From: Azospirillum agricola
Lineage (GTDB): Bacteria > Pseudomonadota > Alphaproteobacteria > Azospirillales > Azospirillaceae
NCBI RefSeq assembly: GCF_017876095.1
Contig: NZ_JAGINM010000003.1
Location: 63,491 to 127,490, forward strand
Reading direction: 5' to 3'
DNA length: 64,000 nucleotides
In this document: one piece after another, positions 1-64,000 of the stretch
Position numbering within the stretch: position 1 is the stretch's first letter
Layout of the letters: each line of letters starts with the position of its first letter
Made by a program: the position numbers and the translations under genes
The notes under the pieces: generated by a model
Databases searched by the model: none
The model's input: only the letters and a program-made list of their open reading frames with translations
Told to the model about the DNA's origin: nothing

Positions 1-89
1 AGGAGACGCGCGCCTTCCACCGTGGCGACACGCCGCCGGCCGTCGCGCATTACCTGGGCTTCCACAAGCCCGGCCGCGAAGCGTCGTGA
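1..89 (+). CDS. 3' end of an unidentified plus-strand gene, partial (...ETRAFHRGDTPPAVAHYLGFHKPGREAS*), convergent with the ABC exporter
   Basis: Reading from position 3 gives an open frame to TGA at 87-89 with about 90% third-position GC, as in real genes here. No recognisable family. The window edge truncates it. Confidence 0.25.
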   Translation, partial: ETRAFHRGDTPPAVAHYLGFHKPGREAS

Positions 90-111
90 CGGCAAGCCCG
101 GTGCGTTGCGG

Positions 112-1752
112 TCAGTGCGCGACGCCGCCCAGCGGCACCGGGGACAGGCGGCCGTCCTCCATGTGCAGATGGACGTCGGCTGTGTCGAAATACTTGTCGT
201 CGTGGGTGATGGCCAGCACGGTGATGCCGGCCTGCCGCAGGCGGGGCAGGATGACGCGGTAGAACTTCTCGCGGAAGCGCGGATCCTGGTCGGCGGCCCA
301 TTCGTCGAAGACGCAGATCGGGCGCTTCTCCAGCAGCGACACGATCAGCGCCAGCCGCTTGCGCTGGCCGCCCGACAGCCGGGTGGTGCTGAACCGCCGG
401 TCGCGCAGGCTGGATTTGTGGCTCATCTCCAGCAGCCTGAACAGCTCGTCGGCCTCGGACTGGTCGATGTCCGGCACGCCGTACAGCTCGGTGAACAGGT
501 GGTTGTCGGAGAAGATGACCGAGAACATGTTGCGGTAGGCCGCCAGATTCTCCGGGCCGATGCGCTCCTCGTCGACGCGCAGGGCGCCGTCCACCGCCGG
601 GTAGAGGCCGATCAGCAGGCGGATGAAGGTGGTCTTGCCCGATCCGTTGCCGCCGGTGATGAACACCACCGTGCCGCGCTCGATGGTCAGGTCGATGGGG
701 CCGACCGCGAAGCCGGAATCGCCGGCCGGGGCGTGGTGGCGGAAGGTCAGGCCGTCCAGCACGATCCGCCGGAAGCCGTGGAAATGGTCGGCCTGCCGGG
801 GATCCCCGTCGCGGTCCACGTCGATGCGCGACAGCCGCTCCTCCAGCTCCAGGATGCTCTCGGCGGCGGTGTTGGCGTTGGAGAAGATGGGCAGCGCGCC
901 GACCACCGTGGAGACCGGGCCGATCATGAACAGGCTGGCGGTGGTGGTCATCACCACCGATTCGACGTGGGACTGGCTGAGGCTCGGCACGACGAACACC
1001 ATCAGGCCGGTCAGCAGGAAGAAGGTCACCTGCGACATCACGAAGTCGTTGGCGTACAGGGTCTGGGTGCGGATCTTCAGGGTCGCCACGTCGGACGACA
1101 CATGGGCCACCCGCTGGGCGATCTCCAGCGAGCGGGTGGTGCTCATCTTCACCTCCTTGAAGCCGTCGAGCATGTCGGTGAAGCCCTCCACCAGCTCGTT
1201 CTCGCGCGCGAAGGCTTGCCGGAGCTGGGCCTTGACCTCGCCCGAGCGCGCCAGATGGATGGCGGCGCCCAGCGTGGTGAAGGCCGCCGACAGCAGGAAG
1301 GCGGCCATCGACAGGGTCAGCATGTACAGCATGGTGAAGAGCACCAGCACCGCCGACTGCACGGCGATGATGATGTTGGGGGCGGCCTGGGAAATCACCT
1401 GGGTCTCGCGGCTGAGGCCGGCGTAGATCTCCGAGCGGCCGATCTCCTCGATCTCCAGGAACTCGGCGTGGCGCGCCCGCTCCAGCAGCCGCACCCGCAG
1501 CCGGTGGATCAGATGCTCCACCTGATTGCACACATCCACCATCAGCCGCTTCTGGGTGACGACGAAGATGGCGATGGCCAGCGAGAACAGCAGCAGGTTG
1601 TGCAGGTTGGACTGCTTGCTCGACACGTTCTGGGCGGCGACGTTGATGGTCGCGAGCACGGCGGCGTTGGCCAGCCCGGAGATCGCCGCCAGCAGCAGGA
1701 AGCGGAAGCGCAGGACGTCCGCGTCGCGCCGGAAGAGGGCTAGGAGTTTCAT
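112..1752 (-). CDS. Cyclic-peptide/siderophore-type ABC exporter, fused permease plus ATPase (SyrD/PvdE/YojI-like)
   Basis: 546 aa. N-terminal hydrophobic half with multiple TM segments. C-terminal ATPase with Walker A (GGNGSGKTTF), ABC signature (LSGGQRKRLALIVSLL) and Walker B (VFDEWAADQD). ATG at 1752 preceded by GGAG. The plus ORF 22..1743 is its antisense artefact. Confidence 0.85.
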   Translation of the reverse strand: MKLLALFRRDADVLRFRFLLLAAISGLANAAVLATINVAAQNVSSKQSNLHNLLLFSLAIAIFVVTQKRLMVDVCNQVEHLIHRLRVRLLERARHAEFLEIEEIGRSEIYAGLSRETQVISQAAPNIIIAVQSAVLVLFTMLYMLTLSMAAFLLSAAFTTLGAAIHLARSGEVKAQLRQAFARENELVEGFTDMLDGFKEVKMSTTRSLEIAQRVAHVSSDVATLKIRTQTLYANDFVMSQVTFFLLTGLMVFVVPSLSQSHVESVVMTTTASLFMIGPVSTVVGALPIFSNANTAAESILELEERLSRIDVDRDGDPRQADHFHGFRRIVLDGLTFRHHAPAGDSGFAVGPIDLTIERGTVVFITGGNGSGKTTFIRLLIGLYPAVDGALRVDEERIGPENLAAYRNMFSVIFSDNHLFTELYGVPDIDQSEADELFRLLEMSHKSSLRDRRFSTTRLSGGQRKRLALIVSLLEKRPICVFDEWAADQDPRFREKFYRVILPRLRQAGITVLAITHDDKYFDTADVHLHMEDGRLSPVPLGGVAH

Positions 1753-1794
1753 GCGGGCCGGGATCTCCGGAGGAACACGGGAAGGGAAGGGGAA

Positions 1795-1814
1795 GGGCCG
1801 GGAGCGTCCGGCCC
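1795..1814 (-). terminator. GC-rich hairpin (GGGCCGG-agcgt-CCGGCCC) between the NRPS stop and the exporter start, followed on the coding strand by a CTTCCCCTTCCCTTCCC tract
   Basis: Perfect 7-bp inverted repeat seen directly. It sits 6 nt after the NRPS stop (1820-1822) and before the exporter ATG (1752). No canonical U-run, so it may be an attenuator or stabilising hairpin rather than a full terminator. Confidence 0.3.
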
Positions 1815-1819
1815 CTCTT

Positions 1820-4800
1820 TCAGTCGGCGTGCAGCAGCGCGTCCAGATCGTCCAGGGACAGCCCCTTGTAGGTGAAGTCCGACGGCGTCGCCTCGCTGCC
1901 GCTCCGCGAGACGCAGTGGCGGACGATTTCGGCGAGGGCTTCGAGGAAGCCGTCCAGCAGCCCCTGCGCCGTCTCGCGCCCCACGGCGCTGTCGTAGTCC
2001 AGCCCGACCGTCAGCGCCCCGTCCACCACCATGGCGAGGATGTCGAGCGGGTGAGGGCGGCGGACCCGCGCGCCGAGCGCCCGGCCCGGCGCGTCCCAGT
2101 CGATGGCGAATCCCCCGCCCGGCTGGCCGGCAGCCGTGACGCCGCCCATCACGCCGCCCATCACGCCAAGGAAGTTGAAACCGATCTGGCCGGCCAGCGG
2201 CGCCAGTCCCGGCCCGGCCGGATGGCGGGTCAGCAGGCCGTAGCTCCAGCCCCGGTCGGGCACCTGCCGCAGCGACTCCTTGACCCGCTTGACCAGCGTG
2301 CCGATGTCGCCGGCCCCGCCGCCGTCCGTCCCGGAATCGAGCAGGAAGGGGTAATGGGCGGTGAACCAGCCCACCGTGCGGGTCAGGTCGGGAAGCGGAG
2401 CGGCGTCGCTGCCGGCGGCTGGCCATTCCCGGCCGTGGGATTCCAGCGTCACCAGCGTGCGCCGGCGGTCCAGCCGGCGGCTCAGCGCCAGCGCCAGCCC
2501 GGACAGCAGCAGGTCGTCGGTCCGCGTGCCGTAGGCGCGGTGGGCCGGACCCAGCAGCAGGGCGGTGGTGTCGCGGTCCAGCCGTCCCGAGACGCTCGCC
2601 ATGTCGGCCATCCGCACCGCCGCGCGGCCGGGCGGCACCACGGCGAGCGGCTCGGGCGGGGCCACCGCATTCCAGTAGGCCAGCGCCCCGCTCCAGCCGG
2701 CGCCGCCGGCCATGTCGGCCAACGCCCCCGTGTAGTCGCGGTAGGAGGCGGTCTTGTCGGGAAGCGCCAGCACCGTTCCGGCGAGGGCGGCGGCGTAGGC
2801 GGTGTGGACGTCCTCCAGCAGGATGCTCCACGACACGCTGTCCACCACCAGATGGTGGGCGGCCAGCAGCAGCCGGTCGCAGGAGGCGCCGCGCGCCAGC
2901 AGGGCGGCGAACAGCGGTCCGCTGTCCAGCCGGAAACCGGCGTGCAGCCGGTCGGCGGCGGCGGCCAGTTCCGTGTCCTCGTCGGCGCCCGGTTCGGCGC
3001 CCGGTTCGGCGCCCAGCTCGACCAGCGTCAGGGACGGCCCGCCGTCGGGCGGCAGGATGACCGGGTCGGGCAGGGAAACGCCGTCCGAGGCCGCCGGAAA
3101 GACCGTCCGCAGGGCGTCGTGATGGCGCCACAGGCTGTCGAGCGCCTTGCGGAGCGCTTCGGCGTCGAAACCCGCCGTCGCCCGCAGCAGGACGCCCTGG
3201 TTGAAGTGATGGCGGTCCTCGTCGACCGTCTCGAAGAACCAGCGCTGGATCGGCGCCAGGGGCACCGGCCCGCTCACCGGCCCCTGGTCGGCGCGCAGCT
3301 TCAGCGGCTTCACCACCTGGGCGAACTGGGCGACGCTGGGATTCTGGAAGATGTCGCGGATCTCCGCCCCCAGCTCCAGCCCGCGCAGGCGGGAGACGAT
3401 CTGGATGGCGCGGATGGAATCGCCGCCCAGCCCGAAGAAATCATCGTCCACGCCGATGTCGCCGCGTTCCAGGATCGCCCGCCACACCTCCAGAACCACC
3501 TGTTCCACCGGGGTGGCCGGATCGCGCCTGCTGGCCGCCGCCGGAGCGGCGGGGGCGGGCAGGGCGGCGCGGTCGAGCTTGCCGTTGACCGTCACCGGCA
3601 GCGCGTCCAACGGCACCAGATGGGCCGGCACGGCGTGGGAGGGCAGCCGGCGCGACAGATGGCGGCGCACCGCCACCGGTGTCACCGCGTCCACCCGTGG
3701 CACCGGACCGGCGGCGAACAGCCGCTCGTAGAAGGGGCTGGCGCGGAAGCCGTCGCCGAAATGGGCGCTGGCCACCCGGAACGGCACCGCCTCGGCGTCC
3801 TGGCGCTCGATCCGGCCGGTGACGGTGAAGTCGGGGTTGAGGCCGTTGCCGCATAGGCTGCGGGCCACGGTGAAGCGGACGCGGTCGCCCGGCCGCACCG
3901 CGACGCCCGCCTGGTCCAGGGCCTGGTCCAGCGGCAGGTAGACCGGCAGCCAGCTTCCCGGATTGTCGAGGATGTCCACCACATGGTCGGCGTCGACGTG
4001 GAGCTGGAGCCAGACCAGCAGGCCGGTGACCGGCCCGGCCCGCTCGATGACCAGCTCCCCGTCGTGGACGGCCTCCAGCGGCACGAGGCCGGTGTGGTCG
4101 AGATCCTCGAAGATCCCGGCGGTGGAAAGGATCGCCTCGCGCGGCAGGTTCTTGACGCAGACCCGCAGGTCGAAGGGGCGGCCGACCTCGGCGAAGATCC
4201 GCTCCACGTAATGGGCGGCGATGTCGGGGAAGCCGTAGGCGAAGCTGCCCTCCGGCAGGCCGACGGCGGCGATGCGGGTCAGGCTGCGCTGCGGCAGCAT
4301 CCGCGCCGGATCCTTCAGGAAGCGGCGGGCGCCGTTGATGATCTTCGCCGCCCCCTCCGAGCCGCCGATGGCCCCTACGATCTCGGAGATGCAGAAATCC
4401 ACCGGTTCCGGCAGCGTGATGGACTGCGCGTCGCCGTGGATCACCTCGATGCGGTCGGACAGGCCCAGCCGCTCGACGGTTTCCCGCGCCTTGCGCGCCG
4501 TGCTTTCCAACAGGTCGATGGCGTAGACCTTGCGGGCGCCGGCCTCCAGCGCCAGCCGCGCCAGGATGGCGAAGGGGCCGGTGCCGATGTCCACCACCGT
4601 GCGGCCCGGCAGATGGCGGGCGAAGGCGTCGCGGTAGCGGCGGTTGCGGCCCTCGTCGCCGGCCATGCTGGAATAGGCGACGTCGTCGTAGACGAAGAAC
4701 TCCGCCACCGAGGGCCACAGCTCCACCCGTGCTTCTGGGCAGTAGTAGGCGGCCAGCGCCTGGGAGCCGTCGGCCCGCGTGACGGTGGCGACGGCGGCGT

Positions 4801-7800
4801 CGCGCACGCCCGGAACGCCGCGGAGCGCCTGCTCGACCTCGCCCAGCTCGATGCGGTGGCCGGACACCTTGACCTGCTCGTCGGCGCGGCCGAGGAAATC
4901 CACCGCGCCGTCGGGCCGCCAGCAGGCGAGGTCGCCGGTGCGGTACAGCCGCTCGCTCCAGGGGGCGGTGACGAAGCGGGCGGCGGTCTGCGCCTCGTCG
5001 CCCCGGTAGCCGCGGGCGAGGCCGGCGCCGCCCAGATGCACCTCGCCCGGCACGCCGACCGGCACGGCCTGACCCGCCCCGTCCAGGATGTGCAGGCTGG
5101 TGTTGGGCAGCGGCCGGCCGATGGGGATGCGGACGAGCGCCGCGTCGGCGCCGCTCACCCGGTGGATGGTGGCGCAGACCGAGGCCTCGGTCGGGCCGTA
5201 GGCGTTGAAGGCGCGCAGGCGGTCGGCGTAGTGGGTCAGGTCGGCCACCGGCGCCGCCTCCCCCGCCGTGATCAGCACCTTGAGGGTCGGCATCGCCGCC
5301 CGCTCCAGCGCCCGCAGGTAGGTGGGCGGCAGGGTCGCCACGGTGGTGCCGCTGGCCGCCAGGAACTCCAGGAAGCGCGGCACCGATTCGATGACCGCCT
5401 TGTCCGGCAGCACGACGGCTCCCCCGGCGAACAGGGCCATGAAGATGTTCGCCAGCGAGGCGTCGAAGGAGGGGGAGGCGAATTGCAGCACCCGGTCCCC
5501 GGCCCCCAGCCCGAAGGTCTCGATCTGGCCCAGCGCCATGTTGACGAAGCCGGCATGCTCGACCATCACCGCCTTGGGCTGGCCGGTGGAGCCGGAGGTG
5601 AAGATGATGTAGGCCACCTCGTCCGGCGCCACGGCGGGGAGCGGAAGGTCGGGGTCGGTGGCGCCGGGATCCAGGAGCGGAGCCACCGCCAGGGCCGGCG
5701 GGCTGCCGGGCGGGAGTGCCACCTCGTCGCCCGGCCGGTCCACCAGCACCAGCCGGCATTCGGCGCGCTCCAGCATGGCGGCGAGCCGGACGGCGGGATA
5801 ATCGGGGTCGAGCGGCACATAGACCGCGCCGGCCTTCAGGATCGCCAGCAGGGCCACCACCGATTCCACCGAGCGGTTGGCCAGCACCGCCACCCGGTCG
5901 CGCGGCTCCACGCCCTGGCTGGCCAGCGTCCGGGCCAGCCGGCCGGTCGCCGCCTCCAGCGCGGCGTGATCCAGGCTGCGGTCGGCGCCCACCAGGGCCG
6001 GGCGGCCGGGGTGGCGGGCGGCCACCTCCGACAGCAGGGCGGCCATCGACAGGGATGGACGGTCGGCGGCCGGGCCGGCCGCGAAAGCGGCGATGGCGGC
6101 GCGCTCGGGGCCGCTCAGCAGGGGCAGGGTGCCGACCGGTGTGTGGGGGGCCAGCGCCGCCCCCTCGGCCAGCACCGCGAAATGGTCGCAGATCGCCGCG
6201 ATGCGCGGGGCGTCGAACAGGTCTTGGTTGTAATTGAGATCCAGCACCAGCTCGCCGCCGTCGGTCTGGAAATGGAACACCAGATCGTAGCGGCTGAAGT
6301 TCCAGGCGTTCTCCGGCCCGAACGGCCGCGCCGCCGCGCCGTCGAGGGCGAGGTCGATCGCTCCGAAGGTCTGGACCACCACCATCACGTCGAAGACCGG
6401 CGAGCGGCTCATGTCGCGGGCGAGGTCCAGCTCGCCGACCAGACTGTCGAAGGGGTAGGACTGGTGGGCCAGCCCGTCGGCCACCGTGCGGCCGACCGCC
6501 GCCAGCAGGTCGGCGAAGGGGGTTTCGGGCTCCACCCGGTCGCGCAGGGCCAGGGTGTTGACGAGATAGCCGATCTGCCCGTCGAGGTCGGGGTGGTCGC
6601 GCCCGGCGACCGGGCTGCCGACGATGATGTCGCGCTGGCCGCTGTAGCGGTGCAGCAGCGCCTTGGTCAGCGCGGTCAGGGTGGCGAACAGGGTGGCGCC
6701 GTGGGCCTCGGCCAGTTCCAGAAGGCGGCCGGTGGCCTCGGCCGGCAGGCGCAGGCGGCGCGTGGTGCCGTTGAAGGTCTGCACCGGCGGTCGCGGCCGG
6801 TCGGTGGGCAGCTCCAGCACCGGCAGCGGACCGCCGAGCCGGTCCAGCCAGTAGCGGCGGTCGGCCTCCAGGGCGCCGTCCGCCAGCCGTCCGGCCTGCC
6901 ACGCCGTCGCGTCGCGCTGTTGGATCGGCAGCGGAGGCAGGCCGGGGTCGCGGCCCTGGGTCAGGGCGGCGTAGACCGTGGCCAGCTCGCGCACCAGCAC
7001 GCCCAGCGACCAGACGTCGCTGACGATGTGGTGGATGTTGAAGAGGAAGACGTGGCGCGGCGTGCCGTCCCCGGCCCCATTGTCGTCGGGCAGGCGGGCC
7101 AGCACGGCGTGGAGCAACGGCCCGCTTTCCAGGTCGAACACATGCTCGCGGTTGCCGGCGGCCAGCCGGTGGGCCTCCTCGTCCGGCCGGGCGTGCCGGC
7201 GCAGGTCGATCGTTTCCAGCCGCCAGGGCAGGTCGGCATGCACCACCTGCCGGGCCTGCCCGTCCTCCTCGCGGAAGCTGGTGCGCAGGGAGTCATGGCG
7301 GCGGATCAGGGTCCGGAAGGCCTGCTCCAGCGCGGCGGCGTCGACCGGTCCGCGCAGCTCGTAGGCTTCGGGCAGGTTGTAGGCGGTGGGGGCGATGCCC
7401 ATGCGGTCGAGCCGCCACAGCCGCGCCTGGGCGGGCGAGGCCGGGTGGCTGGGGGCGTCGGGCACGCGCGGGATCGGCTTGGGGGCGGACGGGCCGCTGG
7501 CCTTGGCGCGGTCGATCAGGGCGGCGAGTTCGCGGATGGTGGAGTTGGCGAAGAAGTCCTTCAGCGCGACCTCGACGCCGCAGGTCTGGTAGATCTCCAG
7601 CACGGCGCGGATCGCCCGCAGGGAATCGCCGCCGAAGGCGTGGAAGCGGGTGGTCACCCCGGCGTCGGCGATGCCGAACAGCCCGTTCCACACGGCGGCC
7701 AGCGCCTTCTCGGTGGCGGTTTCCGCCGGGACATAGCCGCTTTCCTGGTAATAGAGCGCTTCCGGCCGCGGCAGGGCCTTGCGGTTCAGCTTGCCGCTGA

Positions 7801-9325
7801 TGGTGGTCGGCAGGTCGGCCAGGGCGATGAGGGTGTGCGGCTGCATGCCGGACGGCAGGATGCGGTCGAGCGCCGCCTTCACCGTGTCCGCCGGCAGCGG
7901 GTCGGAGGAGCCGTCGGCGCGCACGTAATAGCCGGCCAGCAGCGGGCGCTGGTCGGCGCCGGCATGGACGGCGCAGGCCGCCTGCGCCACGCCCGGCACC
8001 TGCCGCAGGGCGGCCTCGACCTCGGCCAGCTCGATGCGGATGCCGCTGATCTTGACCTGGTTGTCCTGGCGGCCCAGGCATTCGACGGTGCCGTCGGGCA
8101 GCAGGCGGCCGAGGTCGCCGGTGCGGTAGATGACGTCCGGCTTGTCGGGGCTGAGGGGGTTCTGGACAAAGGCGGCGGCGGTCAGCTCGGGATCGCCGAG
8201 GTAGCCGAGCGAGCGGTAGGGCGTGCGGATGTGGATCTCGCCGATCTCGCCGGCGGCGCAGGCGCGGCCCTGGTTGAGGATCAGCACGGCGGTGTTGGGC
8301 AGCGGCTTGCCGATGGGCAGCACGCGGCGCGGGTCGCCGGACAACGCGCCCACCCGGTGGAACAGCTTGGCCAGCGTGGTTTCCGAGGGACCGTAGAGGT
8401 TGACCAGCTCCGCCCCGCCGCCGGCCACCGCCCGCCACGCCGCCACGTCGGCGCCCAGCAGCGGCTCGCCGGCGACCAGCAGATGGCGCAGATGGGGGAA
8501 CGGGGCTTCGGCCGGGGCGCGGTGCTCCAGCTCCCGCACCAGCAGCCGCAGCACGGTGGGCACGCAATGGACCAGGGTCAGGCGGGAGTCCGCCATCCAG
8601 TCGACCAGCCGGTGGGGCTGGCCGCGCAGTTCGGGCGCCGGAACGCAGACGGTGCCGCCGGCCATCAGCGGCACCAGCACGTCGCGCAGGCTGACGTCGA
8701 AGGTGATCGGGGCCAGCCAGGAGCCGCGCGTCTCCGCCCCGAGCCCGAACTCGGCCAGCTCCCAGCGCAGGAAATGGCTGAGGCCGCGCTGCTGGCCCAG
8801 GATGGCCTTGGGCTGGCCGGTCGAGCCGGAGGTGAACATGACGTAGCAGCCGTCGCCCGGCCCCACGGCGACGCCGGGGTTGTGGTCGGGCTGTTCTCCG
8901 GCCGGGCCGTCGGCCGCCAGGATGACCGCTTCGGCCCCGGCGGCGGCGAGGCGCGCCTCCAGGGCGGGGCGGTTGGCGGAGTCGGTCACCACCACCCGGC
9001 AGCGCGCCTTGTCCAGATAGGCGGCCAGCCGGCGTTCCGGCAGGTCGGGCGGCAGCGGCAGGAAGGCCGCCCCCGCCTTGCCGGTTCCGAGCAGGGCGGC
9101 GATGCAGCCGATGCCGGGATCGAGGAACAGCCCGACGATGCCGGCGCCACCGCCGACCGCGCCGCCCGTCACCCCATGCGCCGCCAGCGCATGGGCGACG
9201 CGGTTGGCCTGCCGGTTCAGGGCGTCGTAGGTGATGCTTCGCCCGGCGGTCTCGACGGCGACGGCCTGGGGGCGGCTCTCGGCCTGGAACTCGAACTGCT
9301 CGAAATAGGCTTGGCGCTGCATCAC
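1820..9325 (-). CDS. Non-ribosomal peptide synthetase, two modules: A-T-C-A(methyltransferase-interrupted)-T-E (ends with an epimerisation domain, no TE)
   Basis: 2501 aa. A1 core motifs (YVMFTSGSTGQPK, NLYGPSETT, YRTGDL, GRQDNQVKISGIRIELAEVE, ISGKLNRKAL). T: FGGDSLRA. C: HHIVSDVWS. A2: YIIFTSGSTGQPK, NAYGPTEAS, YRTGDL, KVSGHRIELGEVE...NGKLDRAAL, with an inserted SAM-MT (VVDIGTGPF...VYAIDL...FCISEIVG). T: FGLGGDSIRA. C-terminal domain has E-domain motifs (LAPIQRWFFE, HHLVVDSVSW). Confidence 0.92.
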   Translation of the reverse strand: MMQRQAYFEQFEFQAESRPQAVAVETAGRSITYDALNRQANRVAHALAAHGVTGGAVGGGAGIVGLFLDPGIGCIAALLGTGKAGAAFLPLPPDLPERRLAAYLDKARCRVVVTDSANRPALEARLAAAGAEAVILAADGPAGEQPDHNPGVAVGPGDGCYVMFTSGSTGQPKAILGQQRGLSHFLRWELAEFGLGAETRGSWLAPITFDVSLRDVLVPLMAGGTVCVPAPELRGQPHRLVDWMADSRLTLVHCVPTVLRLLVRELEHRAPAEAPFPHLRHLLVAGEPLLGADVAAWRAVAGGGAELVNLYGPSETTLAKLFHRVGALSGDPRRVLPIGKPLPNTAVLILNQGRACAAGEIGEIHIRTPYRSLGYLGDPELTAAAFVQNPLSPDKPDVIYRTGDLGRLLPDGTVECLGRQDNQVKISGIRIELAEVEAALRQVPGVAQAACAVHAGADQRPLLAGYYVRADGSSDPLPADTVKAALDRILPSGMQPHTLIALADLPTTISGKLNRKALPRPEALYYQESGYVPAETATEKALAAVWNGLFGIADAGVTTRFHAFGGDSLRAIRAVLEIYQTCGVEVALKDFFANSTIRELAALIDRAKASGPSAPKPIPRVPDAPSHPASPAQARLWRLDRMGIAPTAYNLPEAYELRGPVDAAALEQAFRTLIRRHDSLRTSFREEDGQARQVVHADLPWRLETIDLRRHARPDEEAHRLAAGNREHVFDLESGPLLHAVLARLPDDNGAGDGTPRHVFLFNIHHIVSDVWSLGVLVRELATVYAALTQGRDPGLPPLPIQQRDATAWQAGRLADGALEADRRYWLDRLGGPLPVLELPTDRPRPPVQTFNGTTRRLRLPAEATGRLLELAEAHGATLFATLTALTKALLHRYSGQRDIIVGSPVAGRDHPDLDGQIGYLVNTLALRDRVEPETPFADLLAAVGRTVADGLAHQSYPFDSLVGELDLARDMSRSPVFDVMVVVQTFGAIDLALDGAAARPFGPENAWNFSRYDLVFHFQTDGGELVLDLNYNQDLFDAPRIAAICDHFAVLAEGAALAPHTPVGTLPLLSGPERAAIAAFAAGPAADRPSLSMAALLSEVAARHPGRPALVGADRSLDHAALEAATGRLARTLASQGVEPRDRVAVLANRSVESVVALLAILKAGAVYVPLDPDYPAVRLAAMLERAECRLVLVDRPGDEVALPPGSPPALAVAPLLDPGATDPDLPLPAVAPDEVAYIIFTSGSTGQPKAVMVEHAGFVNMALGQIETFGLGAGDRVLQFASPSFDASLANIFMALFAGGAVVLPDKAVIESVPRFLEFLAASGTTVATLPPTYLRALERAAMPTLKVLITAGEAAPVADLTHYADRLRAFNAYGPTEASVCATIHRVSGADAALVRIPIGRPLPNTSLHILDGAGQAVPVGVPGEVHLGGAGLARGYRGDEAQTAARFVTAPWSERLYRTGDLACWRPDGAVDFLGRADEQVKVSGHRIELGEVEQALRGVPGVRDAAVATVTRADGSQALAAYYCPEARVELWPSVAEFFVYDDVAYSSMAGDEGRNRRYRDAFARHLPGRTVVDIGTGPFAILARLALEAGARKVYAIDLLESTARKARETVERLGLSDRIEVIHGDAQSITLPEPVDFCISEIVGAIGGSEGAAKIINGARRFLKDPARMLPQRSLTRIAAVGLPEGSFAYGFPDIAAHYVERIFAEVGRPFDLRVCVKNLPREAILSTAGIFEDLDHTGLVPLEAVHDGELVIERAGPVTGLLVWLQLHVDADHVVDILDNPGSWLPVYLPLDQALDQAGVAVRPGDRVRFTVARSLCGNGLNPDFTVTGRIERQDAEAVPFRVASAHFGDGFRASPFYERLFAAGPVPRVDAVTPVAVRRHLSRRLPSHAVPAHLVPLDALPVTVNGKLDRAALPAPAAPAAASRRDPATPVEQVVLEVWRAILERGDIGVDDDFFGLGGDSIRAIQIVSRLRGLELGAEIRDIFQNPSVAQFAQVVKPLKLRADQGPVSGPVPLAPIQRWFFETVDEDRHHFNQGVLLRATAGFDAEALRKALDSLWRHHDALRTVFPAASDGVSLPDPVILPPDGGPSLTLVELGAEPGAEPGADEDTELAAAADRLHAGFRLDSGPLFAALLARGASCDRLLLAAHHLVVDSVSWSILLEDVHTAYAAALAGTVLALPDKTASYRDYTGALADMAGGAGWSGALAYWNAVAPPEPLAVVPPGRAAVRMADMASVSGRLDRDTTALLLGPAHRAYGTRTDDLLLSGLALALSRRLDRRRTLVTLESHGREWPAAGSDAAPLPDLTRTVGWFTAHYPFLLDSGTDGGGAGDIGTLVKRVKESLRQVPDRGWSYGLLTRHPAGPGLAPLAGQIGFNFLGVMGGVMGGVTAAGQPGGGFAIDWDAPGRALGARVRRPHPLDILAMVVDGALTVGLDYDSAVGRETAQGLLDGFLEALAEIVRHCVSRSGSEATPSDFTYKGLSLDDLDALLHAD
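3656..4738 (-). other. Class-I SAM methyltransferase domain inserted between motifs A8 and A9 of the second A domain (about aa 1530-1890 of the NRPS)
   Basis: Motif I VVDIGTGPFAILARLALEAGARKVYAIDL and post-I/II ...RIEVIHGDAQSITLPEPVDFCISEIVG. It is flanked upstream by A8 (KVSGHRIELGEVE) and downstream by A9/A10 (LPSHAVPAHLVPL...NGKLDR). Coordinates are approximate, from residue counting. Confidence 0.7.
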
Positions 9326-9395
9326 ACGGAAACTCCGTCAGGACTCGTAGGGCCGCCGAGGCGGGGCTGGAATGCGGAAATGCGGGGGAAGGGCC

Positions 9396-11327
9396 TCACC
9401 AGTCGGCCTCCATGTCCGCTCCGGCGTCGGCCGGTTGCGGTTGCGGGGCGGCGGTTCCGCCGAAGGCCGGCAGGTCGAAGGCGTCGAGGAACAGGCCGAA
9501 GGTCAGCACCACCATCAGCAGGTCGTCCTCGAAGGTCTGGTTGAGGTCGCGCCCCGGCTCGCGGTGGAGGCGCTTGAGGCGCTCCACCGTGCCGGGGTCG
9601 AAATAGCCGTCGCGGCGGATGCGCTCGGGCGACAGCAGTTCCTCCACCAGCGGCACGCCGTGGCGCAGCAGCGCGGCGCTGCTCGGGGCGACGAAGCTGA
9701 ACTTCTTGCGCTCGACGATCTCCGGCGGCAGGTAGCGGCGGGCCAGCCGCTTCAGCAGGTGCTTTTCCTCGCCGCCATGGACCATCAGGGCGGGGGGGAT
9801 GCGGCGGGCCACCTCGATCACGCCGATGTCGAGGAAGGGATAGCGGGCCTCCACCCCGTTGGCGAAGGCCACCCGGTCGCCATGGTCGGCCAGCAGATGG
9901 TCGGCCATGCGCAGCTTGAAATCGAGGTAGGAGCGCTTGTGGAAGGCGTGCCGCCCGGCCAGCCGGGCGACGTCCACCGGCGGCCGGTCCAGGCAGTCGA
10001 AGCCGGGGAAGCGCGCGGCCACGGCCGGGGAATAGAGGGCCCGCTTGATCTCGGCCGCCGCCAGATAGTTCTTCTCGTAGAAGAATCCCGCGTCGCCCCA
10101 CAGCCGCTGGCGGAGCTGGGATTCCAGCAGGGCGTCGAGGTCGGCGGGGTCGGCGTCCGTCTCCCGGTGCTGGTCCAGCCGGTAGCCGACATAGCCGCCG
10201 AACAGCTCGTCGGCCCCCTCGCCGGTCAGCACCACCTTCAGGCCCCGCTCGCGCACCATCCCCGACAGGATCAGCGAGCAGGCGTTGTAGGATTCCCGCA
10301 GGGGCGCCTCGGCGTGGCGCACGATGTCGGCGAGATGGGCGTGGATCTGCTCCGGCCCGACGGCGGTCTCGTGGTGGAGGCTGCCCAGCCGCCGGGCCAT
10401 CAGGCGCTGGTGGGGGCTCTCGTCGATGCGGCCGTCCCGGAAGGTGATGGAGAAGGTCTGGCGCCGCTCGCCCGGCGTCAGGTCGGCGGCGATGGCGGCG
10501 ATCAGCGAGCTGTCCAGCCCGCCGCTGAGATAGGCGCCGACCGGCACGTCGGCCTGGAGCCGGTAGCGCACCGCCTGCCGCAGGGCGGCGTCCAGCTCCT
10601 CCACCCAGGAGTCCGCCGGACGGCTGTCGTCGATGGCGCCGGCCTCGGGATAGTCGAGGTCCCAATAGACCGAGCGCCGGCGCGCGCCGCTGGATTCCAC
10701 CACCAGCACGGTGCCCGGCTCCAGGCTCTCCACCCCCTCGAACAGGGTGCGCGGGCTGACCGGGCCGGGGAAGGTCAGGATCTGGTCCAGCCCGGTCAGG
10801 TCCACCCGACGCGGCACCGCCGGATGGCGCAGCAGCGCCTTGATCTCCGACCCGAAGACCAGCCCCTCGGCGGTGTCGGCGAGGAACAGGGGAGCGATGC
10901 CGACATGGTCGCGGCCCAGCACCAGCCGGCGGCGGGTGAGGTCGTAGACGGCGAAGGCGAATTGCCCGTTCATGCGGGCGGCGAACTCCGGCCCGTATTC
11001 CTGGTAGAGGGCCGGCAGCACCTCGGTGTCGGCGCGGGTGCGGAAGCGGTGGCCGCGCCGCTCAAGCTCGGCGCGAAGCTCCCCGTGGTTGTAGATCTCG
11101 CCGTTGCACACGGAGACCACGGTGCCGTCGGCGCTGAAGACCGGCTGGTTGCCCGCCGCCAGATCGACGATGGCCAGCCGGCGGAAGCCCAGGCCGATGC
11201 CGGGGGCGGTGAAGAAGCCCTCGTCGTCGGGGCCGCGATGGACCAGCGCCTCGGCCATGGCCGCCAGTCGGTGGCGGGCCACCGGTTCCGGATTGCCGGG
11301 GGTGAAGAGTCCGAGAATTCCGCACAT
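9396..11327 (-). CDS. asnB: Asparagine synthetase (glutamine-hydrolysing) family amidotransferase, AsnB-like, embedded in the NRPS operon
   Basis: 643 aa beginning MCGILGLF (class-II glutamine amidotransferase N-terminal Cys), followed by an Asn-synthase adenylation domain (SGGLDSS PP-loop). ATG at 11327 lies only 5 nt after the megasynthase stop (TAA 11333-11335). The tracked ORF 9396..16922 merely extends this frame upstream as an Arg-rich artefact over the megasynthase. Confidence 0.85.
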   Translation of the reverse strand: MCGILGLFTPGNPEPVARHRLAAMAEALVHRGPDDEGFFTAPGIGLGFRRLAIVDLAAGNQPVFSADGTVVSVCNGEIYNHGELRAELERRGHRFRTRADTEVLPALYQEYGPEFAARMNGQFAFAVYDLTRRRLVLGRDHVGIAPLFLADTAEGLVFGSEIKALLRHPAVPRRVDLTGLDQILTFPGPVSPRTLFEGVESLEPGTVLVVESSGARRRSVYWDLDYPEAGAIDDSRPADSWVEELDAALRQAVRYRLQADVPVGAYLSGGLDSSLIAAIAADLTPGERRQTFSITFRDGRIDESPHQRLMARRLGSLHHETAVGPEQIHAHLADIVRHAEAPLRESYNACSLILSGMVRERGLKVVLTGEGADELFGGYVGYRLDQHRETDADPADLDALLESQLRQRLWGDAGFFYEKNYLAAAEIKRALYSPAVAARFPGFDCLDRPPVDVARLAGRHAFHKRSYLDFKLRMADHLLADHGDRVAFANGVEARYPFLDIGVIEVARRIPPALMVHGGEEKHLLKRLARRYLPPEIVERKKFSFVAPSSAALLRHGVPLVEELLSPERIRRDGYFDPGTVERLKRLHREPGRDLNQTFEDDLLMVVLTFGLFLDAFDLPAFGGTAAPQPQPADAGADMEADW

Positions 11328-11332
11328 CGGCG

Positions 11333-26041
<14,709 letters not shown>

Positions 26042-26949
26042 CGTCAGCGTCTGGGTTGCGGCGGTGCGAGGGGGTGGTCTCGTGCGGAATCTCGGTTGTC
26101 GTTAAAAACAACAATGACATGCAAATCATTTTGCCAACGCGCGTGTCTGGTATGAGTATACATGAGTTTCTTTCTGGTGAAAATCTTAGTTTTTCTTCGT
26201 AATGCTCAGATAAATATTCGGAATCTAAATCGATGATTCCGGTATTTACCGGGTAATCGGAGAATTATCATTGGGATCGGCGATGAGTTCGTGGATTTTC
26301 TGAAAAATATCCTTCGCGAATTGACGGAGGGTTGTCTCTTGATGGGCGGTGTTGGCGGTAAACACGATTGCTGAACGCATCGATCGGCCATCTCGGAGAT
26401 TGTGGATTCCGCGCTGCGAGCGATCAATGGAGTATTAAAGACAAATTATACTTCTCAATGATTGTGATAATGCGCGCCACTACATTTCCTTTATTCTCTT
26501 TGTATAAACCTCGTTTCAGGAATGAGTTTTAAGCAATGAACGGTGAATTTCGAAATTCTCATGGCAATTCATGAATGTTATTGCATCGGTGCGCGCCTAT
26601 GGATTTATACGATCATCTGCCATTTTAGAAAAGACTCTTGTTGTCATTTCATTGTTGCATGGTATATAGCAAAATCTGCATAGATAACGCGGATATGTCA
26701 ATGCTAATGGCGGTTGATTTTATAAAGAATCGGTCATTCATTCGTATTCTTTGCCGTTTGGATGAGTAATTGGTTCCAATTCGGCGCGTGTTATTGAAAC
26801 ACATATGAAATATGTTCTGGAGGTGGATGGGGGTTTCTCTCCCAATAAGGCCGCTTCCTGAAAATTCACTGGACGATGGACCACTGCCGAAGCGGCTGGC
26901 CGCGTCCATCGGAAAACCTTCACCATCACTTCGGCCGGGGGGCGGTGTC
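26042..26949. promoter_or_regulatory. AT-rich (about 40% GC) intergenic island of about 0.9 kb containing the divergent promoters of the megasynthase operon (leftwards) and the hydrolase-autotransporter block (rightwards)
   Basis: Composition drops sharply from about 70% GC. Many A/T runs and short direct/inverted repeats are visible. No credible ORF; the tracked ORFs here are short, start-poor and low in GC3. Confidence 0.6.
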
Positions 26950-29900
26950 ATGGCGTGCAGCAAGGACGAGGTTTGCGAAAGGGGCAGGAGCCGGACAGGG
27001 ATCCTGCGGGATCTGCTGCTGGCGGGTGTCGCGCTGTGCCCGCTGGTGCTGGGGGCGGCCGAGGGCCGGGCCGCCAGCCGGGAGCAGCTGGGGCCGGTGC
27101 TCCAGGCGGTGATCGACATGACCGTGTCCCAGGGCTCCTCGTTGCAGGGCGTGGGCGTGGGGGTGAGCTACGGCAACGGCGAGATCTGGCTGGGGGCCGG
27201 CGGCTACCGGGACATCGCCCGGACCCAGCCCCTGCAACCGACCGACCAGTTCCGCATCGGCAGCCACAGCAAGACCTTCACCGGTACGGCGGTCCTCCAG
27301 CTGGTGGACCAGGGGGCGATCCGACTCGACGACACGCTGGAGCGCTGGCTGCCCAACACCGGCATCCCGAACAGCGGCGCCATCACGGTGCGCAACCTGC
27401 TGAACATGACCAGCGGCATTCCGGATTACCTGATGGCCGCGTCGCTGCGCTATCCGAACATGTCGGTGCTGGCCGAATGGAGCCGCTTCGCCCTCGGCCC
27501 CCCCTACGCCACCGCCGACTACACGCCCGAGCAGCTGATCCAGGCGGTGGTCCAGACGCCCGGCCAGACCTATGGCGCGGTCGGGCAGATGAAGTATTCC
27601 AACACCAATTTCGCCCTGCTGGGAATGATCGCCCAGAAGGCGTCCTGCGCCACGGCCGGGGGCTGCCGCTCCATCGAGACCCTGGTGAACAGCGGCGTCA
27701 TCCAGCGGCTTGGCATGGGGAGCACCCTGTTCCCCGTCGACGGGAACTTCACCGGCGTCCCGGTGCAGAACCTCCAGACCGTCATGCCCAGCGACGTGAT
27801 GCCCGGAATGCCCGCCGGCTCCTACAACGTCACCAACGCCAACCCCAAGGTGCCATGGGCGGCGGGATCGATCCTGTCCACCCCCCTGGACGAGCTGACC
27901 TGGATTCGCCAGCTGGCGCTCAACAACCAGAACCTGCTGTCCCAGCAGACCCAGATCGAGCGGCTGACCAGCACGGTGCCCGGCAACGTCGCCTACATTC
28001 CGGTGCAGTACGGGCTGGCGATCTACCACATGCCCTCCACCGGAACCGGCACCCAGCTGGTCGGCCACAGCGGCCAGATCGGCGGCTACGTCTCGTCCAT
28101 CTTCTACGATCCCCTGCTGGACGTCGCGTTCTCCATCAACATGACGGGCTACGCGACCGACGCCGCTCCCTGGTACCCGCTCTACGGCGGCAGCGCCTAC
28201 GCCGACGCCCTCCAGGGCGGCAACTTCAACACCGTGCCGATCCTGTGGGCGCTGGACCGCAACCTTCAGATCGCCATGCAGGCCCAGGGGAACTGCACCG
28301 GCTGGGGAGGGGACGTCACCGCCGCGCCGGCCACCTGCGCCGGCGACAGCGTCCGCACGGCGGCGCTGGACGTGTCGGGTTCCCTGACCGTGCAGCCGTC
28401 CGGGCGGGGCATCACCAACGCCGTGATCACCAACATCACGGATCCCATCCCCCAGGTGGCCTTCGTCACCGTGCCGCGCCCCAGCATCGCGTTCTTCGGC
28501 AGCGGCATGGCCGGCATCAACCTGAATCCGGGCGCCTCCCTGATCCTCCAGCCCGGCTCGATCATCGAGATGACCGGGGTCAACTCCGCCGCCGTCCTCC
28601 TGGGGGGCTACAACACGGTGACCGCCTCCGGCACGGTCAACGCCTATGGGGCGGGCAGCTCCGCCTTCGGGCTTCTCGGCAGCGGCAGCACCCTGAGCAT
28701 CGGCCCCTCCGCCAATGTGCTGGGCGACGTCCGGCTGGGCCGGGGGACCACCAACACGGTGATCGTGGACGGCGTGGTCGCCGGCAACATCGACATGACG
28801 AACACCAACACCCGGTTGCAGGGAAGCGGCCTCATCACCGGCACCGTCGGCGGCGGCGGCCGGGTGGCGCCGGATTACATCGTCGCCGGCGGGCTGGGCG
28901 GCGGCACCCTGCCCCAACTGACCGTCGGCTCCTACAACGGAAACAACACGGTGCTGGAGATCCACACCCGGCCGGGTGGGGTCAGCAACCGGCTGGTGGT
29001 GGCCGGCACCGCCGATCTGCTGGGCGGCACCCTGGAGCTGAATCCCGACTCGACGCGGCTGGACGGAATCTACACGGTGCTGACCGCCGGCACCGTCCTG
29101 AACCGGTTTTCCTTCGTCAACTCCATCGACCGCACCGCGGTGCGCGCCTATTACGGAGCGGGAGAGGTGACGGCGGCGGCGGTCAACGCGGTCAGCTTCG
29201 ACATGGGCGTGCGCACCGCCAACGCCGGCATCGGCCAGCATCTGGGCGTTCTCCAGGACCGGGCGGCGCTGTTCGGCGGCTCGCCGTTGCAGGTGGCGGC
29301 CCGGCCCGGCGGCACCCTGTCGGACGCCGCCGGCTCGGGCATCGAGGGGTTCGTGCCGCGCCGGCCGGTGGAGCTGCGCGGCCCCCGTGGGGTCAACCTG
29401 TGGAGCGACGCCTTCTACCACATGGGCCGCTTCGACCAGGCCAACGGGACCGCCGGCATCCGCAGCCACGGCATCGGCCTGGCGCTGGGCGCCGACGTCG
29501 AGCTGTCCCGCAGCCTGGGCGTCGGCGCCATGGCCGCCTACCAGACCACGCGGGCCAGGGCGGGCGACGGCAACGACACGGAACTGGATTCCCGGGCCTA
29601 CTACGCCGGCCTCTACGGCGTGGCGAAGCTGGACGCGGTGACGGTCGACGCCTCGCTCCTGGCCGGCATCGGCGACAACGACACCCGCCGCCCGACCATG
29701 GTCCTGGGCTCGGCGATGGCGGCGGCAGGCGATTACCGCGATCTGCGGCTGGCGGCCAAGCTGGGGGTCAGCCGCGAGGTCGACGCCGGTTTCGCCACCC
29801 TGGTGCCGCGGCTGGCGGCCTCCTGGTCGCGGGTGCAGGGCGATGGCTACGCCGAGAAGGGGGCGGGCGTCGGGGCGCTGGCGGTGGACAGCACCTCGTC

Positions 29901-30234
29901 CCAGCTGTTCCGCGCCGAGGCGTCGCTGGGCCTGCGCCGGGTCTTCGATCTCGGCGACGGCGACCTGGGCGGCGGCGGCCTGCTGAGCGAGCTGCGGGTC
30001 GGGGTGGCGCGCGACGTCGAACTCGAGGGGCGCACCGAATCGGGCCGGGTCATCGCCTACGACCTCCCCCTCAGCGTGGACGGCTACGCCGAGAACCGCT
30101 GGAGCGTCCCGGTGTCGGCCCGGGTCGAGGCCATGGCCGGCGAAACCGTCAGCCTGTTCGGCGCCTATGGCGGCGAATTCTCTTCCCGCTCGGCCAGCCA
30201 CCGCTTCAACGCCGGCCTGCGGGTCCGCTTCTGA
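26950..30234 (+). CDS. AmpC/class-C beta-lactamase-fold serine hydrolase (esterase/DD-peptidase family) fused to a C-terminal autotransporter beta-barrel
   Basis: Signal peptide (MACSKDEVCERGRSRTGILRDLLLAGVALCPLVLGAAEG). SxxK (GSHSKTF), YxN (YSNTN) and HxG (GHSGQIGGY) motifs. Long Gly/Thr/Asn-rich passenger repeats. C-terminal beta-domain ending ...NAGLRVRF (terminal aromatic). An alternative start at ATG 26812 has no SD. Confidence 0.7.
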   Translation: MACSKDEVCERGRSRTGILRDLLLAGVALCPLVLGAAEGRAASREQLGPVLQAVIDMTVSQGSSLQGVGVGVSYGNGEIWLGAGGYRDIARTQPLQPTDQFRIGSHSKTFTGTAVLQLVDQGAIRLDDTLERWLPNTGIPNSGAITVRNLLNMTSGIPDYLMAASLRYPNMSVLAEWSRFALGPPYATADYTPEQLIQAVVQTPGQTYGAVGQMKYSNTNFALLGMIAQKASCATAGGCRSIETLVNSGVIQRLGMGSTLFPVDGNFTGVPVQNLQTVMPSDVMPGMPAGSYNVTNANPKVPWAAGSILSTPLDELTWIRQLALNNQNLLSQQTQIERLTSTVPGNVAYIPVQYGLAIYHMPSTGTGTQLVGHSGQIGGYVSSIFYDPLLDVAFSINMTGYATDAAPWYPLYGGSAYADALQGGNFNTVPILWALDRNLQIAMQAQGNCTGWGGDVTAAPATCAGDSVRTAALDVSGSLTVQPSGRGITNAVITNITDPIPQVAFVTVPRPSIAFFGSGMAGINLNPGASLILQPGSIIEMTGVNSAAVLLGGYNTVTASGTVNAYGAGSSAFGLLGSGSTLSIGPSANVLGDVRLGRGTTNTVIVDGVVAGNIDMTNTNTRLQGSGLITGTVGGGGRVAPDYIVAGGLGGGTLPQLTVGSYNGNNTVLEIHTRPGGVSNRLVVAGTADLLGGTLELNPDSTRLDGIYTVLTAGTVLNRFSFVNSIDRTAVRAYYGAGEVTAAAVNAVSFDMGVRTANAGIGQHLGVLQDRAALFGGSPLQVAARPGGTLSDAAGSGIEGFVPRRPVELRGPRGVNLWSDAFYHMGRFDQANGTAGIRSHGIGLALGADVELSRSLGVGAMAAYQTTRARAGDGNDTELDSRAYYAGLYGVAKLDAVTVDASLLAGIGDNDTRRPTMVLGSAMAAAGDYRDLRLAAKLGVSREVDAGFATLVPRLAASWSRVQGDGYAEKGAGVGALAVDSTSSQLFRAEASLGLRRVFDLGDGDLGGGGLLSELRVGVARDVELEGRTESGRVIAYDLPLSVDGYAENRWSVPVSARVEAMAGETVSLFGAYGGEFSSRSASHRFNAGLRVRF

Positions 30235-30360
30235 GGCCGTGGCGCGGGGGTCGCGCGGGAAACCATGGACGGCGGGCCGACGCTCCCCGGAGCGGCCGGC
30301 CCGCCGTCCGATCTGTGCAAGACCATGAGCGACTGCAACACGAAGGAGCTGGAACACGCC

Positions 30361-30948
30361 ATGACCGAAAATCTGCACACAGACGTCAAGCCCGCCGGGG
30401 AGGTCGTTCCCGTCGACCGCCGCGCCAAGGCCGACGAGATCGTCCGCAAGCACGCCATCCTGGCCGCCGGGCTGGGCCTGATCCCCGTTCCGGTGCTGGA
30501 TCTGGCGGCGATCAGCGGCGCCCAGTACAAGATGATCCGCGAGCTGGCGGATCTCTACGGGGTGCCGGCCTCCAACGACCGGCTGCGGTCGATCGTCACC
30601 GCCCTGCTCGGCGGCGGGCTGCCGTTCCTGCTGAGCACCGGGTCGCTGGGCGCCGTCGCCAAGTCGATCCCGGTGGTCGGCACGGTGGTCGGCATCGCGG
30701 TGATGCCGTCCCTGGCCGGCGCGGCGACCCTGGCGCTGGGCCGGGTGTTCACCGCCCACTTCCGGGCCGGCGGCAAGCTGCTGGACCTCGATGTGGACGA
30801 GTTGCGCGAGCATTTCCACAGGGAGTTCGAGGCGGCCAAAAGCAACCCGGACGACCATGGCGTGCCGGCGTCCCCGGTCGAGGTTCCGGTGGCGCCCGTC
30901 GCGGTGACCAAGCCGGCGGCCAAGACGCCGCCGTCCCCCACCGTCTGA
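30361..30948 (+). CDS. DUF697 (YcjF-like) domain protein
   Basis: Motif HAILAAGLGLIPVPVLDLAAISGAQYKMIRELADLYG, typical of DUF697. Start chosen at the ATG (MTENLH...) preceded by AAGGAG 13 nt upstream; the tracked ORF begins earlier at 30265 (weak SD). Confidence 0.5.
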   Translation: MTENLHTDVKPAGEVVPVDRRAKADEIVRKHAILAAGLGLIPVPVLDLAAISGAQYKMIRELADLYGVPASNDRLRSIVTALLGGGLPFLLSTGSLGAVAKSIPVVGTVVGIAVMPSLAGAATLALGRVFTAHFRAGGKLLDLDVDELREHFHREFEAAKSNPDDHGVPASPVEVPVAPVAVTKPAAKTPPSPTV

Positions 30949-31037
30949 CCGGCGGCGCGGCAGGGTAAGGAAGAGCCGCCCGCCGCCCCGTGGGGCGCGG
31001 GCCGGACTGGCCCATTTTCGGCAAAGGACACGCAGGG

Positions 31038-31265
31038 ATGGCTCATGTCGTCTACATCGCGCTCTGTCTCATGGTCGGTGCCTTCGCCATAGGGCAGCGC
31101 GGCGGCTTTTTCCTGTACTTCATCCTGTCGCTCGCGATGTCTCCCCTGGCCGGGCTGCTGATCCTGATCATCGCGACCTCGCGTCTCGACCAGGAACGGC
31201 GGTCGATCCTGACCGACCGCCCCCCGTCGGCGCCCCCACTGTCGCAGCAGACCTCCAGACCATGA
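31038..31265 (+). CDS. Small two-TM membrane protein, translationally coupled (ATGA) to the SPFH gene
   Basis: MAHVVYIALCLMVGAFAIG...FFLYFILSLAMSPLAGLLILIIATS. AAAGGACA precedes the ATG. Its stop overlaps the next start at 31262-31265. A GTG at 30990 is an alternative start. Confidence 0.4.
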   Translation: MAHVVYIALCLMVGAFAIGQRGGFFLYFILSLAMSPLAGLLILIIATSRLDQERRSILTDRPPSAPPLSQQTSRP

Positions 31266-32740
31266 CCGACACCGCCGCCGCCCCGGAGACGTTCCGCGTC
31301 CGCTTCGCCCGCATCCCGCCGGTCCGCCGGCTGCGGGACTGGTACCTGCGCCACCGGCGCAACATCCTGCTCGGGGTGCTGATCGCCCTGTTCGTCGCCG
31401 TCTACCTCGCCCCGCTGATGGTGGTCAGCGTGCCGCCCGGCCATGCCGGGGTGCTCTACCGCCGCTTCGGCGGCGGCATCGACGTGCGCACGGTGCTTCA
31501 GGAAGGGGTGACGCTGATCTGGCCGTGGAACACGGTGACCGTCTACGACGTCCGTCTCCAGTACCGGCGGGAGGAGTACGAGGCCATCGCCCGCGACGGG
31601 CTGCACATCAGGATCGCCGTCAGTTTCCGCTACCGTCCCGATCCCGACGCCGTCGCCTACCTGCACAAGGCCGTCGGCCCCGACTACACCAACATCCTGC
31701 TGGTCCCGGAGGTCGGCTCCATCACCCGCCGCGAGGTGTCGCGGTATCTGGCGAGCGAGGTCTACGGCCCGCTGCGCAGCCAGATCCAGGACCAGATCTA
31801 CCGCGGGGTGCTGGACCACACCGACGGCAACCTGATCGGCGGAGTCCGCTTCTCCCAGCGGACCGACCATTACGGCCTGTTCCTGGCGGTGCCCCCGGAG
31901 CAGGGCATCCCGCACGACGTTCCCAAGGGGCGGGGCGCGCCGCTCGGCTCCAACGGCGTGGCCGACACCTTCATCGAGCTGAACGACGTGCTGATCAGCG
32001 ACGTGGTGCTGCCCGAGCGCGTCCGCGCCGCCATCGAGCGCAAGGAGGAGCAGGGACAGCTTGTCCAGGAATACGCCTTCCGCCTGGAGCGCGAGCGCTT
32101 CGAGAGCCAGCGCAAGGCCATCGAGGCGGACGGCATCCGCCAGTTCCAGGACAAGGTGCAGGAGGGAATCTCCGACAATTACCTGAAATGGCGCGGGATC
32201 GAGGCCACCCTGAAGCTGGCCGCCTCGGCGAACGCCAAGACGGTGGTGATCGGCGGCCAGAACGGCCTGCCGCTGATCCTCAACACCGGCGAGGGCGCCG
32301 TGCCGGCGCGGCCGGGGCACCCGCCGGCGACCGTGCCGCCCGAGATCGACAGCAGCGGCCTCGACCTGCCGGACCAGGAGCCGGGGAACCGGGACCCGAT
32401 GCCGCCGCCCGGCAGCGATCCCCACGCCGACCCGCGCACCGATGTCCGGCCGGGCGCCAAGCTGGCCCTGCGCGGCGATCCGGGCCCGGCACCCGTGGCG
32501 GCGACGCCGCTCCGCACCGCCCCGGTCGAACCGGTGCTCTCGCCCCTGATGGGGTTGGAGGGCACCGCCGGTCTGCTCGGCAGCCTGGGCGGCATTCTCG
32601 GCACGGTGCTGGGGCCGGGCGAGCGGATCCCCGCCATCCGTCCGGATTCCGTCCGTCCGTCCTCCGTCCAGCCCCCGCCAACGCCGCCGATGGCGCCGCC
32701 CACCACCCGTCCGCCCCCCATGGGAGCGACCGATCCATGA
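31262..32740 (+). CDS. SPFH/band-7 (prohibitin/HflKC-like) domain membrane protein with a Pro-rich C-terminus
   Basis: N-terminal TM (ILLGVLIALFVAVYLAPLMVV), then an SPFH core (VYDVRLQYRREEYEAIARDGLHIRIAVSFRYRPDPDAV...), a coiled-coil (ERKEEQGQLVQEYAFRLERERFESQRKAIEADG) and a PPxP-rich tail. Its stop overlaps the next ATG (ATGA at 32737). Confidence 0.8.
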   Translation: MTDTAAAPETFRVRFARIPPVRRLRDWYLRHRRNILLGVLIALFVAVYLAPLMVVSVPPGHAGVLYRRFGGGIDVRTVLQEGVTLIWPWNTVTVYDVRLQYRREEYEAIARDGLHIRIAVSFRYRPDPDAVAYLHKAVGPDYTNILLVPEVGSITRREVSRYLASEVYGPLRSQIQDQIYRGVLDHTDGNLIGGVRFSQRTDHYGLFLAVPPEQGIPHDVPKGRGAPLGSNGVADTFIELNDVLISDVVLPERVRAAIERKEEQGQLVQEYAFRLERERFESQRKAIEADGIRQFQDKVQEGISDNYLKWRGIEATLKLAASANAKTVVIGGQNGLPLILNTGEGAVPARPGHPPATVPPEIDSSGLDLPDQEPGNRDPMPPPGSDPHADPRTDVRPGAKLALRGDPGPAPVAATPLRTAPVEPVLSPLMGLEGTAGLLGSLGGILGTVLGPGERIPAIRPDSVRPSSVQPPPTPPMAPPTTRPPPMGATDP

Positions 32741-34074
32741 CCGGCGGCCTGCGGACAGGCCTCCTTTCCGTCCTGCTGGCGGCGCTGGCGGCCGGCGGGG
32801 CGGCGGCAGGAACCTTCGTCGAAGGGCCGCCGCCGGAAGCGGGCCAGCCTCCGGCGGTGGCCGTCCGCGACCCCGACGCGCAGCGCGGGGAGGCGACCGG
32901 CCGCACCGAAGCCACCCAGCCCCTGGACGTTCCGGACGGCGCCGCGTCCCTGGGCCTGCTGGGCGGGGCGCTCGCCGTGGCCCCGAAGCTGTCGCTGCAC
33001 TCGGTCTACACCACCAACGCCCTCAAGGATTCCAGCCGCATCGACGGCGTCCGGCTGGTGACCGCGCCGGCCCTCACCCTGCGCACCGGCAAGGATCTGT
33101 TCGGGGGCGCCGCCGGAGGGGAGGCGACCGGCTCGGCCCGTCTGACCCGCTATCTGGCCGGCGGCGTGCAGAGCCTGGGGGAGTATCTGGCCGGCGGCTC
33201 CGTCTTCGTCCGGCCCGCCGACGGCCTCACGGTCACCGGCGGGATCACCGTCACCCGCCAGCAGCTCAGCCAGGGCAGCCTCAACGCCGTTTCCGGCGCT
33301 TCCAGCACCGTGCGGGAGGGAACCAAGTACAGCCTCGGCGTCAGCCACGCGCCCGGTCCGCTGGAAACCAGCCTGCGGCTGTCCCGCGACGAGCGCCGCT
33401 ACGCCGCCGTCAGCCGCGGCGGGCAGACGATCGACCTGACCGGCCGCGACAACGACGAGACCATCGCCGTCGCCAAGCTGGCCTACAAGGGGGCGACGTC
33501 GTTCCAGCCGCACCTGCTGGCCTCGGTCAACCGCAACGTCTATGTCCGGGACACCAGCCGCCAGTTCTACGACCGGGATTCCCGGGGCTGGCAGATCGCC
33601 GCCGGCCTCCAGGCCAAGCCGCTCGCGGGGGTGAGCGTCTCCGGCCAGTTGGGGCTGCTGCGCCAGGATTACGACGATCCGCGCTTTTCCCCCGTGGTCG
33701 GGCCGGTGGGCAACGCCACCCTTCGCTGGGACATCGCCGCCGACTGGGCGGCGACCCTGGAGTGGAGCCGCATGGCGGCCGAATACGTCTACCCCGGCAC
33801 GCCGGGAATCTTCGTGTCCGGCTATGGCGGGCGGCTGTCCCACCAATGGTCGTCCGCCCTGCTGCTGGAGGCCCGGCTGGACTCCACCGTGCAGCGGGCC
33901 ATCCAGCTTCCCGTCACCTACCGCGAACTCACCGCCACCGTCGGCGGTGCCTGGACGCTCGCCCCTTGGGCCGTCCTGGAATTCGGCTACATGTACGACA
34001 TCCAGTACACCTCCACCGGAGAGGACGAGTACACCGCCCACAGCCTCGGCGCCGGCCTCACCGTCTCGTTCTGA
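32737..34074 (+). CDS. Putative outer-membrane beta-barrel protein
   Basis: 445 aa. Signal peptide (LLSVLLAALAAGGAAAG). Alternating amphipathic beta-strand pattern rich in G/T/S/Y/R. C-terminal ...LGAGLTVSF ends with an aromatic residue. The real start lies inside the long artefactual ORF 31525..34074. Confidence 0.6.
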   Translation: MTGGLRTGLLSVLLAALAAGGAAAGTFVEGPPPEAGQPPAVAVRDPDAQRGEATGRTEATQPLDVPDGAASLGLLGGALAVAPKLSLHSVYTTNALKDSSRIDGVRLVTAPALTLRTGKDLFGGAAGGEATGSARLTRYLAGGVQSLGEYLAGGSVFVRPADGLTVTGGITVTRQQLSQGSLNAVSGASSTVREGTKYSLGVSHAPGPLETSLRLSRDERRYAAVSRGGQTIDLTGRDNDETIAVAKLAYKGATSFQPHLLASVNRNVYVRDTSRQFYDRDSRGWQIAAGLQAKPLAGVSVSGQLGLLRQDYDDPRFSPVVGPVGNATLRWDIAADWAATLEWSRMAAEYVYPGTPGIFVSGYGGRLSHQWSSALLLEARLDSTVQRAIQLPVTYRELTATVGGAWTLAPWAVLEFGYMYDIQYTSTGEDEYTAHSLGAGLTVSF

Positions 34075-34122
34075 GGCGGTGGGCGGCATCCTTCCCTTCA
34101 TCCCTGACCGGGTTTTCCGCCA

Positions 34123-37100
34123 ATGATCACGCGCGATGACATCAAGGATATCTACCCCCTGACCCCGTTCCAGGAGGGAATCCTCTATCATGACCTGATC
34201 GACCAGGATGCCGTGGCCGGCGAGCCGAGGGCCTATTTCCAGCAGCTGATCTTCCGCATCCGGGGCCCGCTCGACCTGACGGCCTTCGAGGAGGCGTGGC
34301 GGCATGTGATCGGCCGTCACGACATCCTGCGCACGGTGTTCCGCACCGGCGGCCGCGACCGGCCGTTGCAGATCGTGCTGAAGCGCGTCGACTTCGCGCT
34401 GGAGCGCCAGGACAGGGCCGGCCTGACCCCGGCCGAACGGGACGCCGCCCTGGCCGGCTACGCCGCCGGGCAGCGGCGCCGGCCCTTCGCGCTCGACCGC
34501 GCCCCGCTGACGCGGGTGGGCTGCCTGAGCTTCGGTCCCGGCCCCGACGGGCGGGCCGATCATGGGGTGGTGTGGGACTTCCATCACATCCTGGTGGACG
34601 GCTGGTGCCTGGGCCTGCTCCAGGACGAGCTGGCCGACGCCTATCAGGCCTTCGCCGCCGGCCGCCGGCCGTCGCCGCGTCCGGCGCTGCAATACGCCAG
34701 CTTCGTCCAGTGGGTGGAGGCCCGCCGGGGCGACGGGCGGCTGGCCTTCTGGTCGGACTATCTGGCCGGCTACGAGACGGCGCTCGACCTGCCGGGCCAG
34801 CGGCCGGTGCCGCTCCCCGGCCCGCGCGACCCGCGCATCCACCGGCTGCGCCTGGAACCCGGCCTGCTGGCGCGGCTGGGCGAGCTGGGGCGCGAGCAGG
34901 GGGTGACCGCCAGCACCCTGGTGCAGACCCTGTGGGGGCTGGTGCTGGCCAAGCACAACAACACCCGCGACGTGGTGTTCGGCAGCGTCGCCTCCACCCG
35001 GCCGCCGGAACTGGCGGGCAGCGAGGCGATGGTCGGCCCCTGCATCGGCATGCTGCCGCTGCGCGTCGGCTTCGAGGCGGGCGAGAGCTTCCGTGGCCTG
35101 CTCCGCCGCACGCGCGACCGGATGCTGGACTGGCTGGACAACGTCCATTGTCCGCTGGCCGAGATCCAGGCGCGCAGCGGGCTGCGCAACGGCCTGTTCA
35201 GCCATTACTTCGTCTTCGAGAACTACCCGCTGGAGGAGCGCTTCAAGGGCGAGGCCCAGGAGCTGGCCCCCGGCGTGACCGTCGGCGACGTGTCGGTGTT
35301 CATGGCCAGCCACTATGATTTCCTGATCCGCGCCCTGCCACCGGACGCGGATGGGATGCTGGTGGAGTTCGAATACAACGCCCGCGTCGTCGATCCGGCC
35401 GCCGTCGAGGCGATGGCCGGCCGGCTGGGGCTGCTGGCCGAGCGCGCCGCCGGACGGCCGGACGAGCCCATCGACGCGCTGTCGCTGCTCGACGACGCCG
35501 AGCGCGCGCTCATCCTCGACCGCTGGAGCCGAGGCGCCGATCCCGTCCGCTTGGCCGCGACGGTGCCGGAGCGGCGCGCCGCGGTGGTGGCGGCCGGCGG
35601 CGACCGGCCGGCGGTGCGCGGCCGGCGGGGCGTCCTGTCGCATCGCCAACTCCAGGAGCGGGCCGAGGCGCTGGCCCGCCACCTGCACCACCAGCACGGC
35701 GTCGGCGTCGGCAGCGCCGTCGCGATCCACGCCGAGCCGGGCGAGCCGATGCTGCGGGGCATGCTGGCCTGCCTGCTGCTGGGCGCCGCCTTCGTCCCGC
35801 TGGATCCGGCCCTGCCGGCGCCCCGCGTCCGCCACATGCTGGCCGACAGCTACGCCGCGGTGATCCTGGCGGCGTCCCCGGCGGCGGTGGAGGCGGTCGC
35901 CGGGGCGCTGCCGGTGGTGGTTGTTTCCGAGGGGGATGTCGACGGGAACAAGGCCGGCACCCTGTCCGGCGCGCCGCTGCCGGCGGTGCCGGCGGACGCC
36001 CCGGCCTACATCATCTACACCTCGGGCACGACCGGGCTGCCGAAGGGGGTGCGGGTCGGGCAGGCGTCGCTGCTCAACTACGCCGGCTGGCTGAGCCGCG
36101 ACCTCGGCATCGGTCCGGGAAGCGCCACCGCCCTGGTGACCTCGGCGGCCTTCGATCTCGGCTACACCGGCCTGTTCGGGACGCTGCTGCTGGGCGGTTG
36201 CCTGACTCTGCTGGACGAGGACGAGCGGCGCGATCCGGACCGGGTGATGGATGCGGTGGTCGGAGACCGGCTGAGCTTCCTCAAGGCGACGCCGTCCTAC
36301 CTGAACATGCTGCTGGCCTCGCCGGCCGGCCGGCGCTTCGTCGAGGCCGAGGCGCTGGAACTGGTGCTGCTGGGGGGCGAGCCGCAGAATTTCGACGATC
36401 TGGGGCGGCTCCGGGCCTTGCGGCCGGGCTTGCGGATCCTCAACCATTACGGCCCGACCGAGGCCACCATCGGCTGCGTCGCCGGCCCGCTCGACGATCT
36501 GGCGGGGGTCTCCGGCGCTCCCCAGCGCATCGGCCGCCCGGTGGCCGGCGCCCGAATCCTGCTGTGCGACCACACTCTGGCCCCGGTGCCGCCGGGAGTG
36601 CCCGGCGAACTGGTGGTCGGCGGCCTGCCGCTGGCCCAGGGCTACATGAATCCGACCCCCGCCGACGCCGCCCGCTTCACCACGCTGCCCGCGCTCGGCG
36701 GCGCCCCGGTCTACCGCACCGGCGACTTCGCCCTGTGGCAGGCCGACGGCACCATCGTCTTCCTCGGCCGCCGCGACGACCAGATCAAGGTGCGCGGCCA
36801 TCGCGTCTCGCTGAGCGGGGTCGAGGCGGCCCTGCGCGAGACGCCGGGCGTGAAGGACGCGGTGGTGCTGGCCGAACGCGCCGCCTCCCCCGACCAGGGA
36901 ACGGAACTGACCGCCTACCTGATCCTCCAGGACGGCGCGGGTGCGGCCAGGCCGACGGCAGCGGGCCTGCGCGCCGATCTGGCCGGACGCCTGCCCGAAC
37001 CGATGATCCCCGGCCGTTTCGTCACGGTCAGCCGCTTCCCGATGACCGCCAACGGCAAGATCGACCGCGCGGCCCTGGCCGGGCAGCGGCGGACGGACCG

Positions 37101-38148
37101 GCCGGCGGCCCCGGCCGACGCCGAGGCCGGGACCGCCTCCGCCACCGCCACCGCCACCGAGGAGACCTTGCGGGGCATCTGGCAGGAGATCCTGTTCGTC
37201 GAGCGGGTCGGGCTGGACGAGGATTTCTTCGCCCTGGGCGGCCACAGCATCAAGGCGATCCTGATGATCGCCAAGGTCCGCACCGCCCTGAAGAAGAGCT
37301 TCACCATCCGCGACCTGTTCGAGAACCCGACCATCCGCCGGCTGGCCGCGCGCCTGGACGCCATCGGCGGCGGGGCGGTCTCCCCGGCGGTCTCGCAGGC
37401 GGCGGCCCGGCCGTCGCCGCTGCTGGCGCTCCGCCCGGCCCCGGCGGGCGCTCCGGCGGCGCTGTTCCTGCCGCAGGCGCTTGGCACCGCCACCCTGTAC
37501 AAGGAACTGGCGGCGGCGCTGTCGGCGGAGGTGGCCTGCTGGGGAGTGCAGTGCCCCGGCTTCGACGGCGACGAGCCCTTCGCCCCGTCCCTCGATGCCC
37601 TGGCCCGCGGCTTCGCCGCCCAGGCCGCGACGCTGGCGGGGCCGGGGACGGAGCCGCTGCGGCTGGTCGGCTGGTCCTTCGGCGCCCATCTGGCGGTGGA
37701 GACGGCCCGTCACCTGGAAAAGGCGGGACGGGCGGTGCGGCTGGTGCTGATCGACGCCGGGCCGCGCCCGGATGATGCGGGGGAGCCGCCCTTCACCGGC
37801 TTCGCCGAGCTGCGCACCCGGCCCTACTGGGGGCGCGTGCTGTCGATCCTGATGGACGGCCTGCCGGCGCAGGATGTGGCGAGGCTGGAGCGGTTGGTGC
37901 GTCACAACATCGCCCTGCTGGCGAAGCATGATCCCGCCGCCGACCCGATCGCCGCCGACATCCTGGCCATCGAGGCGATGGACAACCCCCGGCCGGCCGG
38001 GATGCATGGCTTCGCCGACCTGACCCGTGGGCGGGTGACGGTGCACCGGCTGCCGGGGGACCATTACTCCCTGTTCCACCCGCCGCATGTCGCCCGCGTC
38101 CTGGAGGTGCTGGACACCGCCCTGTCGGCCCGGCGCGTTCCGGCCTGA
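34123..38148 (+). CDS. Terminating NRPS module: C(DCL-type)-A-T-TE
   Basis: 1341 aa. N-terminus DIKDIYPLTPFQEGILYH (hallmark of DCL condensation domains that accept a D-configured donor) and HHILVDGWCLG. A (YIIYTSGTTGLPKG, NHYGPTEAT, YRTGDF, KVRGHRVSLSGVE, NGKIDR). T (FFALGGHSIKA). TE (GWSFGAHLA = GxSxG; HYSLF... region). Confidence 0.92.
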   Translation: MITRDDIKDIYPLTPFQEGILYHDLIDQDAVAGEPRAYFQQLIFRIRGPLDLTAFEEAWRHVIGRHDILRTVFRTGGRDRPLQIVLKRVDFALERQDRAGLTPAERDAALAGYAAGQRRRPFALDRAPLTRVGCLSFGPGPDGRADHGVVWDFHHILVDGWCLGLLQDELADAYQAFAAGRRPSPRPALQYASFVQWVEARRGDGRLAFWSDYLAGYETALDLPGQRPVPLPGPRDPRIHRLRLEPGLLARLGELGREQGVTASTLVQTLWGLVLAKHNNTRDVVFGSVASTRPPELAGSEAMVGPCIGMLPLRVGFEAGESFRGLLRRTRDRMLDWLDNVHCPLAEIQARSGLRNGLFSHYFVFENYPLEERFKGEAQELAPGVTVGDVSVFMASHYDFLIRALPPDADGMLVEFEYNARVVDPAAVEAMAGRLGLLAERAAGRPDEPIDALSLLDDAERALILDRWSRGADPVRLAATVPERRAAVVAAGGDRPAVRGRRGVLSHRQLQERAEALARHLHHQHGVGVGSAVAIHAEPGEPMLRGMLACLLLGAAFVPLDPALPAPRVRHMLADSYAAVILAASPAAVEAVAGALPVVVVSEGDVDGNKAGTLSGAPLPAVPADAPAYIIYTSGTTGLPKGVRVGQASLLNYAGWLSRDLGIGPGSATALVTSAAFDLGYTGLFGTLLLGGCLTLLDEDERRDPDRVMDAVVGDRLSFLKATPSYLNMLLASPAGRRFVEAEALELVLLGGEPQNFDDLGRLRALRPGLRILNHYGPTEATIGCVAGPLDDLAGVSGAPQRIGRPVAGARILLCDHTLAPVPPGVPGELVVGGLPLAQGYMNPTPADAARFTTLPALGGAPVYRTGDFALWQADGTIVFLGRRDDQIKVRGHRVSLSGVEAALRETPGVKDAVVLAERAASPDQGTELTAYLILQDGAGAARPTAAGLRADLAGRLPEPMIPGRFVTVSRFPMTANGKIDRAALAGQRRTDRPAAPADAEAGTASATATATEETLRGIWQEILFVERVGLDEDFFALGGHSIKAILMIAKVRTALKKSFTIRDLFENPTIRRLAARLDAIGGGAVSPAVSQAAARPSPLLALRPAPAGAPAALFLPQALGTATLYKELAAALSAEVACWGVQCPGFDGDEPFAPSLDALARGFAAQAATLAGPGTEPLRLVGWSFGAHLAVETARHLEKAGRAVRLVLIDAGPRPDDAGEPPFTGFAELRTRPYWGRVLSILMDGLPAQDVARLERLVRHNIALLAKHDPAADPIAADILAIEAMDNPRPAGMHGFADLTRGRVTVHRLPGDHYSLFHPPHVARVLEVLDTALSARRVPA

Positions 38149-38149
38149 G

Positions 38150-38190
38150 CCCGAGGGGGCTCCCCCGGATGTGAGACCGGGGGAGCCGGC
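38150..38190. terminator. GC-rich inverted repeats between convergent NRPS (TE) and hydroxylase genes; putative bidirectional terminator
   Basis: GAGGGGGCTCCCCCGG palindrome (38153-38168) followed by CCGGGGGAGCC; it lies between stop codons at 38146-38148 and 38192-38194. Confidence 0.35.
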
Positions 38191-38191
38191 G

Positions 38192-39160
38192 TCAGACCAG
38201 GGCGCTGTGGGGATCGCTCATCGCCACCACCACGCGCCGCGCCCCGGTGAAGGGGGTGCGCCCGTGGGAATAGCGCATGTTGTCGATCAGCAGCACATCG
38301 CCGGCCAGCCAGGGAAAGGCCAGGGTCTCGGCGGCGAAGGCTTCCCGCACCGCCTCCAGATCCGCCGACGCGATGGGGCCGCCGTCGCCGTGGAAGGCGT
38401 TGCGGGGCAGATCGTCCTCGCCGAACATGGCGATCATGGCCTCCTGCAACTCGGCCGGCAGGCTGGAGATGTGGAACAGGTTGGCCTGGTTGAACCACAG
38501 CTCCTTGCCGCTGCCGGGATGGAGGGCGGTGCCCTGGCAGACATGGGAGGTGCGCAGGCGGTCGCCGCCCAGCCACGCGAAGTCCATGCCGTTGGCCCGG
38601 CAATAGGCCTCCACCTCGCCCGGAACGTCGGTCTGGAACACCGTCTGCCAGGGCAGGTCGACGCCGTGGCCGTAGTTGCGCACGTACAGGACGCCGCGCT
38701 CGCGGAAGCGGGCCATGCGTTCGGTTCCGATGCGGGCCGTCACCCGCTCCATGTCGGCCAGCGGCGTCTCGCCGCCGGTCGCCGCCGGCACCACGCACTG
38801 GAAGGCCAGCAGCATCGGCCAGTCGCGGTGATAGGCCATCTCGCAATGCTGGGGAATGGTGTGGTTGGCCGGGTATTCGGTGGTGGTGTAGACCTTGCCG
38901 TCGACGCGGGTGCGCGGCGTCGACTGGTTGACGTAGGTCAGCAGGTCTTGTGAAAAGAGCGAGAGGAAATCCTCCAGCCCGGCCACCGGCCGCGCCTCGA
39001 AGCCGCGCAGCAGCACCGCCCCGCGCTCGGCCAGCAGCGCCCGGATCGCGTCGCGGCGCCCGTCGGCCCAGGCGATCAGGTTGGTTCCGTCCGCCGGCGG
39101 CGTGACGACGGCGATGGACGATCCCGCAAACAGATCACTGACGGTCAACCCGCTGCTCAT
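38192..39160 (-). CDS. TauD/TfdA-family Fe(II)/2-oxoglutarate dioxygenase, SyrP/AsnO/KtzO-like amino-acid beta-hydroxylase candidate
   Basis: 322 aa with a clavaminate-synthase-like fold signature (...YPANHTIPQHCEMAYHRDWP...DNMRYSHGRTPF). It lies convergent to and immediately downstream of the TE-containing NRPS. Confidence 0.8.
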   Translation of the reverse strand: MSSGLTVSDLFAGSSIAVVTPPADGTNLIAWADGRRDAIRALLAERGAVLLRGFEARPVAGLEDFLSLFSQDLLTYVNQSTPRTRVDGKVYTTTEYPANHTIPQHCEMAYHRDWPMLLAFQCVVPAATGGETPLADMERVTARIGTERMARFRERGVLYVRNYGHGVDLPWQTVFQTDVPGEVEAYCRANGMDFAWLGGDRLRTSHVCQGTALHPGSGKELWFNQANLFHISSLPAELQEAMIAMFGEDDLPRNAFHGDGGPIASADLEAVREAFAAETLAFPWLAGDVLLIDNMRYSHGRTPFTGARRVVVAMSDPHSALV

Positions 39161-39439
39161 GGCCCGCTCCCATTGGTTGTCGATGGGCGAGTGTTTTTCG
39201 GATACTCGGTAATCGTCAAGATTTGTCGCAGTGTATGCGACAATAAATCATTGAATTCTGGGCGGATAAATCTTACGAATACATATGAACTCATGAAAAA
39301 TGCAAGTATTGATGGCCGCTGTGGCGGCGGGTTCCGACCCCGGCCGGCTGCGGCACCCAGCCCGGCGGCCCATCCGCTTGAAGAGCGTTCCGGGCGCGAC
39401 CATGGTTGAAGGGGGAGGCGGCGGAGGAACGGATCGGGC
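39161..39439. promoter_or_regulatory. Divergent intergenic region with an AT-rich core and a perfect inverted repeat TTGTCGCA-N5-TGCGACAA (39223-39243)
   Basis: 8-bp perfect arms seen directly. The region lies between the hydroxylase start (39160) and the plus-strand hypothetical gene start (39440, preceded by GGAGGAA). Confidence 0.45.
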
Positions 39440-40546
39440 ATGGCCGGAACGCGTGGAATTGGACGGGACGAGAGCGCGGCGATCCTCGCGGAGGCCCGCC
39501 GCATCGTCCTGGACGGCGACCGGGGGGCGCTGGCGCCGCCGGCCTCGCTGGCGGGTCTCGCGGAGGTCCTGGCCGACCGCTTCGATGAGACCTACACGGC
39601 CGAGCGCGTCGTCGATCTGCTCGATCCGGCGCATTGGCGTTCGCTGCGGAGGCGTCTCGCCGGCGAGGGCGCCGAGGTCTGGTTGCCGGCGGATGTCGCC
39701 GCCCGGCTGAAGGAGATCGCCGACGAGCCCGCCGACGCGATCCGCATTCTGCTGGAGGGCCGGCCGGGCCCGCCCGAGCCGGGCAGCGAGGAGCATTGCC
39801 GCAGCCGGCTCTGCGCGCCCCGGATTCGTCTTTCGGATCCCGGCCGCTGGGCATGCGCGGCCTGCGGGCTGGAAGGGGATGTCCAGCGGCCGTTCAACCC
39901 GGTGATCCGGGAGCGGCTGGCCGGCGAGCAGGACCGCATCGGCGATCTGCACGCGCTCGCCGCCGGAATCTACGAAACCTGGGGAGCGGGGGAGCGTTTC
40001 ACCCTGGCGGAGTGCGCGGCGCGCCGTCCGCCCGGCGTCCGGGCCGACCGCGACCGGCTCAAGAGCCTGCTCGCCGATCTGGTGCAGGCCGGGCTGGTCG
40101 AGGAGGCGCCCGGCCCGCGCGGCGGTGCCGGCTGCCGGGTTCTCGACGAGCCGCCCGACTGGATCGCCGACGCCCTCGCCGAGCGCCGCGAGCAGCGCGC
40201 GGCGGAGGCCCGCTTGCGGGACGACCGGGCCACGGCGATCCGGCGCGCGCTGGAGGAGGGGCTGACCCACACCACGCCCGCAGGCGAGGTTGTCGAGGTC
40301 GCGCAGAGCGAGCGCGGGCTGGAACTCCGGTTCCCGGCGATCCCGTCCTGGGAACTCCGGGAGGAGATGAAGCGGCAGGGGCACTGCCGCTGGGACGGCC
40401 GCCGGCGCCGCTGGTGCCGGGCGTCGCCGGTCGCCGTCGTCGAGCCCTGGCTGGCGGCGGCGCTCGACGCCGGGGCGACGGTTGCCCCCCTGGGGACGGC
40501 GGACCCCGACGCGGAGGATTGGGCGCAGCCGGATTGGCCCGACTGA
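39440..40546 (+). CDS. Hypothetical protein with a Cys4 zinc-ribbon-like cluster (HCRSRLC...WACAACG)
   Basis: 368 aa, high GC3, good SD (GGAGGAA), acidic/Leu/Ala-rich composition unlike the Arg-rich artefact frames. No family recognised. Confidence 0.45.
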   Translation: MAGTRGIGRDESAAILAEARRIVLDGDRGALAPPASLAGLAEVLADRFDETYTAERVVDLLDPAHWRSLRRRLAGEGAEVWLPADVAARLKEIADEPADAIRILLEGRPGPPEPGSEEHCRSRLCAPRIRLSDPGRWACAACGLEGDVQRPFNPVIRERLAGEQDRIGDLHALAAGIYETWGAGERFTLAECAARRPPGVRADRDRLKSLLADLVQAGLVEEAPGPRGGAGCRVLDEPPDWIADALAERREQRAAEARLRDDRATAIRRALEEGLTHTTPAGEVVEVAQSERGLELRFPAIPSWELREEMKRQGHCRWDGRRRRWCRASPVAVVEPWLAAALDAGATVAPLGTADPDAEDWAQPDWPD

Positions 40547-40561
40547 CGCGCCGGTGGAGGA

Positions 40562-41875
40562 TCAGCGCTCCGGCTTCGCCGCCACCTTGGCATCCGCATC
40601 CGCATCCGCCGGGGCCTGCGGCAGCCGCGCGCGGCTCGCCGCCAGCATGGCACCGTCCAGTTCGCCACGCTTCCCGGCTTCCAGGGCGCAGGCCATGGCC
40701 CGGTAGAACTGGCGGCCGTCGAAGGCCACCAGCAGGTAGTCGACGCCGGCGTTCAGCGCCTCGGCGACCGCCCGGCACAGCCCGTACTGGTAGACCGGCG
40801 TCATCACCAGATCGTCGGTGACGATCGGCCCGTCGAAGCCCCAGTCCCGCCGGATCACCCCGTCGATCACCAGCCGCGAATGGGAGGCCGGCCGGTCGGG
40901 ATCGATGGCGGCGACGATCGCGTGCCCGACCATCAGCAGGGCTTGCGGGTCGTCCGCCAGCAGCTGGCGGAAGGGGCGCCAGTCCGTCTCCTCCAGCTCC
41001 GCGCGGGATTCGCGGATGGCGGTCCGGAAATGGTGGGTGTCCCGACCGGCGCGGCCCAGGCCGGGGAAATGCTTGACCGTCGGCCGGACACCGGCCTCCG
41101 ACAGCCCGGCGGCGTAGGCGGCGGCGATCTCGGCCACCACTTCCGGGTCGTCGGCGATCGCTCGTTGCGTGATCCGGCTGTTGAAGTCCAGCGGATCGCG
41201 CGGACGGTCGTGGCGCAGGTCGAGCACCGGCGCGAAGTTGACGGTCACGCCGACCGACGACAGGTCCCGCCCATGGCCGGCCCCCAGGGCGTGGGCGGCG
41301 GCGCGGCGCTCGTCGGGCGGCAGGCCGGCCAGCGTGGACAGGGCTGGCCGGTGCGGCAGCCAGGGCGACAGCCGCGACACGATCCCGCCCTCCTGGTCGG
41401 CCGTCACCGTCAGGGGCGGCAGTCCGGCGCGCCGCCGGATGTCCTGCAAATGGCGGATCTCCGCGCCCAGCGCCTCGGCGGTGCGGCCGGCCAGATTGCG
41501 GCGGGTGACGAAGAGGCCGCCGATCAGCCCGTGGGCGGCCAGCGCCTCGACCTCATCGACCCGCCGGTAGCCGACGATGAAGTGCCGCCCCAGTTCGAGC
41601 GCCAGAGGCCCGCGCGCCGCCAGCACCGACGCCTTGCGCGTCTGGAACACGGCTTCCGCGCCGAGGGCGGACAGCGGCACCGCCCCCCACAGCAGGGCGA
41701 GCAGGAGGCGGTGGCGGAGCCCACGCTGCGCCCGGCCGCGAAGCTGGACCAGCAGGCCGCACAGCCCGGCCGCCACGATCGCCGGCAGCGACCAGCCGCG
41801 CACCGGCACCATGTAGGGGTCGTGGATGTTGGCCCCGGCGAAGGCCAGGACCAAGCCGCCCAGCCACCATGTCAT
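40562..41875 (-). CDS. Membrane-anchored glycoside hydrolase family 3, beta-N-acetylhexosaminidase (NagZ-like)
   Basis: Start at the internal ATG (MTWWLGGLVLAF...), 5 nt after the creD stop; the ORF upstream of it (to 42664) is Arg-rich and overlaps creD out of frame. Two or three N-terminal TM segments, then GH3 motifs (HFIVGY...LTVTADQEGGIVSRL...KHFPGLGRAGRDTHH). Confidence 0.75.
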   Translation of the reverse strand: MTWWLGGLVLAFAGANIHDPYMVPVRGWSLPAIVAAGLCGLLVQLRGRAQRGLRHRLLLALLWGAVPLSALGAEAVFQTRKASVLAARGPLALELGRHFIVGYRRVDEVEALAAHGLIGGLFVTRRNLAGRTAEALGAEIRHLQDIRRRAGLPPLTVTADQEGGIVSRLSPWLPHRPALSTLAGLPPDERRAAAHALGAGHGRDLSSVGVTVNFAPVLDLRHDRPRDPLDFNSRITQRAIADDPEVVAEIAAAYAAGLSEAGVRPTVKHFPGLGRAGRDTHHFRTAIRESRAELEETDWRPFRQLLADDPQALLMVGHAIVAAIDPDRPASHSRLVIDGVIRRDWGFDGPIVTDDLVMTPVYQYGLCRAVAEALNAGVDYLLVAFDGRQFYRAMACALEAGKRGELDGAMLAASRARLPQAPADADADAKVAAKPER

Positions 41876-41880
41876 GGTCC

Positions 41881-43239
41881 TCACGGCCGCTCTCCCCGCC
41901 AGTCCACGCGCTGGGTGACCGCCATGATGACCGACAGGGTCAGGAACAGCGCGACAGACCCCGCCAGCAGCGCGTAGCTTTCCAGGCTGAGCAGCACGTA
42001 GAGGAAGCCGAACAGGCCGGACAGGACCACGGCGAAGATCAGGGTGGACAGCAGCCGGCGGGTGACGGCGGCGGTGTAGGCCGTCGCCTGGCTCAGGACG
42101 AGGCCCGCGCTGATCCAGTAGCCGGCGGCGTAGCCCAGCGGCTCGGCGAAGGACACCAGCAGCAGGGCGAACAGCGTCATCGACAGCCCGAGCAGGCCGT
42201 ACTGGACGACGTGGATGCGCACCGCCGACAGCAGCTCGAACAGCGCGTAGACGGTGAAGGACAGGACGATGAAGAGCAGCGCGTATTTCGACGCGCGGTT
42301 GATCATGCGGTAGGTGGGGACCGCTTCCAGCAGGGTCACGCCGATCGAGGGAAGGCAGTCGGGGTCCGGCGTTTCCGAGAGCCGGACGGTGGACCAGAGC
42401 TGCGGCCTCGAGAAATCCAGCATGCGCCAGCGCGCCTCGAACCCGTCGTCGGTCACGGTCGGGTCGGCGGGCAGCACGCTGCCGGTGAAGCTCGGCGTCG
42501 GCCAGGGGGCCTTGACGACCGCCGTGGTCTGCCGGCTGTACACGCTCTGCCGGAAGGCTTCGGTTCCGCGCAGCGTCACCGTCGCCTGGAACGGGATCTC
42601 GGCGTTCGCGGCGGCGGTGGCCGCCGTCAGCGCCGGGCGGGCGACGAGCGGCGCGTCGCTGCAATCGCCGGCGTGGGGAACCAGCTCGTAGCAGGCCCGC
42701 CAGGGGAGCGTCCGGCCGTCCCAGACGATGCGGTCCCCGGCCGTCATGCCCGTCAGCCCCGATGCTTGCAGCAGGACGACCGCGTCCTCCCAGAAGACCG
42801 CGCCGCCGGGGCCGGTGATGGCCTCCAGATCGGCGGCGGACGGGATCGCCAGCGTGCCGGTCATGTCCAGGGTCGTGGTGTAGACGATGGCGGAGAACAG
42901 GCCGCGCTTCTTCCGTTCGGGGGCCAGCACGGCCTGCGTGGACAGCTCGCGGGGGGCGATCTTCAGGTAGCCGCCGGTCTTGCCGTGGGCCGCCGTGTAG
43001 GGCACCGCCAGGACCGGCGCGTGGACGGTCTGGGCCGGGCTCCAGCTCCGCATGATCTCGGCCCGCATCTCGGCCTGCCGTTCCTCGCGCTCGTGGATGA
43101 TTCCCGCGATCGGCACGCTTGCCAGCAGGGTCGCGAGCAGCAGCCCGGCGACTTGCAGGACCTTCGCGGGCCGGCGGCGTCGGTGCGGGGGGAGCGGAGC
43201 GGCGGGCGCCATCGGCGGATCGGGCGGCGCGGTCGTCAT
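41881..43239 (-). CDS. creD: Inner-membrane protein CreD (cell envelope integrity/colicin E2 tolerance protein)
   Basis: 452 aa from the internal ATG (MTTAPPDPP...; the ORF upstream to 44040 is antisense to creB). N-terminal TM, a large periplasmic domain, and a C-terminal multi-TM region RMINRASKYALLFIVLSFTVYALFELLSAVRIHVVQYGLLGLSMTLFALLLVSFAE... matching the CreD family pattern. Confidence 0.8.
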   Translation of the reverse strand: MTTAPPDPPMAPAAPLPPHRRRRPAKVLQVAGLLLATLLASVPIAGIIHEREERQAEMRAEIMRSWSPAQTVHAPVLAVPYTAAHGKTGGYLKIAPRELSTQAVLAPERKKRGLFSAIVYTTTLDMTGTLAIPSAADLEAITGPGGAVFWEDAVVLLQASGLTGMTAGDRIVWDGRTLPWRACYELVPHAGDCSDAPLVARPALTAATAAANAEIPFQATVTLRGTEAFRQSVYSRQTTAVVKAPWPTPSFTGSVLPADPTVTDDGFEARWRMLDFSRPQLWSTVRLSETPDPDCLPSIGVTLLEAVPTYRMINRASKYALLFIVLSFTVYALFELLSAVRIHVVQYGLLGLSMTLFALLLVSFAEPLGYAAGYWISAGLVLSQATAYTAAVTRRLLSTLIFAVVLSGLFGFLYVLLSLESYALLAGSVALFLTLSVIMAVTQRVDWRGERP

Positions 43240-43380
43240 GAAGGACTCTCCGGGAGACGGTTGGAGGGGACAGGCCCGCACTGTGCCGCCGTGCCGTGCC
43301 GTGGCGATGACGCGGCCTTGCAGGGACGGAGGAAACTCCGTGCAGAACTTGTGCAGGGGATCGGGTAGAGTTGCGCCGCC

Positions 43381-44073
43381 ATGCCCAAGACCCCCAAGAT
43401 CCTGCTGATCGACGACGATCCCCACATCCGCGACATCGTCCGTTTCGCCCTGATGCGCGAGGGCTTCGCCGTGGTCGAGGCGGAGGACGGCGCGCGCGGG
43501 CTGGCGCTGGCCGCCGGCGAGGCTCCCGACCTGATCCTGCTGGACATCGCCATGCCGGAGATGGACGGCACCGAGGTCTGCCGCCGGCTGCGCCGCGACA
43601 GCCGGGTTCCCATCATCTTCCTGTCGTCGCGCGACGACGAGATCGACCGCATCCTCGGCTTGGAGCTGGGCGGCGACGACTACGTCACCAAGCCCTTCTC
43701 CCCGCGCGAGCTGACGGCGCGGGTCAAGGCGGTGCTGCGCCGCGTGGCGCCGCCCGAGCCGGCGGTTTCCGAGCCGGTTCTCCGCCACAACCGCCTGCGG
43801 CTGGAGCCGGAGGGGGTGCGCGCCTTCTGGGACGGGACGGAGGTGACGCTGACCGCCACCGAATTCGGCCTCCTGCGCACGCTGGCCGAGCGTCCGGGCA
43901 AGGTGTTCAGCCGTGACGCCTTGATGGACGGCGCCTACGCGACCGAGCGCTACGTCGCCGACCGCACCGTCGACAGCCACATCCGCCGGGTCCGCGCCAA
44001 GTTCCAGGCGGCGGGCGGCGCGCCGGTCGAGACCGTGCACGGGCTGGGCTACAAGCTGTCGGACTGCCGATGA
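43381..44073 (+). CDS. creB: OmpR-family response regulator, CreB-like
   Basis: Receiver domain (LLIDDD...LLDIAMPEMDG), then FLSSRDDEIDRILGLELGGDDYVTKPFSPREL, then a winged-helix (TVDSHIRRVRAKF...GLGYKL). Its stop overlaps the kinase start (ATGA at 44070). Confidence 0.9.
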   Translation: MPKTPKILLIDDDPHIRDIVRFALMREGFAVVEAEDGARGLALAAGEAPDLILLDIAMPEMDGTEVCRRLRRDSRVPIIFLSSRDDEIDRILGLELGGDDYVTKPFSPRELTARVKAVLRRVAPPEPAVSEPVLRHNRLRLEPEGVRAFWDGTEVTLTATEFGLLRTLAERPGKVFSRDALMDGAYATERYVADRTVDSHIRRVRAKFQAAGGAPVETVHGLGYKLSDCR

Positions 44074-45677
44074 GGCGGCCGTCCGGGCGGCGCCTGTCCA
44101 TCGGAACGGTGCTGCTGGTCATGACGCTGGCGGCGCTGGTGCTGCCGCTGAGCGGGCTGTGGATCCTGCGCCTCTACGAGAGCGCCCTGATCCGCCAGAC
44201 GGAATCGGAACTGATCGCCCAGGCCGGCGTCATCGCCGCCTTCTACCGCGACGGCTGGCGCCGGGCCGGCGGGTGGCCGGAAGGGCTCGGGCCGCCGCTC
44301 GACCCGCCCTGGACACGCCCGCCGGGCTTCGAGGCTCCCTGGACGCCCCGCTTCGCCGCGCTGGATCTGGCCGAGGATCCGGTGCTGCCGGCCGCGCCCG
44401 ACCCGGTTCCGGCGCCCTCCGCGCCGGACCCCGCCGCCGTCGCCGCCGGGGAGTCGCTCGGGCCGATCCTGCGCGAGGCGCAGCGCGTCACCCTGGCGGG
44501 GATGCGGGTCACGGACCGCCAGGGAATCGTCGTCGCCAGCACCGGCGAGGAGCTGGGGCTCGCGCTGGACGGGCAGGAGGAGGTCCGCCGCGCCCTGGCC
44601 GGCGAGCCGGCCAGCGTGCTGCGCGAGCGCTCGGGCACCCGCGTCGGGCTCGACGGCGTGGCGGTTCCCGACCGCAGCCGGTCGCTGCGGGTCTTCACCG
44701 CCCAGCCGGTGCTCGATTCCGGCCGCGTCGTCGGCGTCGTGCTGCTGTCGCGCACGCCGCGCAGCCTTTCGGACACCCTGTACGGCAAGCGCTGGCACCT
44801 TGTCGGGATGACGCTGCTGCTGCTGGCGTCGGTGGGGTTGCTGGCGCGGCTGGGCACCGTCGCCATCGCCCGGCCGCTGCGGACCGTCACCGCGCTCGCC
44901 AAGCGCACGGCGGACGGCGAGCGCGGCGTGATGGTCCCGCTGCCGCGTCCCGTGGTGCGCGAGGTGGCCGAGCTGTCCGACGCGCTGACCCGGATGGCGG
45001 CGACGCTGGAGGAGCGGGCCGACTACATCCGCGACTTCGCCGCCCACGTCTCGCACGAGTTCAAGACCCCCCTCACCACCATCCGGGGCACCGTCGAGCT
45101 GTTGCGCGACCATCTCGACAGCATGCCCGCCGCCGAGCGGGACCGTTTCCTCGCCAACATGGATTCCGAGGCCGAGCGGCTGTCCCGGCTGGTCCGCCGC
45201 CTGCTCGAACTCGCCCGCGCCGACGTGATGACGGTGGCGGAGGATGCGGCGACCGACGCGGTGCCGGTGGCCGCCCGTCTGGCCGGACGCCACGGCGCCG
45301 AGACGTCGCTCCCGGAGTCGCTGCCGGTCGCCATGGGGCTGGAGGCCCTGGAGAGCGTCCTGGCGAACCTGATCGACAACGCGCGGCGCCACGCCGGTCC
45401 GGACGCGCGGGTCGCCGTCACGCTGCGCTCCGAGGCGCGGCCCGAGGGGGAGCGGGCGGTCCTGCTGATATCCGACGACGGGCCGGGCGTCTCGCCGGCC
45501 AACGCCGAGCGCGTCTTCAACCCCTTCTTCACCACGGCACGCGGCCACGGCGGCACCGGGCTCGGCCTCACCATCACGCGCGGGCTCGTCGAGGCGCATG
45601 GCGGAACCATCGCCTTGCTGCCGGCCGAACGCGGCGCCCTGTTCGAGGTCGTGCTGCGCCGCGCCGGTCCTCTGTGA
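44070..45677 (+). CDS. creC: Sensor histidine kinase, CreC-like
   Basis: N-terminal TM, a periplasmic region, a second TM, HisKA (HVSHEFKTPLTTIRG) and HATPase_c (N, G1, G2 boxes: DNARRHA...DDGPGV...GGTGLGL). Confidence 0.85.
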   Translation: MRRPSGRRLSIGTVLLVMTLAALVLPLSGLWILRLYESALIRQTESELIAQAGVIAAFYRDGWRRAGGWPEGLGPPLDPPWTRPPGFEAPWTPRFAALDLAEDPVLPAAPDPVPAPSAPDPAAVAAGESLGPILREAQRVTLAGMRVTDRQGIVVASTGEELGLALDGQEEVRRALAGEPASVLRERSGTRVGLDGVAVPDRSRSLRVFTAQPVLDSGRVVGVVLLSRTPRSLSDTLYGKRWHLVGMTLLLLASVGLLARLGTVAIARPLRTVTALAKRTADGERGVMVPLPRPVVREVAELSDALTRMAATLEERADYIRDFAAHVSHEFKTPLTTIRGTVELLRDHLDSMPAAERDRFLANMDSEAERLSRLVRRLLELARADVMTVAEDAATDAVPVAARLAGRHGAETSLPESLPVAMGLEALESVLANLIDNARRHAGPDARVAVTLRSEARPEGERAVLLISDDGPGVSPANAERVFNPFFTTARGHGGTGLGLTITRGLVEAHGGTIALLPAERGALFEVVLRRAGPL

Positions 45678-45812
45678 TCTTCGGGCCACGCGGTGGCGGT
45701 TCCGTGATTCGACGGGAACCACCAAGTGTTGCAGAACGCGGAAATGCGCTACAACGCCGAAGATGCGTTCGACACGCAATCATTTTCAAAATCCAGGGAT
45801 CGAAACACGCCG

Positions 45813-48674
45813 ATGACCACGCCGGACCTTTTCCTCCGTGGCCGCCTGGGCTGGCTGGGCGGGCTGCTTCTCGGCTCGACCGCCCTGGTCGCGGCAACCG
45901 CCGCCGCGCAGACCGCCGCGCACTCCACGGCCGCGGGCTTCGAGGACGCCGAATACCGCGCGGACTGGGGCTTGGCGGCGATGAACGCCTCGACCGCCTA
46001 CGCGCGGGGCTTCACCGGCAAGGGTGTGCTGGTCGGCGTGGTCGACACCGGCATCGAGGTCACCCATCGTGAATTCGTGGGCAAGCTCGATCCGCGTTGG
46101 GCCAACTTCATGCTCAGCGACCTCAACGGCGATCCCGGCGATCCCAAGGATGTGGATGGGCACGGCACCCACGTCGCCGGCACCGTCGGCGCGCGGCGCG
46201 ACGGCGCCGGCATGATGGGCGTCGCCTTCGATTCGCGCATCCTGGCGCTGCGCGGCATCCCGGCGTCCCCGCCGCTGGAGGAAACGGCGCTTCCCGGAAC
46301 GCCGTCGGCGACCACGGCGGCCGCCATCGACCGTGCGGTGGCGCTTGGGGCGAGGATCATCAACGCCAGCTACGGCCCGTCCTTCGGCGATTCGCGGGAG
46401 GGGGCTCCCCTGCTGTCCACCACCCCGTTCGGACCGGACGACGTGACGGAGTACCAGGCGCTGCTGCGGGCGGTCCGGCAGGGGGTGATCCCGGTCTTCG
46501 CCGCCGGCAACGAGTTCGAGGGCCAGCCGATCGTCGCCCGCAACCCGACCAGCGCCGGCCTGCTGCCCTATGTCAGCCCGGCGACCAAGGGAGACGGCGT
46601 CTACCAGATCATCAACGCGGACGAGACGCCCAGCGCGGCGACCCATGATTTCAGCGCGCTGAAGGGGAGGCTGGTGGTGGTGGTCGCCACCGACCGCAAC
46701 AACGTCATCGCCGATTTCAGCAACCGCTGCGGCGTCACCGCCGACTGGTGCGTGGCCGCACCGGGGGTGGACATCAACTCGACGGTCCCGAACGGGGGGT
46801 ACGACCGGCTCGACGGCACCTCGATGGCCGCGCCCCACGTGGCGGGCGCCTTCGCCGTGCTGGCCGAGGCCTTTCCCGACCTCGCCGCGACCGAGCTGAT
46901 CAAGACCCTGCTGACCACCACCACCGACCTCGGCGAGCCGGGCACCGACGCGGTCTACGGCCGTGGCCTCGTCGATCTCGGCAAGGCGTCGGGCGGCCCC
47001 GGCGAGATCGCGGCGGACGGCTTCCACGCCACGGTGGCGACCCGCGACGTCACCTTCTCCAACGACATCGGCGGGACCGGCGCGCTGCTGAAGGACGGCG
47101 GCGCCCGTCTGACCATGACCGGCCGCAACAGCTACGCCGGCGGCACCCGCGTGGCGGCGGGCACGCTGACGCTGAACGGGTCTCTGGCCAGCGCGGTGCG
47201 GGTCGATCACGGCGCGCGGCTGTCCGGCAGCGGGACCATTGGCGCCGGTCTCGTCAACGACGGCACCGTGGCGCCGGGCAATTCCATCGGGACGCTGACG
47301 GTGCGGGGCGACTATGTCCAGCGGGCCGGCGGCCGGCTGGCGCTGGAGGTGGACGGGACGCGCGGCGACGCGCTCGCCGTGGGGGGCGACGCCGTGCTCG
47401 ACGGCGCCATCGACGTGGCCATCGTGGACGGTGCGAAGGTCGGGAATCTCGACCTGCGCGTCGTCAGCGCCGCCGGAACCCTGTCCGGCCAGCTCCAGGT
47501 CGGTGGCGTGACGCCTTTCCTGCGGGGCAGCGCCCTGTCCGGCGCCCACGACGTCACGCTGTCGCTGCGCCGCGACTTCGCGCTGCCCGCCGACACGGCC
47601 AACCAGCGGGCCGTCGCCGGCCATCTGAACGCCTCCTACCTCACCGGCGCGCAGGGCGATCTCGACCGCGTCTTCGAAGCGCTCGACGGGCTGGCCGGCG
47701 CGGAGGAGGGGCAGCGGGCGCTCGACAGCCTCTCGGGCCGCGAGCTGGCCTCGCTTGCCGTCGCCGGCCGGCACGCCCAGACGCTGTTCGCGCAACGGAT
47801 CGGCGACCGGCTGGCCCAGCGCCGCGCCGGCCTGACCGATCCCGCCACCCCGTCGCTCTGGCTGTCGGGCATCGGCGGCCTGTCGAACACCCGGTCCGAC
47901 GGCAACGGGCCAGCCCTGCGCAGCCGTGCCGCCGGCTTCGCGCTGGGCGGCGATCACGCCGTCACGCCGGATCTCGTCGGCGGCTTCGCGGGCGGCTACA
48001 CGCGCGGGCGCCTGACCTCCGGGGAGGCGCGCGGCGACACCACGGCGTGGCACGCGGCGGTCTACGGCACGGCGACGCTGGGATCCGCCTTCGTCGACGG
48101 GCTGGTCGGCTACAGCCGCGGCGAAACCGACGTCAAGCGGCGGATCGCCGTCGGCGCGCTCGACCGCACCGCCACGGCGTCGCCGGCCTCCGACGGGGTG
48201 GGCGCCGCGATCGAGGCCGGGACGGCGCTGGCGTTCGGCGCCGTCACCCTGACGCCCTCGGCCCGGCTCGACTGGCAGCGCGTCGCGGTCGACTCCTTCA
48301 CCGAGCGGGGGGCGGGTTCCGCCGGCCTCTCGGTGTCGCCGAAGGCGTACGATCTCCTGGCGCCGTCGATCGGCCTGTCGGCGCGCACCAGCCTGGAGGC
48401 CGGCGACACGCTGCGGGTGTCGCCGCAGGCCCGTGTCCGCTGGCAGCACAATCTGGGCGACGCGGCGCCCGGCATGAGCGCCGGGCTGGTCGGGGCGCCG
48501 GGCGCCGCCTTCGCGGCGGAGGGCAGCCGGCCGGGGCGCGACGTGGGTCTGTTCGGCGTCGGCCTCGACGTCGCGGGGGAGCAGGCCCTGCGCGTCAATG
48601 TGGGTTACGACCTGTCGGTGTCCCGCCACCAGACCGGCCACAGCGTGACCGCCGGTTTGAAATACGCGTGGTGA
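45813..48674 (+). CDS. Autotransporter subtilisin-like (S8) serine protease
   Basis: Signal peptide (LGWLGGLLLGSTALVAATAAA). Catalytic triad motifs VVDTGI (Asp), HGTHVAGTV (His) and GTSMAAPHVAG (Ser). A long pertactin-like Gly-rich passenger. C-terminal beta-domain ending ...TAGLKYAW. Confidence 0.8.
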   Translation: MTTPDLFLRGRLGWLGGLLLGSTALVAATAAAQTAAHSTAAGFEDAEYRADWGLAAMNASTAYARGFTGKGVLVGVVDTGIEVTHREFVGKLDPRWANFMLSDLNGDPGDPKDVDGHGTHVAGTVGARRDGAGMMGVAFDSRILALRGIPASPPLEETALPGTPSATTAAAIDRAVALGARIINASYGPSFGDSREGAPLLSTTPFGPDDVTEYQALLRAVRQGVIPVFAAGNEFEGQPIVARNPTSAGLLPYVSPATKGDGVYQIINADETPSAATHDFSALKGRLVVVVATDRNNVIADFSNRCGVTADWCVAAPGVDINSTVPNGGYDRLDGTSMAAPHVAGAFAVLAEAFPDLAATELIKTLLTTTTDLGEPGTDAVYGRGLVDLGKASGGPGEIAADGFHATVATRDVTFSNDIGGTGALLKDGGARLTMTGRNSYAGGTRVAAGTLTLNGSLASAVRVDHGARLSGSGTIGAGLVNDGTVAPGNSIGTLTVRGDYVQRAGGRLALEVDGTRGDALAVGGDAVLDGAIDVAIVDGAKVGNLDLRVVSAAGTLSGQLQVGGVTPFLRGSALSGAHDVTLSLRRDFALPADTANQRAVAGHLNASYLTGAQGDLDRVFEALDGLAGAEEGQRALDSLSGRELASLAVAGRHAQTLFAQRIGDRLAQRRAGLTDPATPSLWLSGIGGLSNTRSDGNGPALRSRAAGFALGGDHAVTPDLVGGFAGGYTRGRLTSGEARGDTTAWHAAVYGTATLGSAFVDGLVGYSRGETDVKRRIAVGALDRTATASPASDGVGAAIEAGTALAFGAVTLTPSARLDWQRVAVDSFTERGAGSAGLSVSPKAYDLLAPSIGLSARTSLEAGDTLRVSPQARVRWQHNLGDAAPGMSAGLVGAPGAAFAAEGSRPGRDVGLFGVGLDVAGEQALRVNVGYDLSVSRHQTGHSVTAGLKYAW

Positions 48675-48752
48675 CGGGAACGCGCCGCCGGTTCATGGCG
48701 GGGCGGGCCGCTTGACCAGCGCGGCCGGCCGGGGGGCTGGGGATGCCGCGCC

Positions 48753-50168
48753 CTACAGCAGCTTGCCCGGATTGAGGATGCCCTGTGGGTCGAACAGCCG
48801 CTTGATTCCGCGCATCAGCGCCATTTCGGCCGGCCCCTTGAGGTCGGCGAGGGACGCGCGCAGGCTCTGGCCGATGCCGTGCTCGGCGCTGATGGTGCCG
48901 CCCAGCTCCACGGCGCGGTCATGCACCGCCGCGTTGATCGCGCGGACGATCGGCTCCAGCGGCTCGCCGGAGGTCCGCAGCGCCTCGGGCAGGATCACCA
49001 CCAGATGGATGTTGCCGTCGCCGATATGGCCGACCGCGACGATCCGGGCGTCGGGCCGCAGCGCCGCGACCGCCGCGCTGGCGCCGGCGACGAAGGCGGG
49101 GATTTGCGCGATGGGCACCGCCGTGTCGTGGCCGACGACGATGCCGCTCTTGCGGTTGGCCTCCGACACGCCGTGGCGCAGCTTCCACAGGGCGGCGGCC
49201 TGGGTCCCGCTGCGGGCGACCAGCGCGTCGGCGGCGGTGCCGTCCTCCAGCGCGCCGCCCAGAACCTCATCAAGCCGATCGGCCAGCGGCTGGCCGGGCA
49301 GCGTGTCGGTCACCTCGGTCAGCAGATACCAGGGCGTGCGCGTCTCCAGCGGGCGGATTGTGCCGGGGACATGGGCGAGCACGGCGGCGAGCTGGCTTTC
49401 CGACAGGATCTCCGCCGCGGTGACGCGGTCGCCGAGCGTGGCGCGCAGCCGGGCGAAGACCTCCAGCGCGCCGTCGAGGCCGGGCAGGGCGGCCAGCGCG
49501 GTGCCGCTGCTTTTCGGGCGCGGGAACAGCGTCAGCACGGCGGCGGTGACGATGCCGAGCGTGCCCTCCGCCCCGATCAGCAGATGCTTCAGGGCGTAGC
49601 CGGTGTTGTCCTTGCGCAGCGGGCGCAGCCCGTTCCACAGCGTGCCGTCGGGCAGCACCGCCTCCAGCCCGAGCACGAGGTCGCGCATCGGGCCGTAGCG
49701 CAGCACGGCGGTGCCGCCGGCGTTGGTGGCGATGGCGCCGCCGATCTGGCAGCTCCCCTCGCTGCCGAGACTCATCGGGAACAGCCGGTCGGCCGCCTCG
49801 GCCGCCGCCTGGACCTGCGCCAGCGTGCAGCCGGCCTCCACCGTCACGGTGTCGCCGGTGCGGTCGAGCGCGCGGATCCGGTTCATCCGCGTCAGCGACA
49901 GCACCAGCGCCGTTCCCGAGGCATCCGGGATGGCGCCGCCGACGACCCCGGTGTTGCCGCCCTGCGGCACCAGCGGGATCCGCCGTTCGGCGCAGAGCCG
50001 GACCAGCGCCGCCACCTCCGCCGTGTCGGCCGGGCGGACGACGGCGAGCGCCGCCCCCCGGTAGCGCCCGCGCCAGTCGGCCAGGAAGGGCGCCATGTCG
50101 GCGTCGCCAGTCAGGACATGGTCCGGCCCGACGATCGCCCGCAGGCAGGCGATGAGGCTGTCCATCAT
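48753..50168 (-). CDS. FAD-linked oxidase (GlcD/D-2-hydroxyacid dehydrogenase family)
   Basis: FAD_binding_4 (RIPLVPQGGNTGVVGGA) and a C-terminal FAD-oxidase domain. The chosen start is the ATGATG 1 nt after the livF TGA; the tracked ORF's first codon (50180) is a TTG inside livF. Confidence 0.8.
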   Translation of the reverse strand: MMDSLIACLRAIVGPDHVLTGDADMAPFLADWRGRYRGAALAVVRPADTAEVAALVRLCAERRIPLVPQGGNTGVVGGAIPDASGTALVLSLTRMNRIRALDRTGDTVTVEAGCTLAQVQAAAEAADRLFPMSLGSEGSCQIGGAIATNAGGTAVLRYGPMRDLVLGLEAVLPDGTLWNGLRPLRKDNTGYALKHLLIGAEGTLGIVTAAVLTLFPRPKSSGTALAALPGLDGALEVFARLRATLGDRVTAAEILSESQLAAVLAHVPGTIRPLETRTPWYLLTEVTDTLPGQPLADRLDEVLGGALEDGTAADALVARSGTQAAALWKLRHGVSEANRKSGIVVGHDTAVPIAQIPAFVAGASAAVAALRPDARIVAVGHIGDGNIHLVVILPEALRTSGEPLEPIVRAINAAVHDRAVELGGTISAEHGIGQSLRASLADLKGPAEMALMRGIKRLFDPQGILNPGKLL

Positions 50169-50169
50169 C

Positions 50170-50884
<715 letters not shown>

Positions 50885-50892
<8 letters not shown>

Positions 50893-51673
50893 CGACCGTC
50901 TCCCGTCCCAGATACACGCGGATCACCTCGGGGTCGTTGAGCACCTGGGACGGCGGCCCCTCGGCGATCTTCACCCCGTGGTCGAGCACGAACAGCCGGT
51001 CGCAGACGGCGGCGACGACGCGCATGTGGTGCTCGACCAGCAGCACGGTCACGCCGCGCGCCCGGATGCGGCGGATCATCTCGACCAGCCGTTGGCCCTC
51101 CTCCGGGTTCATGCCGGCGGCCGGCTCGTCGAGCAGCAGCAGGCGCGGCTGGGCGGCCAGCGCGATGGCGATCTCCAGCCGGCGCTGCTCGCCGTAGGAC
51201 AGCGCGTCGGCCAGCACGTCGGCCCGGTGGTCGAGGTCGCAGAAGGCGAGGTTCTCCATCGCCCGGCGGTGCAGATCGGCCTCCTCGTTGCGATAGGCCG
51301 CGGTGCGGAAGACGGCGGCGCCCCAGCCGGCCTTCGTCGTCCGGTAGGCGGCGCTGCGCACGTTGTCGAGCGTGCTCAGGCTGGGGAAGACGCTGGTGAT
51401 CTGGAAGGTGCGCGAAACGCCGCGCTGGCCCATGGCGTGCGACGGCAGCCCGGTGCAGTCGGCGCCGTCGAAGCGGATGCGCCCGGCCGACGGCGGCAGC
51501 GAGCCGCCCAGCATGTTGAACAGCGTCGTCTTGCCGGCGCCGTTCGGGCCGATCAGCCCGACCACCTCGCCGGCGCGCACCGACAGGTCGACGTCGCGCA
51601 CCGCCGTCAGGCCGCCGAACACGCGGGTCAGGCCGCTGACCGAGAGGATTTCCGCGTTCATGGCCGTGCTCAT
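50885..51673 (-). CDS. livG: Branched-chain amino acid ABC transporter ATP-binding protein (LivG family)
   Basis: Start at the internal ATG (MSTAMNAEIL...) with a GGAGG SD; upstream of it the tracked ORF 50885..52522 is an Arg-rich artefact. Walker A GPNGAGKTT, signature SYGEQRRLEIAIAL, Walker B LLLDEPAAGM. ATGA overlap with the livM stop. Confidence 0.9.
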
Positions 51674-52677
51674 TTGGCGCCTCCTTCGGCGTGGCGGGGA
51701 CCGCGCCAGCGGCTCCACAGGCTGACCAGACCGCCCGGCAGGAAGACCACGGTGCCGGTCAAGAGGGCGGCGAAGACCACCATGCGCAGCGGCCCGGCGA
51801 CGCGCAGCGATTCCAGCAGGCCGATGTAGACCAGCGCCCCCAGGATCGGCCCGGCGATGGTGCCGCGTCCGCCGACGACGACGACGATGATCAGCGCCGC
51901 GACGTTGTGGACGCCCATGATGTCGGGGGTGATGACCTTGATGTAGTGGGCGTAGATGGCGCCGCCGACGCCGGCGATGGCGGTGGCGACGACGAAGCCG
52001 AGCAGCTTGGTGTGGAAGACGTTGACGCCGAGCGAGGCGGCCAGCGGCGCGTTCTCGCGCACGGCGATGAAGGCGCGGCCGGTGCGGCTGTTGACCAGCG
52101 CATGGCACAGGAAGGCGACGATCAGCACCAGGGCGAGCACGAGGTAGTAGGTCTCGCGCGCCTCGGCGAAGGTGATCGGCCCCAGCGACAGCGGCGGGAT
52201 GTTGGAGATGCCCATCGGCCCGCGCGTCAGATCCACCCAGTGGTTGGTGACGGTGTAGAGGATCGAGCCGAAGCCGAGCGTCAGGATGGCGAACTGCGGC
52301 CCGACGACGCGCAGCGCCGCGTAGCCGATCACCAGACCGAACAGCGCCGCGACGATGCCGGCCAGCGGCAGCCCGATCAGCGGCGGCAGGCCGAGCTGGG
52401 TCGACAGGATCGCCGAGGTGTAGGCGCCGACGCCGACGAAGGCGGCGTGGCCGAAGGACAGCTCGCCGAGATAGCCGATGATGATGTTGAGGCTGAGCGC
52501 CAGCAGCGCGTACAGCATCCACAGCACCAGCAGATGCTCCAGATAGGCGTTGCCCGCCAGGAAGGGCAGGACGCCCAGCAGCAGCGCGCCGCCCGCGAGC
52601 CCCAGCGTGCCGCCGGGAATGCCGCCCGGAACGCCGGCGGCGGTGCCCCCGGTGGGGGCGGTGGTGTGAGTGCTCAT
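51670..52677 (-). CDS. livM: Branched-chain amino acid ABC transporter permease (LivM family)
   Basis: 335 aa polytopic permease (MSTHTTAP...). ATGA overlap with the livH stop at 52674-52677. The long upstream extension of the tracked ORF is artefactual. Confidence 0.85.
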   Translation of the reverse strand: MSTHTTAPTGGTAAGVPGGIPGGTLGLAGGALLLGVLPFLAGNAYLEHLLVLWMLYALLALSLNIIIGYLGELSFGHAAFVGVGAYTSAILSTQLGLPPLIGLPLAGIVAALFGLVIGYAALRVVGPQFAILTLGFGSILYTVTNHWVDLTRGPMGISNIPPLSLGPITFAEARETYYLVLALVLIVAFLCHALVNSRTGRAFIAVRENAPLAASLGVNVFHTKLLGFVVATAIAGVGGAIYAHYIKVITPDIMGVHNVAALIIVVVVGGRGTIAGPILGALVYIGLLESLRVAGPLRMVVFAALLTGTVVFLPGGLVSLWSRWRGPRHAEGGAK

Positions 52678-53552
52678 CGCAGCCCCCTTGCCGTGCTGAA
52701 CAGGCCGTTGGGGCGCCACAGCAGGACCGCGATGATCATCGCGTAGCCGATCGCCTCCATGAAGCCGAGGGAAATGTAGCCGCCGCCCAGCGATTCGATG
52801 ACGCCGAGCAGCAGGCCGGCGAACAGCGCGCCGGTGACGCTGCCGAGCCCGCCCATGATCACCACGATGAAGCCCTTCAGCACCGCCCAGTTGCCGATGG
52901 TCGGGAAGATCATCACGGTCGGGCCGACCAGCGCGCCGGAAAGGGCGGCGAGGCCGCAGGCAAGCGCGAAGGTGTAGCTGTGGACCAGCCCGATGTTGAT
53001 GCCGGTCAGGGCGGCGCCGTCGGGATTCTGCGCGGTCGCCCGCATCATCTTGCCGAAGCGCGAGTAGCGGATGAACAGATAGACCGCCACCAGCACTGCG
53101 ACGGCGGCGCCGAACACCAGCACGCGCTGCTGGGTCAGGGTGACGGTGCCGATGTCGAGCACCTCGTCGGCGAAGGGGCTCTCGACGTATTTCGGGTCGG
53201 CGCCGAACAGCAGCTCGCCGCTGTTGGCGATCAGCAGGGCGAGGCCCAGGCTGGAAAGCAGGATGGTGAACTCGTGGTCGCGGCGCAGCGGCCAGAAGAT
53301 CAGCTTGTTGGCGGCGACGCCGAGCGCCGCCACCACCACGGCGCCGAGCAGGGCGGCGGTGATGTAGTCCAGCCCCAACAGGGTTCCGGCAAAGTAGGTG
53401 AGGTAGGCGCCGAGCATGTAGAACTCGCCATGGGCGAAGTTCACGATGCGCAGCACTCCGAAGACCAGCGTCAGCCCGGTGGCGATGAGCACATAGGCCA
53501 TCCCGTTGACCAAGCCGTTCGCGATCTGCTGGGCGAAGACGGTGACATCCAT
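52674..53552 (-). CDS. livH: Branched-chain amino acid ABC transporter permease (LivH family)
   Basis: 292 aa, MDVTVFAQQIANGLVNGMAYVLIATGLTLVFGV..., typical LivH. Confidence 0.9.
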   Translation of the reverse strand: MDVTVFAQQIANGLVNGMAYVLIATGLTLVFGVLRIVNFAHGEFYMLGAYLTYFAGTLLGLDYITAALLGAVVVAALGVAANKLIFWPLRRDHEFTILLSSLGLALLIANSGELLFGADPKYVESPFADEVLDIGTVTLTQQRVLVFGAAVAVLVAVYLFIRYSRFGKMMRATAQNPDGAALTGINIGLVHSYTFALACGLAALSGALVGPTVMIFPTIGNWAVLKGFIVVIMGGLGSVTGALFAGLLLGVIESLGGGYISLGFMEAIGYAMIIAVLLWRPNGLFSTARGLR

Positions 53553-53602
53553 GGAGGTGGGAACCTTCCCTTGTCGGGGTGCCGGAGGGACGGAGCGAGA
53601 AG

Positions 53603-53756
53603 CCCTCTCCCGCCCCGGGAGAGGGAGGGGACCCGCCGCGCAGCGGTGGGGAGGGTGAGGGGCTATCGGGGCATGGATTGAAGCCGCACGCCCGATCGCC
53701 CCTCACCCTTCCCATGCTCCGCATGGGCCCCTTCCCTCTCCCGGGGCGGGAGAGGG
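53603..53756. repeat. Composite REP-like palindromic element, copy 1: [CCCTCTCCCgccccGGGAGAGGG] - [GGGGAGGGTGAGGGG...CCCCTCACCC stem] - [CCCTCTCCCggggcGGGAGAGGG]
   Basis: Perfect 9-bp-arm palindromes at 53603-53625 and 53734-53756 flank a larger stem (53648-53662 pairs with 53699-53713). The same three-part element recurs at 59328-59479. Confidence 0.7.
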
Positions 53757-53774
53757 AGACGGCACGGCCGGTCG

Positions 53775-54905
53775 TCAGTCGCGGACGGCGACGATCTGCT
53801 TGCTCTTGACCTGGACGAGGTGGATCGGCTGGGTCGCCTGGCCCTGGTCGGAGAAGCGGACGTTGCCGAGCACGGTCGGGATCTCGTTCGCCTTCAGATA
53901 GGCGGCGATCTTGTCGTAGGCGCGCGGATCGCCGCCGGTGCCGGCGATGCCGGCCGCGATGACCTCGACGCCTTGCGCGCCGAGCGCCGCGATGAAGGAG
54001 GGCTCGTTCTTGTAGGACTTGCGGTATTCCGCCAGCCACGGCTTCATCGAGGGCTGGCCGTTGTCCTCGACGAAGGGCGAGGCCGAATAGACGCTCTCCA
54101 GCGAGTTGCCCGACAGCTCGACCAGCTTCGGGTTCATGTTGCCGGCCGAGGCGATGACCTTGCCGCGGAAGCCGGTCTGCCGGACCTGCCGGTAGATGGT
54201 GGCGCCCTGCGAGGTGTTGATCGCCGCCACATAGATGGCGTCCGGGTTCATCGCCTTCAGCTTGGTCAGCGCGGTGGTGAAGTCCGTGTCGGTGCGGTTG
54301 TAGAACTCGTGGCCCTTCACCTCGATGCCGCACGCGCCGAGCAGCTTGGTGTAGTTCTCAAGCTCCAGCCGTCCCCAGTCGTCGTTGACGTTCATGAAGG
54401 CGACCGACTTCGGCTTGATCTGGTTGCAGATCGCCTTGGAGTAGAAGCTGGACATCATCGCCGATGTGGCGTTGAGGCGGAACAGGTACTTGTGGCCTTC
54501 TTCCGTCACCTTGGGGTGCTGCGAGCTGGTCATCACGGTGATGATCTTGTCGCGCGTGACCTCCTTCATCGACAGCGCCACGGCGCTGAACCAGCCGCCG
54601 ATGATGAAGTCGACGTTGTCCTGCTCGATGGCGCGCTTGGCGGCGCTGACGCCGTCCTCGGGCGAGCCCTTGTCGTCGTAGGTGACCAGCTCCAGCTTGC
54701 GGCCGGCGACGCCACCCTTGGCGTTGAGGATGGACACCGCCGCCTGGGCGCCCTCCAGGCCGAGCTGGCCCTCGAAGGCGCCGGTGCCGCTCATCGGCCC
54801 GATGAGGGCGATGCGCACCGGCGGCTGCTGGGCCTGGGCGCCGGCCAGGGGAGCGAACAGGGCGAGGGCGGCCGCCGCCGCAATGAGATCGCGCCTTCCG
54901 AGCAT
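53775..54905 (-). CDS. livK: Branched-chain amino acid ABC transporter substrate-binding protein (LivJ/LivK family)
   Basis: Start at the internal ATG with a GGAGG SD (MLGRRDLIAAAAALALFAPLAGAQA signal peptide); periplasmic-binding-protein type I fold sequence. Confidence 0.85.
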   Translation of the reverse strand: MLGRRDLIAAAAALALFAPLAGAQAQQPPVRIALIGPMSGTGAFEGQLGLEGAQAAVSILNAKGGVAGRKLELVTYDDKGSPEDGVSAAKRAIEQDNVDFIIGGWFSAVALSMKEVTRDKIITVMTSSQHPKVTEEGHKYLFRLNATSAMMSSFYSKAICNQIKPKSVAFMNVNDDWGRLELENYTKLLGACGIEVKGHEFYNRTDTDFTTALTKLKAMNPDAIYVAAINTSQGATIYRQVRQTGFRGKVIASAGNMNPKLVELSGNSLESVYSASPFVEDNGQPSMKPWLAEYRKSYKNEPSFIAALGAQGVEVIAAGIAGTGGDPRAYDKIAAYLKANEIPTVLGNVRFSDQGQATQPIHLVQVKSKQIVAVRD

Positions 54906-54964
54906 GGTTTCCTCCGTTGATTGTCGCTTTGTTGAGTCGGGCCAGTGGGATGAGGCCGGCGCGT

Positions 54965-55828
54965 TCAGGCGCTCTTGAGATACTTCTTCTGCAGCTCTTC
55001 GATTTCCGGGAAGCCGATGAAGTCGATGAAGCTGTTGTGGTCGGTGACCGGGCGCGGCAGATCCTTCGTCGAACGCCGCTGCGCCAGAGCCGCCAGATTC
55101 TCCTTCAGCGCGGAGGCCACCGTCATCAGCGGCACCAGCGCGTAGGTCGCCATGCCGGCGACCTCCTCGACCTCGGCCGGCGACAGGTCCTTTTCCAGCC
55201 AGCCCAGCAGTTGGAGGGACAGCGGCACGCCGACCGCCTCGCGCATCGCGCGCAGCCCGTCGATTGAGCTGAAGCATTTGCTGATCGGCTGGATCATGTC
55301 GGCGCCGGCCTCGGCATAGGCGCGGCCGCGCTTCATCGCCTCGGCCGGATCGACGGCGTCGGTGCGGGCGACGATCAGCATGTTGGGATCCCGGCGGGCG
55401 GCGACGGCGGCCTGGATCTTGGCCACGCCCTCCTCCAGCGGGATCACCTCGACGCCGCCGACGCAGATCGGGCAGCGCTTGGGCGCCACCTGATCCTCCA
55501 TGATGACGGCGGAGACGCCGGCCGCCTCGAACTCGCGGATCGTGCGCATCACGTTGATGGCGTTGCCGTAGCCGGTGTCGATGTCGGCGATGACCGGCAG
55601 CTTGACCGCCGAGACGACGTTGCGCACCACCGTCAGGTTTTCCGACATGGTGTAGAGCTCGGCGTCCGGCTGGCCGAGGAAGGAGGCGGAGACGCCGAAG
55701 CCCGAGGTCATCAGGGCGTCGAAGCCGGCCTGCTCGATGAAGCGGGCCGACAGCGCGTCGTAGGCGCCGGCCGACCAGACGGTCTTCCGCGCGAGAACGC
55801 GGTTGCGGAACTCAGGCCCCCTGGACAT
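54965..55828 (-). CDS. Isocitrate lyase/PEP mutase-family enzyme (methylisocitrate lyase/carboxyvinyl-carboxyphosphonate phosphorylmutase-like)
   Basis: 287 aa; motifs ...VIADIDTGYGNAINV... and KRCPICVGG...ARTDA characteristic of the ICL/PEPM superfamily. Confidence 0.8.
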   Translation of the reverse strand: MSRGPEFRNRVLARKTVWSAGAYDALSARFIEQAGFDALMTSGFGVSASFLGQPDAELYTMSENLTVVRNVVSAVKLPVIADIDTGYGNAINVMRTIREFEAAGVSAVIMEDQVAPKRCPICVGGVEVIPLEEGVAKIQAAVAARRDPNMLIVARTDAVDPAEAMKRGRAYAEAGADMIQPISKCFSSIDGLRAMREAVGVPLSLQLLGWLEKDLSPAEVEEVAGMATYALVPLMTVASALKENLAALAQRRSTKDLPRPVTDHNSFIDFIGFPEIEELQKKYLKSA

Positions 55829-56360
55829 GCTCGCTTCCTTTCCGTTCGCGTTGTTCAGCAGCTTGGCGTTTCAGGTAGGGGACGAGGCCGCCGGCCTCGA
55901 TCATCTCGGCGTCCGACTGCGGCGGCGGCTCGAAGGCGATCGTCGTCCCCTGGGTGACGTTGCGGATGGTGTGGGTGGTCCAATCCACCTCCAGCTCGTC
56001 CCAGCGTTGGACGAAGCCGAGGATTCCGGGGCAGCTCACCTGCGGGAAGCCCATGCTGATCTCGCCGCGCCAGTAGCCGGGCGAGAAGGATTCCGCGATC
56101 ACCCCGGCGATGCCGAGATGGCGCATCGCCTTCATCGGCGGGTAGTGCGGGTGGCCGTAGCCGAAGTTGCCGGCCCCGACCAGCAGGTCGCCGGGCTTCA
56201 CCTTGGCGGCGAAATCCGGGTCGTAGGGCTGCATGGCGAGCTTCGCCAGCTCCTCCACGTCGGTGATCTTGATGTTCTTGACGCCGACGATCTGGTCGAC
56301 GTCGAAATTGACCTCGTCGAAGATGTAGGCGACGCGGCCGCGCAGGGGGGTCAGCGCCAT
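55812..56360 (-). CDS. LeuD-like small subunit of an aconitase-family hydro-lyase
   Basis: 182 aa from the internal ATG (MALTPLRGRVAYIFDEVNFDVDQIV...GAGNFGYGHP...). The N-terminal extension of the tracked ORF overlaps the upstream gene in another frame. Confidence 0.75.
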   Translation of the reverse strand: MALTPLRGRVAYIFDEVNFDVDQIVGVKNIKITDVEELAKLAMQPYDPDFAAKVKPGDLLVGAGNFGYGHPHYPPMKAMRHLGIAGVIAESFSPGYWRGEISMGFPQVSCPGILGFVQRWDELEVDWTTHTIRNVTQGTTIAFEPPPQSDAEMIEAGGLVPYLKRQAAEQRERKGSEHVQGA

Positions 56361-56368
56361 GGCGGGCC

Positions 56369-57625
56369 TCACAGGTAGGGGCGCGGATCGGCGATCCGGC
56401 CCTCGATGGCGGAGGCCGCGACGACGGCGGCGTTGCACAGGTAGATCTCCGAATCCGGGCTGCCCATGCGGCCGCGCACGTTCAGCGTCCCGGTGGACAC
56501 CGCGCGCTGGTTGGCGGTCATCGTCGCGATGCGGCCGAAGCAATAGTCGCAGCTCGGCGAGGAGACGAAGGCGCCGGCCTCCACCAGGGTGGAGATCAGC
56601 CCCTCGCGCGCCGCCGCCGCCATCAGCTCCTGGCTGGTCGGGATGATGTGCAGCGAGACGCCGCCCTTCACCTGACGGCCGCCGAGGATCCTGGCCGCGA
56701 CGCGCATGTCCTCCAGCCGGCCGGACGCGCAGGAGCCGAGATAGCCGGCCTGGATGTCGAGCCCGAGGAAGTCGGTCAGGTCGCGGGTGTCGGCCGGGGT
56801 CGGCGGCACCACGACGATCGGCTCCAGCGCCGACAGATCAACCTCGTGCACCGCCGAGTACTCGGCGTCCGGGTCGCTCGACACCGGGTCGAGCCTCTTG
56901 CGCGCGCGCGGCAGGGCGTAATCGAGCCGCACCGGGTCGGGGTTGACGATGGCGGTCAGCGCCCCGGTGAACATCGCCAGACCGGTGATGGTCTGGAGAC
57001 CTTCCGTGCTCATCGCCGCCGCCGCCGGCCCGCCGATTTCCAGAACCTGGAAGCGGCAGGAGCTGGGGCCGAGCACGCGGACCAGATGGTGAAACACGTC
57101 GCGCGCCATGACGCCGGGCCGCAAAGACCCGTGCAGGTTCACCCGCACGGTGTGCGGCACGCGCAGCGACACGGTGTCGCTGACGAAGGCCTCCAGCACG
57201 TTGCGGCGCAGCCCGATGGCGAGCGTGCCGAAGGTGCCCAACTGGCTGACATGGCCATCGAAATGGACGGCGAAGGCGCCGGGCGTCGCGTAGCCGACCT
57301 CGCAGGCGACCTGATGGCCGATGCCGCGCCGCTCGAACAGCGGCACATTGTTCTCCGCGCACCAAGTGCGGGTGTTGATGTGCAGCTCCTCTTCCTTGGC
57401 GGTGGCGGTCGGCACCATGTGGTCGATGAATATGCCGAAGCGCTCCGGCTCGGCGACCCGCTCGATGCCGAAATCCTCCTTCATGGTCTTGAAGTAGACG
57501 TCGGTGTAGCCGGGGAAGTCGTAGGCGAGGACGAAGTCCGGCTTCGCCTTGATGTCCTGGCCGGCGCGGACGGCGGGCAGTCCCGCCGCGCGCGCCAGGA
57601 TCTTCTCGGTGATGGTGTAGCCCAT
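56369..57625 (-). CDS. LeuC-like large subunit of an aconitase-family hydro-lyase (3-isopropylmalate dehydratase/homoaconitase-like)
   Basis: 418 aa; aconitase-family Cys ligand regions (GSCASGRLED, SPSCDYCFG). Confidence 0.8.
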   Translation of the reverse strand: MGYTITEKILARAAGLPAVRAGQDIKAKPDFVLAYDFPGYTDVYFKTMKEDFGIERVAEPERFGIFIDHMVPTATAKEEELHINTRTWCAENNVPLFERRGIGHQVACEVGYATPGAFAVHFDGHVSQLGTFGTLAIGLRRNVLEAFVSDTVSLRVPHTVRVNLHGSLRPGVMARDVFHHLVRVLGPSSCRFQVLEIGGPAAAAMSTEGLQTITGLAMFTGALTAIVNPDPVRLDYALPRARKRLDPVSSDPDAEYSAVHEVDLSALEPIVVVPPTPADTRDLTDFLGLDIQAGYLGSCASGRLEDMRVAARILGGRQVKGGVSLHIIPTSQELMAAAAREGLISTLVEAGAFVSSPSCDYCFGRIATMTANQRAVSTGTLNVRGRMGSPDSEIYLCNAAVVAASAIEGRIADPRPYL

Positions 57626-57650
57626 GGCGGCGGTCTCCGTTCCGGTGCGC

Positions 57651-59249
57651 TCAGTCGAGGCCGAGTGCGCCGGGGTTCATCAGGCCCTGCGGGTCGACGG
57701 CGCGCTTGACGCCGTCGAGCAGCGCCCAGGTCTCGGGCGAAAGGATCTCGCGGAAGGGGTAGTCGCGGGCGACCTGCCAGCTGATGCCGCCAAGCCCGGC
57801 GTAGAGTTCCTGGGTGGCGCGGCGCAGTTCCGCCACCGCCTGCCGGGTCGCCGGGTTCGCCTTGCGGTCGCGCCAGGGGCGCACCACCTCCTCGCCCAGG
57901 CTGGCGGCGTGCAGCGGGGTGATCTCGTCGTCCCAGTAGAAGGCCGGCTCCAGGAAGAAATCGTTGCCGACCGTCATCGTCATCACCGAATAGATGATGC
58001 CGTGCGTCTCCATGAAGGCGCGCTTCTCCGCGAAGAAGGCGTCGTTCGCCTCGATCACCTTGGCGGCGTCGCCGAGCGGAAAGACGGCGTGGATGGGAAC
58101 CCAGCGCTGGCCGTCGCGCCCCAGCATGCCGCGCACCGGCCCGAAGGGCTTGGAGCGCATCACCTTGGGGACGCTGTTCTCGATCTCGCTGCCATGGCGC
58201 TTGCCGATGGCGCGCAGCGTGTCCAGCGAATGGCGCAGCTCGCCGTCGGTGCGCCCCTCCACCACCAGATGGAGGGTGAAGTTGTGGGCCTTGAGGAAGG
58301 CGGTGCCGGCGGTCGCCACGCCGAGCGCGTCCTTGGCACCCTGGAGCAGCGACTTGCCGCCCATGGCGAGGTTGCCGAGAGTCTTCAGCCCGTCCGACAG
58401 CTTGTTGACGCTGGCCGAATGCTCGATCTTGGTGCGGTCGATGCCGAAGCCTTCCGAGACGCAGCGCGAGCGCGCCATCTCGACCTGGGCCGCGGCCATC
58501 GCCTGCATGGTCTGGAAGCCGAAGGACAGGAAGTCCACCTTCTCCGGGCGCGGGTAGAGGCGCAGCGTCGCCGCGACCTTCAGCCCCATCGCCCCGTTGT
58601 CGCCGAGGAAGATGCCGGTCAGGTCGGGCCCGCCGAAGCGGTTGAAGGGCTTGGCGCCGACGCGGCCGCCCGATCCGGTGGTGACCTTGCGGCCGTCGGC
58701 CAGCACCACGGTGACGCCGAGCACCGTCTCCGCCACCGTGCCGTGGACCCCGGAGCCGAAGAAGGCGCTGTTCTGCGACAGGGCGCCGCCGATGGTGGCG
58801 TTGATGCCCGACAGCGGCCCCCAATAGCCCGTGCGCAGGCCGGTGCCCTCCAGCGCCTCGTTCAGCGCCGCCCAGGTGCAGCCGGTCTCGACCGTGACGT
58901 ATTGGTCGGCGGTGTTCAGCTCGACGACGCGGTTCAGCTTGCGGCCGTCGACGACGATCGAGTTCGGGTGCTTGGGCAGGTAGCCCTTGGTGTAGGACAT
59001 CCCGCCGCCGCGCGGCACGATGGCGACGCCGGCCTTGGCGGCGGCGGCCACGGCGGCGGCGGCCTCGTCGGCCGTGCGCGGCAGGACGATGGCGAGCGGG
59101 GCGACGCCCGGCTGCCAGAAGACGTCGTTGGCGTAGAAGCTGCGGCTCTTCTCGTCGTCCAGCACGGCCTCGGCGCCAAGGGCGGCGCGCAGGTCGTCAA
59201 GCAGGGTGGCCGGCAGGGTGGCCGAGCCTTCGAGGGCGGCGATGCTCAT
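57651..59249 (-). CDS. FAD-binding oxidase (vanillyl-alcohol oxidase/D-lactate dehydrogenase family)
   Basis: 532 aa; FAD_binding_4 (VAIVPRGGGMSYTKG) plus a C-terminal oxidase domain. Confidence 0.8.
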   Translation of the reverse strand: MSIAALEGSATLPATLLDDLRAALGAEAVLDDEKSRSFYANDVFWQPGVAPLAIVLPRTADEAAAAVAAAAKAGVAIVPRGGGMSYTKGYLPKHPNSIVVDGRKLNRVVELNTADQYVTVETGCTWAALNEALEGTGLRTGYWGPLSGINATIGGALSQNSAFFGSGVHGTVAETVLGVTVVLADGRKVTTGSGGRVGAKPFNRFGGPDLTGIFLGDNGAMGLKVAATLRLYPRPEKVDFLSFGFQTMQAMAAAQVEMARSRCVSEGFGIDRTKIEHSASVNKLSDGLKTLGNLAMGGKSLLQGAKDALGVATAGTAFLKAHNFTLHLVVEGRTDGELRHSLDTLRAIGKRHGSEIENSVPKVMRSKPFGPVRGMLGRDGQRWVPIHAVFPLGDAAKVIEANDAFFAEKRAFMETHGIIYSVMTMTVGNDFFLEPAFYWDDEITPLHAASLGEEVVRPWRDRKANPATRQAVAELRRATQELYAGLGGISWQVARDYPFREILSPETWALLDGVKRAVDPQGLMNPGALGLD

Positions 59250-59327
59250 CGAAATGTGCCTCTGCGTCAGAGTGTCGAAAAACTCGGGTCGTTGGATCAG
59301 CGTGATGACGTGGCGGTGGCAACTTGG

Positions 59328-59479
59328 CCCTCTCCCCCCGGGGAGAGGGTTGGGTGAGGGGGAGGCATCGCGTGCCGCAAACCGGAAGCTGTGGCTGAGT
59401 CGGTCTTTTTCCGCCCTTCCGGCCGTAACGCCCCCTCACCGGGGCCTGCGGCCCCACCCTCTCCCCGGGGAGGAGAGGG
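59328..59479. repeat. Composite REP-like palindromic element, copy 2 (same architecture and orientation as 53603-53756)
   Basis: CCCTCTCCCCccGGGGAGAGGG (59328-59349); GGGTGAGGGGGAGG (59352-59365) pairs with CCCCCTCACC (59431-59440); CCCTCTCCCCGGGGAGGAGAGGG (59457-59479). Confidence 0.7.
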
Positions 59480-59498
59480 TTAAGTTTGCGGACAGCGC

Positions 59499-60422
59499 TC
59501 ACACCGTCCCGTTCAGCGGCTCGAAGCGGAAATCCTCGCCGCGGCGGCGCACGAAGCCGGTGTGCGGCGCGCCGAAATGGGCGGGGAAGACCAGCGCCTC
59601 GCGGTCGGCCGCGAAGTCCAGCAGGCGGCGGCGCGTCGCCACCGCTTCCGTCTGGTCCTCGCAGAAGCGGCTGTTCCAGTTCGGCCGGGTGATCTGCATC
59701 GGCTGGTGCAGGCAGTCGCCGGTGAAGACCGCGGCGTGGCGGTCGGACTCCAATTTGACGAAGAGTTGCCCCGGCGTGTGGCCCGGTGCCAGCTCGACCT
59801 CCAGCCCGTCGAGGATGCGGTCGCCGCTCTCGATCAGCTCGACCTGTCCCGCCTCCCACACCGGCATCACGCTGTCCTCCATCACCGGGCCGTTGCCCGG
59901 CATGGTGACGAGGCCGCCGGTTGGCGAGCGCCAGTGCGCGAACTCCTTGGCGCCGTAGATGTAGCGGGCGTTGGGGAAGGTCGGCACCCAGCGGCCGTCG
60001 ACCCACTGCGTGTTCCAGCCGACATGGTCGATGTGCAGGTGGGTGTTGATGACCAGCGTCACCTCCTCGGGGTGCACGCCGGCCTCCTTGAGGCGCTGGA
60101 GGTAGGGCTTGTCGAGCATGTGGAAGCGCTCGAAGCCCGGCGTGTCGCGGTGCTTGCCGTTGCCGCAGCCGGTGTCGATCAGGATGACGTGGTCGGCGGT
60201 GCGGATGAGCCAGGAATGCATGCTCGACATCAGGCGGCGCGACGCCGGGTCGAGGAAGTTCGGGGCTGCGAGATCGGGATCCGCCTCGAAGATGGCCTCC
60301 TCATAGGCCGGGAACAGGAAGGCCGGATCGAAGCCCGGCGTCAGCATCTCCTCGATCCGCGTGACCGTGAAGGCGCCCAGCGAAATGGTGTGGGGGGTCT
60401 GGGTGTGGGCGATGGTGGTCAT
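59499..60422 (-). CDS. MBL-fold metallo-hydrolase
   Basis: HxHxDH motif (NTHLHIDHVGW) plus downstream His/Asp ligands. Start at the ATG (MTTIAHTQ...) preceded by AGGAGG; the tracked ORF begins 16 codons earlier. Confidence 0.8.
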   Translation of the reverse strand: MTTIAHTQTPHTISLGAFTVTRIEEMLTPGFDPAFLFPAYEEAIFEADPDLAAPNFLDPASRRLMSSMHSWLIRTADHVILIDTGCGNGKHRDTPGFERFHMLDKPYLQRLKEAGVHPEEVTLVINTHLHIDHVGWNTQWVDGRWVPTFPNARYIYGAKEFAHWRSPTGGLVTMPGNGPVMEDSVMPVWEAGQVELIESGDRILDGLEVELAPGHTPGQLFVKLESDRHAAVFTGDCLHQPMQITRPNWNSRFCEDQTEAVATRRRLLDFAADREALVFPAHFGAPHTGFVRRRGEDFRFEPLNGTV

Positions 60423-60632
60423 CCGCCTCCCCTCCTGCCGTTTGTTCTGTTTGTTCGCAAAGGAAACCATTTGCCATGAAGAGTGTCAACAGGCAAATAT
60501 GGTATCACTCTGCAACACCGATGAGCGGAACCGACATTGGGCTTGCACAACGGGGCGCGACGAACGAATGCTACCGGAACGGGATGAAACCGACCGGTTC
60601 GGGACCCGGCGGCTCGCCATCCACGAGAGGTT
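60423..60632. promoter_or_regulatory. Divergent promoter region between the catabolic operon (MBL hydrolase first gene) and the IclR regulator, with short inverted repeats (GCAAA-N8-TTTGC at 60457-60474; ATTTGCC...GGCAAAT)
   Basis: Lower GC than the flanks; repeats seen directly. Such a region is a plausible site for IclR-family operators. Confidence 0.4.
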
Positions 60633-61523
60633 TTGCGTATGGACAAGGATCAGGACGACACCCAGGGCGCCGAGCAGGCCACGGAACAGGGGGCGGAGCA
60701 GGGGACGGAAAAGAACGGGCTGAGCGTCCGCGCCGTGTCCCGCGCGCTCGCCGTGCTGCGCAGCTTCTACCAGGAGGGGCCGTCGCTCTCGCTGACCGAG
60801 GTCGCGGGGGCGGCGAAGCTCGACAAGGGCACGGCGCGGCGCATCCTGCTGACGCTGGTGCAGGACGGCTTCGCGGTGTTCGACGCGCAGACTCAGAAAT
60901 ACAGCCTCGGGCTGGAGATCCTGAAGCTGGCCGGGGTGGTGCCGGAGCGGCGCGATCTGCGGCAGATCGCCGCCACCGTGCTGTCGCGGCTGGCCAAGGC
61001 CACCGGCAGCACGGTCTTCCTGTCGGTCTATCACGACGGCGCCGCCATCTGCCTCGACCAGTTCCACAGCGACCGCTCGGTCGAGGTGCGCTGGTGGATC
61101 GTCGGCGGGCAGCTGCCGATGAACTGCGGCGCCGCCCCGCGCGTGCTGCTCGCCTATCTGGAGCAGGAGGAGGTGGCGCGGGTGCTGGCGCGCGGCACCA
61201 CCCGCCTGACGCCCTACACCACCACCGACCCGGCCGTGCTGCTGGAAGAGCTGGAGACGGTGCGGCAACGCGGCTGGGCGGTGGCGGTGGACGACGTCTA
61301 CGAGGGCCTGTCGGCCATCGCCATGCCGGTCTTCGACCCCGACGGCGCGCTGGTCGCCTCGGTGAGCCTGACCGGCCTGACGCCGCACATCATCCGCAAC
61401 GGCCAGCCGGCCTTCCTGGAGGAACTGCGCGGCGCGGTGCGCGACATCTCGGCCAACCTCTACCCTGGTCGGGTGCCGCCCCTGCACCGGGCGGCGCGGG
61501 CGCAGTCGGCGCTCGGCGATTGA
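60633..61523 (+). CDS. IclR-family transcriptional regulator
   Basis: N-terminal wHTH (SVRAVSRALAVLRSF...SLSLTEVAGAAKLDKGTARRILLTLVQDGF) and a C-terminal IclR effector domain (GWAVAVDDVYEGLSAIAMPVFD). Confidence 0.85.
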   Translation: MRMDKDQDDTQGAEQATEQGAEQGTEKNGLSVRAVSRALAVLRSFYQEGPSLSLTEVAGAAKLDKGTARRILLTLVQDGFAVFDAQTQKYSLGLEILKLAGVVPERRDLRQIAATVLSRLAKATGSTVFLSVYHDGAAICLDQFHSDRSVEVRWWIVGGQLPMNCGAAPRVLLAYLEQEEVARVLARGTTRLTPYTTTDPAVLLEELETVRQRGWAVAVDDVYEGLSAIAMPVFDPDGALVASVSLTGLTPHIIRNGQPAFLEELRGAVRDISANLYPGRVPPLHRAARAQSALGD

Positions 61524-61532
61524 GACGGCAAC

Positions 61533-61558
61533 GGCCGGAGCGATCGCTCGCTCCGGCC
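61533..61558. terminator. Perfect GC-rich hairpin GGCCGGAGCGA-tcg-CTCGCTCCGGCC 10 nt after the iclR stop (convergent with the small minus-strand genes)
   Basis: 11-bp perfect stem seen directly; no U-tract, which is common for high-GC alphaproteobacteria. Confidence 0.45.
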
Positions 61559-61661
61559 GTCGTATCGCTGCGCGACACTGATTTCGGTGAATGGACTTTG
61601 GCCGCTCCGGCCACGCTCCCGGCCCTTTACCGTCCGGCGGGCGAGGGGCGAAGGGTTTCCG

Positions 61662-61859
61662 TCAGCTCTTGGTCCGGGGATCGTGGGTGTGGTGGATGTC
61701 GCGCTCCCCGCCGCCGCCGGAGATGTGGCTGCGCTCGGTGTTGGTCGGCTCGCCGGGGCGGGGGTGCTTCTCGGCGGGGGGCTGCGGCTTGTCGGCGTTC
61801 TGCTGGCTGCTGCCGGGGCCGCCGTGATGGCGGTCGGTCGCCTCGTGTCGCTTCGTCAT
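61662..61859 (-). CDS. Small hydrophilic protein (65 aa, MTKRHEATDRHHGGPGSSQQ...GGGGERDIHHTHDPRTKS), unknown function
   Basis: Internal ATG of the tracked ORF 61662..62144; about 95% GC3; low-complexity and probably disordered; starts with the same MTK as the adjacent upstream small gene. Confidence 0.3.
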   Translation of the reverse strand: MTKRHEATDRHHGGPGSSQQNADKPQPPAEKHPRPGEPTNTERSHISGGGGERDIHHTHDPRTKS

Positions 61860-61867
61860 GATGGCTC

Positions 61868-62056
61868 TCACCGGTCCTGTTGAAGGCCTTGATGGGTGGT
61901 GTTCTGGGCGGTGTTGCCCTGACGGTCCTGCTCCTTCAGGTTCGCCGGCGGCGAACGGTTGTCGGCCGCCGTGTCGGCCGGGGCGCTCTCCGGCACGCCG
62001 GCCGGACCCTTGTCGCTGCGTCCGGCGGGCGGGACGGGGGGGATGTGCTTGGTCAT
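61868..62056 (-). CDS. Small hydrophilic protein (62 aa, MTKHIPPVPPAGRSDKGPAGVPES...), unknown function
   Basis: Internal ATG of the tracked ORF 61868..62197, preceded by AGGAG about 9 nt upstream; high GC3; in tandem with the previous small gene. Confidence 0.3.
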   Translation of the reverse strand: MTKHIPPVPPAGRSDKGPAGVPESAPADTAADNRSPPANLKEQDRQGNTAQNTTHQGLQQDR

Positions 62057-62168
62057 CGAAGCCGCTCCTGCGGTGGAAGACAGTGCCTCTCCAACAGGGG
62101 CTCGACGGGGCGGGTTCCCCGTTCCGCCGCCGCAACGCTTGCATGCGAAGAAATCGGGAGGGTGGAGA

Positions 62169-63584
62169 ATGATCCGCCCCTTATGCTCCCGGCCCATGCC
62201 GCACAGCCCATCGCCCGCCCCATCCGCCGCCGTTCCCGCCGCCGACGGCCTTCCGGTTCCGCAGCGTTACTGGGCGATGGCGGCGATGACGGCGGCGCTG
62301 GTCATGGCGGTGCTGGACGGCGTGGTCGCCACCATGGCCCTGCCGACGATCCAGCGCGAATTCGCCATCGACGCGGCGCAGTCGATCTGGGTGGTGAACG
62401 CCTACCAGATCGCCGTCACCATCTCGCTGTTCCCGCTCGCCTCGCTGGGCGACATCCTGGGCTACCGCCGGGTCTACTGGGGCGGGCTGGCGGTGTTCAC
62501 CGTGGCGTCGCTGGCCTGCGCGCTGGCGGATTCGCTGCCGCTGCTGACGGCGGCGCGGGTGCTCCAGGGACTCGGCGGCGCCGGCATCATGAGCGTCAGC
62601 CTCGCGCTGGTCCGCCATATCTACCCGACGGCCCAGCTCGGGCGCGGGGTGGGCTACAACGCGCTGATCGTCGCGGTGACGACGGCGGCGGGGCCCAGCG
62701 TCGCGGCGCTGATCCTTTCCGTCGCCTCCTGGCCCTGGCTGTTCGCCGTCAACGTGCCGATCGGGCTGGCGGCGCTGGTGGTCGCGGCGAAGGCGCTGCC
62801 GCACTCGCCGCGCTCTGTCCACAGCTTCGACACGGCGGGCGCCGCGCTGAACGCGCTGACGCTCGGGCTGGCGATCCTCGGCTTCAAGGGGCTGGATGGC
62901 AGCCAGCCGCACTGGATGACCGGGCTGGAGCTGGCCGGTGCCCTGGCCTTCGGCGTGGCGCTGGTCCGGCGCGGGCTGTCGCAGGCGGCGCCGCTGCTGC
63001 CGGTCGATCTGCTGCGCCGGCCGGTCTTCGCCCTGTCGGTGGTGACGTCGGTCTGCTCCTTCGCGGCGCAGAACATCGCCTTCGTGGCGCTGCCCTTCTT
63101 CTTCGAGGACGTGCTGGGGCGCAGCCAGGGCGACACCGGCCTGCTGATGACGCCCTGGCCGGTGGCGGTGGCGCTCGTCGCCCCGCTGGCCGGACGGCTG
63201 GCCGACCGCTACGAGCCGAGCCTGCTGAGCGGCGCCGGGCTGGCCCTGTTCGCCGCCGGGCTGGCGTTGATGGGGGCGCTGCCGCCCGACCCGGCCTTCT
63301 GGGACGTGGCGTGGCGGATGGCGCTGGCCGGCTTGGGCTTCGGCCTGTTCCAGACGCCCAACAACAAGGTGCTGGTCAGCAGCGCGCCCAAGGAGCGCAG
63401 CGGCGGGGCCAGCGGCATCCAGGCGACCGGCCGGCTGCTCGGCCAGACGCTGGGAGCGGCCGCCGTCGGGCTGCTGTTCAGCGGGCTGGGCAAGGCCGAC
63501 GGCACGGTGTGGTCGATGGCGCTGGGCGCCGGCCTGTGCCTCGTCGCCTGCCTGACCGGCAGCCTGCGCCGCCGCGTCCGCTGA
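62169..63584 (+). CDS. MFS transporter, 14-TM drug:H+ antiporter (DHA2/EmrB-like)
   Basis: MFS signature (GxLaDrxGrR-like LAGRLADRY). About 14 predicted TM helices. Start chosen at ATG 62169 (MIRPLC...); the tracked ORF starts upstream at 61959 in Ala/Gly-rich low-complexity sequence. Confidence 0.8.
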   Translation: MIRPLCSRPMPHSPSPAPSAAVPAADGLPVPQRYWAMAAMTAALVMAVLDGVVATMALPTIQREFAIDAAQSIWVVNAYQIAVTISLFPLASLGDILGYRRVYWGGLAVFTVASLACALADSLPLLTAARVLQGLGGAGIMSVSLALVRHIYPTAQLGRGVGYNALIVAVTTAAGPSVAALILSVASWPWLFAVNVPIGLAALVVAAKALPHSPRSVHSFDTAGAALNALTLGLAILGFKGLDGSQPHWMTGLELAGALAFGVALVRRGLSQAAPLLPVDLLRRPVFALSVVTSVCSFAAQNIAFVALPFFFEDVLGRSQGDTGLLMTPWPVAVALVAPLAGRLADRYEPSLLSGAGLALFAAGLALMGALPPDPAFWDVAWRMALAGLGFGLFQTPNNKVLVSSAPKERSGGASGIQATGRLLGQTLGAAAVGLLFSGLGKADGTVWSMALGAGLCLVACLTGSLRRRVR

Positions 63585-63645
63585 GCGGCGGCGCTTCCGG
63601 CCGCCGGCGCCGTTGGATCATTCCCCGCGTATCATTCCCGGCGGA

Positions 63646-63984
63646 TCATTGGCGCCGGATCAGCGTGCGCTGGTCGATGCCGTAGGCGAAGCCCGGCGCC
63701 TGGGCGAGTTCGGCGGCGTCCATGTCGAGCGTCGGGGTGCCGTCCTCCATCTTCAGCGCCGTCACCGGCACCGTCACCATCCTGGCTCCCAGCCCCAGCA
63801 CGTCGTTGGGGGCGAGCACGACACGGGCGATGCGCCCATCCGGCTCCGCCATGGTGAAGTCGAGGATCCGGCCGCCGACCTGACCGTCGCGGGTGCGCAA
63901 CTCGGTCCCGACCATCGCCTGGGCCTGCGGCGCCGTCAGCGCGTCCGGCGGCAGCGAGGCGACCGGCGGCGACGGGTTCCGCAC
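63646..63984 (-). CDS. PRC-barrel domain protein
   Basis: MVGTELRTRDGQVGGRILDFTMAEPDGRIARVVL matches the PRC-barrel core pattern (hLxGxxVxxxxGxxlGxIxDlhhDxxxGxIxxhVh). The true start may be the internal MVGTEL. Confidence 0.6.
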   Translation of the reverse strand: MRNPSPPVASLPPDALTAPQAQAMVGTELRTRDGQVGGRILDFTMAEPDGRIARVVLAPNDVLGLGARMVTVPVTALKMEDGTPTLDMDAAELAQAPGFAYGIDQRTLIRRQ

Positions 63985-64000
63985 CTCGTCGGAAGGCGCC

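What the first reader, a model, noticed from the sequence alone, without database searches (positions are those of the whole stretch)
1820..3268. NRPS ends in an epimerisation domain with no TE; the matching DCL-C-A-T-TE module is encoded 25 kb away on the opposite strand
The 2501-aa NRPS terminates with an E domain (LAPIQRWFFE, HHLVVDSVSW) and has no thioesterase. The only TE in the region is in the plus-strand NRPS at 34123..38148, whose N-terminus DIKDIYPLTPFQEGILYH is the classic signature of a C domain that follows an E domain in trans. The assembly line is therefore non-collinear: megasynthase, then the 2501-aa NRPS (both minus strand), then the plus-strand NRPS, which is separated by an AT-rich island and five membrane or secreted-protein genes.
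Basis: partly seen in the sequence, partly recalled or inferred. Interest (0 to 1): 0.65.

Follow-up and report, generated by a model that had tools for sequence, protein, structure and literature searches.

The report
Split NRPS: E-domain end, distant TE module
An Azospirillum lipopeptide assembly line is split so that one synthetase ends in an epimerisation domain and hands its chain to a separately encoded final module, a textbook arrangement whose intervening membrane-protein genes are conserved members of the same gene cluster.

Summary
Window 1820-3268 (-) encodes a genuine epimerisation (E) domain that ends the 2501-aa NRPS "B". No thioesterase (TE) follows it.

The only TE in all six frames is in the 1341-aa C-A-T-TE protein "I" (34123-38148, +). 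Its N-terminal C domain is DCL-type, the kind that accepts a D-configured donor.

B ends in ...ATPSDFTYKGLSLDDLDALLHAD, which aligns with the COM donor tails of GrsA, TycA, TycB and BacC. I starts MITRDDIKDIYPLTPFQEG, which aligns with the TycB1 and SrfA-C heads.

The interpretation needs one correction. The intervening genes are not an interruption. DUF697, a small membrane protein, SPFH/Band7 and a beta-lactamase-fold enzyme (often also a porin and TauD) accompany the C-A-T-TE gene in nine related loci from several bacterial lineages. Here they appear to form one operon with I, divergent from the D-AsnB-B-ABC operon across a shared AT-rich intergenic region.

E-terminated subunits are common. 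In a sample of 79 similar loci, 49 proteins end right after E, and a quarter or more of those lack an adjacent partner gene.

Verdict: a real, well-supported but ordinary trans E-to-DCL handoff, in an uncharacterised beta-amino-lipopeptide cluster family.

The parts
1823..3268 (-). Epimerisation (E) domain, residues 2020-2501 of NRPS B
   Evidence: Motifs PIQRWF, HHLVVDSVSW, LESHGRE, RTVGWFT and FNFLG. Best solved-structure matches are the T-E regions of PvdL, TycA and GrsA, E 1e-85 to 1e-79.
1823..1891 (-). COM-donor-like C-terminal tail ATPSDFTYKGLSLDDLDALLHAD
   Evidence: Aligns to the tails of GrsA (TPSDFSFKELELEEMDDI), TycA (TPSDFSVKGLQMEEMDDI), TycB3 and BacC, and to the cis E-C linker of PvdL. 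Similar tails occur in homologues P0121-P0127 and in L087.
3314..3499 (-). Carrier (T) domain feeding the E domain, GGDSI type
   Evidence: Pfam PP-binding at residues 1943-2004. Motif FFGLGGDSIRAIQIV.
1820..9325 (-). NRPS B, 2501 aa: A-T-C-A(MT insert)-T-E
   Evidence: Pfam, motifs. A-domain codes DVRHLALLAK and DAATIAAVCK.
9396..11327 (-). Asparagine-synthetase-like amidotransferase (AsnB-like), 643 aa
   Evidence: Pfam Asn_synthase plus GATase_7. NCBIfam TIGR01536 scores above its cut-off. Also found next to the PKS part in L084 and L088.
11333..26041 (-). Megasynthase D, 4902 aa: FAAL-ACP-KS-AT-ACP-aminotransferase-C-(truncated A)-T-C-C'-A(Thr)-T-C(LCL)
   Evidence: Pfam, motifs, segment reading. 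The terminal C domain best matches solved C domains (Txo1/2, TycC) that I take to be LCL-type. Thr code DFWNIGMVHK.
26042..26811 (.). AT-rich divergent intergenic region between the D operon and the beta-lactamase...I operon
   Evidence: GC 0.46 in the 26001-27000 window against about 0.73 elsewhere. Sequence read. Promoter-like hits are at chance level.
26812..30234 (+). Secreted beta-lactamase-fold serine hydrolase fused to an autotransporter beta-barrel (start codon uncertain)
   Evidence: Pfam Beta-lactamase plus Autotransporter. Signal-like N-terminus and SxxK motif. Homologues in eight of the nine related loci.
30265..30948 (+). DUF697 membrane protein
   Evidence: Pfam PF05128. Present within 10 kb of the I orthologue in L001, L002, L082, L083, L084, L086 and L088, and directly after B orthologues in L089 and L090.
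30990..31265 (+). Small hydrophobic protein (91 aa)
   Evidence: ORF and translation. tblastn matches in L001, L002 and L083 at the same position between DUF697 and Band7.
31262..32740 (+). SPFH/Band 7 family membrane protein
   Evidence: Pfam PF01145. Conserved next to I orthologues.
32761..34074 (+). BBP2_2 outer-membrane beta-barrel porin
   Evidence: Pfam PF10082. Also directly upstream of I in L002 and nearby in L086.
34123..38148 (+). NRPS I, 1341 aa: DCL C - A(Asp) - T - TE termination module
   Evidence: Pfam. Full-length matches to TycB1 and SrfA-C. Asp-type code DLTKLGHIGK. 97% identical to an Azospirillum agricola protein.
34123..35520 (+). DCL-type condensation domain with a COM-acceptor-like head (MITRDDIKDIYPLTPFQEG)
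   Evidence: TycB1 280 bits, SrfA-C 251, BacC 216, McyB 206 and the PvdL C domain after its E domain 176, against Txo1 114. The control LCL domain of D gives the reverse ranking. The head is conserved in more than 30 orthologues.
37468..38106 (+). Type I thioesterase domain, the only TE in the window
   Evidence: Pfam PF00975 at residues 1116-1328. Motif GWSFG. Six-frame HMM scan.
38192..39160 (-). TauD/TfdA-family Fe(II)/2-oxoglutarate dioxygenase, convergent with I
   Evidence: Pfam PF02668. Orthologues close to I in L001, L082 and L087.
112..1752 (-). Cyclic-peptide-export-type ABC transporter downstream of B
   Evidence: NCBIfam TIGR01194 scores 327.7 bits against a cut-off of 286.2. Pfam ABC_tran and ABC_membrane.

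Best explanation
The window, from an Azospirillum strain close to A. agricola, carries one hybrid PKS-NRPS cluster for a beta-amino-fatty-acid lipopeptide, laid out as two divergent operons. The inferred route is as follows. D loads a fatty acid (FAAL-ACP), extends it once (KS-AT-ACP) and transaminates it (class III aminotransferase domain). D then adds one residue on a module whose A-domain core is missing, followed by Thr. D's terminal LCL C domain condenses the chain onto the residue held by B's N-terminal A-T. B adds a second, aromatic-type residue on an A domain that contains a methyltransferase insert. B's terminal E domain epimerises this thioester-bound residue. The D-configured peptidyl-S-T is then passed in trans to the DCL C domain of protein I. 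The two subunits are held together by a split COM element: an acidic helix after TPSDF at the B C-terminus, and the first ~10-20 residues of I. I adds Asp, probably beta-hydroxylated by the adjacent TauD enzyme. I's TE then releases the product, probably by macrocyclisation, and the SyrD-type ABC transporter exports it. Shown here: domain identities and subtypes, the docking-type sequences, the single TE, and conserved co-occurrence. Inferred: the order of transfer, E-domain activity, physical docking, hydroxylation, cyclisation and the product.
For: E domain: motifs and top matches to solved T-E structures. The upstream T domain carries GGDSI, the form I recall as typical of carriers that serve E domains. 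DCL: the best solved matches are TycB1, SrfA-C, BacC, McyB and the PvdL C domain that follows its E domain. A roughly 60-bit drop then separates these from Txo1. D's last C domain, used as a control, ranks the other way round. Docking: the B tail aligns with the GrsA, TycA, TycB3 and BacC COM-donor segments. The I head aligns with TycB1 and SrfA-C from residue 3. B tail plus I head reproduce the continuous E-C junction of PvdL...TPSDFPLAQLSQAQLDAL...EIEDVYPLTPMQEG. COM elements are described as specific to E/C interfaces, and trans forms as probable splits of cis forms (PMC12402864). Logic of the parts: D ends in a C domain and B starts with A-T. I is the only protein that starts with a C domain and the only one with a TE. 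D then B then I is therefore the only order that uses every domain. Synteny: nine related loci were read, from Azospirillum sp. TSH100, Roseixanthobacter, Endothiovibrio and six metagenome or unnamed assembly contigs. In every one the C-A-T-TE orthologue lies within 10 kb of cluster NRPS or accessory genes. In six the FAAL-PKS-aminotransferase gene itself is in view. Identities of I and D fall broadly together, from 69/74% down to 39/51-65%. In L087 an E-terminated B-like protein (tail ATPSDFSHGGLSIEELDNILESLS) and the I orthologue sit on one strand with eight accessory genes between them. In the window, genes from 26812 to 38148 are separated by 48 bp or less, which suggests one operon. Asp-type specificity residues (DLTK..HIGK) recur in 22 of 23 orthologues that could be parsed.
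Against: Nothing here is experimental. Docking and stereochemistry rest on sequence similarity to Bacillus and Pseudomonas systems. The E2 and E4 motifs deviate from the consensus I recall, HHxxxDS instead of DG and ESHGRE instead of EGHGRE. The catalytic His and Glu positions are kept, and the deviating positions also vary among homologues. No genome was found with B and I fused or directly adjacent. Full-length B orthologues could not be paired with I orthologues in the same genome, apart from this strain and L087. The module with a truncated A domain and the tandem C-C' in D show that this line departs from textbook rules, so other departures cannot be excluded. No literature on the product was found.
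Confidence: 0.8

Rival explanations
1. B's chain is released without protein I. A stand-alone beta-lactamase-fold (PBP-type, SurE-like) cyclase would take the peptide from a terminal T-E pair that ends in a D-residue. The conserved beta-lactamase-fold gene at 26812-30234 would be that enzyme, and I would serve something else.
For: B ends in T-E with no TE. From my own knowledge, this is the architecture served by SurE-type offloading enzymes. A PF00144 gene with an SxxK motif is conserved in eight of nine related loci.
Against: The window's enzyme has a signal-like N-terminus and a C-terminal autotransporter barrel, so it should sit outside the cytoplasm. The orthologues in L001, L083, L084 and L087 carry signal peptides or lipoboxes. 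Protein I would be left with a DCL C domain and no donor, yet it is conserved with the cluster everywhere. The COM-type tail on B would have no partner.
Confidence: 0.06
2. Protein I belongs to a different pathway and merely lies nearby. The minus-strand assembly line would be completed by a partner outside the window.
For: I is on the opposite strand, 25-32 kb from B, behind membrane-protein genes. True B orthologues in L089 and L090 are not followed by an I gene within 3-5 kb.
Against: No other TE or NRPS is present in the window or in the 10 kb to its left. To the right lie GH3, CreD, a two-component system and primary-metabolism genes. I co-occurs with cluster genes in all nine related loci despite rearranged gene order. 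A single C-A-T-TE module cannot make a peptide without an upstream donor.
Confidence: 0.05
3. The handoff from B to I occurs, but the E domain is inactive or only structural, so the residue stays L-configured.
For: The E2 and E4 motifs deviate from the consensus I recall at one position each. COM/E units have been proposed to act as structural scaffolds (PMC12402864).
Against: All seven E motifs are recognisable, the catalytic His of HHxxxD and the Glu of E(G/S)HGRE are kept, and the upstream carrier has the GGDSI form. The acceptor C domain clusters firmly with C domains that follow E domains.
Confidence: 0.07

Closest known systems
TycA/TycB1 and GrsA/GrsB (tyrocidine and gramicidin S synthetases): trans E-COM(D) to COM(A)-C handoff
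   Same: The donor subunit ends in T-E followed by TPSDF and an acidic helix. The acceptor subunit starts with a few residues before (I/M)Y.LTP.QEG of a DCL domain. B's T-E matches TycA at E 1.8e-85 and I's C domain matches TycB1 at 280 bits.
   Different: The organism is a proteobacterium. The donor subunit is a two-module protein inside a PKS-NRPS hybrid, and the partner genes are 25 kb apart on opposite strands rather than adjacent. The acceptor head is shorter: 8 residues before D-I-Y, against about 11 in TycB1.
SrfA-B/SrfA-C (surfactin synthetase), with SrfA-C as a stand-alone C-A-T-TE termination module
   Same: The same four-domain termination subunit, which per the literature as I recall it receives a D-residue-terminated lipopeptide from an E-terminated subunit. 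I aligns with SrfA-C over residues 3-1212.
   Different: The srfA genes are collinear and adjacent. Surfactin starts with a beta-hydroxy acid loaded by a starter C domain, not with a PKS/aminotransferase-made beta-amino acid.
Cis E-COM-C junctions (BacC modules 4/5, PvdL)
   Same: B tail plus I head reproduce the continuous junction sequence seen in PvdL and BacC. This fits the published idea that trans COM pairs arise by splitting cis ones (PMC12402864).
   Different: Here the junction is split between two polypeptides encoded in different operons.
Iturin/mycosubtilin (MycA) and puwainaphycin-type beta-amino-fatty-acid lipopeptide synthetases
   Same: The front end has acyl-AMP ligase, ACP, KS, ACP and a class III aminotransferase domain, followed by C. 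Puwainaphycin is a published example of FAAL plus PKS/NRPS making beta-amino fatty acid lipopeptides (PMC4219810, listed).
   Different: The host is an alphaproteobacterium and an AT domain is integrated. About five amino-acid positions are predicted. The first A domain is truncated, C domains occur in tandem, and an AsnB-like gene lies between the synthetase genes. A conserved set of DUF697, SPFH, porin and secreted-hydrolase genes is present. The product is unknown.
SurE-type PBP-like offloading cyclases
   Same: A T-E terminus without a TE, plus a beta-lactamase-fold gene in the cluster.
   Different: The hydrolase here is predicted to be exported and, in this strain, anchored by an autotransporter domain. 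A canonical TE module with a matching DCL domain is also present.

Membership tests
NRPS epimerisation (E) domain | Condensation-superfamily domain placed directly after a carrier domain | tested here: met
   Pfam PF00668 has a second stretch at the C-terminus of B, after PP-binding at residues 1943-2004.
NRPS epimerisation (E) domain | E-specific core motifs E1-E7 (PIQxWF, HHxxxD..SW, EGHGRE, RTVGWFT, FNYLG; consensus recalled from my own knowledge) | tested here: met
   PIQRWF, HHLVVDSVSW, LESHGRE, RTVGWFTAHYPF and FNFLG are present. There are single-residue deviations in E2 (DS for DG) and E4 (ES for EG).
NRPS epimerisation (E) domain | Closer to solved E domains than to C domains | tested here: met
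   The ten best hits all contain an E domain (PvdL, TycA, GrsA, BacC, TycB), at 202-294 bits. The PCP-C didomains follow at 98 bits.
NRPS epimerisation (E) domain | Catalyses L-to-D conversion of the carrier-bound residue | not testable with these tools
   Needs a biochemical assay or chiral analysis of the product.
DCL-type condensation domain | N-terminal motif of the YPL(T/S)xxQxG(M/I)L(F/Y)H type and an intact HHxxxDG (consensus recalled from my own knowledge) | tested here: met
   DIYPLTPFQEGILYH at residues 9-23 and HHILVDGW at residue 154. Both are conserved in orthologues.
DCL-type condensation domain | Groups with C domains known to follow E domains rather than with LCL domains | tested here: met
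   TycB1 280, SrfA-C 251, BacC 216, McyB 206 and PvdL 176 bits, against Txo1 114. The reverse ranking is seen for D's terminal C domain. The LCL and DCL labels of the reference structures rest on my own knowledge of those systems.
DCL-type condensation domain | Selects a D-configured donor | not testable with these tools
   Needs an enzymatic assay.
COM (communication-mediating) docking pair | Located at an E/C interface split between two polypeptides | tested here: met
   B ends 23 residues after the E-domain body. I begins 8 residues before the C1 motif. This definition of COM location comes from PMC12402864.
COM (communication-mediating) docking pair | Donor segment: TPSD motif followed by an acidic amphipathic helix at the C-terminus | tested here: met
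   ATPSDFTYKGLSLDDLDALLHAD aligns with the GrsA, TycA, TycB3 and BacC donor segments.
COM (communication-mediating) docking pair | Acceptor segment at the extreme N-terminus of the C domain | tested here: met
   TRDDIKDIYPLTPFQEG aligns with SKEQVQDMYALTPMQEG of TycB1 and SKDQVQDMYYLSPMQEG of SrfA-C. A basic residue sits at the same position and is conserved as R or K in most orthologues.
COM (communication-mediating) docking pair | Physical, partner-selective interaction of the two subunits | not testable with these tools
   Needs pull-down, crosslinking or dipeptide-formation assays.
Type I NRPS thioesterase | Alpha/beta-hydrolase TE domain fused after the last carrier domain, with a GxSxG nucleophile | tested here: met
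   PF00975 at residues 1116-1328, E 1.4e-21. Motif GWSFG at residue 1183.
SurE-like PBP-type offloading cyclase (considered for gene 26812-30234) | Beta-lactamase fold with an SxxK nucleophile | tested here: met
   PF00144, E 1e-48. SHSK at residue 151.
SurE-like PBP-type offloading cyclase (considered for gene 26812-30234) | Cytoplasmic enzyme able to reach the carrier-bound peptide | tested here: not met
   A signal-like hydrophobic N-terminus and an autotransporter beta-barrel are present. Orthologues have signal peptides or lipoboxes. This was judged by eye, not with a dedicated predictor.
Iturin/mycosubtilin-type beta-amino lipopeptide synthetase | Acyl ligase - ACP - KS - ACP - aminotransferase - C order at the start of the line | tested here: met
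   Pfam hits and motifs place AMP-binding at the N-terminus, KS at 706-1072, AT at 1225-1498, Aminotran_3 at 1848-2205 and a C-domain HHxxxDG at 2398.
Iturin/mycosubtilin-type beta-amino lipopeptide synthetase | Product is a macrolactam closed through the beta-amino group | not testable with these tools
   The product is unknown. The only indirect support is the cyclic-peptide-export ABC family hit.

The most novel reading that the evidence does not exclude
The termination-module gene is persistently linked to DUF697, a small membrane protein, SPFH/Band7 and often a porin and an exported beta-lactamase-fold hydrolase, even though gene order is otherwise shuffled between lineages. This could mean that the last assembly and release step is organised at the membrane. 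An SPFH/DUF697 scaffold might couple TE release to export or self-protection, with the exported hydrolase maturing or detoxifying the lipopeptide. That would be a new kind of accessory module for NRPS termination, rather than mere co-location.
Probability: 0.15. Interest if true: 0.55.

Novelty: new member of a known kind. Interest (0 to 1): 0.22.

Why it matters
The finding sets the module order (D, then B, then I) needed to predict the product of an uncharacterised lipopeptide cluster. This cluster family occurs in plant-associated Azospirillum, in Roseixanthobacter and other Rhizobiales-like bacteria, and in at least one gammaproteobacterium.

It also shows that the membrane and secreted-protein genes inside the cluster should be kept in any cloning or heterologous-expression design. 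The mechanism itself, a trans E-to-DCL handoff through a split COM element, is textbook. The result adds an example, not a principle.

Tried and rejected
- **Genome-contig scan.** Querying with B's T-E region as a single protein returned only distant E domains at 36% identity or less, mostly actinomycete, and no orthologue.
- **Homologue searches.** The search with full-length B failed internally and still counted against the cap. The repeat with the C-terminal half returned only partial or short orthologues, best 55-58% identity. It returned no full-length Azospirillum B, so no large set of paired tails and heads could be built.
- **PLSDB plasmid tblastn.** No orthologue was found, so no annotated long context was available.
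- **Metagenome-contig scan.** Most hits were generic T-E domains because the patterns were universal carrier-domain motifs. I reused the set as a baseline for how often E domains end a protein. It also yielded two true B orthologues, L089 and L090.
- **SurE-like offloading by the beta-lactamase-fold gene.** Considered and rejected because the enzyme is predicted to be exported.
- **A second TE, a type II TE or an MbtH gene in the window.** None was found.
- **Rfam scan.** No hits.
- **AT-rich region.** Promoter and terminator scans gave counts at chance level. The repeat search found nothing convincing.
- **Literature.** No paper on a product of this cluster family was found.
- **A-domain code regex.** My automatic extraction was one residue out of register at positions 299/301. 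Only the other positions (DLTK..HIGK) are used from that call. The manual alignment, validated by the exact Thr code, is the one relied on.
Full report
**Source and gene map**

The window has about 73% G+C. Protein I is 97% identical to an NRPS of Azospirillum agricola. A Logan assembly contig carries an identical ABC transporter gene and the same neighbouring genes. I called genes from third-position GC and from Pfam hits.

| Coordinates (strand) | Gene or feature |
|---|---|
| 112-1752 (-) | ABC exporter |
| 1820-9325 (-) | NRPS B |
| 9396-11327 (-) | AsnB-like amidotransferase |
| 11333-26041 (-) | megasynthase D |
| 26042-26811 | 770-bp AT-rich gap |
| 26812-30234 (+) | beta-lactamase-fold enzyme with autotransporter domain |
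| 30265-30948 (+) | DUF697 |
| 30990-31265 (+) | 91-aa hydrophobic protein |
| 31262-32740 (+) | SPFH/Band7 |
| about 32761-34074 (+) | BBP2_2 porin |
| 34123-38148 (+) | NRPS I |
| 38192-39160 (-) | TauD |

To the right come GH3, CreD, a two-component system, an S8 autotransporter and primary-metabolism genes.

**Checking the observation**

B is 2501 aa with the domain order A-T-C-A(MT insert)-T-E. Coordinates 1820-3268 are residues 2020-2501.

- The E motifs are all present: PIQRWF, HHLVVDSVSW, LESHGRE, RTVGWFT and FNFLG.
- The carrier domain in front carries GGDSI, the form I recall as typical of carriers that serve E domains (own knowledge).
- Against solved structures, the T-E region matches PvdL T-E, TycA, GrsA T-E, BacC and TycB E domains at 202-294 bits. 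PCP-C didomains reach only 98 bits.
- B has no TE.

I is 1341 aa, C-A-T-TE, with the quoted N-terminus. An HMM built from type I and type II thioesterases of this family finds only I in all six frames of the window. The 10 kb left of the window contain an MFS transporter, DoxX, an amidohydrolase, an isochorismatase, a generic alpha/beta hydrolase and regulators, but no NRPS.

**Subtype of the acceptor C domain**

I's C domain matches TycB1 (280 bits), SrfA-C (251), BacC C5 (216), McyB (206) and the PvdL C domain that follows its E domain (176). The score then drops to Txo1 at 114 bits. To my knowledge, all the leading hits are C domains that take a D-configured donor.

As a control I searched D's terminal C domain. 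It ranks the other way: Txo1/2 at 252, TycC at 224, and SrfA-C and TycB1 at about 80 bits. The DCL assignment for I is therefore well supported.

**Docking**

B ends in ...SEATPSDFTYKGLSLDDLDALLHAD. This aligns with four segments:

- GrsA: TPSDFSFKELELEEMDDI
- TycA: TPSDFSVKGLQMEEMDDI
- TycB3: TPSDLGDEELSMEELENIL
- BacC: TPSDYGDKGISLDQLEE

These are, as I recall the literature, the experimentally defined COM donor segments. I starts MITRDDIKDIYPLTPFQEG, which aligns from residue 3 with TycB1 (SKEQVQDMYALTPMQEG) and SrfA-C. A basic residue sits at the same position and is conserved as R or K in most of the 30-plus orthologues.

PvdL has the same junction in one chain...TPSDFPLAQLSQAQLDAL...EIEDVYPLTPMQEG. 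B's tail plus I's head therefore look like a split E-C junction. A 2025 structural study states that COM elements occur specifically at E/C interfaces. It also states that they exist in cis and in trans, and that trans forms probably arose by gene splitting (PMC12402864).

**Do the two halves belong together?**

Domain logic alone gives one consistent order. D ends in a C domain and needs an A-T acceptor. B starts with A-T and ends in E. I is the only protein that starts with a C domain, and it holds the only TE.

Comparative evidence agrees. I read the context of nine I orthologues at 69% down to 38% identity. They come from Azospirillum sp. TSH100, Roseixanthobacter liquoris, Endothiovibrio diazotrophicus and six metagenome or unnamed assembly contigs. 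Every one lies within 10 kb of other cluster genes, and six show the FAAL-PKS-aminotransferase gene itself. Identities of I and D fall broadly together across these loci.

Gene order varies between lineages:

- I lies upstream of D on the same strand in L002, L082, L084 and L088.
- I is divergent from D in the window, L001 and L083.
- I lies directly after a D-like C-T-C-A-T-C protein in L086. That protein ends in an LCL C domain, not an E domain.
- I lies downstream of an E-terminated B-like protein in L087, with eight accessory genes between them. The B-like tail there is ATPSDFSHGGLSIEELDNILESLS and the I head is MPTRSDIQDIYPLTP.

True B orthologues (55% identity, L089 and L090) are followed by a DUF697 gene, not by I. 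In every locus read, I is a separate gene and never sits directly after B.

**The 'island'**

The intervening genes recur beside I as follows:

| Gene | Related loci where it lies within 10 kb of the I orthologue |
|---|---|
| DUF697 | 7 of 9 |
| SPFH/Band7 | 6 of 9 |
| beta-lactamase-fold gene | 8 of 9 |
| small membrane ORF (window 30990-31265) | 3, by tblastn |
| BBP2_2 porin | 2 |
| TauD | 3 |

In the window the six plus-strand genes ending with I are separated by 48 bp or less. The four minus-strand genes are separated by 70 bp or less. The layout is therefore two divergent operons around one AT-rich intergenic region. That region holds no Rfam family and no promoter-like signal above chance. 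The intervening genes are cluster members, not an insertion.

**Predicted chemistry (inference)**

I extracted A-domain specificity residues by alignment to GrsA, whose sequence I recalled from memory. Recovery of the exact canonical Thr code supports the register.

| A domain | Code | Reading |
|---|---|---|
| D | DFWNIGMVHK | canonical Thr |
| B, first | DVRHLALLAK | no match I recognise |
| B, second | DAATIAAVCK | near the Phe and Tyr codes |
| I | DLTKLGHIGK | Asp-type |

The Asp-type residues (DLTK..HIGK) recur in 22 of 23 orthologues that could be parsed. The convergent TauD gene next to I fits beta-hydroxylation of carrier-bound Asp, as with SyrP-type enzymes (own knowledge). The ABC transporter passes the NCBIfam cut-off for 'cyclic peptide export'.

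The likely product is a cyclic lipopeptide. It would contain a beta-amino fatty acid, about five amino acids, a D-configured methylated aromatic residue in the penultimate position, and a C-terminal Asp or hydroxy-Asp.

**Rivals**

- **SurE-type release by the beta-lactamase-fold enzyme.** This fits the T-E terminus. However, the enzyme is predicted to be exported and is fused to an autotransporter here. The idea would also orphan both I's DCL domain and B's COM tail.
- **I belongs to another pathway.** This is contradicted by synteny and by the absence of any other partner in or beside the window.
- **The E domain is inactive.** This cannot be excluded from sequence, but the catalytic positions are intact.

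**How unusual is it?**

I took the 79 metagenome loci whose T-E regions are most similar to B's.

- 49 proteins end right after the E domain, and 29 continue in cis into a DCL C domain.
- 44 of the E-terminated cases have enough downstream DNA to judge.
- Of those 44, 23 have a DCL-starting gene within 600 bp, about 6 have one a few kb downstream, and 11 have none within the available DNA (at most 10 kb).

The partner-gene detection was a crude motif scan and the sample is biased, but the message is clear. E-terminated subunits are the majority in this sample, and non-adjacent partners are not rare.

**Verdict**

The role assigned to the intervening genes needs revision.

The mechanism is a standard trans E-to-DCL handoff through a split COM element. 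The cluster is a new, uncharacterised member of the beta-amino-fatty-acid lipopeptide kind. I found no paper describing its product. Interest as a finding is low to moderate.

The most intriguing loose end is the conserved linkage of the termination module to the DUF697, SPFH, porin and secreted-hydrolase genes.

Noticed in passing
window 11333-26041 (-), D residues ~2260-2930: The first NRPS module after the aminotransferase domain has C and T domains, but only a C-terminal subdomain remnant of an A domain lies between them. The A core is missing, so this carrier must be loaded in trans by an unidentified A domain.
   Followed up: partly
window 11333-26041 (-), D residues ~2933-3800: Two condensation-type domains sit in tandem before the Thr-activating A domain. 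The second has [10 protein letters not shown], which lacks the usual DG. It matches the same solved C domains as D's terminal C domain, but more weakly (138 bits). Its role is unknown. Modifying, recruiting or degenerate functions are all possible.
   Followed up: partly
window 11333-11360 (D C-terminus), 9396-9420 (AsnB C-terminus) and L086 ~9810-9832: D ends ...DDELMDAW, the AsnB-like protein ends ...DMEADW, and the D-like protein of L086 ends ...LKQSDW. The shared acidic-x-Trp C-terminal end could be a common docking peptide, for example towards B's N-terminal A domain.
   Followed up: no
window 9325 / 11333 (junction of D and B): One module is split between proteins at the C|A boundary: D ends in an LCL C domain and B starts directly with an A domain. 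The AsnB-like gene is inserted between the two genes.
   Followed up: partly
window ~3600-5000 (-), B residues ~1440-1910: B's second A domain carries a ~470-aa insert with a SAM methyltransferase. It scores as Methyltransf_25 and PrmA, and its homologues hit PF05185 (PRMT5). To my reading it resembles protein-arginine methyltransferases more than the classic NRPS N-methyltransferase. Neither this nor the methylation site was tested.
   Followed up: no
window 26812-30234 (+): A beta-lactamase-fold serine hydrolase is fused to an autotransporter beta-barrel. Orthologues in related clusters keep the hydrolase with a signal peptide or lipobox but, outside Azospirillum, lack the barrel. Maturation or self-resistance roles are possible.
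   Followed up: partly
L002 4396-5268, L082 13906-14724, L088 8296-9078 and 9075-9875: Related clusters carry a stand-alone type II thioesterase, and L002 and L088 also carry a phosphopantetheinyl transferase, next to the C-A-T-TE gene. The window has neither.
   Followed up: yes
window 39440-40546 (+): An ORF with coding-like GC3 (368 aa) has no Pfam or NCBIfam hit. It lies just beyond TauD at the right edge of the cluster.
   Followed up: no
L090 8503-9315: An ORF with a transposase-like sequence (my reading, not searched) lies about 1.7 kb downstream of the B orthologue. This suggests recent rearrangement of that copy of the cluster.
   Followed up: no

Follow-up and report, generated by a model that had tools for sequence, protein, structure and literature searches.

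An AsnB-family amidotransferase encoded between the halves of a split NRPS module in Azospirillum agricola and its candidate partner, a DxRH adenylation domain

The window analysed here, a stretch of 64,000 nucleotides from Azospirillum agricola, carries at 9396..11327 (minus strand) the gene of an AsnB-family glutamine amidotransferase of 643 aa, placed between two nonribosomal peptide synthetase (NRPS) genes. We believe that it encodes a dedicated pathway amidotransferase, the most likely task of which (with a probability of about one half) is to amidate the Asp-type residue of the first module of the downstream synthetase, NRPS2. What it acts on (an Asp-type residue), where the amide is placed (giving Asn or isoAsn) and when this happens (on the carrier, or before or after) are all inferred here, and the substrate of the adenylation (A) domain is suggested by its pocket residues and by analogy with McyE of the microcystin pathway.

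The AsnB ORF starts with the ATG at 11327 and stops with the TGA at 9396-9398, and its product begins with MCGILGLF and carries YLSGGLDSS in the PP-loop region. Upstream, 11333..26041 on the minus strand encodes a PKS/NRPS of 4902 aa (NRPS1), the TAA stop of which (11333-11335) lies 5 nt before the AsnB ATG, while 70 nt separate the AsnB stop from the start of NRPS2 (GTG at 9325, preceded at 7 nt by GGAG; an ATG lies at 9322). Both spacings, already noted in the original prediction, were confirmed from the ORF coordinates. A scan found no promoter-like sites in 9200-11500 and no terminator-like sites in either gap flanking AsnB; its sole terminator-like match, at 10088-10103, was within the AsnB coding sequence, the count being within shuffle expectation. 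The plasmid collection, searched by megablast with the gene as query, yielded no match, and the annotation of the gene is the generic 'asparagine synthase (glutamine-hydrolyzing)'.

By all the sequence features tested, the protein is a member of the class II (Ntn) glutamine amidotransferases and of the AsnB superfamily. It is made up of an Ntn glutaminase domain (approximately residues 2-200) and a PP-loop synthetase domain (residues 244-594), with Pfam matches to GATase_7 (3e-42) and Asn_synthase (PF00733, 3.4e-83). Residues Cys2, R50, N75-G76-E77, D100, S268-G270-D272-S273 and E374 were invariant over 87 relatives; R50, N75-G76-E77 and D100 correspond to Arg49, Asn74-Gly75-Glu76 and Asp98 of E. 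coli AsnB in the alignment to 1CT9, the PP-loop SGGLDSS occupies residues 268-274, and the equivalent of E. coli Glu348 is present and invariant. The AsnB homologue with N-terminal nucleophile and PP-loop that had been predicted is thus borne out, Cys2, the glutamine-site residues and SGGLDSS all being in place. As to a bona fide asparagine synthetase, the score with NCBIfam TIGR01536, an equivalog model for true asparagine synthase, was above the cut-off (457.6 vs 267.1 bits), whereas the residues looked for were not there: Thr322 and Arg325 of E. coli AsnB, which we take to be implicated in beta-aspartyl-AMP formation, align to Glu345 and Asn348, conserved only in the NRPS-linked clade described below, and E. 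coli residues 362-387, presumably the Asp-binding stretch, have no alignable counterpart in the window protein. The E. coli-type model NF006949 scored below its cut-off (317.7 vs 499). Similarly, we rejected a lasso-peptide or macrolactam cyclase (NF033535, 211 vs 525; NF033561, 89 vs 300), an XrtA/PEP-CTERM amidotransferase (TIGR03108, 415 vs 817) and an NAGGN amidotransferase (TIGR03104, 348 vs 570), all of them below cut-off, and the NRPS context of AsnB is unlike exopolysaccharide or NAGGN settings. What marks a tailoring AsnB of natural products, namely a place within a biosynthetic gene cluster and co-inheritance with it, was found.

In a neighbour-joining tree of the 87 relatives, those with at least 44% identity formed one clade of 56. 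A condensation (C) domain was present within 10 kb in 53 of the 56 clade loci and in none of the 31 outgroup loci (Fisher p = 2e-20), linkage being counted only with a C-domain match, so that the acyl-CoA-ligase match in locus L057 was not included. The NRPS-adjoining clade members span at least seven phyla, and the order PKS/NRPS-AsnB-NRPS-ABC is kept in Azospirillum, Endothiovibrio, Xanthobacter, Pseudochelatococcus and Pseudoalteromonas; one outgroup member was surrounded by sugar-epimerase, GNAT and Mur-ligase genes. Because the clade is almost confined to NRPS/PKS clusters across phyla, its distribution identifies AsnB as a pathway enzyme distinct from the housekeeping asnB, and the original argument against a housekeeping role, drawn from gene position in one genome, now extends to the clade.

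The candidate partner is encoded directly downstream. With Stachelhaus codes extracted from MAFFT alignments, an A domain of the code D[V/A]RH[L..][A/S][L..][L/M] (DxRH) was found in 40 of the 56 clade loci, mostly in the gene directly after AsnB, the usual order being C domain, AsnB, A(DxRH)-T. The window copy is in module 1 of NRPS2 (7514..9325, minus strand), the A-T half of a split module, and has the code DVRHLALLA(K) and a doubly basic pocket (Arg239/His278). In a tree of 158 A domains, the 42 DxRH domains formed an exclusive clade, and the identities of AsnB and of the partner A domain, each to the window copies, correlated with r = 0.95. Since the two clades, DxRH and AsnB, occur together and diverge in step, these comparisons point specifically to the residue loaded by the first NRPS2 module as the partner of AsnB, and not to 'some Asp/Glu side chain'. 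The earlier proposal that AsnB amidates an Asp or Glu of the peptide hence stands in its chemistry, ATP- and glutamine-dependent amidation being the best reading, but its unspecified side chain is narrowed to the residue of NRPS2 module 1.

A DxRH domain was absent within 10 kb in seven well-flanked loci (L005, L020, L031, L032, L036, L041 and L048). In L031, AsnB is accompanied by two TauD genes and by an A domain of the canonical Asn type (DLTKVGEVG), and L054 has a canonical Asn domain besides AsnB and DxRH. In Inquilinus-type loci the sequence examined stops just short of the DxRH domain, and close homologues of the Inquilinus megasynthase (fragments P0121-P0123, 58-66% identical) carry DVRHLALLA. 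The codes DVRHLALLAK and DARHLALMTK, as well as DARHVGIFVK and DPRHSGVVGK, were not found in the literature searched and, to our knowledge, the DxRH code matches no canonical one, so specificity predictors probably miscall this domain. Asn and Gln codes have neutral or acidic residues where Asp and Glu codes have basic ones. The canonical Asp code (DLTK..H) serves ordinary Asp in the same clusters; therefore, DxRH is not simply the local Asp domain.

The remaining parts of the cluster provide the setting of this pair. NRPS1 is a PKS/NRPS hybrid of the order FAAL-ACP-KS-AT-ACP-aminotransferase-C-(Asub)-T-C-C-A(Thr)-T-C, and the domain content of its FAAL-ACP-KS-AT-ACP-aminotransferase part is that of a beta-amino fatty acid starter. 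Its last condensation domain, C4 (11333..12769, minus strand, including the tail), is LCL-like and represents the C half of the split module, and its tail resembles the first A-domain helix. The remainder (12770..26041, minus strand) comprises the starter part, C1-(Asub remnant)-T1 and C2-C3-A(Thr, DFWNIGMVH)-T2; we considered C2 (residues 2933-3366) as an epimerase and rejected it, as it is without E-domain motifs and its N-terminus is of the LCL type. The rest of NRPS2 (1820..7513, minus strand) is C(LCL)-A(DAATIAAVC, Tyr/Phe-like, with an inserted methyltransferase)-T-E, in which the C domain following module 1 is LCL-like and the final E domain is the only one in the cluster. It is followed by an ABC exporter (112..1752, minus strand) that is kept downstream of NRPS2 in orthologous clusters. 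NRPS3 (34123..38148, plus strand), the last module, is C(DCL)-A(DLTKLGHIG, canonical Asp)-T-TE, and next to it lies the gene of a TauD-family Fe/2OG dioxygenase (38192..39160, minus strand), which probably beta-hydroxylates an Asp/Asn-type residue. TauD genes adjoin AsnB in L023, L031, L048 and L049. The window also encodes an autotransporter beta-domain with a fused passenger that resembles S12 (beta-lactamase-fold) D-peptidases (26812..30234, plus strand), and a gene of the beta-lactamase family is found repeatedly where the cluster occurs in proteobacteria.

The split between C4 and the A-T half of NRPS2 falls directly after the first A-domain helix. AsnB itself ends in an extension of about 20 aa (9399..9458, minus strand; …GGTAAPQPQPADAGADMEADW) that finishes with an acidic-x-Trp motif and is similar to the tail at the C-terminus of NRPS1. 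Judged by length, such an extension (…SDEFLDW, …ACESDAW) is present in about one fifth of the listed homologues, those of 621-624 aa being without it, and in related loci the upstream proteins end in …DDDLDDAW, …PDAW or …LDEEF, 1-9 nt before AsnB. One idea is that the AsnB tail might mimic the helix with which the upstream NRPS would dock, the resemblance being short and restricted to a minority of homologues.

We propose that AsnB and NRPS2 module 1 (A-T, DVRHLALLA) together make up a cassette of two parts. The Arg239/His278 pocket would pick an acidic, Asp-type amino acid and load it onto the T domain of the same module, leaving one carboxylate free. AsnB would hydrolyse glutamine at Cys2, adenylate this free carboxylate at the PP-loop site and deliver ammonia, turning the carboxylate into a carboxamide. 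Position 3 of a beta-amino-fatty-acid lipopeptide would so become Asn or, if the residue were tethered through its side-chain carboxyl as in the iso-linked acidic residues of microcystin, isoAsn. The amidation would most likely take place on the assembly line, on a carrier-bound aminoacyl or peptidyl intermediate, in keeping with the split of the module into C, AsnB and A-T and with a tail that may imitate the upstream docking helix. A more far-reaching version, which we put forward tentatively and with some doubt, is that AsnB docks on the split module and amidates a carrier-bound (iso)aspartyl group, and that a mobile three-gene cassette (AsnB, an optional McyF-like racemase and A(DxRH)-T) installs (D-)isoAsn or Asn in the nonribosomal peptides of at least seven phyla.

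Other explanations have to be weighed against this amidation of the module 1 residue. AsnB could be an ordinary asparagine synthetase that raises the free L-Asn pool, or serves to provide 3-hydroxy-Asn together with TauD, for a DxRH domain activating it through the alpha-carboxyl. The TIGR01536 score, the fully intact catalytic residues and the TauD genes next to AsnB in several loci agree with such a supply, L031 with its Asn code and two TauD genes fits it better than amidation on the carrier, and many bacteria make Asn on tRNA only, so a cluster-borne source could help. However, the doubly basic pocket of the partner is unlike Asn/Gln codes, the positions of Thr322 and Arg325 are occupied by clade-specific Glu and Asn, L054 has a canonical Asn domain on top of AsnB and DxRH, and the supply of a free amino acid needs neither strict co-inheritance with one A clade nor a split-module site or a docking-helix-like tail; we therefore consider this explanation rather improbable. 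AsnB might also act late and elsewhere, on a released or near-finished lipopeptide, for example at the (beta-hydroxy)Asp of NRPS3 or at the C-terminal carboxylate. AsnB-family enzymes reported to amidate finished or late intermediates include TsrC, DdaH and the NAGGN AsnO, and TsnB9 and ActJ are further cases (PMC5719088). In the window, NRPS3 installs Asp beside a TauD gene, and in L005 and L020 AsnB follows a C-terminated protein and has no A-T partner nearby. Late action nevertheless leaves the clade-wide pairing with DxRH and the co-divergence at r = 0.95 unexplained, and in related clusters the AsnB/DxRH pair stays constant while other residues differ; it seems to us an unlikely account.

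A further suggestion was that the A-less module 1 receives its residue, or is charged with it, through AsnB, which would then stand in for an adenylation core. The A-less module is real: at nt 17300-19225 (minus strand), between C1 (residues 2273-2693) and T1 (2851-2914) of NRPS1, there is only a remnant of about 150 aa from the C-terminal A subdomain (2694-2850), the core is missing also in the orthologous clusters, and AsnB is an adenylate-forming enzyme. Against a loading role, an A-less module is lacking from most clusters in which this AsnB clade occurs, the invariant glutaminase site would be superfluous in a loading enzyme, and T1 is closest to T2 of the Thr module (47% identity), which suggests loading by a neighbouring A domain. 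In addition, we know of no AsnB-family enzyme that forms thioesters, and this part of the original prediction can hardly be upheld. It is likewise very improbable that AsnB is a housekeeping asparagine synthetase present in the operon by chance or a cyclase of the beta-lactam-synthetase type acting on the beta-amino acid. The generic annotation would allow the former, and the substrates of beta-lactam synthetases are indeed beta-amino acids, but gene and cluster stay together across classes and phyla and, among solved structures, CarA (1Q15) matched with only 27.6 bits, confined to residues 261-380, as compared with 200 for E. coli AsnB and 234 for TsnB9. In beta-lactam and carbapenam synthetases the nucleophilic Cys is gone, whereas Cys2 is invariant here and the glutamine site is retained; the ring closure that the original prediction lists among the activities of AsnB relatives finds no support for the window protein.

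The analogy for an acidic residue in the DxRH pocket comes from McyE, which we retrieved from metagenomes by means of the mcyE-F2 primer. In the established structure of microcystin, McyE installs D-Glu via the gamma-carboxyl and leaves the alpha-carboxylate free. Its architecture is KS-AT-AMT-C-A-T-C and its code DPRHSGVVG, so that it shares the pocket Asp235-x-Arg239-His278 with the DxRH domains (DVRHLALLA, DARHLALMT). In both systems an aminotransferase domain is present in the upstream PKS, and Inquilinus-type clusters even have the same order, AMT-C-A(DxRH)-T-C. The D-MeAsp module of microcystin, McyB2, presumably has the code DARHVGIFVK; the published McyB structure is that of McyB1 and not of this module. 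However, the McyE A domain is not close to DxRH in the A-domain tree, where it is not the sister group; we rejected a common ancestry, and the likeness of the pockets may be convergent or coincidental. Moreover, the mcyE loci examined are without AsnB, and microcystin keeps its free carboxylates, unlike the amidation proposed here. An Asp/Glu-racemase-family gene was found a few kb from AsnB, mostly adjacent, in actinomycete, acidobacterial, Bacteroidota, myxobacterial and Paenibacillus cassettes, its products being 33-34% identical to that of the gene after mcyE (the McyF position). Many AsnB cassettes thus have a McyF-like racemase, whereas none is encoded within the 64-kb window; this, like the LCL-like C domain that follows module 1, speaks against our proposal.

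AsnB-like enzymes were already known as occasional tailoring enzymes, and a conserved pairing of one AsnB clade with one A clade in a split module would give a predictable rule for genome mining. If our proposal is true, the joint presence of a DxRH A domain and this AsnB would predict an Asp-type residue with a carboxamide, possibly isoAsn. The rule would then help in reading over 50 uncharacterised clusters (Azospirillum, Xanthobacter, Streptomyces, Kitasatospora, Bacteroidota, Acidobacteria and others), and the pair would offer a tractable system for the access of trans-acting enzymes to carrier-bound substrates.

Lipopeptide pathways with beta-amino fatty acids, such as those of iturin/mycosubtilin (MycA), puwainaphycin and cystomanamide, share the FAAL-ACP-KS-AT-ACP-aminotransferase-C start of the window cluster, and a tandem C-C like that of NRPS1 is reported for the beta-hydroxy-Asn module of cystomanamide. 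In these pathways the Asn residues are ascribed to the A domains themselves, and neither AsnB nor a DxRH A domain is mentioned in the parts of the cluster descriptions available to us. Cystomanamide was rejected as product family: the tandem C-C is shared, but the review text on cystomanamide mentions no AsnB and the A-domain codes of the related locus L050 differ.

Closer to AsnB itself, E. coli AsnB and human ASNS resemble the window protein in the Ntn Cys, the glutamine-binding Arg and Asn-Gly-Glu/Asp, SGGxDS and the Glu348 equivalent; the window AsnB is longer (643 aa vs 553 for the E. coli enzyme) and its genomic context is exclusively NRPS. Literature searches on asparagine synthetase together with NRPS, carrier protein, isoasparagine or lipopeptide returned general precedents only (ActJ/MatC, OxyD, TsnB9 and the fungal ChyD). 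The tailoring amidotransferases OxyD (malonamyl starter), ActJ/MatC (actinonin, matlystatin), TsnB9 (trichostatin, PDB 7YLZ) and DdaH (dapdiamide) have the same two-domain fold as the window AsnB and are likewise encoded inside biosynthetic clusters, TsnB9 being the best match of known structure, at modest identity. They act on pathway intermediates, in several instances dicarboxylates held as thioesters, and make an amide or hydroxamate of the free carboxylate; this is what has been proposed for the AsnB-like ActJ/MatC, acting on 2-pentylsuccinyl-CoA, and for OxyD (PMC5719088). None of these five is described with a dedicated NRPS A domain or in a split C/A-T module, and the substrate proposed for the window AsnB, a residue held by an NRPS carrier in aminoacyl or peptidyl form, is unlike theirs. 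Glutamine- and ATP-dependent amidation of an activated or incorporated acidic residue is also carried out by AsnB1/LtsA (meso-diaminopimelate), both long-type AsnB homologues, by MurT/GatD (D-isoGlu) and by GatCAB. If true, our proposal would add an NRPS counterpart to the tRNA-dependent transamidation of Asp to Asn and to the amidation of isoGlu and DAP in peptidoglycan, in which the carriers are tRNA, lipid II or UDP-MurNAc-peptide, whereas here the residue would be held by an NRPS carrier domain.

The gene under study encodes an asparagine-synthetase-like glutamine amidotransferase (AsnB; 9396..11327, minus strand) of 643 aa that starts with MCGILGLF and contains the sequence YLSGGLDSS. The upstream 4902-aa PKS/NRPS ORF (NRPS1; 11333..26041, minus strand) stops 5 nt ahead of the AsnB ATG and, 70 nt past the AsnB stop, a 2501-aa NRPS ORF (NRPS2, same strand) starts with a GTG at 9325 preceded by GGAG 7 nt upstream. 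A scan of 9200-11500 gave no promoter-like site, and both gaps flanking AsnB were free of terminator-like sites; a single terminator-like match lay within the AsnB coding region, a count no higher than shuffles predict. The G+C of the window is about 73%. The ORF, the MCGILGLF and SGGLDSS motifs and the 5-nt and 70-nt spacings thus bear out the original prediction of an AsnB homologue inside an NRPS operon. The top protein match (98% identity) was from Azospirillum agricola. AsnB matched the Pfam families GATase_7/GATase_6 (residues 33-166) and Asn_synthase (residues 244-594), and scored 457.6 bits with the NCBIfam model TIGR01536 (cut-off 267.1), while the lasso-cyclase, PEP-CTERM and NAGGN models remained far under their cut-offs. 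The best solved relatives were the hydroxyamidotransferase TsnB9 (234 bits) and E. coli AsnB (200 bits), with CarA at 27.6 bits. Since Cys2, R50, N75-G76-E77, D100, the PP-loop and the Glu348 equivalent are invariant, AsnB is predicted to draw ammonia from glutamine and to adenylate a carboxylate.

Domain mapping of NRPS1 gave FAAL-ACP-KS-AT-ACP-aminotransferase, which corresponds to a beta-amino fatty acid starter like that of iturin-type lines, then C1-(A remnant)-T1 and C2-C3-A(DFWNIGMVH, Thr)-T2-C4. NRPS2 reads A1(DVRHLALLA)-T-C(LCL)-A2(DAATIAAVC, with an inserted methyltransferase)-T-E, and the last-module NRPS3, on the divergent strand, C(DCL)-A(DLTKLGHIG, Asp)-T-TE, adjoined by a TauD-family dioxygenase gene. 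The accessory genes are those for an ABC exporter and an S12 D-peptidase-like autotransporter, as well as DUF697, Band-7 and porin genes. Since NRPS1 ends in C4 and NRPS2 opens with A1-T, the two form one split module, and the split holds the AsnB gene exactly. The A-less module of NRPS1 (17300-19225, minus strand; aa 2273-2914) carries about 150 aa of an A-domain C-terminal subdomain between C1 and T1, a remnant kept in the orthologous clusters L001, L002, L004 and L007-L010. T1 is closest to T2 of the Thr module (47%), which hints that a neighbouring A domain may load it.

Several other features of the region were recorded. The tandem C2-C3 ahead of the Thr A domain (14612-17243, minus strand; NRPS1 aa 2933-3810) includes an atypical C3 active-site motif, HHAVADKRA, with Lys replacing Gly; by analogy with the beta-hydroxy-Asn module of cystomanamide, also reported as C-C-A-T, C2 or C3 may act for the TauD enzyme as a docking or modifying domain. 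One of two autotransporters (26812-30234, plus strand) carries an S12 beta-lactamase-fold passenger, which among solved structures best matches alkaline D-peptidase and R61 DD-peptidase; the passenger of the other (45726-48674, plus strand) is a subtilase S8. Beta-lactamase-family genes recur in proteobacterial clusters (L004, L006-L011, L015-L017, L025, L028 and L030) and may serve extracellular processing or degradation of a lipopeptide containing D-residues. The intergenic region between NRPS1 and the divergent autotransporter (about 26100-26800) is likely the bidirectional promoter and regulatory region of the cluster, the 26001-28000 bin having a G+C of 0.57, much lower than the roughly 0.73 around it. 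Just past the cluster, 41881-45677 holds a minus-strand gene for a CreD-like inner-membrane protein and, next to it on the plus strand, genes for an OmpR-type response regulator and a histidine kinase; these are possible regulators.

The order PKS/NRPS-AsnB-NRPS-ABC was shared with the loci of the closest AsnB homologues, which came from a second Azospirillum, the gammaproteobacterium Endothiovibrio (74% identity) and a metagenome contig, and more distant homologues (Methylobacter, Inquilinus) were likewise in PKS/NRPS clusters with an aminotransferase. A scan with one genome per species, in which the window domains were placed by tblastn, supplied 80 further AsnB loci. NRPS domains were present at every locus with an AsnB of at least about 44% identity, and at none of those with 34-40%; the NRPS-bearing loci belonged to Proteobacteria, Actinobacteria, Bacteroidota, Acidobacteria, Paenibacillus, Myxococcota, Planctomycetes, Verrucomicrobia and Lentisphaerae. 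In a neighbor-joining tree the NRPS-linked proteins formed a single clade (n=56), and a C domain lay within 10 kb at 53 of the 56 clade loci (the other three being short or edge loci) versus 0 of 31 outgroup loci (Fisher p = 2e-20); the neighbours of one outgroup member were sugar-epimerase, GNAT and Mur-ligase genes. Because of this linkage, AsnB is, on genomic grounds, best regarded as a pathway enzyme and no stray housekeeping asnB, as had been argued from its position. Furthermore, Glu345 and Asn348, which align with T322 and R325 of E. coli AsnB, and a basic set (R383, R459, H463, R465, H477 and H482) were conserved in the NRPS clade alone, which points to a clade-specific acceptor site.

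Usually, the protein before AsnB ends in a C4-like C domain and the one after it opens with an A domain closest to A1 of NRPS2. The specificity codes of these partner domains, extracted by a MAFFT-based procedure, were near-constant: DVRHLALLA in Proteobacteria and DARHLALM[T/I] in Streptomyces, Kitasatospora, Acidobacteria, Bacteroidota and Paenibacillus (DxRH domains hereafter); neither occurred in the literature searched. A DxRH domain was found within 10 kb of AsnB at 40 of the 56 clade loci, and the DxRH domains (n=42) made up an exclusive clade among the 158 A domains of all loci. Identities to the window copies of AsnB and of the partner domain were correlated (r = 0.95, 39 loci). At Inquilinus-type loci the DxRH domain is just past the fetched edge: in the megasynthase homologues P0121-P0123 (58-66% identity to the Inquilinus type) the first A domain is DVRHLALLA and contiguous with the C domain, so that the association does not depend on adjacency. 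Clear exceptions were L005, L020, L031, L032, L036, L041 and L048; in L031, two TauD genes accompany AsnB, and the A domain paired with it has the canonical Asn code. In L005 (Methylobacter) and L020 (Parachitinimonas), AsnB comes after a C-terminated protein with a split-module tail (...LDEDF, ...LDDEF) and no A-T partner was detected in the 10 kb downstream; such a partner may lie at another site, or AsnB may act differently in these two loci. Several DxRH-type domains per single AsnB were seen in L023 (Chitinophagaceae; three DARH and one ESRH, with TauD and racemase) and L035 (Paenibacillus; DPRHFALLA and DARHLSLMI on either side of AsnB), whose products would bear several residues so loaded. 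The nearest non-RH relative of the DxRH clade, DATQLALLA, also occurs in clusters L033-L043 and L059 (Streptomyces, Kitasatospora); with the same scaffold and Thr239/Gln278 for Arg/His, it may recognise a neutral, perhaps amide, analogue of the DxRH substrate.

The proteins upstream terminate 1-9 nt before AsnB, with tails such as ...DDELMDAW, ...DDDLDDAW, ...PDAW, ...DEEW and ...LDEEF. Contiguous C-A junctions of the window, such as DDAERALILDRWS in NRPS3, identify this tail as the first A-domain helix, and the downstream protein begins directly after it; AsnB is therefore placed at a precise and conserved break point. The AsnB homologues examined (P0001-P0038) were either short (about 621-624 aa) or long (about 640-656 aa), the long ones with a low-complexity linker and an acidic-x-Trp C-terminus resembling the upstream NRPS tail. 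This 15-30 aa extension is present in the window AsnB (9399-9458, minus strand; ...ADMEADW, like the NRPS1 tail) and, judged by length, in about one fifth of the homologues listed (e.g. ...SDEFLDW, ...ACESDAW). Cautiously, it could be read as docking onto the A-T protein, a reading with which action on a carrier-bound residue would fit better than supply of a free precursor.

The DxRH pocket is doubly basic (Arg239 and His278). In Stachelhaus codes, basic residues at 239, 278 or 322 go with acidic side chains (Asp, DLTKVGHIGK; Glu, DAKDLGVVDK; aminoadipate, EPRNIVEFVK), and the codes for the amide analogues have neutral or acidic residues there. The microcystin module for the iso-linked D-Glu (McyE) has a D-x-R-H code, as probably does that for D-MeAsp (McyB2), and McyE joins D-Glu via the gamma-carboxyl, so that the alpha-carboxylate stays free. 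The published primer mcyE-F2 retrieved 22 metagenome stretches, 14 of them with NRPS/PKS domains; where flanks sufficed, the architecture was KS-AT-aminotransferase-C-A-T-C followed by a McyG-like gene, and the A-domain code was DPRHSGVVG. Although Arg239/His278 are common to both pockets, the McyE domain was not sister to the DxRH clade in the tree, and the likeness is therefore functional or convergent rather than one of homology. The DxRH lining is bulkier than that of McyE (Leu299, Ala301, Leu322 and Leu/Met330 versus Ser, Gly, Val and Val), which suggests a shorter substrate, Asp rather than Glu. As the canonical Asp code serves other positions in the clusters that hold DxRH domains, the DxRH domain presumably has a role other than ordinary alpha-activation of L-Asp, or at least a separate ancestry. 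All nine actinomycete loci carry an Asp/Glu-racemase-family gene (PF01177; the nearest NCBIfam models, cysteate racemase and asp_race, below cut-off) between AsnB and the A(DARHLALMT)-T protein, with 33-34% identity (E ~1e-38) to the gene following mcyE (McyF position). Homologues lie a few kb from AsnB, mostly directly adjacent, in acidobacterial, Acidimicrobiales, Bacteroidota, myxobacterial, Micromonospora and Paenibacillus loci; the 64-kb window has none.

We believe that the best explanation, with a probability of about 0.5, is that AsnB is dedicated to amidating the Asp-type residue that the DxRH domain would load on NRPS2 module 1. The product would be Asn, or isoAsn where the residue is tethered via its side-chain carboxyl as in microcystin, and amidation would most likely proceed on the assembly line. 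Amidation of an Asp or Glu side chain, put forward in the original prediction, is in this way retained, and the DxRH pairing narrows its target to that one residue. Supply of free Asn or hydroxy-Asn by AsnB, which would agree with the TIGR01536 score and with L031, appears unlikely in view of the basic DxRH pocket, the strict AsnB/DxRH pairing and the C-terminal tail of AsnB. Amidation of another carboxylate of the product is still more doubtful, as it leaves the pairing unexplained. Housekeeping and beta-lactam roles, even taken together, are very improbable given the genomic context and the retained Cys nucleophile, and the weak CarA match speaks further against the suggested beta-lactam or carbapenam ring closure. 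Least credible is that AsnB supplies or loads the A-less module, as once envisaged, since such a module is missing from most clusters with the AsnB clade and T1 is like the T domain of the Thr module.

New here, with no description in the literature searched (coverage incomplete), are that this AsnB clade is paired with a single A-domain clade whose code was unreported, that its gene lies in a split module, that a McyF-like racemase often accompanies it and that some AsnB tails mimic that of the upstream NRPS. AsnB-family tailoring enzymes as such are already known, and the AsnB-like ActJ/MatC and OxyD have been proposed to amidate thioester-bound dicarboxylates (PMC5719088).

Follow-up and report, generated by a model that had tools for sequence, protein, structure and literature searches.

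In this study, we report that a gene encoding an S12 serine hydrolase joined to an autotransporter, found within a 64,000-nucleotide stretch of Azospirillum agricola DNA (the window), recurs as a conserved part of a single family of FAAL-PKS-aminotransferase-NRPS gene clusters. The lipopeptide cluster that accompanies the gene across many bacteria is uncharacterised. The catalytic domain is of the R61 DD-peptidase/alkaline D-peptidase type with its three catalytic motifs intact, and its activity is predicted from sequence and from a structural model. At about even odds (roughly 0.5), we propose that the protein would be a cluster-dedicated, envelope-tethered D-stereospecific serine peptidase acting on the exported lipopeptide, a reading drawn from sequence and from analogy with characterised enzymes.

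The catalytic S12 domain

The gene occupies positions 26950 to 30234 of the window on the forward strand and encodes a protein of 1094 aa, as supported by the ORF listing, third-position GC content, matches to two Pfam domains and a database entry with the identical sequence. The predicted ORF was recovered at its exact coordinates, with a GC3 of 0.93 and a coding signature typical of the genome, and is real; protein database comparison showed the product to be identical to WP_209777418 of Azospirillum agricola.

The catalytic domain (aa 44-445; 27079..28284, forward strand) was delimited using Pfam, PDB sequence matches and the structural model, and the Pfam family Beta-lactamase (PF00144) matched aa 60-400 with an E value of 1e-48. 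Motif I, SHSK (aa 105-108; 27262..27273, forward strand), provides the nucleophile Ser105 and Lys108 and aligned to SVTK of alkaline D-peptidase; motif II, YSN (aa 216-218; 27595..27603, forward strand), contains Tyr216 and Asn218; and motif III, HSG (aa 373-375; 28066..28074, forward strand), contains His373 and Gly375 and aligned to HGG of alkaline D-peptidase. Residues S105, K108, Y216, N218, H373 and G375 were invariant in 31 family members. The original prediction had read the same three motifs as those of an AmpC-fold domain. The motifs were confirmed, but the AmpC assignment was not, since the domain carries the SxxK, YxN and HxG signatures of the R61/alkaline D-peptidase (HxG) branch of MEROPS S12/PF00144. 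An HxG third motif is typical of R61-type DD-/D-peptidases, and KTG of AmpC (PMC12903863). Class C (AmpC) beta-lactamase was rejected on the NCBIfam model bla_class_C, which scored 36.6 bits where the cut-off is 415, and on the presence of HSG rather than KTG; AmpC structures also ranked below D-peptidases in the fold search.

The best PDB sequence matches were alkaline D-peptidase (4y7p, E 2e-26) and the S12 peptidase 3wwx (2e-25), followed by R61 (4e-16). Weaker matches included SurE (6ksu, E 2e-7), EstB (1ci8, E 2e-6) and the further esterases 7atl and 7spn, and ClbP was not among the best 60 PDB sequence matches. EstB and the D-aminopeptidase DAP, which had been suggested as homologues, proved by these matches to be less closely related than are alkaline D-peptidase and R61. 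The AlphaFold2 model (pLDDT 85.8) has the R61 fold, with a Foldseek TM score of 0.81 and an E value of 4e-23 against R61 DD-peptidase; R61, the D-stereospecific amidohydrolases (3wwx), D-amino-acid amidase and alkaline D-peptidase, at TM 0.78-0.83, outranked AmpC (approximately 0.70), and a Lip3/Lip7-type structure was a moderate match at rank 45. Among 5.8 billion proteins, the nearest sequences outside the family were from Bacillales, some of them annotated as 'alkaline D-peptidase', and these shared 31-33% identity over the S12 domain only.

The same SxxK, YxN, HxG domain occurs in the secreted alkaline D-peptidase of Bacillus cereus (4y7p) and in Streptomyces R61 and the D-stereospecific amidohydrolases. 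Each of these is a free protein of about 350-390 aa with a single domain and no link to an NRPS cluster, whereas the protein described here has a family-specific cysteine-pair junction, a beta-helix stalk, a barrel and a biosynthetic-cluster setting.

Stalk, barrel and predicted surface display

By inspection, the protein begins with a Sec-type signal peptide (approximately aa 1-40; 26950..27069, forward strand), in which the basic n-region RGRSR precedes the hydrophobic stretch LLLAGVALCPLVLGAA; these 40 residues were modelled with pLDDT below 50. The junction between the S12 domain and the stalk is marked by the pair Cys449...Cys463 (28294..28338, forward strand), which was invariant in 31 sequences, and the mature protein contains only four cysteines, arranged as two close pairs (C449/C463 and C233/C239). 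The stalk itself (aa 461-745; 28330..29184, forward strand) is rich in Gly, Thr and Val and was modelled by AlphaFold2 as a beta-helix of unbroken short strands, mostly with pLDDT above 85. A Gly-rich passenger had been anticipated, and the glycine content between the two domains was indeed 16.5%, compared with 10.9% for the S12 domain and 13.9% for the whole protein. The model then places an alpha-helical linker (aa 748-776) and a disordered segment (aa 778-812) before the barrel (together 29191..29385, forward strand).

The C-terminal outer-membrane beta-barrel translocator (29392..30234, forward strand), which ends in GLRVRF, was assigned from Pfam, the all-beta model and Foldseek. The predicted autotransporter barrel was borne out by a match to PF03797 at aa 817-1074 (E 1e-31) covering the whole profile (1-255 of 255), and aa 815-1093 were modelled entirely as beta-strands, with the EstA autotransporter 3kvn as the Foldseek match. 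The protein thus has the features of a type Va (classical) autotransporter, namely a PF03797 barrel, a terminal Phe, a Sec signal (by inspection), a beta-helix passenger and a helical linker. Taken together, the Sec signal, S12 domain, stalk and type Va barrel suggest that the catalytic domain would face outward on the outer membrane, an exposure predicted from sequence and model.

The esterase EstA and the S8 subtilase autotransporters have the same layout of signal peptide, N-terminal catalytic passenger and C-terminal PF03797 barrel; in these autotransporters, however, the passenger is of the GDSL, S8 or S6 type, and here it is S12. A second, unrelated protease autotransporter (S8) is encoded 15 kb away in the window, at 45726..48674. 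A literature search found no paper that brings together an NRPS cluster, an autotransporter and a passenger with the S12/beta-lactamase fold.

In a rough neighbour-joining tree of the family, the barrel was widespread and basal. The barrel-less relatives mostly carried lipoprotein signals, with the lipoboxes LSGC, LAGC and VAAC in the barrel-less clades, and envelope tethering is therefore a conserved theme. The Roseixanthobacter cluster has, in place of a family member, a divergent S12 protein lacking a signal, so a surface location is not universal.

The lipopeptide cluster and its linkage to the gene

The gene lies between a megasynthase and a terminal NRPS module. The megasynthase (11333..26041, reverse strand) has the organisation FAAL-ACP-KS-AT-ACP-aminotransferase-C-A*(remnant)-T-C-C'-A(Thr code)-T-C, its first module lacking a functional A domain. 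Beyond it on the reverse strand are an asparagine-synthase-type amidotransferase gene (9396..11333), an NRPS gene of organisation A-T-C-A-T-E (1820..9325) and the ABC exporter gene of the cluster (112..1752). The second A domain of that NRPS has a methyltransferase insert and the aromatic-type code DAATIAAVCK, these assignments resting on Pfam, E-domain motifs and the code. Downstream of the S12 gene, the forward strand carries genes for a DUF697 membrane protein (30265..30948), identified by Pfam and co-conserved with the cluster in 13 of 14 related loci; a small hydrophobic ORF resembling a two-TM protein (31038..31265), also co-conserved, with counterparts of 58-75 aa in related loci; and a co-conserved SPFH/Band_7 membrane protein (31262..32740; Pfam E 2e-23, and synteny). 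An outer-membrane beta-barrel porin of the BBP2_2 family (32737..34074, forward strand) lies within a longer shadow ORF; this family was present in two related clusters (L087 and L090) and absent from the locus of Azospirillum sp. TSH100. Next follow the terminal NRPS module C(DCL-type)-A(Asp-type code DLTKLGHIGK)-T-TE (34123..38148, forward strand), assigned from Pfam, its N-terminal DIYPLTPFQEG and the code, and a TauD-family dioxygenase gene (38192..39160, reverse strand), a candidate beta-hydroxylase that is syntenic in TSH100 with 75% identity. The gene had been described as standing next to a lipopeptide cluster; the linkage holds, but the gene sits inside the cluster, because it is flanked on the side away from the megasynthase by the terminal module and the TauD hydroxylase gene.

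The assembly line has a single E domain, located in the penultimate module (approximately 1823-3268, reverse strand; motifs PIQRWFF, HHLVVDSVSW and FNFLG). That the cluster encodes a D-residue, as originally proposed, was upheld by this domain and the DCL-type C domain that follows it. The code DAATIAAVCK agrees at 8 of 10 positions with DAWTIAAICK, the Phe code of GrsA in the code table of Stachelhaus 1999. DIYPLTPFQEG, together with the NHYGPTE..IG half of the Asp-type code, was found in essentially every one of 37 terminal-module orthologues that were examined. The predicted order is a D-aromatic residue and then Asp. The product is probably a beta-amino-fatty-acyl pentapeptide, whose only D-residue would be aromatic, probably methylated and penultimate, with (hydroxy)Asp after it.

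The megasynthase and the S12-autotransporter gene are transcribed divergently from either side of a 908-bp spacer (26042..26949), and the AT-rich region they had been predicted to share was confirmed, the spacer having 44% GC against 72% for the window. The equivalent spacers of TSH100 (46% GC) and GCA_977010415 (48%) were AT-rich as well, and a short block at approximately 26678-26720 was conserved among the three. The spacer gave no Rfam match, and promoter signals in it were no more frequent than in shuffles. The gene was found directly 3' of an ABC exporter gene in the Methylobacterium and Pseudochelatococcus loci and in one further locus (L092), with a gap of 46 bp between the two genes in Pseudochelatococcus. 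This short gap and the shared divergent promoter region suggest co-expression with the cluster.

A functional tie between gene and cluster, also part of the original prediction, was examined by seeking homologues away from the cluster. The family is rare: the family-specific region retrieved only 25 representatives at E<=1e-3 from 1.84 billion proteins. When searches were anchored on the S12 gene, all seven independent homologue loci adjoined the same megasynthase and/or TE module, at 33-54% identity, in Alpha- and Betaproteobacteria and with differing gene order; the tie was thereby strengthened. Anchoring on the TE module gave an S12 gene within 10 kb in four of six loci, three of these being family members and one the divergent signal-less S12 gene. 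The other two loci (L089 and L091) showed no S12 gene within 10 kb, over a flank that stops inside the megasynthase; a related S12 variant (P0027) and a TE-module orthologue of the L089/L091 subgroup (P0101) are each on a contig of 739,786 bp. In a comparison set of generic S12 loci, only about 7 of 78 had any NRPS nearby.

Proposed role and alternative explanations

The closest functional parallels are TriF and BogQ, D-stereospecific resistance peptidases that Bacillales encode in their tridecaptin and bogorol clusters (Li et al. 2018, summarised in PMC9541196 and PMC12903863). PMC9541196 describes S12 peptidases that cleave non-ribosomal (lipo)peptides C-terminal to D-residues, aromatic for TriF and cationic for BogQ. 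As in those systems, an S12 peptidase is encoded here together with the NRPS genes for a D-residue-containing product, as indicated by synteny and by the E and DCL-type C domains. According to the same sources, both enzymes cut C-terminal to a D-residue and TriF prefers aromatic ones, which is what is predicted for the lone D-residue here. TriF and BogQ, however, are found in Gram-positive bacteria and carry different accessory domains, whereas the enzyme described here occurs in Proteobacteria, uses an autotransporter (or, in relatives, a lipoprotein anchor) for display and has an activity that is predicted. The Paenibacillus DL-peptidases Lip3 and Lip7 (PDB 9sn1), likewise S12 enzymes, act on lipopeptides, cutting them at D-L bonds near the C-terminus (PMC12903863), and like the present enzyme both possess an additional beta-rich domain C-terminal to the catalytic one. 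They differ in that motif III is KGG (with a Ser-Lys-Lys-Tyr tetrad) rather than HSG, the target is another organism's lipopeptide and neither is an autotransporter.

On the proposed mechanism, the lipopeptide would leave the cell via the ABC exporter, and Ser105 would attack the carbonyl of the D-residue; Lys108 and Tyr216 would serve as acid/base, and motif III would contribute His373. The acyl-enzyme would then be resolved by water, so that cleavage of the D-Xaa-Asp bond would either open a macrolactam or release the terminal Asp. On the most likely physiological reading, which is also the least certain part of the proposal, product remaining at or returning to the producer's surface would be destroyed or trimmed, giving self-protection jointly with the co-conserved DUF697, small-TM and SPFH membrane proteins. 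A surface enzyme that might process or detoxify the product had been envisaged in the original prediction.

For a producer to protect itself by breaking down the product it has exported would be costly, and the same facts would suit a maturation step equally well. An exported pro-form could be trimmed by the surface enzyme, for example by removal of the C-terminal Asp, to yield the active compound outside the cell. This unlikely yet serious alternative shares all the structural and synteny evidence for detoxification, agrees with the position directly 3' of the exporter gene in three lineages and has a precedent in ClbP, an S12 peptidase that performs the obligatory last step of an NRPS pathway. 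ClbP and XcnG do resemble the present enzyme in that they have the S12 fold, leave the cytoplasm and carry out a dedicated late NRPS/PKS step, but C-terminal transmembrane helices hold ClbP in the inner membrane, and the N-acyl-D-Asn that it cleaves off is installed by a special starter module; neither feature is found here. Prodrug activation of the ClbP type, raised in the original prediction, is thus disfavoured by topology and assembly-line logic: the C-terminus is a beta-helix and an outer-membrane barrel rather than three transmembrane helices, and the line begins FAAL-ACP-KS-AT-ACP-aminotransferase rather than C-A(Asn)-T-E. Without an N-acyl-D-Asn starter module or an inner-membrane-anchored peptidase, the known prodrug logic is absent. 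A tethered outer-surface enzyme, moreover, would reach only molecules near the producer, and the co-conserved genes of membrane-maintenance type (DUF697, SPFH) would seem to suit protection better.

It is rather improbable that the gene is a hitch-hiker, encoding a general surface D-peptidase or DD-peptidase-like enzyme that degrades foreign D-peptides or antibiotics, or scavenges, and leaves the cluster's product alone. Cluster synteny holds down to 33% protein identity, through rearranged gene orders and across bacterial classes, and the protein database search found the family essentially absent elsewhere; the cell's own peptidoglycan would be beyond the reach of an outer-surface passenger. 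D-stereospecific peptidases directed against the peptides of others do exist, as with Lip3/Lip7 and the Bacillus anthracis activity on gramicidin, and the S8 autotransporter 15 kb away demonstrates a general use of autotransporters for surface proteases in this genome.

Poorer still are the prospects of a cluster-linked esterase or lactonase, similar to family VIII esterases, that would open a depsipeptide ring formed via Thr, Ser or beta-hydroxy-Asp. Hydroxylated residues are predicted in the peptide from the Thr code and the TauD gene, and S12/PF00144 includes such esterases as EstB (1ci8), 7atl and 7spn; these, however, matched 18-20 orders of magnitude more weakly than the D-peptidases in the PDB, and D-stereospecific peptidases and amidases are the enzymes that share the HxG form of motif III and that head the list of structural neighbours.

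SurE-type enzymes carry a lipocalin-like domain, and here the stalk is a beta-helix. An offloading cyclase of the SurE or PBP type, or an extracellular transpeptidase cyclising or grafting with D-Xaa-Asp as acyl donor, is highly improbable even though the fold is common to SurE (6ksu) and the R61 DD-transpeptidase/carboxypeptidase, the predicted D-Xaa-Xaa-COOH end formally resembles the DD-peptidase donor D-Ala-D-Ala and a free beta-amino group might, by iturin-type logic, serve as nucleophile: the signal peptide and outer-membrane anchor place the enzyme away from the cytoplasmic carrier-protein thioesters, a cis TE domain is already present in the cluster, which together tell against the SurE-type cyclase once considered, and extracellular transpeptidation is without known precedent.

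Returning to the envelope-tethered D-stereospecific peptidase, if this reading is true, the biology of the cluster family would most likely include a D-peptidase that cuts its own cluster's lipopeptide at the cell surface, for self-protection or trimming.

Architecture and class of the S12-autotransporter

The open reading frame predicted at 26950-30234 (+) was confirmed by its GC3 of 0.93 and the codon signature of real genes (window GC 72%), and by a protein database match in which its 1094-aa product, the S12-autotransporter, is identical to WP_209777418 of Azospirillum agricola; a 1098-aa version was found in a second strain by protein database search. Pfam detected a Beta-lactamase domain (PF00144, E 1e-48) at aa 60-400 and an Autotransporter domain (PF03797, E 1e-31, whole profile covered) at aa 817-1074, and the stalk contains 16.5% Gly, so that the autotransporter barrel and Gly-rich passenger of the original prediction were both recovered. 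The catalytic motifs SHSK (aa 105-108), YSN (aa 216-218) and HSG (aa 373-375), read from the sequence at that stage, are all present, and their key residues do not vary across 31 aligned relatives. In an AlphaFold2 model built on this alignment (mean pLDDT 85.8, pTM 0.76), residues 1-40 form a signal peptide of low confidence and residues 44-445 a globular alpha/beta domain; an unbroken beta-helix spans aa 461-745, a long helix aa 748-776 and a disordered segment aa 778-812, before an all-beta barrel at aa 815-1093. RVRF is the C-terminal sequence. After removal of the signal peptide only four Cys residues are left, in the close pairs 233/239 and 449/463, the latter being invariant across the family alignment; autotransporter passengers tolerate closely spaced cysteines during secretion.

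The domain had been described as a class C beta-lactamase or DD-peptidase. A serine hydrolase of the DD-/D-peptidase type was borne out, but AmpC proper was rejected, as the NCBIfam class C models gave only 25-40 bits against cut-offs of 415-880, the domain fell far under the cut-off of every beta-lactamase model, the third motif is the HxG of R61 and not KTG (motif definitions in PMC12903863), and AmpC structures ranked after the D-peptidases by fold (TM ~0.70). The best solved sequence relatives were the Bacillus cereus alkaline D-peptidase (4y7p, 2e-26) and a Streptomyces S12 peptidase (3wwx, 2e-25), followed by a D-stereospecific hydrolase (9s7k) and the R61 DD-peptidase (4e-16); matches to SurE (6ksu, 2e-7) and EstB (2e-6) were weaker, and ClbP was absent among the best 60 solved-structure sequence matches. 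The fold search was led by R61, D-stereospecific amidohydrolases, D-amino-acid amidase and ADP (TM 0.78-0.83), and the EstA autotransporter matched the barrel. Because of the sequence and fold rankings, the HxG motif and the class C scores below cut-off, the catalytic domain is best placed, from sequence and model, in the D-stereospecific peptidase/amidase branch of MEROPS S12.

Genomic context and linkage to the lipopeptide cluster

The neighbourhood was mapped by GC3 gene calling and Pfam. Genes for an ABC exporter (112-1752), an NRPS (1820-9325), an asparagine-synthase-type amidotransferase (9396-11333) and the 4902-aa megasynthase (11333-26041), all on the reverse strand, are followed by a 908 bp spacer of 44% GC (26042-26949). 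Beyond the S12-autotransporter gene, the forward strand encodes a DUF697 protein (30265-30948), a small hydrophobic ORF (31038-31265), an SPFH/Band_7 protein (31262-32740), a BBP2_2 outer-membrane porin inside a shadow ORF (32737-34074) and a C-A-T-TE NRPS (34123-38148), and a TauD dioxygenase (38192-39160) lies on the reverse strand. Cluster genes are therefore found on both sides of the S12-autotransporter gene, which is inside the cluster; the association proposed earlier stands, and the position next to the cluster was corrected by the gene map.

The family is rare, with only 31 clusters matching beyond the generic S12 core in a search of 5.8 billion proteins, and only 25 representatives (E<=1e-3) for the junction and stalk (aa 400-640) in an exhaustive search of 1.84 billion representatives. 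The original prediction had named conservation at loci lacking the cluster as the test of its tie between gene and cluster, and the tie survived: all seven S12-anchored loci adjoin orthologues of the window's megasynthase, of its TE-module NRPS, or of both. Autotransporter forms are encoded in Azospirillum sp. TSH100 (54% identity to the window protein), Pseudochelatococcus (44%), Methylobacterium sp. EM32 (39%), a genome from read archives (35%) and a Telmatospirillum MAG (33%), and barrel-less forms in GCA_977010415 (50%) and a Sphaerotilus MAG (42%). Two related loci (L007 and L008) and the generic S12 background set were among the matches listed in a search of genome contigs, a listing that lacked the source genome and is no guide to distribution, and NRPS-like sequence was near about 7 of the 78 generic S12 loci among these listed matches (~30% identity, core only). 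Gene order varies: in Azospirillum the S12 gene and the megasynthase gene diverge, and in Methylobacterium, Pseudochelatococcus (gap of 46 bp) and the related cluster L092 the S12 gene comes immediately after that of the ABC exporter.

As a reverse test, six further clusters found through TE-module orthologues were inspected. An Endothiovibrio cluster encodes a 446-aa secreted S12 orthologue (34% identity, E 5e-43), a metagenomic cluster carries a lipoprotein-type family member, and L092 encodes a 1149-aa autotransporter form near-identical to the family protein P0004. The Roseixanthobacter liquoris cluster (L087, 14751-18209) encodes a signal-less, divergent 547-aa S12 protein together with a Peptidase_S58 protein (DmpA/BapA family). 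These two stand in for the exported S12 enzyme. Beta-aminopeptidases are among the S58 enzymes, a suggestive fact where the lipopeptide is predicted to contain a beta-amino acid. At the remaining two loci (L089 and L091) no S12 gene was seen within 10 kb; its absence is not established there, because the flank stops within the megasynthase and a contig equal in size to one with a TE-module orthologue of this subgroup carries a related variant of the S12 protein. Linkage of the S12 family to the cluster is strongly supported.

DUF697 adjoins the S12 gene in all of the seven S12-anchored loci except Telmatospirillum, usually with the small ORF and Band_7. This trio (30265-32740 (+) in the window) accompanies the cluster at nearly all related loci, wherever the S12 gene lies, and is a candidate for membrane protection or export; no PADLOC or NCBIfam match was obtained for it, and the PADLOC search for defence systems was negative for the S12, DUF697 and SPFH proteins alike.

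In a rough NJ tree of the catalytic domain, calculated without support values and hence indicative only, the barrel is widespread and basal, and the barrel-less relatives form three derived clades, one with canonical lipoboxes (LSGC, LAGC, VAAC) and another with lipobox-like AGGC/AAGC. The tree points to envelope tethering, whether by autotransporter or by lipid anchor, as what stays constant.

Several other features of the region were recorded. Scans for Rfam families, promoters, terminators and repeats in the AT-rich spacer gave nothing above chance. A short block, GCATAGATAACGCGGATATGTCAATGCTAATGGCGGTTGA, at ~26678-26720 is common to the equivalent spacers of TSH100 and GCA_977010415, and the surrounding AT-rich sequence is otherwise unalignable; from this three-sequence alignment the block is a candidate site for a promoter or regulator, lying ~250 bp before the start of the S12 gene. 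The porin gene (32737-34074 (+); Pfam E 4e-34, signal peptide, ending ...TVSF) lies within a long spurious ORF between the Band_7 and terminal NRPS genes; the family also occurs in the related clusters L087 and L090 and is missing from the TSH100 locus, and the porin could serve as outer-membrane exit for the lipopeptide. Just past the TauD gene, two ORFs lack Pfam matches, of which 39440-40546 (+) is gene-like (GC3 0.89) and 40547-41977 (+) looks like an antisense shadow. A second autotransporter (45726-48674 (+)), with an S8 subtilase passenger and PATR repeat, adjoins genes for a CreD-like inner-membrane protein and a histidine kinase (41881-44040 (-) and 44070-45677 (+)); its region has no synteny to the cluster in related genomes.

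Assembly line and predicted product

Specificity codes and motifs were read by inspection, using established NRPS knowledge (Stachelhaus code, C-domain subtypes). The megasynthase starts with FAAL-ACP-KS-AT-ACP-aminotransferase, following the iturin/mycosubtilin/puwainaphycin logic for a beta-amino fatty acid, and goes on with C, an A-domain remnant, T, C, C', A (DFWNIGMVHK, Thr), T and C. The second NRPS comprises A (DVRHLALLAK), T, C, A (DAATIAAVCK, agreeing with the GrsA Phe code at 8/10 positions) with an inserted methyltransferase, T and E, and the terminal NRPS is C-A (DLTKLGHIGK, Asp-type)-T-TE. The D-residue originally proposed is supported, at the level of prediction, by the epimerase domain that ends the second NRPS (PIQRWFF, HHLVVDSVSW, FNFLG) and by the DIYPLTPFQEG start of the terminal module, the motif of C domains accepting D-donors; the remaining C domains are of the SxAQxRLW form. 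The predicted product is a beta-amino-fatty-acyl pentapeptide with a single D-residue, aromatic and penultimate, followed by (hydroxy)Asp. Among the 37 terminal-module orthologues examined, essentially all have the DCL-type start, and all 37 have the NHYGPTE..IG half of the Asp-type code.

The first peptide module (megasynthase 11333-26041 (-), aa ~2250-3810) is C-A*-T with only a C-terminal A-domain remnant, and must therefore, as judged from this domain order, receive its amino acid in trans. Two C-type domains come next, one after the other, of which the second has HHAVADK in place of HHxxxDG and precedes the Thr-activating A domain. The amidotransferase gene (9396-11333 (-)), with a large NRPS gene on either side, is kept in the related clusters L002 and L003; candidate targets of the enzyme are the Asp side chain, the C-terminal carboxylate and Asn supply for the A-less module. 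Its product is AsnB-like, passes the asparagine-synthase cut-off (TIGR01536) and retains the N-terminal Cys of glutamine amidotransferases (MCGILG).

Proposed function and significance

The S12-autotransporter is an exported S12 D-peptidase-type domain, with catalytic residues intact, on an autotransporter scaffold, and its gene is a conserved member of a single family of clusters, for which a product with one D-residue is predicted. Its substrate would be the cluster's own lipopeptide: Ser105 would be acylated at the carbonyl of the D-residue, and water would release the acyl-enzyme, cutting the D-Xaa-Asp bond. There is precedent in TriF, which cuts non-ribosomal peptides after aromatic D-residues, and in BogQ, which cuts after cationic ones (PMC9541196). 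As the purpose of the cut we lean towards self-protection or turnover over maturation, because the enzyme is tethered to the producer, because its gene keeps company with those for SPFH- and DUF697-type membrane proteins, and because one relative cluster has cytoplasmic D-/beta-aminopeptidase-type enzymes instead.

Much less probable, to the point of being a long shot, is an extracellular transpeptidase that takes the conserved D-Xaa-Asp end of the exported linear lipopeptide as an inbuilt, activated donor, expels Asp and passes the lipopeptidyl group to an amine, likened to a DD-transpeptidase acting on acyl-D-Ala-D-Ala. Such an activity would explain the constant envelope tethering, and the cluster family's invariant terminal Asp module and preceding D-residue. 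With the peptide's own beta-amino group as acceptor it would give ATP-independent macrocyclisation outside the cell, with a cell-surface amine covalent surface lipidation, and in either case non-ribosomal peptides would be completed outside the cytoplasm by a new route. Prodrug activation as by ClbP, drawn as an analogy in the original prediction, is disfavoured, since ClbP has transmembrane helices and an N-acyl-D-Asn starter module, whereas the S12-autotransporter and its cluster have neither. The analogy to offloading peptide cyclases is excluded by topology and by the cis TE domain in the cluster. A beta-lactam product with a PBP-fold resistance enzyme was rejected, as the AsnB-like protein keeps the Cys that, to our knowledge, beta-lactam synthetases lack, and the S12 domain is below all beta-lactamase cut-offs.

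S12 peptidases in NRPS clusters and enzyme-bearing autotransporters are already known, and the S12-autotransporter in an NRPS cluster is a solid, testable lead in natural-product enzymology, no surprise in principle; a literature search retrieved no account of the cluster family, of an S12 autotransporter in an NRPS context or of anchor swapping. As a candidate stereospecific DL-peptidase, the S12-autotransporter could be of use in analysis or biocatalysis. Its gene predicts the product cleavage point, after the single D-residue, and can be used as a genome-mining handle for the cluster family. It marks clusters for iturin-like beta-amino-lipopeptides that are widespread, uncharacterised and found in Alpha-, Beta- and Gammaproteobacteria associated with plants and soil (Azospirillum, Methylobacterium, Pseudochelatococcus, Telmatospirillum, Sphaerotilus and Endothiovibrio). 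Close relatives differ in having an autotransporter or a lipoprotein anchor, and this swap amounts to a natural experiment pointing to selection for envelope tethering. Moreover, S12 D-peptidases (ClbP, TriF, BogQ, Lip3/7) are emerging as a class of enzymes by which non-ribosomal peptides are activated, tailored or destroyed; the cluster-encoded members known to us are all Gram-positive or inner-membrane enzymes, and the S12-autotransporter would widen this class to an outer-membrane, autotransporter-displayed form in Proteobacteria.
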